Source: an uncultured Candidatus Bathyarchaeia archaeon
GTDB taxonomy: Archaea > Thermoproteota > Bathyarchaeia > Bathyarchaeales > Bathycorpusculaceae
Direction: 5' to 3'
Assembly (NCBI GenBank): GCA_964354115.1
Contig: CAYGYP010000001.1
Span: 1-30,737 of the forward strand
DNA length: 30,737 bases
Part shown: positions 1 through 30,737 of the stretch, in pieces
Layout: each line of letters opens with the position of its first letter
Position numbering within the stretch: position 1 is the stretch's first letter
Program-made: the position numbers and the translations under genes
The notes under the pieces: generated by a model
What the model saw: only the letters and a program-made list of their open reading frames with translations
What the model was told of the DNA's origin: nothing
The model's database searches: none

Positions 1-224
1 GAGATCGTGTTGAATTCGAAGGGAGTGCCTCCCGCTGCCCTGACCCCTACCTTTACAGCTTCGGCTATCTTCCTCAGACCAACATGGCCCGGCACAATCT
101 CGTTCCACGAATTCACAACAGCGACCCAAGGCTTCCCAATTTCCTCTGTCGAAAGGCCTAAAGACCTCAGCAAGGACCGATGCGCCGTCCTCAAAACTCC
201 TTTCTTGACATCATCACTTCTCAT
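1..224 (-). CDS. ilvD: Dihydroxy-acid dehydratase (IlvD/Edd family), N-terminal part; runs off the left edge
   Basis: Manual translation of the minus strand from ATG at 224 gives [74 protein letters not shown]. This matches the IlvD N-terminus (RS..KKG..R..HRSLL..LG, NS.NEIVPGH, AGG.P.EF.TI). It is not in the ORF track because no stop codon lies in the window. Confidence 0.85.
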
Positions 225-409
225 GTCTGTTTACTTCCTGATTTCGAAAAACAATGATGCGAAGAGCCCTTATATTCTTGTAGGACACCTTCTCGAGTTT
301 TCAGGATTTTCAATACACCAAAAAAAGGGTCATGTAAGATGCAGTGGTATGATATCTATAATCTCGGAAGCTCGTGTGAACCGAAAAAGGCATATTTGAG
401 GTTTAGCTC

Positions 410-441
410 TTTAAAATAAAAACTCATCTTCGAAAAGGTGA
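410..441 (+). promoter_or_regulatory. Putative archaeal TATA box (TTTAAAAT, 410-417) and Shine-Dalgarno (GGTGA, 437-441) for the GH2 gene
   Basis: TTTAAAAT lies 36 nt and GGTGA 5 nt upstream of ATG 446; spacing fits archaeal promoter and RBS conventions. Confidence 0.5.
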
Positions 442-445
442 TACG

Positions 446-2221
446 ATGAAGGTTCCGCGACCTGAACATCCGCGCCCAGATTTCGAGAGGACGGACTGGG
501 TAAACCTTAACGGCGAATGGCAGTTCGAGATTGACGCAGGAAAAAGCGGGATTGAAAAGAGGTGGTCTGCTGGGAAAGAATTTTCAAAGACCATAATCGT
601 CCCTTTCCCCCCGGAGAGTTCTTTCTCAGGCGTCAACAGTAAGGACTTTATGGAGTCGGTGTGGTACAGACGTTACTTCGATATTCCTGCCAACTGGCTG
701 GACGAACGTGTTTTGCTGAATTTCGGAGCCGTCGACTACGAGGCAACCGTGTGGGTCAATGGTCAGCAAGTCTGTTTTCACAAGGGCGGATATACACCTT
801 TTACGTGCGACATAAGCAGCGTGGCAAAAGACAAAGACAACGAGCTCGTAGTCCATGCGAAGGACGAGTGCCGAAGCGGATTGCAACCAACAGGAAAACA
901 AAGCCATCGTTTACATTCCCACAGTTGCTTGTACACCCGTGTCACTGGCATCTGGCAGACTGTGTGGTTTGAACACGTCCCTCGACTCTACATCTCATCG
1001 TTCCGTTTGACTACTGACACATATAATGGAAGAGTCTATAATCAAGTCTTCGCTAAAGGTCAAATGGGGCAATACAACTTCTCCTTAACCGCATATGACG
1101 GAGACGAAAGTGTCGCAGAAGCCAACAGTTCATTTTTCACATCCCTAGCTGAAACAATGCTGGGTGTTCCGCATCCGAAGTTGTGGTCACCCGAAGACCC
1201 TCACCTATACGAGTTAAGGGTGAAACTGACTGACGAAAACGGAGCCGTCGACTCGGTCAAGTCCTATTTTGGCTTAAGAGATGCTCACTTGGACGGCAAT
1301 CAGTTTCTGCTTAACAATAAAACCCGTTTCCTCAGGACAGTCCTGGATCAAGGATACTACCCTGAAGGAATCTACACGGCACCTTCAGACGAAGCTCTTA
1401 GGCGCGACATAGAAATCTCCAAAGCCATGGGATTCGACGGCGCGAGACTTCACCAGAAGGTCTTCGACCCCCGTTTCCTTTACTGGGCTGACAAACTCGG
1501 ATACCTCGTGGTCAGCGAGTTCCCAGATTGGGGCGCTAACCTTCATAAAAGCCGTACGAGAGATGCGTTTCTCGACGAGTGGACTGAGGTCATAGGGCGT
1601 GATTTCAACCACCCATGCATCGTCATGTGGTTACCCTTCAACGAGAAGATATTCAACGTCGGAGATCCGCACGCGGACTTCATTAGAAGGGTAGTAAAAC
1701 TGACCAAGATTCTCGACCCGACGAGACCTATAGTTGATTCAAGCGGGTACACCCATATTGAGACAGACGTCTACGACCTTCATGACTACGAACAAAACGT
1801 AGAGGTCTTCAGAGACCATTATATAAAGCTCAAGGCTCTTTGCGAGAAATCTACAAAGAAGCCTGTGACGATTGATTGGCGGAAAACACAGCCAAATCTG
1901 CAAATGAACACACCTTACAGGGGTCAGCCCATCATTGTAAGCGAGTATGGCGGAATCTGGTGGCATCCTAATGACGCGGACAAGGGCAGTTGGGGGTACG
2001 GCGAAAGACCGAAGACGCTTGAGGAGCTTATTAGTAGATACGAATTTTTGACAAAGACCTTGCTTTCCATTCCTGAAATTGCGGGCTTCTGCTACACACA
2101 GCTCTATGATGTTGAACAGGAGACGAATGGATTATACACTTATGACAGAAGACCAAAGGTCAAGACAGAATCGATATACAGAATCAACAAGCAAAAAGCA
2201 ATGATCGAAAAAGCGACATAA
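446..2221 (+). CDS. Glycoside hydrolase family 2 (beta-galactosidase/beta-glucuronidase-like), 591 aa, no signal peptide
   Basis: PRP..R..W.NLNGEWQF start, LNFGAVDYEATVWVNG, HKGGYTPF, TGIWQTVW, PKLWSPEDPHLY, LDQGYYPEG, RLHQKV; acid/base motif WLPFNE and nucleophile motif VSEYGG. Confidence 0.92.
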   Translation: MKVPRPEHPRPDFERTDWVNLNGEWQFEIDAGKSGIEKRWSAGKEFSKTIIVPFPPESSFSGVNSKDFMESVWYRRYFDIPANWLDERVLLNFGAVDYEATVWVNGQQVCFHKGGYTPFTCDISSVAKDKDNELVVHAKDECRSGLQPTGKQSHRLHSHSCLYTRVTGIWQTVWFEHVPRLYISSFRLTTDTYNGRVYNQVFAKGQMGQYNFSLTAYDGDESVAEANSSFFTSLAETMLGVPHPKLWSPEDPHLYELRVKLTDENGAVDSVKSYFGLRDAHLDGNQFLLNNKTRFLRTVLDQGYYPEGIYTAPSDEALRRDIEISKAMGFDGARLHQKVFDPRFLYWADKLGYLVVSEFPDWGANLHKSRTRDAFLDEWTEVIGRDFNHPCIVMWLPFNEKIFNVGDPHADFIRRVVKLTKILDPTRPIVDSSGYTHIETDVYDLHDYEQNVEVFRDHYIKLKALCEKSTKKPVTIDWRKTQPNLQMNTPYRGQPIIVSEYGGIWWHPNDADKGSWGYGERPKTLEELISRYEFLTKTLLSIPEIAGFCYTQLYDVEQETNGLYTYDRRPKVKTESIYRINKQKAMIEKAT

Positions 2222-2372
2222 TTTTCAAGAAAGCCCTAGCCTTTTTAGAACACGCAACTTCACGAGAGTGTCTCCTCGCAGTTCAAAGGCATAGTGTAAG
2301 GAAATCAACCATTTTCAAATATACATTGTCAACTTGCTAAATATTGGGAGTGGTGACAAAAACTGCGAATCA

Positions 2373-3491
2373 TCAGGAACCGTCGACAGTTCCATCGGAA
2401 GACGACGAGTTTGTCAAATATCCCCAAAGTGCGTAGTAAGCAGGCTTAGCGTGGTACGAAGAGTCGAAGATCAGGGCTGAGTCGTACCCATGGAAAAAAG
2501 ACGGGATCCACGAATATCGGTCGGTGAATCCCCACATCATAAACGCCTTGCAGTTGTCGGCATCGAGGCAAACCTCAAACAGTTCCTTGTATATGCACGC
2601 CTGCTCCGCAAGCTTCTCTTCAGTGACAGGAAGCTCCAACCTCACATCCAGTTCGGTTATGTGGACGTCAAGACCGAGATTCGATAAACGAGCCATGTTC
2701 TCGGCAACCTCCTGCGGACTCGGTGAGTTTTCCAGACTTACGTGCATCTGAAAACCCACGCCGTTTATGGGCACGCCTCTGTCTATGAGACCAGTGATTA
2801 AATCGTAGATTGCGTTTGACTTCTGGTTCATGCCTTCTCCTCCGTAATCATTGTAGAACAGGAGCGCATCCGGATCAGCCTCATGCGCCCAGCGGAACGC
2901 GAGGTCTATGTATTCTGGACCAATGTTGCGCAGCCAGACCGTGTCTCTCAGAGAACCATCGTCATTGACAGCTTCGTTGACAACGTCCCAAGCGTATATC
3001 CTTCCTCGGTATCGGCTCACGATGGTCGTAATATGGTCATGAAGGATGTCAACCCATTCTTCGCGAGAGAAACTTCCCGCGGTGATCCACCAAGGAAGCT
3101 GTTTGTGCCAAACGAGCGTGTGACCGCGTACTTTCATGTTGTGTGCTTCAGCAAACGAGACGATGGCATCAGCGTCGTCGAAGGAATAGAAGTTTTTTGC
3201 CGGATGTATCGACTCAAACTTCATGGCGTTCTCTGCTGTCAGTATGCTGAATTCGCGACTAAGGGTCTCCGCGTACAGAATCTCGTTCCTTAAGGGAGCT
3301 GTAGAAACCGCTGCTCCGATTAGAATGCCACGCGCGTCAGCGAGAGACCGTAAAGATGGCATGTTATCTTCCACATCTTCCCCTTGAGACTGTATTCCGT
3401 ATATACGTTGTAGAGTAATGAAGCACCCAAAAAATAATCCAATAACTAATACTATGAGACTCCCGATCAGCATGCCTTTTCTTAGGGACAA
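2373..3491 (-). CDS. Endo-1,4-beta-xylanase, glycoside hydrolase family 10, with N-terminal signal/membrane anchor, 372 aa
   Basis: GH10 motifs TAENAMKF, RGHTLVWH.Q.P.W, WDVVNEA (acid/base Glu), LFYNDY, GVGFQMH, HITELDV (nucleophile Glu), WGFTDRYSW. Hydrophobic N-terminus GMLIGSLIVLVIGLFFGCFITL. TTG start preceded by GGGAAAGG. Confidence 0.95.
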   Translation of the reverse strand: MSLRKGMLIGSLIVLVIGLFFGCFITLQRIYGIQSQGEDVEDNMPSLRSLADARGILIGAAVSTAPLRNEILYAETLSREFSILTAENAMKFESIHPAKNFYSFDDADAIVSFAEAHNMKVRGHTLVWHKQLPWWITAGSFSREEWVDILHDHITTIVSRYRGRIYAWDVVNEAVNDDGSLRDTVWLRNIGPEYIDLAFRWAHEADPDALLFYNDYGGEGMNQKSNAIYDLITGLIDRGVPINGVGFQMHVSLENSPSPQEVAENMARLSNLGLDVHITELDVRLELPVTEEKLAEQACIYKELFEVCLDADNCKAFMMWGFTDRYSWIPSFFHGYDSALIFDSSYHAKPAYYALWGYLTNSSSSDGTVDGS

Positions 3492-3670
3492 ACCTTTCCC
3501 CTTTTTGAGACAATGAGTCTATTGCACGTATTTAGGTTTTTGTTAGAAATGACCAAACAGGATTCATGAAAGAAATTGTGGCTTTTCTTGAATGTATTAT
3601 AAAATTTTAATACCTAATTATCGGTGAGTATGCTTTATCATGCAATAACACATAAAGGAGACAAAGGTGG

Positions 3671-4972
3671 ATGAACAAGGTTGACGAAGTGAAAAGGAAT
3701 ATTACCGAACGCCTTAACGACATGAAGTGGGTCGACAACCACGAGCATCTTTCGTCTCCATTTCTTCCGGAAGCCACGTTCGAAATGGACCTTCCATACT
3801 TCTTGACTCACGCGTACCTGTTTGCAGACCTGACTTCATCTGGAATGCCTGAGGTTTTCCTTACTCCAGAAAAATACAAGTACCTTGAGAAGCCATTTGG
3901 CGAAGACCAGTCTGAGCAACGATGGAAGGAACTGAAGCCCTACATCGAGAAGGTTCGGAATACAATTTATTACAGGTACCTCCTCATCGCTCTCCGCGAC
4001 CTTTACGGGCTTGAGGACGATGAAATTGACGATTCGAACTGGAAGGAAATCTCAGAGCGTATCCGCGAGAAAAGCAAGAATCACCTAGAATTGTCATTAT
4101 CAATCCTCGACAGAATGAAGGTGCACAGGATCATCTTGGACATCAGTGGAACGAACCTTCCGAACAACAAGATCGTTAAAGACGAAAGACTCGTCCAAGT
4201 CGTAAGGATGGACGAATTCATCTACGCTGGACCAACCTACATGAGTATAATCAAGAACTTCACGGACGAAAAGGTCCACTCATTCGACGATTACACCAAC
4301 GTCGTCGACACGGCGTTCAAGGCAGCGAAAAAGGCGGGGGCAGTTGCCATTAAGTCGACAATGGCCTATATTCGCTCTCTCAATTTCGATAATGTCGGGA
4401 GGGCAGACGCTGAAAAAGTCTTCAACAGGGATTTAGACAAGGTCGGCCAAGATGAGAAAAAGGTGTTCCAGGACTATATGATGCACCTTATGTGCCAAAA
4501 GTGCGCAGAATACAAATTTCCTCTACAAATCCATACCGGAATTCAAGCTGGCAATTATAATACTATAACTAATGCCAGACCGACCCTTTTAACTAACCTT
4601 TTCCAGAAATACCCAGACGTCCGGTTCGACCTATTCCACGCGGGATATCCATACATACAAGAAGCAGCGATTCTAGCCAAATACTTCCCAAACGTGTATC
4701 TGGATGCCTGCTGGCTCGCGCACATTTCACCAGCAGCTTACAAGAGAGGACTGAACGAATGGCTGGAGGTCGTTCCATCCAACAAAATCTTTGCTTGGGG
4801 CGGCGACCACGGCATTCTGGATCACAGCTACGCCTCCTTGAAGATGACTAAAGGACTTATTTCAGAGGTCTTGGCGACGAAGGTGGCTACTGGATACTTC
4901 AGCGAAAAAGTTGCTTTATCGGTTGCGGAAAGAATTGTCGGCGGAAACGCCATCGAGTTCTATGGATTCTGA
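3671..4972 (+). CDS. Amidohydrolase-superfamily metal-dependent TIM-barrel protein (uronate isomerase/Amidohydro_2-like), 433 aa
   Basis: HxH metal motif DNHEH, plus QIHTG, DLFHAGYP, VYLDACW and WGGDH; purine-rich RBS (AAGGAG/AAGGTGG) upstream. Confidence 0.75.
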   Translation: MNKVDEVKRNITERLNDMKWVDNHEHLSSPFLPEATFEMDLPYFLTHAYLFADLTSSGMPEVFLTPEKYKYLEKPFGEDQSEQRWKELKPYIEKVRNTIYYRYLLIALRDLYGLEDDEIDDSNWKEISERIREKSKNHLELSLSILDRMKVHRIILDISGTNLPNNKIVKDERLVQVVRMDEFIYAGPTYMSIIKNFTDEKVHSFDDYTNVVDTAFKAAKKAGAVAIKSTMAYIRSLNFDNVGRADAEKVFNRDLDKVGQDEKKVFQDYMMHLMCQKCAEYKFPLQIHTGIQAGNYNTITNARPTLLTNLFQKYPDVRFDLFHAGYPYIQEAAILAKYFPNVYLDACWLAHISPAAYKRGLNEWLEVVPSNKIFAWGGDHGILDHSYASLKMTKGLISEVLATKVATGYFSEKVALSVAERIVGGNAIEFYGF

Positions 4973-4992
4973 TCCTTCGAATCTTGTGAAGT

Positions 4993-5004
4993 CTCCTTTT
5001 TTCC
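4993..5004 (+). terminator. Putative archaeal T-tract terminator
   Basis: CTCCTTTTTTCC about 20 nt after the stop codon at 4972. Confidence 0.35.
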
Positions 5005-5112
5005 AAGAAGGTAAAGCTTAAGATAAAAAAGGCGCGAGATCCAAGAGGACCAAGTGAAGGCATCATGTCTTACTAATAACTGAATTCAGCAATACCTCAA
5101 GGGATTGGAGAG

Positions 5113-8100
5113 TCACTTGTACGGTTTGTTGATGTAATCTTGCCGCGTCTTCGGATTCAGGACGCGCCATTCGAAGGCTCGTTTCCTGAGGATGTCGACA
5201 AACATTGGAACAGCCTTCTTCCAATGGTTCAGTTCTCCCGACGTGCGTGTAATCGAAATGCTTAGGTGCCATTTGTCGTCTTCAGTCAATGCCATGATCA
5301 ATCTTACGTCTATGTGTATGCCTTTCGGGAAAGGCTTTATCTGTGCAGAGGAGGAAAAAACCTTCGCAGGCATCCCATTCAGGGAAACATCTTCGCACGT
5401 GACTTGCCTGCGTAACAGGAAGTCTCCGACTATCTCTGATGAAATGTTCTTCTCCATGAAATCTTTCATGAACATCAATATGCCTCGGGCGTCCTTTTCG
5501 TCTTCAGTGGCAAGCGGTATGGGGATTTCCCAGAGGTCGCCCTGGGCTTCCGTCGTGAGCTTCCACTTTCTGCTCAACGAGGGGGTCACTAACTTTGATG
5601 CCATAAGCAGCGGGTAAAGGGTAGAGGTTATAGTAATCAACGGGGACGAGATCAGAACCACGAAAACGTATGTTGATGTATAGTTTAGAGGAAAGTCGCT
5701 GGGGAAGAAACCGAATGTGCTCATGAGATTAATTGAGACTGTCCCGATTGCATACGCGATCACAGAAGACATGAACCCATACACTATGGCCTCTACAAGG
5801 AAAATCGTGGATATCTGAGTCGGATTCAGACCCAAAGTGCTAAGCGTGGCCATGTCTCTTTTTCGTTCATAAACGTTGGCGATCATCGTATTCAGGACGA
5901 TCAGAACACCGATTATGTAGGGCAGGAGAATAAACTGGAATCCAGACACAGATATGCTGCCCAGATAACTGTAAAATTCCGTTTCACTGGCCGATTCGAT
6001 ACCCGTGAAGATGACGATATTAAAGGCGTTAGTCAAGTCGATAGCGATGTCAGGCATCACTTGCGACGTTTTCTCGTTGAAGAAAATCGATATTGTAAAG
6101 AATTTACCACCAACGTTGAGTGATAGATCAAGAGGAAGTATCAAAACCGATCCCCCAGGAATACGACCAGCTTCCCCTTTCTGAGGATTATAAGGCATTA
6201 TTCCCCATCCATCCATTTCATTTTTCGAATTTGCTTGGTTACTGTCAAAAATGCCCACGATTTTAAGTGGATTACCTAAACAAATCACCGTGTCACCGAT
6301 GCCAACCTCTAAGGAATTAGCCATCTGGTCGGGAATGATGCAGCTTAAGTAATCATCTTCCTCGAACTGCCTCCCCTCCGTTAAAATTGAAAATATTTCT
6401 AGGTCGGCAGATTCCACTCCGAGAATGCCGTTGATGTAGTACCTCTTCGAAAGGTCTTCTGAATAAATTGGTTCACCCGTTCCCATATCCTTTGGGTACC
6501 ACCACACCCTCGGGGCGAAAACGCTTATACCAATGGTTTTGTCGTTGATGAACTGAATAAATTCTGGGTCAAGACTCTTGTAAGTGTAGTCTCGCATGTA
6601 CATTCCAGTATACGGTGGCGATGCCGCCCGAGTTGTTGCCCGTGCTCCCGGTGATGGCACAATCGTCGTGAACGCAATCAAGCTGACAACGATTATCACG
6701 AGCGAGAAAAAGGTCAAGATTGTCCGCAACCGGCGTTTCTTCATTTGAAGTATGCTGTAGGAAAAGACCGCCCCTATAAAATTCGATGTGCTCATTTGTT
6801 CAACGAGTTCGGAATGGGTCATTCTCTTGAGCTTGTTTGCAGCATCTTTAAGGATGCTACCTAGAAAGAAGTAGATTGGACTAATCAAGACGACCATAAC
6901 GAAGCCTATCAGGATAAAGTATACTGAGTATGCTATGTGAAGACCTGGGTGAAAGAAGTATAAGGCAGTGGCTAAAACCGTGAATGTAGTAACCATCACT
7001 ATAACCTTATTTCTCGGCGATCTGAATGAAAAAAGGATTTTTTCAAAAATGAAAGCGAACGGTAGCAGCATGACAAAATACGATACCGTAGTGTAGGCTA
7101 CGTCTTGGAGGATACCTTTCGTCATCCCATAGACTCTTTTCTCTAAACCCCAAGCCTCAAGTGAAGCGGAAATGGCTTGTGAGTAATTCTTTGCGTCAAT
7201 GGCATCAAAAGCCTTTTCTAAAGCCTCCCTGGCGTCTTTGTGGAATATTTCAGAGCCTGTGTAAAGGTTGTACTGCCGAGTAACGCTTAATCTATCTTCG
7301 TTTAACCAGAACAAATCCTCAGCAGATTGAAGAAGTGTGATACCCAATGAACTCCCCGTACTGACTCTATAGCCAGCCCCCTTAGGATTAGTTTCACTTG
7401 CGTTCAGGATTACTCCCAAAAAGTTATCTTTCTCATAGAAGCTAACTTTTACGGAGATCCCTTCTTTAGCGAAGATCATTGCGACTCGGTTTTCGACGCA
7501 ATAACCATAATGATTAGGCTCAACGTCGCCTACGGAATTAAATATCTCAACTTTTATTTGTCGTTCCTCAGAAACAGAAGATTGTCCAGAAGCAATTAAT
7601 GCGGATTCGACTTGCTGTATACTAAATAAATGTTGAGGTCCTACGCAGTCATACACGACTAGACTGCCGCACTCAAACACAATGAATTGCCGAGGAAAAC
7701 TGAGAGTACCAAGTTGTACATTGGGCATAATTTCACTGGTAGAGAACGTTCCTGCGCCGTACATGCCCAAATCCGTGGCGTACACAATGTTGCCTTCATC
7801 TTCTACGACATAAGCCTCAACACTCACAGGAGAGAGGGCCTTGATTCCAGGCACAACGAAAACACCATTCTCATCCGCCTTAACGATAGCCCAGCTTCTA
7901 TATTGAAGAAGTCCAACGAAATTCACATAAACTAAGGCATTTGGAACTGGTTTATACCCCCCGGTGTTGATATCGTACTCAGCAATCTCACCTACCAATG
8001 CGCCCAATTGCATACCATTCTCAAATGTAGTTCGTGCTTCCTGAATGATGGGTTCCAGGCTGAGGCTGTAAAGGGAGCAGAAAATGTATTCAAGCTGTGG

Positions 8101-9639
8101 TCTTAAGTTCTCAATGTTTGCAGCAAATTCCGAATAATAATCAAGGGGAGAATTCCAATTGTGGAACGAAGCGTAACAGGTATGCATGACGACGTTGGGA
8201 ATCGTGTTCACTGAAAAGACATCAGTCTCATGAATGAATGGTACAGGCAAATACGGATCGCCAGGAACAGTTGCGTAGGTTCCATAGGTCATTAGAAAAC
8301 TCAAATTCCCCTCAACTGTAAAGGTTCTGCCATACTTGCTTTCCCAAACGGTGTTCAAATTTTGGAGAGTGTCGAGGATAAAGAAACTCTGCAGGTTGCT
8401 TAACACGGTGTCCATTGACATCCCTCGCCAGTCTTTGTCATAAAAGTGAGTCCTGTAGAACAACCCCAAGGAATTGATCTCTGTTGATAAGTCAATGCCA
8501 ACAGCAATCTTCAGGGTCTCAGCGATAAATCGGATCGAATCATGCGGGTTAGCATAGGCCTCAGAATAGTGCGTTGTTCCTATAGATTGTTCATACGCTG
8601 CAGACAACTTCATGATGAAGTCTCTGGCTCCGGCAAGGTTTTGGCCATGACCAGAAAAGGCCACGAAGACAATTGTCTGTTTAGATGGGTTCTCATCGAA
8701 GAATTTTACCAGTTCCAGCAAAGTCGATATGCCAGCAGCCTCGTTGGCTCCATAGGCCAGGCTGGGAACCACTGAAATGGAGTCGTAATAAGCGTTGATT
8801 AGTATTGTGCTATTTCTATACTCCGATCCATATTTGAAACCGATGATGTTTTTTCCTAGAAGATTCTCATATTTCATGCTTGACTTAAGTTGAACTTTGG
8901 CTTCTGGGTCGTTCGTGATCAAGTCCCAGAGAGGTTCGATGTCTTCAGTCTTTACGTAGACTCTGGGGAAATTTAGAGGGACGCTGCTCAGATATTTTTG
9001 TTCCGCCTCCTCCGTCGTCGTCATCACTGACTCAATGAAAATGACTGCTTTCGCGCCAAGTGACACTGCCTTCAGCCAATTGTCTCGGCTGTTAAAATCC
9101 ATTAACACGATGTTGCCGTTAACGTTTTTTCCGTCAAAGTCGACATCGTTTCCGCAACCCACGTAGATAATGCTACCCTCCACACCCTCTATTGGAGTGG
9201 GCGACGTGTTTACTGAATTTGGGTACATCGGGTAAGCTTCTACTTCGCTACCACCTGGAAGGACGATCTTGGCGCCAAAATCGACTGGCACAGTAACGTT
9301 GAAGCTGTCAACATTCACATCGGAAAGGTATTGTCTAAAATATTCCTCTATGTAATTCGCAGCTGCATTACATCCGGGATATCCAGTAACTCGCGAATTT
9401 AAACTGGAAAAAAATTGGACATGCTGATCTATCGCTGTCAAATTCACGAGATCTAATATCTGGTCATACGAAAGAGTGCCGTTTTCGTTAATGTCGTTTG
9501 ATGAAAGTATTGAAGAGGATACGTTATGAACGCCATTAATCTGGAAGATTAATGAGGCGAACAACAAAACCGCAATGAAGAGGACAATCGTCTTTCGCGT
9601 CAACGGCGCTCTTCCTCTTAGTCTGTCCGCGTCATTCAT
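5113..9639 (-). CDS. Large membrane protein: N-terminal anchor, PA domain, degenerate M28 peptidase-like ectodomain, carboxypeptidase-regulatory-like beta domain and MacB/FtsX-type permease, 1508 aa
   Basis: TM at about aa 17-36; IDQHVQFFSSLNSRVTGYPG (M28 N-terminal helix with R.TG..G); PA-like GSIIYVGCG..GNIVLMD..AVSLGAKAVIF; M28-like NAYYDS, GANEAAG, FVAFSGHGQ..AGA, VGIDLS; VPNALVYV..ADENGVFVVPG. FtsX signatures are RRLRTILTFFSLVI and VYERKRDMATLSTLGLNPTQISTIFLVEAIVYG. Roughly 8 hydrophobic segments by eye; RBS GAGGAAAGG before the ATG. Confidence 0.8.
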   Translation of the reverse strand: MNDADRLRGRAPLTRKTIVLFIAVLLFASLIFQINGVHNVSSSILSSNDINENGTLSYDQILDLVNLTAIDQHVQFFSSLNSRVTGYPGCNAAANYIEEYFRQYLSDVNVDSFNVTVPVDFGAKIVLPGGSEVEAYPMYPNSVNTSPTPIEGVEGSIIYVGCGNDVDFDGKNVNGNIVLMDFNSRDNWLKAVSLGAKAVIFIESVMTTTEEAEQKYLSSVPLNFPRVYVKTEDIEPLWDLITNDPEAKVQLKSSMKYENLLGKNIIGFKYGSEYRNSTILINAYYDSISVVPSLAYGANEAAGISTLLELVKFFDENPSKQTIVFVAFSGHGQNLAGARDFIMKLSAAYEQSIGTTHYSEAYANPHDSIRFIAETLKIAVGIDLSTEINSLGLFYRTHFYDKDWRGMSMDTVLSNLQSFFILDTLQNLNTVWESKYGRTFTVEGNLSFLMTYGTYATVPGDPYLPVPFIHETDVFSVNTIPNVVMHTCYASFHNWNSPLDYYSEFAANIENLRPQLEYIFCSLYSLSLEPIIQEARTTFENGMQLGALVGEIAEYDINTGGYKPVPNALVYVNFVGLLQYRSWAIVKADENGVFVVPGIKALSPVSVEAYVVEDEGNIVYATDLGMYGAGTFSTSEIMPNVQLGTLSFPRQFIVFECGSLVVYDCVGPQHLFSIQQVESALIASGQSSVSEERQIKVEIFNSVGDVEPNHYGYCVENRVAMIFAKEGISVKVSFYEKDNFLGVILNASETNPKGAGYRVSTGSSLGITLLQSAEDLFWLNEDRLSVTRQYNLYTGSEIFHKDAREALEKAFDAIDAKNYSQAISASLEAWGLEKRVYGMTKGILQDVAYTTVSYFVMLLPFAFIFEKILFSFRSPRNKVIVMVTTFTVLATALYFFHPGLHIAYSVYFILIGFVMVVLISPIYFFLGSILKDAANKLKRMTHSELVEQMSTSNFIGAVFSYSILQMKKRRLRTILTFFSLVIIVVSLIAFTTIVPSPGARATTRAASPPYTGMYMRDYTYKSLDPEFIQFINDKTIGISVFAPRVWWYPKDMGTGEPIYSEDLSKRYYINGILGVESADLEIFSILTEGRQFEEDDYLSCIIPDQMANSLEVGIGDTVICLGNPLKIVGIFDSNQANSKNEMDGWGIMPYNPQKGEAGRIPGGSVLILPLDLSLNVGGKFFTISIFFNEKTSQVMPDIAIDLTNAFNIVIFTGIESASETEFYSYLGSISVSGFQFILLPYIIGVLIVLNTMIANVYERKRDMATLSTLGLNPTQISTIFLVEAIVYGFMSSVIAYAIGTVSINLMSTFGFFPSDFPLNYTSTYVFVVLISSPLITITSTLYPLLMASKLVTPSLSRKWKLTTEAQGDLWEIPIPLATEDEKDARGILMFMKDFMEKNISSEIVGDFLLRRQVTCEDVSLNGMPAKVFSSSAQIKPFPKGIHIDVRLIMALTEDDKWHLSISITRTSGELNHWKKAVPMFVDILRKRAFEWRVLNPKTRQDYINKPYK

Positions 9640-9815
9640 AACCTTTCCTCATTTTGCTAATGTATCATAATATGGGAAGGTATATAAATTATGGTAATAC
9701 TTCCATAAAAAGGTAATTTGTATAATGAATATACTTATTTACTTTCTTTTTCCAAATTACCTCTGAAGTTAAAATTTAAATATCCAACTGTCTCCTAATA
9801 ATGGAATGAAATAAA

Positions 9816-11669
9816 TTGGCTCAAACTGATTTCAAAGAAGGCTTCACGGTCAAGTCGCTTCTGGGCATCCTTTATTCAATTCTAATTTTCACGCCTGCGA
9901 TGATTTTCACAAGTTTAGTTTCTGGATCGACTGTTCTCTTCGCTGGTTATGTTGTAATGTTATTGTTCGTGGAGCTAGGGCATTATGCTGGTTCGCCTTT
10001 GAAAAAGCAGGAGCTTACGACGATTTTCATTATTTCGGGGGTGACGGGTCCCTTTCTGTTGCTGTTGCAGGCTCTTTACTTCCGATCTCTTTCGCCCATT
10101 ACTTCATCGTTCACTTGGAATGGGGTGGTTCTCCCACAGGTAATTCCGGACTTCTTTTCTCCAGGACCATCTTCTCTTTCCATTATTAACAGGACGTTCT
10201 TTAATCCCGACTGGATAGCGTCCATCATCGTAGTCGTCCTTTCGAACCTTTTCGCCGTTGGTATGAGTATCCCTTTGGGCATGCTCAATTACCAGATATA
10301 TGTTGTTGAGGAGAAACTGGCATTTCCGAGAGAGATTATCGCTGCGGAAACTATTACGACACTGTCGGATAGAAAGCCGGACAAACTCCTTTTGTTCAGT
10401 TTGTGCGCTCTGATAAGTAGTGGATACAATGTTTTCTGCTATCTACTACCTTTCGCTACCAACGGCGGCATTGTACCTATTTCGATGCCGTGGATTGATG
10501 GAAACCTGACGATTGAAAAATTTTTACAGGGCGCATCTTTTGGTATCGGTACTGATTTAATTTATCTTGCATTAGGGTTGATGCTTCCTCTCAAGATGGT
10601 TGTGTCGGTTTTCATTGGTTCCTTCGCTTTGTATTTCGTCGGAAACCCCCTGCTGGTGCGTTTTGACATTTTCAAGGAATGGAGATATGGGATGGATCTT
10701 TCCACAGTGTTCCAAAGGTCCACTCTCTCGTTCTGGGCTTTTCTTCAGATCGGTTTGACAGCTGCAGCTGCGATAACACCCTTGTTGATACATCCCAGCT
10801 TGATCACTAAGCCGATTAAAAGCCTCCTAAGGATTACGGACGCGTCTAAAAAGAAAGGCATTCTTTCACTCCATTCGACGTTAATACTGTATTTTGCTTT
10901 TGCCTTTGCTTACCTTGCTCTATGGGGGTACATTGTTCCAGATTTCCCCCTCACAATCTCAATAATTCTTGTAGTCGTCTGGCCACTCATAGGTTCTCTC
11001 ATCGCCAATAGAGGTTTGGGCGAATCTGGAATGATCATTTCTGTTCCCTACGTCAACGAAGTTGCATTCACGCTTAATGGTGTCCAAAACATCAATACGT
11101 GGTTCGTCCCCACTATTGGACAACCCTTGGGGGTCGATTGGTGCGCAAACTTCAAGATCTGCGATATGACGGAGACAAAGTTTTCCAGTATATTAAAGGC
11201 CTTTGTCATCGCCTTGCCCATTGCGTGGATAGCGAATTTCTTTTTCGTTCAGGCGTTCTGGTCCTTGGCACCTATCCCGTCCAGCATTTATCCTGCGGTG
11301 GACATTTACTGGCAAATTAACGTTCTCAACCGTTGTCTGTGGATATCGGGCAGTGTCTCGACCCAAACCACTCTCATCATGGGATCATTTATTATTGGAA
11401 TGGCACTTTCAGCAGCCTCAATTATGCTTAATCTTCCTATTTCGATGATGGGTATAGCGATCGGGTCTTTGAATCCTCTTCCAGTCTGCTTGACTTTTCT
11501 TATAGGTGGAATTGTGGGTTGGTTTGTTGCCAGAAGAAGAGGTAAAGAATGGTGGGGTCAAAATCAAGCAGTAATTGTTGGTGGTCTCATGGTAGGCGAA
11601 GCAACCACCATCGCGGTGTCAGTGGCATTAGGAATGATCGTGAAATCTGCATGGGTTTCACCATTCTAG
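9816..11669 (+). CDS. Polytopic membrane protein, OPT (oligopeptide transporter) superfamily-like, 617 aa
   Basis: Almost entirely hydrophobic helices; EG.T.KSLLG N-terminus, EEKLAFP motif, GL..P..V.S.FIGS, and a C-terminal GGLMVGE resembling OPT-family ..G.I.GE. TTG start. Confidence 0.65.
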   Translation: MAQTDFKEGFTVKSLLGILYSILIFTPAMIFTSLVSGSTVLFAGYVVMLLFVELGHYAGSPLKKQELTTIFIISGVTGPFLLLLQALYFRSLSPITSSFTWNGVVLPQVIPDFFSPGPSSLSIINRTFFNPDWIASIIVVVLSNLFAVGMSIPLGMLNYQIYVVEEKLAFPREIIAAETITTLSDRKPDKLLLFSLCALISSGYNVFCYLLPFATNGGIVPISMPWIDGNLTIEKFLQGASFGIGTDLIYLALGLMLPLKMVVSVFIGSFALYFVGNPLLVRFDIFKEWRYGMDLSTVFQRSTLSFWAFLQIGLTAAAAITPLLIHPSLITKPIKSLLRITDASKKKGILSLHSTLILYFAFAFAYLALWGYIVPDFPLTISIILVVVWPLIGSLIANRGLGESGMIISVPYVNEVAFTLNGVQNINTWFVPTIGQPLGVDWCANFKICDMTETKFSSILKAFVIALPIAWIANFFFVQAFWSLAPIPSSIYPAVDIYWQINVLNRCLWISGSVSTQTTLIMGSFIIGMALSAASIMLNLPISMMGIAIGSLNPLPVCLTFLIGGIVGWFVARRRGKEWWGQNQAVIVGGLMVGEATTIAVSVALGMIVKSAWVSPF

Positions 11670-11881
11670 AAACTTGATGGTTCAGAAGTGAGTAATTCAC
11701 GTCTTTAAAAACGTGGATTATCTCTTCCCACAAAATGCGTCATTTTAGAAAGGGGCATGAACCTAATTATTATGATTCATGATAGGAATTATCATAATAT
11801 AAACTAAAAAAACTTCTCTTCACGCCTTTATTGATTTTCTACATGGTTGAAAAAAACTACAGGTTTGTCAAAAAAATAGAG

Positions 11882-12811
11882 TTATGGGTTTCTTTTGGAG
11901 GCATTGTGCCATACCTTCCAGAAGGTATTCACGTAATTTGTGCACATCATTCTGTTGTATTTACACCAGAATCCGAATCTTACTTTTTTGCCCTCGCCGT
12001 ATTCATATCTATTCACTTCCATGAGGTGTTCCGAATCAAAAACATCTATGTTTTGAATGCCATTCCGCATCAAAACTTCGTTGTCGACGACTTTGACTTC
12101 GGCTCCCAGTTCTTCGTACCCTCGTATTCTGTGTTGGGGAGTTTTTGTGGAGAACAGGTAGTAAAGCTTGACTCCTTGAGCGATGGCGTATTCAAAGGTG
12201 TAAATTATTTCAGGGAACTCGTCATGAGTCTGTGTTACTTGGGTTGTACCTATGATCTCGTTTTCAGTCAGCCTAATCATTTGAATTAATAATCTACGGT
12301 ACTCCTCGTTGGTCGAAAATACTCCGGATACGGATTTCTTCAGTTTACTCGGATCTGTCTTGTAGACAACATCATTTTTGTAATTGTCCAGCTTAGGCAA
12401 AACGTCGTATAGAGCTGTGAGCAGGGAATATGGATAAGACATGTTCGGTATAGGATTCGACTCTCGGTTGAAGAAGTATATTTTTGGATATCCTTCTAAG
12501 ACTTGTATGAAGCCTTTCTCATTAAGCTGGTTAAGAATGCTCCAGACTTTAACACCAACATTGAGTCCTCTATCGTTCTTAACGCCTATCTTTTTTATTT
12601 CATCAAGTATGTTACTGGCTGTGTTTCCTATTTGGCCTGCCACGAGCTCTCGGGAGAGTAACGCTTTTAGAACCATTTTTTCTCGATTTGAAAGTGAGAT
12701 TAAATCAATTGCTTTATAGATTTCGCCGATTTCATTTGATTTTATGAATTCAATAACCTTTTTTTTGGATATCTCTGAATTAAATAAGAAGGAACTACTG
12801 TTCTTCTTCAT
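11882..12811 (-). CDS. TrmB-like transcriptional regulator (winged HTH plus PLD-like effector domain), 309 aa
   Basis: LSNREKMVLKALL...VWSILNQLNEKGFIQVLEGYPKIYF matches the TrmB wHTH pattern (L...E.KV..ALL...VY..L..L..KG.V....G.P..Y). The C-terminal LIQMIRLTENEII..AIAQGVKLYYL..GAEVKV..IDVFDSEH resembles the TrmB effector domain. RBS GAGGT. Confidence 0.65.
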   Translation of the reverse strand: MKKNSSSFLFNSEISKKKVIEFIKSNEIGEIYKAIDLISLSNREKMVLKALLSRELVAGQIGNTASNILDEIKKIGVKNDRGLNVGVKVWSILNQLNEKGFIQVLEGYPKIYFFNRESNPIPNMSYPYSLLTALYDVLPKLDNYKNDVVYKTDPSKLKKSVSGVFSTNEEYRRLLIQMIRLTENEIIGTTQVTQTHDEFPEIIYTFEYAIAQGVKLYYLFSTKTPQHRIRGYEELGAEVKVVDNEVLMRNGIQNIDVFDSEHLMEVNRYEYGEGKKVRFGFWCKYNRMMCTNYVNTFWKVWHNASKRNP

Positions 12812-12955
12812 TTACCTCATCACTCGCTTGCTTCATTTTTTTATGATAATATATATAAATTTTGGTAAAACTTCCTTTTAATGTTAGTATCTCCATAATC
12901 AATATATATGTTTTACCATGATATGTTTTGCCAGTAATAAAAATGAGGGAAAAAA

Positions 12956-14950
12956 ATGACAACAGACGATATGAAAAAAAAGACAAACGATCAATTTCCT
13001 TTGAAAGGCTTAATCCTAGGGCTAATATTCGCATCAATAACATTGCTGATGACAACCATACAAGGTCCGGGTGGTCTAAGACTGTACGATTGGGAATCTC
13101 CACTTTGGTCAGGAGCATTGACCTTCACATATGCGATGGCTTTCATTTTCCCTATCGTCGTGATACACCTAATGATAACCAAAGGCAAGTTCTCCCTTAG
13201 TTCCACAGATCTCACAGTGATGTGGATTCTGATTGGTACAGCTATTCCTTTAGGGTGGGTACTCATGCGACCAAGCCAGATGGCATTGGTTTTCTGGACT
13301 GGCGAACTAAATCCAGATATGCTTTCAGTCATACCTGAATTCATGAGAATTCCTAAGGGAGTTCTTGACGAAATCTACACACCTGGTGGAGTTCCATGGG
13401 CAAGTTGGGCTCCTGTTGCTTTCTTCAATTGGCTTCTGGTCGTTGCTTGGCAGCTATGTATGTTTTTTGTGGTCGTCTTCTTCCAAGAGCAGTGGGTCGA
13501 AAAAGAACACTTACCATTCCCCCTAGCAACACCTGGAGTGAAAATGATTGAATACGCCACAAAAGCTGACAAAAAAGAAAATGGTGCTATGAACATCTTT
13601 AAGGAAAAGTTACTCTGGATAGGATTCTTAATTGCATTCCTGCTATATTTCCTCGACATCATTCACATGTTCATACCATCGATAACTTCCTTCGCCAATC
13701 TCTACTGGAACGTAGGTTCATGGTATGGAGGAACGAATGTTAATGGACTATTACGACTAGAGTTGCCTCCGACATTATTGGTTCTCAATCTCTTAATGCC
13801 AACAGATGTTCTACTGACAGCATGGGTCTGGAATCTCATTGCATGGACTATTTATCCCAGCATCCTGATCAACAATGGAATTATACCCAATGTCCTAGCT
13901 GGTGGCGAAGGTGCTGCGCGAGACGCTCTGATATATTGGGTCGGTTCGACTCGTTTGGCGTTAAAAGGCGAAATGGTTCTAATGTCTGTAGCAATCTTCA
14001 CTTTCATACTAAACTACAAATACATCGCTGGAAAAATTAAGCAGGCTTTCTCGGGTTCAGTAAAAGAATCCTTCATTTCACCAAGGATATCAATCATCGG
14101 TACAATCGTATGCGCACTTATCGTGCTGAGCATGTACTTTGTCATTGGCATAGAAGCTTGGGTCGCCATTGTTTCTATTGCTTACTCTTTCCTTGCTCAA
14201 ATCGGATATTCACGAATGAGGACTGAGTACTGGCAAGTCGGAGGAACGATGTCCACATGGATATCATGCAACATTGGAGCTCAGATATGTTGGGGAGGAG
14301 AGGCAGTCCAGCAACCATGGTTCTATCATACAGCCACAGGCGCATGGATAAACAATCTCAATTGGACCACACACCCTGACGCAATGGGTCTCCAACACAC
14401 AGCACTTGATGGATTCGCTATCGCAGATCGTGTGGGAGCGAACAAGAAACATATAGCCTTCGCATGGATAATTGGGGCACTCTTACTACCTGCCCTTGCC
14501 ATAGTTTACAGGCTTGGAATGGCCTACGGTTACCAACAGGGATTAAACTTCCCATTTGACAACACTACTTATGGACACGGAGCCTATGTTTGGGGAGGAG
14601 GCGTAATGCCCTTCTGGACTACCACCCAAGATGCCGTAGTTGACGTAAGCTTTGGCCTTGTAGTCGCTGGTGTAATGATGTTCATGAAGGCTAACTTCGC
14701 ATGGTTCCCATTCAACGTACTGGGCATGATAATCGGAGGCGAAATGAATCCGTGGTGGATGTTGCTGTCGTTCATTTCAGCATGGCTGGTGAAGACTCTG
14801 ATACTTAGGTTCGCTGGCGTACGTTTCTTTGAAAACAAGATAATACCGTTCGTCGTCGGATGGATCGCAGGCTGGGTAGTCTGTAAACTACTAATAATGT
14901 TCCCACTTGCCTACTTTGTCATAGGAATCGGGAATATGCCAGCGGCATAG
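12956..14950 (+). CDS. Polytopic membrane protein, OPT-superfamily-related (DUF6785/DUF6784-like), 664 aa
   Basis: Highly hydrophobic; PW..WAP..F.W, F.EQW.EKEHLPFPLA, and a C-terminal WFPFNVLG...SFISAWLVKTLILRFAG.....P..VGWIAG, which I recall from DUF6785/6784 proteins (unverified). RBS GAGGG. Confidence 0.6.
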   Translation: MTTDDMKKKTNDQFPLKGLILGLIFASITLLMTTIQGPGGLRLYDWESPLWSGALTFTYAMAFIFPIVVIHLMITKGKFSLSSTDLTVMWILIGTAIPLGWVLMRPSQMALVFWTGELNPDMLSVIPEFMRIPKGVLDEIYTPGGVPWASWAPVAFFNWLLVVAWQLCMFFVVVFFQEQWVEKEHLPFPLATPGVKMIEYATKADKKENGAMNIFKEKLLWIGFLIAFLLYFLDIIHMFIPSITSFANLYWNVGSWYGGTNVNGLLRLELPPTLLVLNLLMPTDVLLTAWVWNLIAWTIYPSILINNGIIPNVLAGGEGAARDALIYWVGSTRLALKGEMVLMSVAIFTFILNYKYIAGKIKQAFSGSVKESFISPRISIIGTIVCALIVLSMYFVIGIEAWVAIVSIAYSFLAQIGYSRMRTEYWQVGGTMSTWISCNIGAQICWGGEAVQQPWFYHTATGAWINNLNWTTHPDAMGLQHTALDGFAIADRVGANKKHIAFAWIIGALLLPALAIVYRLGMAYGYQQGLNFPFDNTTYGHGAYVWGGGVMPFWTTTQDAVVDVSFGLVVAGVMMFMKANFAWFPFNVLGMIIGGEMNPWWMLLSFISAWLVKTLILRFAGVRFFENKIIPFVVGWIAGWVVCKLLIMFPLAYFVIGIGNMPAA

Positions 14951-14970
14951 ACCCTTCCCCTTCCTTTTTT
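14951..14970 (+). terminator. Putative pyrimidine/T-tract terminator
   Basis: ACCCTTCCCCTTCCTTTTTT immediately after the stop codon at 14950. Confidence 0.4.
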
Positions 14971-15134
14971 AAAGCCAAAAACATTGTAAGTTCAATTCTT
15001 GATTTTCCATTCAGAACGCTTTTTTTAAAACATCAATATAGTTTATTTATTTTACGTTCGGTCTATTGTTACTTTTCACCCATTATACTTATTCTTATGA
15101 AAATTCTAACTATCCTTTGTAGGGCGTGTTTGAA

Positions 15135-17441
15135 TCAGGTTTTATTAAAGGAACGTGTTCTAGTAAGCATCACCTCTTCACTTTGTGGATCCACGACAGC
15201 AACAAGCAATATTTCATTAGGTTCTATACGAGTCTTCTCGGTTCTCGGCAAGACGGTCTCTTCAAAGACCACTGAGTATGTGCCATCTCGCACTGAGTAT
15301 ACGTCGTATTTGCCTAGGTTAAGGTCGTGGGGTGAAATCTCCCATTCAAACACAACTGGTTCGTCTGAAATGTTTACGAAGACGTAGCCAATGGAATTTT
15401 TTGATGACTTCCAGGCGCTGTTGAGGACGGATGATTCCGTCAGTGTCCTAGGCGGTTCTTCGTGGTTGAAGCTAACGTAGTTTTCGGAGAAATTTAGGTA
15501 ATTGATTTTCATTTTTGGCGCATTGATCTGAGGATGCTTCACCATTCTTCCTAAAACCAAATATTCTTTTGCATACGTGCTCTCCGCTAAGGATGTTTTC
15601 CTATAAAATTCCACAAGTTCTGGTAAGAGTCCCAACTTTCTGAAAAAAAGTCCCCCGCTTTGAATTTTTCCCAGGATGAAGCTTCTCGCCAAAGCTCTCA
15701 TGTAGTAGGGTACCATCTCCTTGTCAGGATTCAAGAAGACGTTTTCATGGCCAAACGCTGCAACACAGTCGTGGTAGACGTAAGTGAAAAGCGGAATGGT
15801 TTCTACGTTAGAGCCGTATCTGTCAATCAACCTCGTGTAATGCCCAAATAGCTCCGGCATATTGTCCCTTGAAAGGTAGCCATCAACTGAACCGATGTAG
15901 AATTCGCAAGGCTCTTCGATGCTCATGATAAAATTAGGGTTTCTCTTTTTGCACTCTTTTCTTATTTCAAGGAGCATCTTAAGCCAGCTCTTACCTATCC
16001 AATTCCCATACCCGAGAGGGTGACCATGATTCTCATTGTAGCAAGGGTTTATGTCAGGAAACTCGTCGATCTGAACCATGTCTAAACCTAACCTCAGACA
16101 CTCCAGCGCGTTGTTCAGAACGGTTTCTCTCCAAAATTGTGTGTACGGGCACATTCTGGCTCCAGGACCTACGGTACCCTGAATTCTGACAGTGGGTTTT
16201 CGGTCCTCTGTCATTGAGACGTACTGTTTTCCATGTTCCTCAAACCTCTTTGAATCGTCGAAGAAGACTCGCTTAGAAGCTATCCTCCAGACTGTCCCTG
16301 AGATGTACGCGGACCCATGACTGCCGCATTCCCTTATGTACCTCATGGCCTGTAAAAATTTCTGTCCACCTTCTCTGGGAGGAAAGTATCTGGGTCCAGT
16401 CCAAGATCCTGAATGTTCCCACGCGAAGATGCACGCGTCAAAGTCAAGGTTTAGTTTTTTGTTCAAGTCTTTGACGATCACCGAAATTTCGTCCATCGAC
16501 ATTACGAGATTGTTTAAGAAGGAGTAGTTTTCGAACATGAGTATGGGCGTCGGCTTTTTGAACCACTCCGGAGTATCCCTTTCGGGCAGTTTCTCTGTGC
16601 ACCATTTCTGGCGTATTGCCCATTTTCTGTAAATATCAGCTGCTGTATACCAGTCTCCTTGAAAGAAGCCTATGACGATGGGGTATTCTAGAGAGAAATC
16701 GTTACCCTTCTCCTTTGGAAGGTAGTGACAGCAAATAATCTCCAAGTATTCCTCGTTAACACGCTTTAGCGAAAGGCATTTGACTTTTCCTTCAGCGTCT
16801 TCCGTTGAAAAGAACAATCCTCCCTTCTTGCTGTAAAGGGCTATGAACTGCATTGACATTTCAGCGTTGGGGTACACATAAGGGAGGAATTCTTCGCCAT
16901 TCTCTAGCGCAAGAAACGGATTTTTCAGAAGCACGCCGCCGCAAAAGGGAATAGCGACAAAGTCGTCATCATCCTTTTCCCCAGTTTTTGTAAAACCCGA
17001 AATTAGGGGGAATTCAACCTTATTTATTATTAGGTTGCCATCATTTTCGATATTCATTTTCCAGGTCGAAAGATTGGAATCATCTGTTACAAAAACTGTC
17101 ATCTTTACCTTTATGTCGTACTCTCCAAAACCAGAATTTCTCAGCGTTAACCTTATCCCTTCGCTTGTTCTTTCCAAATCGTGGGCACACTCAACTGCGT
17201 CAAGATTGCTTACGCACTTTACACTCTCCACGCCTTCGGTTTTGAACCAAATTCGGAAGATTAGGCAGGGAGATCCCTTATTTTTCCTGAAATCGTCTCC
17301 GGATGACTTCTGTGTAATAGAGAAAATTCCGTTTTTACCATTGTCAAAAGCATATTCTAGGAAGGCATTGCCTAGATAAACATGTTCGTCGTCTTCTTTA
17401 TAGTACACCTTACTTTCGTGTGTATTTTCGTCTTCACTCAA
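15135..17441 (-). CDS. Putative glycoside hydrolase of unassigned family (DUF6259-like TIM barrel with N-terminal beta-sandwich), cytoplasmic, 768 aa
   Basis: N-terminal beta-rich domain (YLGNAFLEYAFD..GIFSI); YVYP..MSMQF.A.Y; GDWYTAADIYRKWA..Q.W; WE..G.W..P.YFPPREG; MCPYT.FW; QIDEF; PCY...HGHP.GYG.W; SIEEPCEFYI; PLFTYVYHD. No signal peptide; TTG start. Confidence 0.55.
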   Translation of the reverse strand: MSEDENTHESKVYYKEDDEHVYLGNAFLEYAFDNGKNGIFSITQKSSGDDFRKNKGSPCLIFRIWFKTEGVESVKCVSNLDAVECAHDLERTSEGIRLTLRNSGFGEYDIKVKMTVFVTDDSNLSTWKMNIENDGNLIINKVEFPLISGFTKTGEKDDDDFVAIPFCGGVLLKNPFLALENGEEFLPYVYPNAEMSMQFIALYSKKGGLFFSTEDAEGKVKCLSLKRVNEEYLEIICCHYLPKEKGNDFSLEYPIVIGFFQGDWYTAADIYRKWAIRQKWCTEKLPERDTPEWFKKPTPILMFENYSFLNNLVMSMDEISVIVKDLNKKLNLDFDACIFAWEHSGSWTGPRYFPPREGGQKFLQAMRYIRECGSHGSAYISGTVWRIASKRVFFDDSKRFEEHGKQYVSMTEDRKPTVRIQGTVGPGARMCPYTQFWRETVLNNALECLRLGLDMVQIDEFPDINPCYNENHGHPLGYGNWIGKSWLKMLLEIRKECKKRNPNFIMSIEEPCEFYIGSVDGYLSRDNMPELFGHYTRLIDRYGSNVETIPLFTYVYHDCVAAFGHENVFLNPDKEMVPYYMRALARSFILGKIQSGGLFFRKLGLLPELVEFYRKTSLAESTYAKEYLVLGRMVKHPQINAPKMKINYLNFSENYVSFNHEEPPRTLTESSVLNSAWKSSKNSIGYVFVNISDEPVVFEWEISPHDLNLGKYDVYSVRDGTYSVVFEETVLPRTEKTRIEPNEILLVAVVDPQSEEVMLTRTRSFNKT

Positions 17442-17839
17442 GAGTGTTCACTCGCATTCGTCACATTATATTTCAAGTAATAATCAGATTGATAACAAAC
17501 TAATTATTTATTTTTTGCCATGAAGATTCTTCATGGTTCTTCCCGAAACCACACATATTTTCGTCTTTAAGCGATAGGCATGAAAAAACATTCCTTCATT
17601 TACAAATGGAATTCCTGAGAATCTGACCCGTGTATTTTTCTTTATTTCTTTTTTTCTGAGTAAAAACCAATGCCACATAATCACGGAAAAAAGGCTGAAT
17701 ATTAGGAATTTTGGTCCACAGGCTTGAGTGTTTTAATTAGTTGACGAGTCCAGTTAAAAATGTACATGTATGGAATCGTTAGTTCATCACATCGTTAATA
17801 GCTATAATAAGCTTTATATTTGAAACTCATTTAGTGTGA

Positions 17840-19141
17840 GTGAAAAAAAATAATCAAAAATCCAACCATAAAAAAAGGCGAATAGTGAACATTATGAGTC
17901 AAAAATTCGTAAAATCGGAACAACTGTTTGAGGAAGCCAAAAAGATTATCCCAGGAGGAGTAACTTCAGCCAGGCACCCCACCAAATTTGTGCTAGGAAA
18001 ATACCCCATTTTCATGAACCGCGGGAAAGGCTCGCACGTGTGGGATGTGGATGGAAACGAATACATTGACTGGATTGTTTCTTTCGGACCCATAGTTCTG
18101 GGTCATTGTAATCCGCAGGTGGATGATGCAGTCCGAAAGAATCTAGAACAAGGTTTTTGCTTCACAATGGTTCACCCAGTACAGAATGAGCTCGCAAAAA
18201 AACTCATTCAAATAATCCCTTGCGCCGAAATGGTGAAATTCATGACAGGAGGGTCGGACGCGACCAGCGCAGCAATCCGAATCGCAAGGGTGTACACGGG
18301 AAAAGACAAGGTGATACGCTGGGGGTACCATGGATGGCACGACTGGTGCTACGGTGGCGCTGGAACAGACAGAGAAACGGTTGTCGGGGTTCCAGAGGGA
18401 ATAAAGAAAGACATTCTAACGTTTACCTACAATGATTTGGACTCTCTGGAAAAAGTGTTCAGGAAAAACAAGGACGAAGTGGCCTGCGTCATCATGCAAC
18501 CATATGAGGCTTCGAAGGAACTGCCTAAGGAGGGGTTCTTGGAAGGGGTGAAACAGATAACCCACGATAATGGAGCGGTCCTCATCTACGACGAGATACG
18601 AAGCGGCTTCAGGATGGCAATGGGAGGAGCCCAAGAGTACTTTGGCGTAATCCCGGACATGGCTACGGTAAGCAAGGCGATGGCTAATGGCTACCCCATC
18701 TCAGCCGTCGTCGGAAAAAGTGAAGTCATACAGGAAGCATCCAAAACTAGGCTGTCAGCCACCTTTTTTGTGAATTCCTTCCCAATGGTGGCGGCGCTAG
18801 CCACAATTGGCGAGCTGGAGAAGAGAAACGGCATCGAATACATGTGGACTTGGGGAAAAAGGCTAATGCAAGGTTTATCAGAAATCGTTGAGGACGAACG
18901 CGTAAAGGCTGAGGTCATCGGCGTTCCCCCCATACCTATGGTAAAATTCGTTGACAAAAACGAGCCAATGCGTGAGAAGCTTAAAAAATCCTTCTACACG
19001 GAGACGACAAAGAGAGGAGTTCTCTTCCACCCCAACCACTGTTGGTTTATGTCTCTAGCACACACCGAAGAGGACATCAACAGAACCTTGGAAGTGTCAA
19101 GAGAAAGCATGAAAATAGCGAAGAAAGAGTGCGGTTTGTAA
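17840..19141 (+). CDS. PLP-dependent class III aminotransferase (glutamate-1-semialdehyde aminomutase-like, not canonical HemL); start either GTG 17840 or ATG 17894
   Basis: IIPGG, GKGSHVWDVDGNEYIDW, FMTGGSDAT..A.RIAR.YTG, YHGWHDW, LIYDEIRSGFR, and PLP lysine in SKAMANGYPISA. Confidence 0.85.
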   Translation: MKKNNQKSNHKKRRIVNIMSQKFVKSEQLFEEAKKIIPGGVTSARHPTKFVLGKYPIFMNRGKGSHVWDVDGNEYIDWIVSFGPIVLGHCNPQVDDAVRKNLEQGFCFTMVHPVQNELAKKLIQIIPCAEMVKFMTGGSDATSAAIRIARVYTGKDKVIRWGYHGWHDWCYGGAGTDRETVVGVPEGIKKDILTFTYNDLDSLEKVFRKNKDEVACVIMQPYEASKELPKEGFLEGVKQITHDNGAVLIYDEIRSGFRMAMGGAQEYFGVIPDMATVSKAMANGYPISAVVGKSEVIQEASKTRLSATFFVNSFPMVAALATIGELEKRNGIEYMWTWGKRLMQGLSEIVEDERVKAEVIGVPPIPMVKFVDKNEPMREKLKKSFYTETTKRGVLFHPNHCWFMSLAHTEEDINRTLEVSRESMKIAKKECGL

Positions 19142-19310
19142 GCATTACTCGAACCATGTTGACAATTCCAGAAATGGTTGAAACATTGATGAACCACGGC
19201 AGCATGACCATATTTTCCGAGGATTGTGAGTCTTCGAAGAGGCTGGATAAGAATCTTCGTAGAGAATTAGGTGCTGCCACAATTTATTACTGCAGTGGAA
19301 GGAGAAAATC

Positions 19311-20429
19311 TTGAAAGAGTATGGGGTAGGCATAGTTGGTTATGGCTTCATAGGGAAGGTCCACACCTACTCCTACAGGAACATCCCATTTTTTTACCGA
19401 GACCCACCATGCAAAGTTAAACTGGTCGGCGTTTGCACTTCCAGCCAAAAAACAGCTCAAGAGGCAAAGGAGCAGGGAGACTTCTCCTTCGCTACAACCG
19501 ACTTCATGGATTTGTTGGAGAGGGACGACATTCAAATAATCAACTGCTGTCTGCCAAATTTCCTTCACAAAGACGTGGTAACCAAAGCCATAAAGTCTGG
19601 AAAGCATGTTTGCTGCGAGAAGCCTTTAGCCCTTAACCTCAAAGAAGCAAAGGAAATTTACGAGGTAGCAAAGCATTCAAAAGTCAAACAGCAGATTACT
19701 TTCCAGAATCGCTTCATACCCGCTATCATGCGAGCGAAACAATTGATCGACGAGGGAGACATCGGAGAAATCTTCTCCGTCAGAGGGGTGCACCTCCATT
19801 CGAGCTGCGTGACCCAGAAGTCACAGGCTTACAGTTGGAAGGCGGAATCCACGAAGGTAGGAGGCGGCGTACTGGTGGACTTGGGTTCTCACCTCATCGA
19901 CTTGACGAGATACCTTATTGGAGAGTTCAAAAGCGTCAACGGGTACATGAAGAACTTCACTTCGCCCGATGTACAGACCGACGATGTGGCTATACTGAGC
20001 GTCGAGATGACGAATGGCGCCATAGGTTCATTGGAGGCTTCGAAGATGGCAACGGGCACGAACGACGATTTAAGAATAGAGATTCATGGGCTGAAGGGGG
20101 CAATTCGGTTCAACTCCATGGAGCCAAACTGGCTTGAATACTACGACAACACTGAACTCGACATGCCGCTGGGCGGAAAAAAGGGTTTCAAGAAAATAGA
20201 GACAATCCAGAAGTATCCTGAGCCCCAAGGAATTCCGATACCCAAATTCCCCGTGGGGTGGATGAGGTATCACGTGGCTTGCCTTCACTCTTTCCTAAGA
20301 TCTATAGTCGACGACACGGAGACATCTCCCAACTTTAGGGACGGGCTTGAGGTCCAAAAAATCATAGAAGCAGCATACATATCATCCAGCAGGAAAGAAA
20401 GAGTGGAAGTTGCTGAACTGGATGTATGA
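19311..20429 (+). CDS. Gfo/Idh/MocA family NAD(P)-dependent oxidoreductase, 372 aa
   Basis: Rossmann VGIVGYGFIG, CCEKPLA, GGGVLVDLGSHLID; RBS GGAAGGAG before the TTG. Confidence 0.9.
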   Translation: MKEYGVGIVGYGFIGKVHTYSYRNIPFFYRDPPCKVKLVGVCTSSQKTAQEAKEQGDFSFATTDFMDLLERDDIQIINCCLPNFLHKDVVTKAIKSGKHVCCEKPLALNLKEAKEIYEVAKHSKVKQQITFQNRFIPAIMRAKQLIDEGDIGEIFSVRGVHLHSSCVTQKSQAYSWKAESTKVGGGVLVDLGSHLIDLTRYLIGEFKSVNGYMKNFTSPDVQTDDVAILSVEMTNGAIGSLEASKMATGTNDDLRIEIHGLKGAIRFNSMEPNWLEYYDNTELDMPLGGKKGFKKIETIQKYPEPQGIPIPKFPVGWMRYHVACLHSFLRSIVDDTETSPNFRDGLEVQKIIEAAYISSSRKERVEVAELDV

Positions 20430-20430
20430 A

Positions 20431-20462
20431 CCTTTTCTTAATTGAATGGTTTCCTTTTTTCC
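20431..20462 (+). terminator. Putative T-tract terminator
   Basis: CCTTTTCTT and TTTCCTTTTTTCC directly after the stop codon at 20429. Confidence 0.35.
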
Positions 20463-20675
20463 TAACGATTTTAATTGTGCGCCACGTTCATCAAAAATTA
20501 TGTTGACGAATAAAATCCATTAAAAATACACATCTTCGCATCCTGAGTGGAAATCAAAACCTAGCGCATGTGCTATTAACTTTTTCTGGCCAAATTTGTT
20601 CCTGTGTTATAGCAAAAAATTCATATTCGTTGACTGTCGTTATCACATACTAATTAACTTAATAGGCGATGGCAA

Positions 20676-22190
20676 TTGGGATACGTGGCTATTGGAGTTG
20701 ACATTGGCACAACTGGGACCAAAGCGGTTGCGGTTGACGTGGACGGAGAAGTGAAAGCGAGGTCTTTCTACGAGTACGCTGTTCATAATCCAAAGCCATT
20801 GTGGTTTGAGCAGTCTCCTCAGGACATTTGGTTGGCGACTGTCAGCTCCATCAGGGAAATAATGAACCGCCCCCAGATCAGTTCCCAAAAGGTCGTCGCT
20901 GTATGCTTCTCTGCGCAGGGAGGAACTTTGATACCCGTTGACAACCAAGGAAACTCCATTCGGTCAGCCATAACGTGGCTTGATAAAAGAGCAGTTCCGC
21001 AGTGCTCCTCATTGACCAGAATCGTCGGTCGCAAGCAAATAATAGATGCTTGCGGCAGAGAACCCATACCCGCCTATATGGAGCCGAAAATTTTGTGGTT
21101 GAAAGAAAACGAGCCAGAAACCTTCAGGCGGGCTAAGAAATTCCTTCAGGTCCAAGATTTTGTCTTAATGCGGCTCATAGGTAAATGCGTAACAGACTTG
21201 TCGAACACATCGTTCTTAGAGTCAATCATTTTTGATGCAAAGAGGATGGGGTGGTCTCACGACGTTCTGAGTCTCATTGGTTTATCTGAAGACAGGCTCC
21301 CCGAAATAGGAGAAACAGGCGACCTCGTAGGCGAATTAGCAAAAGGGACGGAAACCGAGACGAAACTGCCATCTGGCACCCCGATTGTTTTAGGAGGGCA
21401 CGACCAATGCATGGCTGCCGTAGGCGCTGGAGCCATTGAGCCTGGAATCGCTCTCCTCTCCGCTGGCACATCTTGGGCTCTCGTGACCTCGCTTGATAGT
21501 CCAATTCCGAATTCTGCTGAGTTTATCTGTTATAACCATGCAGTCCGCGGGAAGTGGATGTTGCTGACCTCTTCCCCGTGCGGCGTGGCTTTAAGATGGT
21601 TTAGGGACCAGCTGGGGGAAGATGAGAAGGCAAAAGCGCGTTTACTCAACAAAGACCCGTATGACCTGCTGATTGAAAAAGCTGCGGACGTGAAATCAGG
21701 TTCAGATGGGCTTGTTTTTCTACCGTTTTTAGCCGGGGCATTGGACGATTACGAAGCGAAAGGATGCTTTGTTGGATTGACTTTAGCCCACACCAAGGGA
21801 CATTTGGTCAGAGCTGTGCTTGAGGGAAATGCGATGGAGGTTATCCGCATGACCGAGATTTTTGGGAAGGTGGGAAAGGGTATTCGGGAGTACAGGTTCA
21901 TAGGAGGAGCATCGAAATCCGCCTTGTGGCAACAAATAATTGCTGACACCACACAAAAGGCGGTAATCACATTAGAAGACCGAGAGGCGGCTTCTCTTGG
22001 TGCTGCAATAATTGGGGGCGCAAGTGTAGGCATGTTCAAGGACATAAATGACGGAATAGGAAAAGCGGTCTCAATACATGAAAGAACCGAACCAAAAAAA
22101 GAAAACAAAGGAATCTATGACAAAAAAATGCAGGCTTATAGAAAAATTTGTAAGCTGCTGAAACCTTACTGGAAGACGCTCTCAACTTGA
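20676..22190 (+). CDS. FGGY family carbohydrate kinase (xylulokinase/ribulokinase-like), 504 aa
   Basis: IGVDIGTTGTKA, FSAQG, ITWLDKRA, PKILWLKENEPE, GGHDQ, SAGTS, FLPFLAG, RAVLEG, GGASKS.LWQQIIAD. Confidence 0.9.
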   Translation: MGYVAIGVDIGTTGTKAVAVDVDGEVKARSFYEYAVHNPKPLWFEQSPQDIWLATVSSIREIMNRPQISSQKVVAVCFSAQGGTLIPVDNQGNSIRSAITWLDKRAVPQCSSLTRIVGRKQIIDACGREPIPAYMEPKILWLKENEPETFRRAKKFLQVQDFVLMRLIGKCVTDLSNTSFLESIIFDAKRMGWSHDVLSLIGLSEDRLPEIGETGDLVGELAKGTETETKLPSGTPIVLGGHDQCMAAVGAGAIEPGIALLSAGTSWALVTSLDSPIPNSAEFICYNHAVRGKWMLLTSSPCGVALRWFRDQLGEDEKAKARLLNKDPYDLLIEKAADVKSGSDGLVFLPFLAGALDDYEAKGCFVGLTLAHTKGHLVRAVLEGNAMEVIRMTEIFGKVGKGIREYRFIGGASKSALWQQIIADTTQKAVITLEDREAASLGAAIIGGASVGMFKDINDGIGKAVSIHERTEPKKENKGIYDKKMQAYRKICKLLKPYWKTLST

Positions 22191-22280
22191 ATTATTAACT
22201 GAAATATATACTTGATTGATGAAAAGGATTCTATAATCTTCTTTTACTTATCAAAACCGAGTCTTTATTCGTTTTATTAG

Positions 22281-23375
22281 TTAACATCTCGTTCTAGCTA
22301 AAAGTTTCTCAGCGTTTCTGAAAAAGATTTTTTCTACGTCATTTCTTCCTAGACCAAGCTTCATTGCTGCTTTCTTTATACCGAGTATCTGATTGTAGGC
22401 GTACAGAATGATTTGGTCCGCTTCTTTTTCGTACACTTTTCTCTCCTCAGAAGTTATCCATGGAACATTCTCCTTTACGTACCACAACGACATGCCGCTT
22501 TTTTGAAGGAGAAGTTTGTCTCTTAAACACGGTCGTTTGGCCCTAAGAAAACATATAGGAGAATCCGTTCCAAATGTCACCTTGTCTATTCCCCATTCCT
22601 TTATGCCAAACTTGAAAACTTCTTCCTCAGTCACTCCCGACGTGTCCAGAAAAACGTTATCCAGATTCCCAAGCCTTTTCAACCCAACCTGCAGGACTTC
22701 AGGGCAAAAGGACCGTCCCATGTGGGCAAGTACAATGTTGGCATCAGGGTATTTCGTTGCGATCTCTCTGATCTCTTTGATGTTTTCTGGGTCAGCTATC
22801 CTCTTGCTTTTCGGCAGGTGGATGATAACAATTAGGCTTCGTTTGTCCGCTACTTTCATCATTTCAGACTTGGCAAGGTCGCCCAGATTTATTGAATTGT
22901 CGCCGTACATTTTATTTGGAAGATCGCAGAAAGTCTTGAATCCTTTAAACCCTCCCCATTCAATCAGTTCATCCAAGTCCTGTGTTTTGTTGTATACTGG
23001 GGCTGCAAGACCAAAGACGTTTTGTTTCTTTATGCAGTCTCTAATGTACTGGTTCATCGACTTGGCGTCAAAAAGGTGAAAGGGGAGGGGCAGGCACAGT
23101 ACCATCACTTCCTTGCCAGCATAGATCGTCTTGTTTGTTTCTAGCAGCTTCTCAATGGTAAGCGGGTAAAGCCATCCTGCATAATTATTGTAGTATGTTG
23201 GTTCCTGTCCTTTTTGGTACTTTGCATGCGACTCTTGCACATGCTCTTCAAGGCATATGTGGGTATGGAAATCAATTATTTTCTGAGGAATGAAAGACCG
23301 TATTTCATTCGCGTAAATCTCCTTTTCAGCATTCTCAAGAACAACAGGTTGATAAGGCCATTGGGCGGAACCCAT
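22281..23375 (-). CDS. Amidohydrolase family protein (Amidohydro_2-like), 364 aa
   Basis: IIDFHTH, GFKGFK, IIHLP, VLAHMGR, FLDTSG, FGTDSP, IFFRNAEKLL. Confidence 0.8.
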   Translation of the reverse strand: MGSAQWPYQPVVLENAEKEIYANEIRSFIPQKIIDFHTHICLEEHVQESHAKYQKGQEPTYYNNYAGWLYPLTIEKLLETNKTIYAGKEVMVLCLPLPFHLFDAKSMNQYIRDCIKKQNVFGLAAPVYNKTQDLDELIEWGGFKGFKTFCDLPNKMYGDNSINLGDLAKSEMMKVADKRSLIVIIHLPKSKRIADPENIKEIREIATKYPDANIVLAHMGRSFCPEVLQVGLKRLGNLDNVFLDTSGVTEEEVFKFGIKEWGIDKVTFGTDSPICFLRAKRPCLRDKLLLQKSGMSLWYVKENVPWITSEERKVYEKEADQIILYAYNQILGIKKAAMKLGLGRNDVEKIFFRNAEKLLARTRC

Positions 23376-23573
23376 TTTAATCCGTCAGCAATAATGTGCG
23401 ATGCACGTATGATGCATTGTTCGATATAAAACATTTTTCGTGGAAACCTGTTGAGTAAATCAAAGGTTTTCGATGGTAACAGCAGATGACCAATGTGCGA
23501 TTAATATACGTAAATTGTTGAACGCAGGAAAACCGATGTATATATCATTGATTAGACAAATTTTACAGCAGCA

Positions 23574-24971
23574 TTATATTTTCACAAAATCAGCGTCAAC
23601 GATGTTAGCGACTTTTTCGATCAGAGAAGACCATTTACCATAAGCCAAGGCGAAATGGTGCGATGAGCCTTCATTACTGAGCTCGGTGAGAAAATCGGTT
23701 AAAGGTTTTTCGGGTCGGAACATGCATTGAGGGGCAGCAAGGTTTCTGATTGGGTTGGAATCAACAATTTCCCCCTCAGTGGATACCATCTTCAGTCTAC
23801 CTTCAGATGTGAAAGACATGCTGACGAGGGTCACTACGCCAGGTTTGAGGGCGAAACTCAGAACAACTGGCCTGCACGAAATTTCTGTGAGGTTCAGGTT
23901 GCTTCCCACAAGCCTGACTTGCTCATCTTCCCTAGCCATCGTGTAGTTGCCTTCGCCCATGTGGGTCATCAGTACGGTGTTTTCTTTGAAGTCCATGGTG
24001 AACATTTCGGTGAAGTGGGCGCATCCTGCTAACTTCTGCATTAGGGAAACCGCGACTGAGGCAAGAACGTCGCCCTCGCCAGCGTAGCCGTGACCCTCGG
24101 AAAGCATCTTCGACGCAGCGAGGAATGGGAGTGTCCGTAACTCGTTTTCGTTGGAAACAGCCCTGAAGTGTAAAGTAAAAGCTGCGATGTCATTTTTCTT
24201 CAGAGTCTCCCGTACTGCCCATTCCAGTCTGGAGCTTTCCTCATGTTCTCTTTCAGTGATGTCTTTTGTTATACTGAAGAGTTGACGGTCTTTCCCCATC
24301 TGCTCTCTAATTTTCTCTAAAGGCGCCTCTTGCGCCATTTGCGCCAACTTTGTCTGCGAGATGTGAAGGACCATGACCCCTAGCACGCTAAGCAAATTTG
24401 TTTCATCGAACGAAAAATCGCCTGTTCCCTCTTGAGGATACCCAATGATTCCAGCACGGCATCCCCTGAGAAAGCTCACGATGGCTGCGGCTTGGCTCCA
24501 TTCTTTTACTTGTTTCAGAGCTTTTTCGTCTTTATAATGCCCAGTAACAAGACCGAATTTTAAATTGGCTTTCAAAATGACGTTGCACAAGTCTTGCACG
24601 CCGTGCATCCCGTGGTTACGGAGGATTTCGTCCGCGTCCGTATCTGCACTTAGTTCATGCAGCTTTTGGGTGTTGAATATTAGAATCGGGAGTTTCGTCG
24701 CCTTCAAAGCTTTGAAAGCAGTGTAACTCGGAGTGTATGTTAAAAAGACTAGAAGGATCAGATCGAGACCTTTACTTTCAAAGGTTTTCACTGCATCGTC
24801 CACTTGGTTGCACGTTCTGCATATTCCAGACCATTCGACGTCTGCGAATTCCTTTATGATGCCAGTGATCTCATCGGCATACAACTTTAGCTCGGACTCC
24901 AACTTGGGAAAAACGGTGTAAGTGTCGTTCATTAACGTCAATAATCCAATCCGAGGTTTTACCTTCTTCAC
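23574..24971 (-). CDS. L-arabinose/L-fucose isomerase family protein, 465 aa
   Basis: LLVFLTYTPS, NHGMHG..DL.N, GYAGEGD..AS, FTEMF.MD, LMTHMGE, and C-terminal G.SHHFALAYG; RBS AGGAG before the GTG. Confidence 0.8.
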   Translation of the reverse strand: MKKVKPRIGLLTLMNDTYTVFPKLESELKLYADEITGIIKEFADVEWSGICRTCNQVDDAVKTFESKGLDLILLVFLTYTPSYTAFKALKATKLPILIFNTQKLHELSADTDADEILRNHGMHGVQDLCNVILKANLKFGLVTGHYKDEKALKQVKEWSQAAAIVSFLRGCRAGIIGYPQEGTGDFSFDETNLLSVLGVMVLHISQTKLAQMAQEAPLEKIREQMGKDRQLFSITKDITEREHEESSRLEWAVRETLKKNDIAAFTLHFRAVSNENELRTLPFLAASKMLSEGHGYAGEGDVLASVAVSLMQKLAGCAHFTEMFTMDFKENTVLMTHMGEGNYTMAREDEQVRLVGSNLNLTEISCRPVVLSFALKPGVVTLVSMSFTSEGRLKMVSTEGEIVDSNPIRNLAAPQCMFRPEKPLTDFLTELSNEGSSHHFALAYGKWSSLIEKVANIVDADFVKI

Positions 24972-25124
24972 GTTCCTGTCTCCTGACTCATAGTCTCTTC
25001 GTTCTACTTTTAAACCATTGTCTTAATGAATGAATACCTTGAAAAGTGCTGAGGACGGTTGCTTGATTGTTCTTTGCCTCAACCTTTTATGGACGTTTCA
25101 CTTTCAGTCTTTCTTGCGAAAGGA

Positions 25125-26189
25125 TTATGTGATTTCTTCGATCTGAATTGCCCTTCTTTCTTTTGCTGATTTATAGATTGCCATGGCAAACTTTATGACG
25201 TTCTTTCCGTCTTCTCCAGTGAACTTGGGTTTTTCATTTGCTAAGGCGCATTCTACGAAGTGGTTGATGGCGTTCTTGAAGCTCGAGCCCCAATTGGAAT
25301 CGATGGATTCGTAATTCGTTGTTCTGCCATCCTTGTACAGGATCAATGGTGGGACGTACCGCATTTCGCTGTGGCAGCGCGTTACCCAGAGTATACCTTC
25401 TTCTCCGATGACCTCGAAGGTTTCGTGGATCGCAAAATAGTTCGTCCGAATGCGCATTTTGGACGTTACGAAGTCCCAAGACCCATATTTCTTCGGTTGA
25501 TAATAGTTCCACATTATCGTCGCAGGAGCATCGGTGTTGAAATCAGCAATCTGCGCCTCAATGTCCTTCACTTCCCCCATCAAGAACCTAGCGACCGCAA
25601 GCTGATGAAGGCCACCGTCGAATATTGGACCGCCCCCGCTTTTTTCGTGGTTTCGCCTCCACTGGATTGCAGAGTTCCAATCGCCTTGTGTGACTGGCCT
25701 GTACCAGCCTCCGATTGAGGTTCCGTTGACACTTTCCATTCTGACCAAGATGGGTTCGCCGATTTCGTTGGCGTCGATCAATTCCTTCATCTTAACCAAG
25801 GGGGCATAGAAGAGGAAGTTTTCCGTCACATTCAGGATCACGCCTGCCTTTCTAGCGGCGCTAATCATTTCGTCGCATTCTTTAGGATTCAGCGCCATGG
25901 GTTTTTGTATCGAAATGTGCTTTCCAGCTTCCGCTGCAGCTATTGCCATTTCTTTGTGCAGGTGATGAGGGGTGAGAATTTCGACGGCGTCGATTTGGTC
26001 GTCCTTCAGCATCTCGTGGTAATCCGTGTAGTACTTCTTTGCTCCCCACAGTCTCATGCGGTCCTTGGCTTTCTCTTCCACAACATCGCATACTGCAGTA
26101 ATCTCAGCTTTGTCGCTGGTTAAGTAAACTTCTGCATGAAGCGAAGAAATTACGCCTGTCCCAATAATACCAACTTGCAGCTTTTTCAC
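25125..26189 (-). CDS. Gfo/Idh/MocA family oxidoreductase (QKP variant), 354 aa
   Basis: VGIIGTGVI, AVCDV, ILTPHHLH, ISIQKPMA, SGGGPIFDGGLHQL. Confidence 0.9.
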   Translation of the reverse strand: MKKLQVGIIGTGVISSLHAEVYLTSDKAEITAVCDVVEEKAKDRMRLWGAKKYYTDYHEMLKDDQIDAVEILTPHHLHKEMAIAAAEAGKHISIQKPMALNPKECDEMISAARKAGVILNVTENFLFYAPLVKMKELIDANEIGEPILVRMESVNGTSIGGWYRPVTQGDWNSAIQWRRNHEKSGGGPIFDGGLHQLAVARFLMGEVKDIEAQIADFNTDAPATIMWNYYQPKKYGSWDFVTSKMRIRTNYFAIHETFEVIGEEGILWVTRCHSEMRYVPPLILYKDGRTTNYESIDSNWGSSFKNAINHFVECALANEKPKFTGEDGKNVIKFAMAIYKSAKERRAIQIEEIT

Positions 26190-26211
26190 ATCTTTCCGCC
26201 TGTCCTTTCAA

Positions 26212-27084
26212 TTATTTTATAAGGTTATTCAGTACTCGTTCCAATTCCCCTTTGTTAATTCTCGACGCCAGGAACTGCTCGGGGTATTCCCACAGGTCAA
26301 CCTGCCACCATCCTGCGTATCCGTATTCAAGCAGCGACCTGATTATGTTCGTGTAATCCAATTCACCCCATCCGAGCGGCAGATGAGTCGACGTTTTCGC
26401 GCCAACCGCGGAGAAGTATCTTCTCGACCCGTCATTGTCGGTCACGTGGGTCCAGCCTACTCTTCCATCGATGAGCTTGAGGTAGTCTATAGGGTCCCCC
26501 TTCGATATGACGTTCACGTGAGAGAAATCCCATAAGACTTTAAAGTTCTTAGAGTTGACCTTGTCGAGTACTTCTTTCGCAATTTTTGGCGTGTTCACAA
26601 TGAACGGGGGCTCAGTTTCCATGTTTAGGGTCACGTTCAGTTTCTCTGCTTCTCCCGATATATCGCAATAGGAGTCAACGAGAATCTCTAATGCTTTCCG
26701 CGGAGTCAGTCCTGATGGGACAGAGCCTGGATACAAGGCAACGGAGGAAGTCGCGCCTATCTGTGCGGCGAACCTTATCTGTTTCTTGACGTTGTTCACG
26801 TATTCCTTCCTTTTATCGTCATCAGGGTCAGCAAGGCTTCCGCCAGATGCGGATTGAATAGCGGGTATCTCTATTCCTTGCTCATCGTAGAGGCTCTTCA
26901 GTTTCTTTATCTCACCGCTCTTTTCGGGAAGGGGGCTATGATAAACTGGGAATAGCTCAATTCCGTCGTAGTCCATTTCTTTCGCGTGAGCCAGAATCTC
27001 GCTTGGCGTATAGGTTGCTCCGTAATCGATTTCGCTGGACCAGAATCCGTTTTCTCCGAGAGCAATCCTCCATTTTCTAACCAT
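26212..27084 (-). CDS. Sugar phosphate isomerase/epimerase family (xylose isomerase-like TIM barrel, AP_endonuc_2), 290 aa
   Basis: YDGIEL, LNMETEP, LWDFSH, HVTDND, HLPLGWGELDY, YAGWWQVDLWE. Confidence 0.85.
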   Translation of the reverse strand: MVRKWRIALGENGFWSSEIDYGATYTPSEILAHAKEMDYDGIELFPVYHSPLPEKSGEIKKLKSLYDEQGIEIPAIQSASGGSLADPDDDKRKEYVNNVKKQIRFAAQIGATSSVALYPGSVPSGLTPRKALEILVDSYCDISGEAEKLNVTLNMETEPPFIVNTPKIAKEVLDKVNSKNFKVLWDFSHVNVISKGDPIDYLKLIDGRVGWTHVTDNDGSRRYFSAVGAKTSTHLPLGWGELDYTNIIRSLLEYGYAGWWQVDLWEYPEQFLASRINKGELERVLNNLIK

Positions 27085-27098
27085 TAGCAGAAAACATC

Positions 27099-27890
27099 CT
27101 ACGAGTATATTTTCAAGATGCTTAGGTTTTTTCTTAAATGCTCTTTTCTGCTTACTCTCTGAACTTCCATCTCTACCGAAATCCAGCCGTCATAACGGTT
27201 TTGCTTCAAGGCACCAAATATGCCTTTAAAATTTATTGTCCCTACACCCAGATCCGTGAACATCGTTGCTATTGATCGGTACTCATTTGATCCGAGGGTA
27301 ACCTTTTCTTTTTCGATCTTTGGCTCTCCCTTATCCTTCGTCAAGTCCTTTACGTGAACATACTTGATTTTTTCACCAAGCCTTTTGACCCATTCCTCGG
27401 AGTCGCTGAAGAGCTCTGCGTGAGCCGTGTCAAAACATATGCCTAGATTCTTCATGCCGACGTCATGCAGGAACCTTTCAGCATCCTCTAAAGTCTCAAC
27501 CAGCGTTCCAGTGTGATGGTGGACGGTGGGAACGACGCCCTTCTCGTCAGCGTACTTGCATACATCCCGCGTGTAGGCGATGAATTGTTGCCATGATAAG
27601 GAATTTCTGATTGGAGGGAGATAAAGAGTGTAATCCACACCTAGGTTGTTGCACAAGTCAACAGCCTTTTTTGCATTATTTACGGAGTCTGGATTGTTCA
27701 TGAAGCCAGACGTTACACATGCCACTTGGAGTTCATATTTCCTAGAAAGCGCCCTTATTTTCCTAAGGTTCTGAACCTCGTCAACGCTGAGTTCTATACC
27801 GTCATACCCGGACTCGCTGATGTCCTTAAAAGCCAGTTCCACCTCGTCCGGCGCATACAGGGCGAACGTCTTCCACGCAAATCTCGACAT
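27099..27890 (-). CDS. Sugar phosphate isomerase/epimerase family, IolE (inosose dehydratase)-like TIM barrel, 263 aa
   Basis: GYDGIEL, VHHHTGTLVET, ICFDTAH, YVHVKD, FTDLGVGTINF, YDGWISVEME. Confidence 0.85.
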   Translation of the reverse strand: MSRFAWKTFALYAPDEVELAFKDISESGYDGIELSVDEVQNLRKIRALSRKYELQVACVTSGFMNNPDSVNNAKKAVDLCNNLGVDYTLYLPPIRNSLSWQQFIAYTRDVCKYADEKGVVPTVHHHTGTLVETLEDAERFLHDVGMKNLGICFDTAHAELFSDSEEWVKRLGEKIKYVHVKDLTKDKGEPKIEKEKVTLGSNEYRSIATMFTDLGVGTINFKGIFGALKQNRYDGWISVEMEVQRVSRKEHLRKNLSILKIYS

Positions 27891-28129
27891 TTACACACCG
27901 CTGAAATGTGTTATCAATATGTCCTCGTCGTTCATCAACACTAACGAATTTTTGGACTAATATCGTTTTCCTCGAAGCAGAAAAATTTTGGTAGTATTAT
28001 AGAATAACATTAAAGGCACCTATTCACAAAAAGAACCGCATTGCACAGCTTGTATTTAGAAAGTTGACTTTCCATGCTAAAACGTGGTTATTTCATGTCG
28101 AGTATCGTGCTTGAAGGTGTCAAAAAAAT

Positions 28130-28972
28130 ATGACGTTCCACTCGGAGCAGTTGGTCAAAGAGATAAACGGAATATCGCGGGATCTGCGACTGGATGTTCT
28201 GGAAATGATTCACAGAAGGGGGCAAGGGCATCCGGGAGGGTCCCTTTCAGCGGCTGAAATCGTTGCAGCTCTTTACTTCCACCATCTCAGGATTGATCCA
28301 TCTCGTCCAGATTGGCCAGAACGCGACCGCTTCATTCTCAGTAAAGGGCACGCCTGTGCGCTTCTTTATACGGCTTTAGCGCGGCGAAAATTCTTTCCTA
28401 TGGATGAACTTCAGACGTGGGGGCATCTTAGCGGTCGTCTCCAGGGGCATCCTGACCGGTTGAAAACGCCTGGTGTAGACATGAGTTCGGGCATGGAAGG
28501 CCATGGTGTCCCTGTTGGAGTTGGATTATGTTTAGCAGCTCGCCTTAATGGTCTCAGTTACCACGTGTACGTGCTCGTGGGGGATGGTGAATGCCAGGGT
28601 GGCGTTCTTTGGGAGGGAGCGATGATAGCGAGTAAATACAGGACTTGGGAATTGACTGTCATCGTGGACAACAACAATGTTCAGCTGGACGGTCCCGTGC
28701 ACGAAATTATGCCGCTAGACCCATTGGTAGACAAGTGGAAAGCTTTCAATTTTGCCACACTCGAAATTAACGGGCATGACACGCGGCAGGTTTTGGAGGC
28801 GCTTGATGCGGCGAAGGAGATTCATGACAAGCCGACGGTCATCATTGCCCACACTACGAAGGGCAAAGGAGTCTCATTCATGGAGAACCAAGCAAAGTGG
28901 CATGGTCTGGCACCGAACGACAATGAATACGCTCGAGCTGTCTCGGAGTTGAAGAGAGGTATTAAGGAATGA
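28130..28972 (+). CDS. tkt: Transketolase-like protein, N-terminal (ThDP-binding) subunit, 280 aa
   Basis: GHPGGSLS, RDRFILSKGHA, LQGHP, GDGE...G..WE, VDNN.VQLDG, HTTKGKGVSFME...WHG. Confidence 0.88.
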   Translation: MTFHSEQLVKEINGISRDLRLDVLEMIHRRGQGHPGGSLSAAEIVAALYFHHLRIDPSRPDWPERDRFILSKGHACALLYTALARRKFFPMDELQTWGHLSGRLQGHPDRLKTPGVDMSSGMEGHGVPVGVGLCLAARLNGLSYHVYVLVGDGECQGGVLWEGAMIASKYRTWELTVIVDNNNVQLDGPVHEIMPLDPLVDKWKAFNFATLEINGHDTRQVLEALDAAKEIHDKPTVIIAHTTKGKGVSFMENQAKWHGLAPNDNEYARAVSELKRGIKE

Positions 28973-29913
28973 TGAAGAAAATTTCAGTTCGAAAGGCGTA
29001 CGGCGAAGCCCTTGCTGACTATGGCACCATCAATCCCAAAGTTGTCGTCGTAGTAGCGGATGTTTCGTCGTCCGTTTTCACATCAATTTTTGCTGACCGC
29101 TTCACTAAACGGTTCTTTAACGTGGGAATAACGGAACAATCCATGATTGACGTCGCAGCTGGCTTGGCTCTGGGCGGAATGATTCCATTTGCAAACACCT
29201 TTGCTACGCTTTTCCTTCGGGCGTTGGAGCAGATTCGGACCTGCGTGGCGTATGCGAAGACTAATGTGAAGATTGTGGGAGGATACTCGGGACTATCCGA
29301 TTTCAAGGACGGTCCGTCGCACCACACCGAGGCCGACGTCGCCATCATGCGGTCTTTGCCTAACATGACTGTCTTGGAGGCGGCGGATGCCTGTGAAGTA
29401 AAAAAGATGGTGCCGCTTGTTGCTGAGTACGACGGACCAGTTTACCTCCGAATCAGCCGAGCAGACATGCCAGCATTGTTTGACGACAGCCATGAAGTGG
29501 AAATTGGAAAAAGCTCCATCGTCCAAGACGGTAATGACGTAACCTTCATAGCCAGTGGCATGATGGTTTCTCGTTGTCTGGAAGCCTCAAAGATACTCGC
29601 TGAAAAAGCGGTAAAAGCACGTCTGATTAACATGTACTCCATAAAACCTTTGGACGTTTCCGCGATCGAAAAAGCTGCTGAAGAAACAGGCGCCATAGTC
29701 ACTGCGGAGGAGCATTCAGTGATTGGCGGTTTAGGTGGCGCTGTGGCGGAAACGCTTGGAAATAATTGCATATTACCCATTGAACGTGTGGGAATTGCTG
29801 ACGTTTTTACTGAAACAGCTCTATCGCACGACGAACTGCTTGATTGTTACGGGATGGGAGTGGGAAGCATCGTCGAAGCGGCATTACATGTCATTAAGCG
29901 GAAGAAAAGGTAA
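28969..29913 (+). CDS. tkt: Transketolase-like protein, C-terminal subunit, 314 aa
   Basis: RFFNVGITEQ, RALEQIR, DGPSH, MR.LPNMTV, GPVYLRISR, IKPLD, TAEEHSVIGGLG. ATGA overlap with the upstream stop codon suggests translational coupling. Confidence 0.88.
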   Translation: MMKKISVRKAYGEALADYGTINPKVVVVVADVSSSVFTSIFADRFTKRFFNVGITEQSMIDVAAGLALGGMIPFANTFATLFLRALEQIRTCVAYAKTNVKIVGGYSGLSDFKDGPSHHTEADVAIMRSLPNMTVLEAADACEVKKMVPLVAEYDGPVYLRISRADMPALFDDSHEVEIGKSSIVQDGNDVTFIASGMMVSRCLEASKILAEKAVKARLINMYSIKPLDVSAIEKAAEETGAIVTAEEHSVIGGLGGAVAETLGNNCILPIERVGIADVFTETALSHDELLDCYGMGVGSIVEAALHVIKRKKR

Positions 29914-29958
29914 ATAGTTGTGGCAATGCCAGTATCGGAGAGGTAATGAGGTTTTGGT

Positions 29959-30737
29959 ATGAGGAAAATAAAAGCAGCAATCATAGGATGCGGGCTTGTG
30001 TCATCTGCTCACGCCGCGGGTTACTCGGAAGACGAGAGAGCCGAGCTAGTCGCTTTGTGCGATGTTCAAAAAGGCAAAGTCGAGGCGATGGCAAAAGACT
30101 TCGGCGTTAAAAAAAGATTTCTTGACTACAGCGACCTTCTGAAAGACAAAGAAATAGACATTGTGGACATCTGTACCCCGCCGTATCTACACGCGGCGAT
30201 GACTGTAGCAGCAGCTGAGGCGGGAAAACACGTGTTAGTTGAGAAGCCGATGTGCGACTCAATGAAGGTTTCCAATCAGATGATATCTGCAGCAAGAAAG
30301 GCTGGTTTGACTCTGATGGTCGGCGAAAGCTACGTCTTCACCACCACACATATGAAGGCAAGGGAACTCATAGACCAGGGTGCCATCGGAAGACCCTTGT
30401 TGTTGGCTGAGACGATGGGCATATGGCTTCGTCAAAAACCGGAACCAAACCCCGCGCCGGGAGCCCCCGTGCCTTTCAGGTATGACCCTGTGAAATCACT
30501 CGGCGGACTGTACCGTGATGCCATAGACCATTTTCCCCACGCCACAGCGACAGCACGATACTTGATGCAGGACACTGAAATAAGCAGAATCTACGCTTGG
30601 TCCAAATCAGCCAAGGACAAATACGGACAGGAGGAAAAAGTGTTCACCTCAGTCATGTGGCAATACAGTGGCGGAGAAAAAAGCGGAACATGGGTCAAGC
30701 AAGGGAAAGTTGACCAGCCGGGAGGCTTCAGCACAAC
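29959..30737 (+). CDS. Gfo/Idh/MocA family oxidoreductase, partial (runs off the right edge)
   Basis: Manual translation from ATG 29959 gives MRKIKAAIIGCGLVSSAHAAGY..ALCDV..DIVDICTPPYLH..AGKHVLVEKPM..SLGGLYRDAIDHFPH, open to the window end. RBS GAGGT at 29948-29952. Absent from the ORF track. Confidence 0.9.
   Translation, partial: MRKIKAAIIGCGLVSSAHAAGYSEDERAELVALCDVQKGKVEAMAKDFGVKKRFLDYSDLLKDKEIDIVDICTPPYLHAAMTVAAAEAGKHVLVEKPMCDSMKVSNQMISAARKAGLTLMVGESYVFTTTHMKARELIDQGAIGRPLLLAETMGIWLRQKPEPNPAPGAPVPFRYDPVKSLGGLYRDAIDHFPHATATARYLMQDTEISRIYAWSKSAKDKYGQEEKVFTSVMWQYSGGEKSGTWVKQGKVDQPGGFST

Follow-up and report, generated by a model that had tools for sequence, protein, structure and literature searches.

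How does a sugar-degrading gene island without a recognisable sugar transporter obtain its substrate, and could a cassette encoding a giant FtsX-like protein and two oligopeptide-transporter (OPT)-like proteins fill this role? The question was raised by a contig from an uncultured Candidatus Bathyarchaeia archaeon (GenBank assembly GCA_964354115.1, contig CAYGYP010000001.1), the whole of which, 30,737 nucleotides, was analysed and is referred to here as the window. It is one of 409 contigs of a fragmentary MAG estimated to be 85% complete, in which contig GC ranges from 0.35 to 0.63. A sequence-only reading of the window had proposed that three membrane proteins form one complex in which a large ectodomain captures a glycan or glycopeptide and an OPT-like pair imports it using an ion gradient, constituting a new class of oligosaccharide importer rather than a peptide transporter.

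Gene content of the window

The observation on which this proposal was based was confirmed. Four open reading frames are arranged as two divergent pairs, with a fusion protein of 1508 amino acids at 5113-9639 (-) divergent from OPT-like 1, 617 amino acids, at 9816-11669 (+), and a putative regulator of 309 amino acids at 11882-12811 (-) divergent from OPT-like 2, 664 amino acids, at 12956-14950 (+). A 22-nt AT-rich motif occurs in both divergent intergenic regions, with two matches found against none expected. The first copy (TATAAATTATGGTAATACTTCC; 9683-9704 (+)) is located 44 nt from the fusion start codon and is conserved in the related loci L007-L010 (loci compared in this study are numbered with the prefix L), while the second (TATAAATTTTGGTAAAACTTCC; 12854-12875 (+)) is located 43 nt from the regulator start codon.

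The flanking genes were also as first described, including a GH2 glycosidase at 446-2221 (+), a GH10 xylanase at 2373-3491 (-) and, convergent with OPT-like 2, a putative glycosidase with a DUF6259 domain (768 amino acids) at 15135-17441 (-), together with a UxaC-like amidohydrolase, an aminotransferase, a GFO/IDH/MocA protein, an FGGY kinase, an AraA-like isomerase, two sugar-phosphate TIM barrels and a split transketolase. The GH10 protein has an N-terminal membrane anchor, indicating an extracellular enzyme, whereas the GH2 and DUF6259 proteins lack signal peptides. No ABC, MFS or PTS component was detected within the 30.7 kb, and no peptidase or peptide-catabolic gene was found in the window, which apart from the cassette is devoted to xylan and pentose use.

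Predicted architecture of the fusion protein

Pfam searches with the fusion protein gave hits to FtsX (4.5e-15), MacB_PCD (2.5e-6), Peptidase_M28 (1.7e-7, covering only the first 78 profile positions) and PA (1e-4). Hydropathy analysis indicated a consistent topology, with a cytoplasmic N-terminus, a transmembrane (TM) helix at residues 18-36, an ectodomain at about 37-846, a three-TM bundle at 847-926 (6862-7101 (-)), then a TM helix, a periplasmic core domain and three more TM helices, followed by a cytoplasmic tail. The ectodomain comprises a PA plus M28-fold head, a beta-rich domain and a helical stalk.

The head (residues about 55-534; 8038-9477 (-)) was modelled by AlphaFold with a pLDDT of 87 and matched the Aeromonas aminopeptidase (VIA Z 28.8, rmsd 2.4 A) as well as the PA-containing BSAP, PaAP, GCPII and transferrin receptor, and also GPAA1, in agreement with an M28 alpha/beta fold carrying an inserted PA domain. 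The two-zinc site (His, Asp, Glu, Asp/Glu, His) and catalytic Glu of M28 metallopeptidases are not retained. The ligand His is replaced by Tyr284, Glu-Glu by His331-Gly332 and the bridging Asp by Asn299, and over 56 homologues the expected residue was present at these positions in only 7 (His), 2 (Glu, first position) and 7 (Asp) sequences, so that the head is a pseudo-peptidase across the family. Dead M28 folds are similarly used as binding modules on membrane proteins in the transferrin receptor, nicastrin and GPAA1 of GPI transamidase, although these are eukaryotic, have unrelated partner machinery and show no sequence-level kinship beyond the fold.

The MacB/LolCE-type module (residues 970-1352; 5584-6732 (-)) has the arrangement of type VII ABC permeases, and Foldseek searches with the model returned MacB, LolCDE (LolC and LolE), HrtB, YtrF and FtsX, with E values of 3e-14 to 1e-7. 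A motif at the position of the cytoplasmic coupling helix between TM2 and TM3 of the module (R1259, E1262, G1270, F1280 and E1283) is invariant in 56 homologues including this protein, and the model contains a short helix at 1260-1268; a role in contact with an ATPase (NBD) is assumed here from MacB structures. In comparison with MacB, LolCDE, FtsEX, HrtBA, YtrEF and BceAB, the fusion has about 960 extra N-terminal residues and a cytoplasmic C-terminal domain of about 155 amino acids (5116-5583 (-)), the latter conserved in both archaeal and bacterial members and predicted to adopt a helix-grip-like fold, with only weak matches to Bet v 1/START/PYL proteins (E about 1e-2). It also differs from these systems in being always paired with OPT-superfamily proteins in the genomes searched and, in the archaea, in having no ATPase in cis.

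OPT-like proteins and the putative regulator

OPT-like 1, with about 14-16 predicted TM helices, matched Pfam OPT (PF03169; TC 2.A.67) at 6.9e-9, scoring 35.3 bits against a gathering cut-off of 25.8 over residues 130-599. OPT-like 2 was identified by Pfam as DUF6785 plus DUF6784 and not as OPT; however, its family aligned with the OPT-like-1 family over 575 columns (hhalign 99.7%, E 6e-26) and the E-x-LPFP-x-A motif is shared, showing the two to be full-length OPT-superfamily paralogues. Both are very divergent from characterised OPT/Yellow-Stripe-like transporters, with no PDB sequence hit even when profiles were used, and they differ from these in being encoded as a pair tied to an FtsX protein. 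Some family members carry inserts, either a Reg_prop beta-propeller or, in one case, a PDZ domain.

The assignment of the 309-amino-acid soluble protein as a TrmB-like winged-helix regulator was only weakly supported. The TrmB match (E 0.005; 17.1 bits against a cut-off of 25.6) extended over a 25-residue stretch and was below threshold, an NCBIfam TrmBL1 match had an E value of 0.005, and there was no hit to the C-terminal effector domain (PF11495) and no PDB sequence match. Language-model neighbours carry TrmB at scores of 0.88-0.90, which is suggestive only. The gene was seen only in this lineage's copies of the cassette, including L007 and L075.

Distribution and conservation of the module

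One reading is that the four genes are unrelated neighbours with independent functions, as might be inferred from automatic labels (JGI names some fusion homologues 'ABC-type antimicrobial peptide transport system permease') and from their divergent arrangement, rather than one operon, in the window. This view is strongly disfavoured. The 22-nt motif is shared by both divergent intergenic regions here. Full-length fusion homologues at 20-33% identity keep the same neighbours, in the order DUF6785, fusion, OPT in L013 and L014, fusion, OPT in L015, and the same in L016, L068 and L069; the three membrane-protein families are adjacent across distant lineages at about 20-30% identity, often with overlapping stop and start codons. 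In five genomes, 17 of 19 fusion genes have an OPT-like-1 family gene directly adjacent and 15 have a DUF6785 gene within 5 kb, with 3-7 copies per genome of 1.4-1.7 Mb. Among 401 Bathyarchaeia genomes, the OPT-like-1 family was found in 23, all of which also have the fusion. The suggestion of the sequence-only reading that similar trios exist in Thermoproteota and some bacteria was correct. No paper describing the module was found.

Association with carbohydrate-active and peptide-related genes

Glycoside hydrolase or polysaccharide lyase genes are located beside or inside about half the loci, and lie directly in line with the module in L015 (heparinase II/III-like), L016 (GH116), L051 (GH127), L062 and L064 (PL1), and L060 and L067 (GH42). 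The carbohydrate link is nevertheless moderate; about half the loci show no clear CAZyme (L014, L017, L068 and L069). When families were chosen independently of the neighbourhoods (GH10 and DUF6259), only 1 of 6 copies in the five genomes was near a trio; stronger counts were obtained for PL1 and GH42, but these families had been picked from the neighbourhoods themselves.

Other features point towards peptides, and it is possible, though unlikely in our view, that the same module takes up peptides or glycopeptides, the dead head binding peptide termini and handing them to OPT-type carriers, which fits the peptide-fermenting lifestyle proposed for Bathyarchaeia. Characterised OPT proteins carry peptides or metal chelates, and most prokaryotic OPT subclusters were predicted to be peptide carriers (PMC3061005). 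The head is structurally closest to aminopeptidases and GCPII, one family member has the PDZ insert, PqqD-like peptide-binding genes occur in bacterial loci, and creatininase, amidohydrolase and aminotransferase neighbours appear in several loci. Against this, the residues that normally grip peptide termini are lost from the head, GH and PL genes sit in line with the module in several independent loci, and peptide-catabolic genes are absent from the window. In addition, OPT subcluster 4C of Bacteroides and Parabacteroides, whose genes are co-transcribed with an endo-xylanase, was predicted from gene context to import xylo-oligosaccharides (PMC3061005). The same contextual logic applies here, although those are single OPT genes with no FtsX or pseudo-peptidase partner, and we found no experimental test of that prediction.

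ATPases associated with the module in relatives

Energisation by an ion gradient alone was not supported as proposed. Four of the five more distant loci scored for ATPases embed MacB-type ATPases, and the multi-copy archaea carry an orphan ATPase pair that is 52-65% identical to those in the bacterial loci and forms one clade with them. The same ATPase clade sits beside the short FtsX relatives and tracks the FtsX clade across families. An ATPase-less complex, in which the FtsX part is merely a scaffold or receptor and the OPT-like proteins import by an ion gradient, remains possible for this organism but is considered unlikely. No ATPase lies in the window, nor within 10 kb in the related archaeal loci, and no orthologue of the partner ATPase clade was found in this MAG at E<=1e-80, its only MacB-type ATPase sitting beside its own FtsX gene; characterised OPT carriers are proton-coupled. 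Given that the MAG is incomplete, fragmented and heterogeneous in composition, however, this absence is weak evidence, and the coupling-helix motif is invariant in this protein.

Discussion

The cassette is one copy of a conserved, uncharacterised envelope module consisting of a MacB/FtsX-type protein with a catalytically dead PA/M28 head, an OPT-superfamily protein found only with the fusion in the genomes searched, and, usually, a paralogous DUF6785/DUF6784 protein. The interpretation of the sequence-only reading was partly supported. We tentatively favour, short of an even likelihood, a role in capture and uptake of fragments of extracellular polymers, which in this window would be xylo- or arabino-oligosaccharides released by the anchored GH10 and then degraded by the cytoplasmic GH2, DUF6259 and pentose enzymes. 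In this model, the dead head would act as the receptor, the OPT-like proteins would form the translocation path and the FtsX module would transmit conformational work, which in most relatives would come from dedicated MacB-type ATPases and not only from an ion gradient. Whereas the architecture, pseudo-enzyme status, paralogy, co-occurrence and association of relatives with ATPases were demonstrated by the analysis, formation of a complex (for which structure prediction gave no verdict), direction of transport, the substrate and the energy source in this organism are inferences from sequence and gene context, no RNA run being listed and no experimental or expression data existing.

Type VII ABC systems are not known to import anything, and a module that is not an importer is a further, less likely possibility. 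It would be a mechanotransmission machine doing work outside the membrane, for example by extracting, exporting or presenting a surface molecule, by activating or holding secreted hydrolases as FtsEX does with EnvC, or by sensing as BceAB does, with the OPT-like proteins as exporters or scaffolds. Characterised MacB/FtsX systems act outward or in the envelope, a dead-enzyme partner recalls FtsEX-EnvC, and many neighbours are secreted enzymes with PKD or beta-propeller domains. The weak START/Bet v 1-like matches of the tail suggest a lipid-binding-type fold, and GPAA1 is a dead M28 protein in a glycolipid-handling complex. However, characterised OPT-superfamily proteins are importers, the island needs an importer and has no other candidate, and no membrane-fusion or outer-membrane partner was seen in the bacterial loci.

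The presence of several paralogous copies per small genome, each with different neighbours, resembles polysaccharide utilisation loci with SusC/SusD paralogues, and one orphan ATPase pair could serve all copies in the manner of shared ATPases such as MsiK. This analogy is inference only, as the proteins are unrelated and no outer membrane is involved in archaea. The boldest form of this view, which is unlikely on present evidence though not excluded, is a hybrid importer of a kind not described before, in which an ATP-driven MacB-type mechanotransmitter carrying a dead-peptidase receptor would capture extracellular glycan fragments and load them into a pair of OPT-fold channels; duplicated 3-7 times per genome and served by one shared orphan ATPase pair, it would be the archaeal (Bathyarchaeia) counterpart of bacterial polysaccharide utilisation loci.

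Bathyarchaeia are among the most abundant archaea in anoxic sediments, where their means of taking up polymer fragments is largely unknown, and the module, which also recurs in Lentisphaerota, takes up several per cent of some 1.4-1.7-Mb genomes. If it is an uptake machine, it would join two transporter classes, type VII ABC and OPT, that are not known to work together, would give OPT-fold proteins a carbohydrate role and would correct the misleading automatic labels 'antimicrobial peptide permease' and 'oligopeptide transporter'. If it is not an importer, it is still a large, conserved and unexplained envelope machine.

Gene content and predicted topology

Listing of open reading frames together with Pfam and NCBIfam scans confirmed the four genes and their arrangement as two divergent pairs, so that the observation made in the sequence-only reading holds. 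The 1508-aa protein has a coherent topology, with an Arg-rich cytoplasmic N-terminus followed by a TM helix at residues 18-36, an ectodomain of about 810 residues, three TM helices at 847-926 and a basic cytoplasmic loop, a MacB-type unit (TM 976-994, a periplasmic core domain and then three TM helices at 1234-1351), and a cytoplasmic tail of about 155 residues. The flanking genes were also as that reading had described them: GH2, an anchored GH10, a UxaC-like amidohydrolase, DUF6259, an aminotransferase, GFO/IDH/MocA enzymes, an FGGY kinase, an AraA-like isomerase, two sugar-phosphate TIM barrels and a split transketolase. A tight operon of GFO/IDH/MocA plus two AP_endonuc_2 TIM-barrel genes lies next to the split transketolase (window positions 25125-27890 and 28130-29913). 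In some relatives about 90% identical to the window (L007/L008:17949-19061, against window 20676-22190), the FGGY kinase gene is called at 370 aa instead of about 500, which may be a truncation or a frameshift in those assemblies. No ABC, MFS or PTS component occurs anywhere in the 30.7 kb, and an Rfam search found nothing in the window. GH10 has an N-terminal anchor, whereas GH2 and DUF6259 have none; oligosaccharides made outside the cell would therefore have to be imported to reach them.

Protein components of the module

An AlphaFold model of the ectodomain (pLDDT 87, pTM 0.89) matches PA-containing M28 aminopeptidases, GCPII, the transferrin receptor and GPAA1, with a VIA Z score of 28.8 at 2.4 A to the Aeromonas aminopeptidase. 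In an alignment of 56 full-length homologues, the active site is gone across the family: the ligand His is Tyr, Asn or another residue (His in 7 of 56), the Glu-Glu pair is His or Gln followed by Ala or Gly (Glu in 2 of 56), and the bridging Asp is mostly Arg or Glu.

The model of the membrane half (pLDDT 83) matches MacB, LolCDE, HrtB, YtrF and FtsX. The short helix between the second and third TM of the module carries invariant R1259 and E1262, followed by invariant G1270, F1280 and E1283; in MacB-type proteins this is the helix that contacts the ATPase. An outward-acting type VII machine, or a sensor or enzyme holder, is an alternative to uptake that we consider possible but unlikely. The C-terminal domain gave only weak helix-grip (Bet v 1/START/PYL) matches. 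We rejected the idea that this domain replaces the ATPase in archaea, because it is equally conserved in bacterial members that do have ATPases.

OPT-like 1 passes the Pfam OPT threshold, while OPT-like 2 is DUF6785 plus DUF6784. Profiles of the two families align over 575 columns with 99.7% probability and share an E-x-LPFP-x-A motif, and the claim that the two are OPT-like paralogues therefore holds. Profile searches of PDB sequences with both families returned no hits. Some OPT-like-1 family members (810-1080 aa) carry an inserted beta-propeller of about 300 aa (Reg_prop in P0125, P0154, P0176 and P0202; WD40 in P0168) or a PDZ domain (P0212), at profile position about 524. The insert could be a built-in ligand-binding domain and is compatible with either glycan or peptide binding; the same machine acting on peptides or glycopeptides is a rival to the glycan reading, although a doubtful one. 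The 309-aa protein, described earlier as TrmB-like, is below the Pfam threshold, has only suggestive language-model neighbours, and accompanies the cassette only in this lineage. Prediction of a complex between the TM segments of the fusion (841-996 and 1229-1352 only) and OPT-like 1 scored 0.05 against a mark of 0.34, a result that counts neither for nor against binding.

Conservation and co-occurrence of the trio

Close relatives (79-92% identity, from sediment and wetland metagenomes) keep the whole island, but they are not independent evidence. The DNA data sets holding the sequence are sediment, wetland and peat metagenomes, and no RNA run was listed. Distant homologues of the fusion (20-33% identity, about 60 clusters) keep the partners, with the order DUF6785->fusion->OPT and overlapping or near-touching genes in loci L013 and L014, fusion->OPT in L015, and the same core in L016, L068, L069 and the locus of homologue P0056. 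GFO and AP_endonuc_2 genes similar to those of the window sit beside the module in L014.

Five Bathyarchaeia genomes of the same order hold 21 full-length fusion genes, 3-7 per 1.4-1.7-Mb genome. Of the 19 loci retrieved, 17 have an OPT-like-1-family gene directly adjacent, 15 have a DUF6785 gene within 5 kb, and 3 are cut by contig ends. A recurrent soluble protein of about 210-245 aa with no Pfam hit lies inside or beside six archaeal copies of the module (L054:4692-5384, L055:706-1440, L057:18929-19642, L060:11999-12694, L065:15381-16073 and L067:2399-3031); it may be a fourth component, and it is not detectably related to the 309-aa protein of the window. In locus L056 (genome G208, C6:66000-86000), five paralogous proteins of 470-490 aa with no Pfam hit surround one trio, and three trios lie within 37 kb on this contig.

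Across 401 genomes of the class, the OPT-like-1 family (E<=1e-40) occurs in 23 genomes, all of which also have the full-length fusion, and it was found in none of the other 378. An exhaustive profile search found 424 clusters at 50% identity with E<=1e-30, so the family is sizeable. DUF6785 is the looser partner and also occurs alone. Rare co-occurrence of the proteins, which had been set beforehand as an outcome that would refute the sequence-only reading, is thus clearly not what we found, and a chance grouping of unrelated neighbours is very unlikely. Recent transfer from the multi-copy Bathyarchaeia family (f11) was rejected, because the nearest f11 homologues are only about 30-33% identical.

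Carbohydrate-active genes near the module

GH or PL genes lie in line with, or next to, the module in several independent loci. These include a heparinase II/III-like gene, a GHL-type gene and GH4 in L015; GH116, GH109 and AXE1 in L016; GHL10 in the P0056 locus; GH127 in L051; PL1 pectate lyases with PKD and beta-propeller domains in L062 and L064; GH42 and GH10 in L060 and L067; and GH2, GH10 and DUF6259 in the window. Other loci (L014, L017, L068 and L069) show none. Genome-wide counts in the five multi-copy genomes placed 2 of 2 PL1, 4 of 6 GH42 and 1 of 7 GH127 copies near family genes (7 of 15 strong copies in total), but these counts are biased, as the families were chosen because they had been seen in the neighbourhoods. 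Families chosen independently, from the window, gave 1 of 2 for GH10 and 0 of 4 for DUF6259, that is 1 of 6 copies near a trio. We conclude that the association is recurrent, sometimes at operon level, but only moderately enriched, and we do not regard enrichment as established. The idea that an OPT protein could import xylo-oligosaccharides was already proposed from gene context for Bacteroides subcluster 4C (PMC3061005).

ATPases associated with the module

The proposal in the sequence-only reading that uptake is driven by an ion gradient needs correction. In bacterial loci, the module is embedded in a larger operon with the order hypothetical, PqqD-like, FtsX (about 500 aa), ABC ATPase, fusion, OPT-like, ABC ATPase (L016, L069 and the P0056 locus), and a shorter version with one FtsX and one ATPase occurs in L068. 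The archaeal loci lack ATPases. However, each of the five multi-copy genomes carries a conserved pair of MacB-type ATPase genes, as in loci L070 (5707-6468(+) and 6997-7818(-)) and L071 (4899-5645(+) and 8913-9647(-)). In the two of these genomes where the surrounding genes were annotated (G140 and G034), neither ATPase gene has an adjacent permease gene, the neighbours being Nre, GFO, AFOR and TldD/PmbA. The two ATPases are 66% identical to each other, about 90% identical across genera, and 52-65% identical to the locus-embedded bacterial ATPases, with which they form one supported clade.

Across the class, this ATPase clade (E<=1e-80) was found in the families that have the fusion (f11, 20 of 25; f5, 2 of 2; f12, 1 of 1) and in families that have a shorter (about 950-aa) relative of the same FtsX clade (f24, 62 of 71; f31, 9 of 10; f21, 6 of 6), where it lies directly beside that gene. 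The latter three families lack the full fusion and have pairs of about 930-1000-aa relatives (helical stalk, 3 TM helices and a MacB module) flanking one ATPase of the same clade (for example G177:C3:40599-45943, G254:C27:2875-8224 and G068:C9:37508-39819), which resembles a LolCDE-like heterodimer. The ATPase clade is nearly absent from f1, the family to which the window belongs (2 of 103, at borderline scores). The simplest reading is that this FtsX clade normally works with this ATPase clade and that the multi-copy genomes share one ATPase pair, an inference made by analogy with the shared ATPases of sugar ABC systems.

The MAG from which the window derives (G000) has single copies of the three membrane genes. 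The only MacB-type ATPase found in it (41-49% identity) is next to its own FtsX gene: it overlaps the start of a 562-aa ORF with two FtsX stretches that runs to the contig end (L074, G000:C260:1206-3669), and this is a separate type VII system not detected by the fusion profile. No orthologue of the partner ATPase clade was found in G000. However, the MAG is 85% complete and consists of 409 contigs, and the GC content of contigs of 8 kb or more ranges from 0.345 to 0.627 (SD 0.055), which suggests a mixed bin. The window contig (0.451) is not an outlier, but statements about this genome as a whole are weak, absence of the ATPase cannot be concluded, and even the assignment of the contig to this bin is uncertain. 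An ATPase-less, gradient-driven variant in this organism, which overlaps with our preferred explanation, is a possible but doubtful alternative. No fusion or OPT-like-1 gene was found in the other f1 genomes searched, nor a DUF6785 gene in the 24 f1 genomes searched with that query, which included six of the window's genus. The cassette is therefore an accessory island in this lineage.

Putative regulatory elements

A 22-nt AT-rich motif (TATAAATTWTGGTAAWACTTCC) occurs exactly twice in the window, once in each divergent intergenic region, where it lies 44 and 43 nt from the start codons of the minus-strand genes, with 0 matches expected by chance. Its core is kept in relatives that are about 90% identical, and it contains a TATA-like element. 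We interpret it as a putative duplicated bidirectional promoter/operator that would co-regulate all four genes; this is inferred from sequence alone, as would be any binding by the 309-aa protein. A palindrome-rich AT stretch at window positions 11770-11810 (ATTATGATTCATGATAGGAATTATCATAATA) lies downstream of both OPT-like 1 and the regulator gene and may be a terminator or an operator.

Proposed function

Literature searches for DUF6785, DUF6784 and PF20581, and for FtsX in connection with OPT, M28 and Bathyarchaeia, found no description of the module or of the DUF families. The parts belong to known superfamilies, while their combination is undescribed. The present analysis adds the strict phyletic co-occurrence test in Bathyarchaeia, the multi-copy expansion, the orphan ATPase pair and its link to the FtsX clade, and the limits of the CAZyme enrichment. 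Overall, the interpretation offered in the sequence-only reading is supported in part, in that the paralogy of the OPT-like proteins and the co-occurrence of the trio rest on direct comparison, whereas the use of an ion gradient needs correction and the carbohydrate link is only moderate. The roles of the individual proteins, physical association between them, the substrate and the direction of transport are inferred, as are the sharing of one ATPase pair and the co-regulation of the four genes.

Our best explanation, held tentatively, is that the module is a capture-and-uptake machine for polymer fragments, here xylan-derived oligosaccharides. In this view the dead M28 head would be the receptor, the OPT-fold proteins the conduit and the MacB module the transmission element, which would be ATP-driven where the ATPases exist. 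It is possible, although unlikely on present evidence, that the module represents a truly new type of importer.
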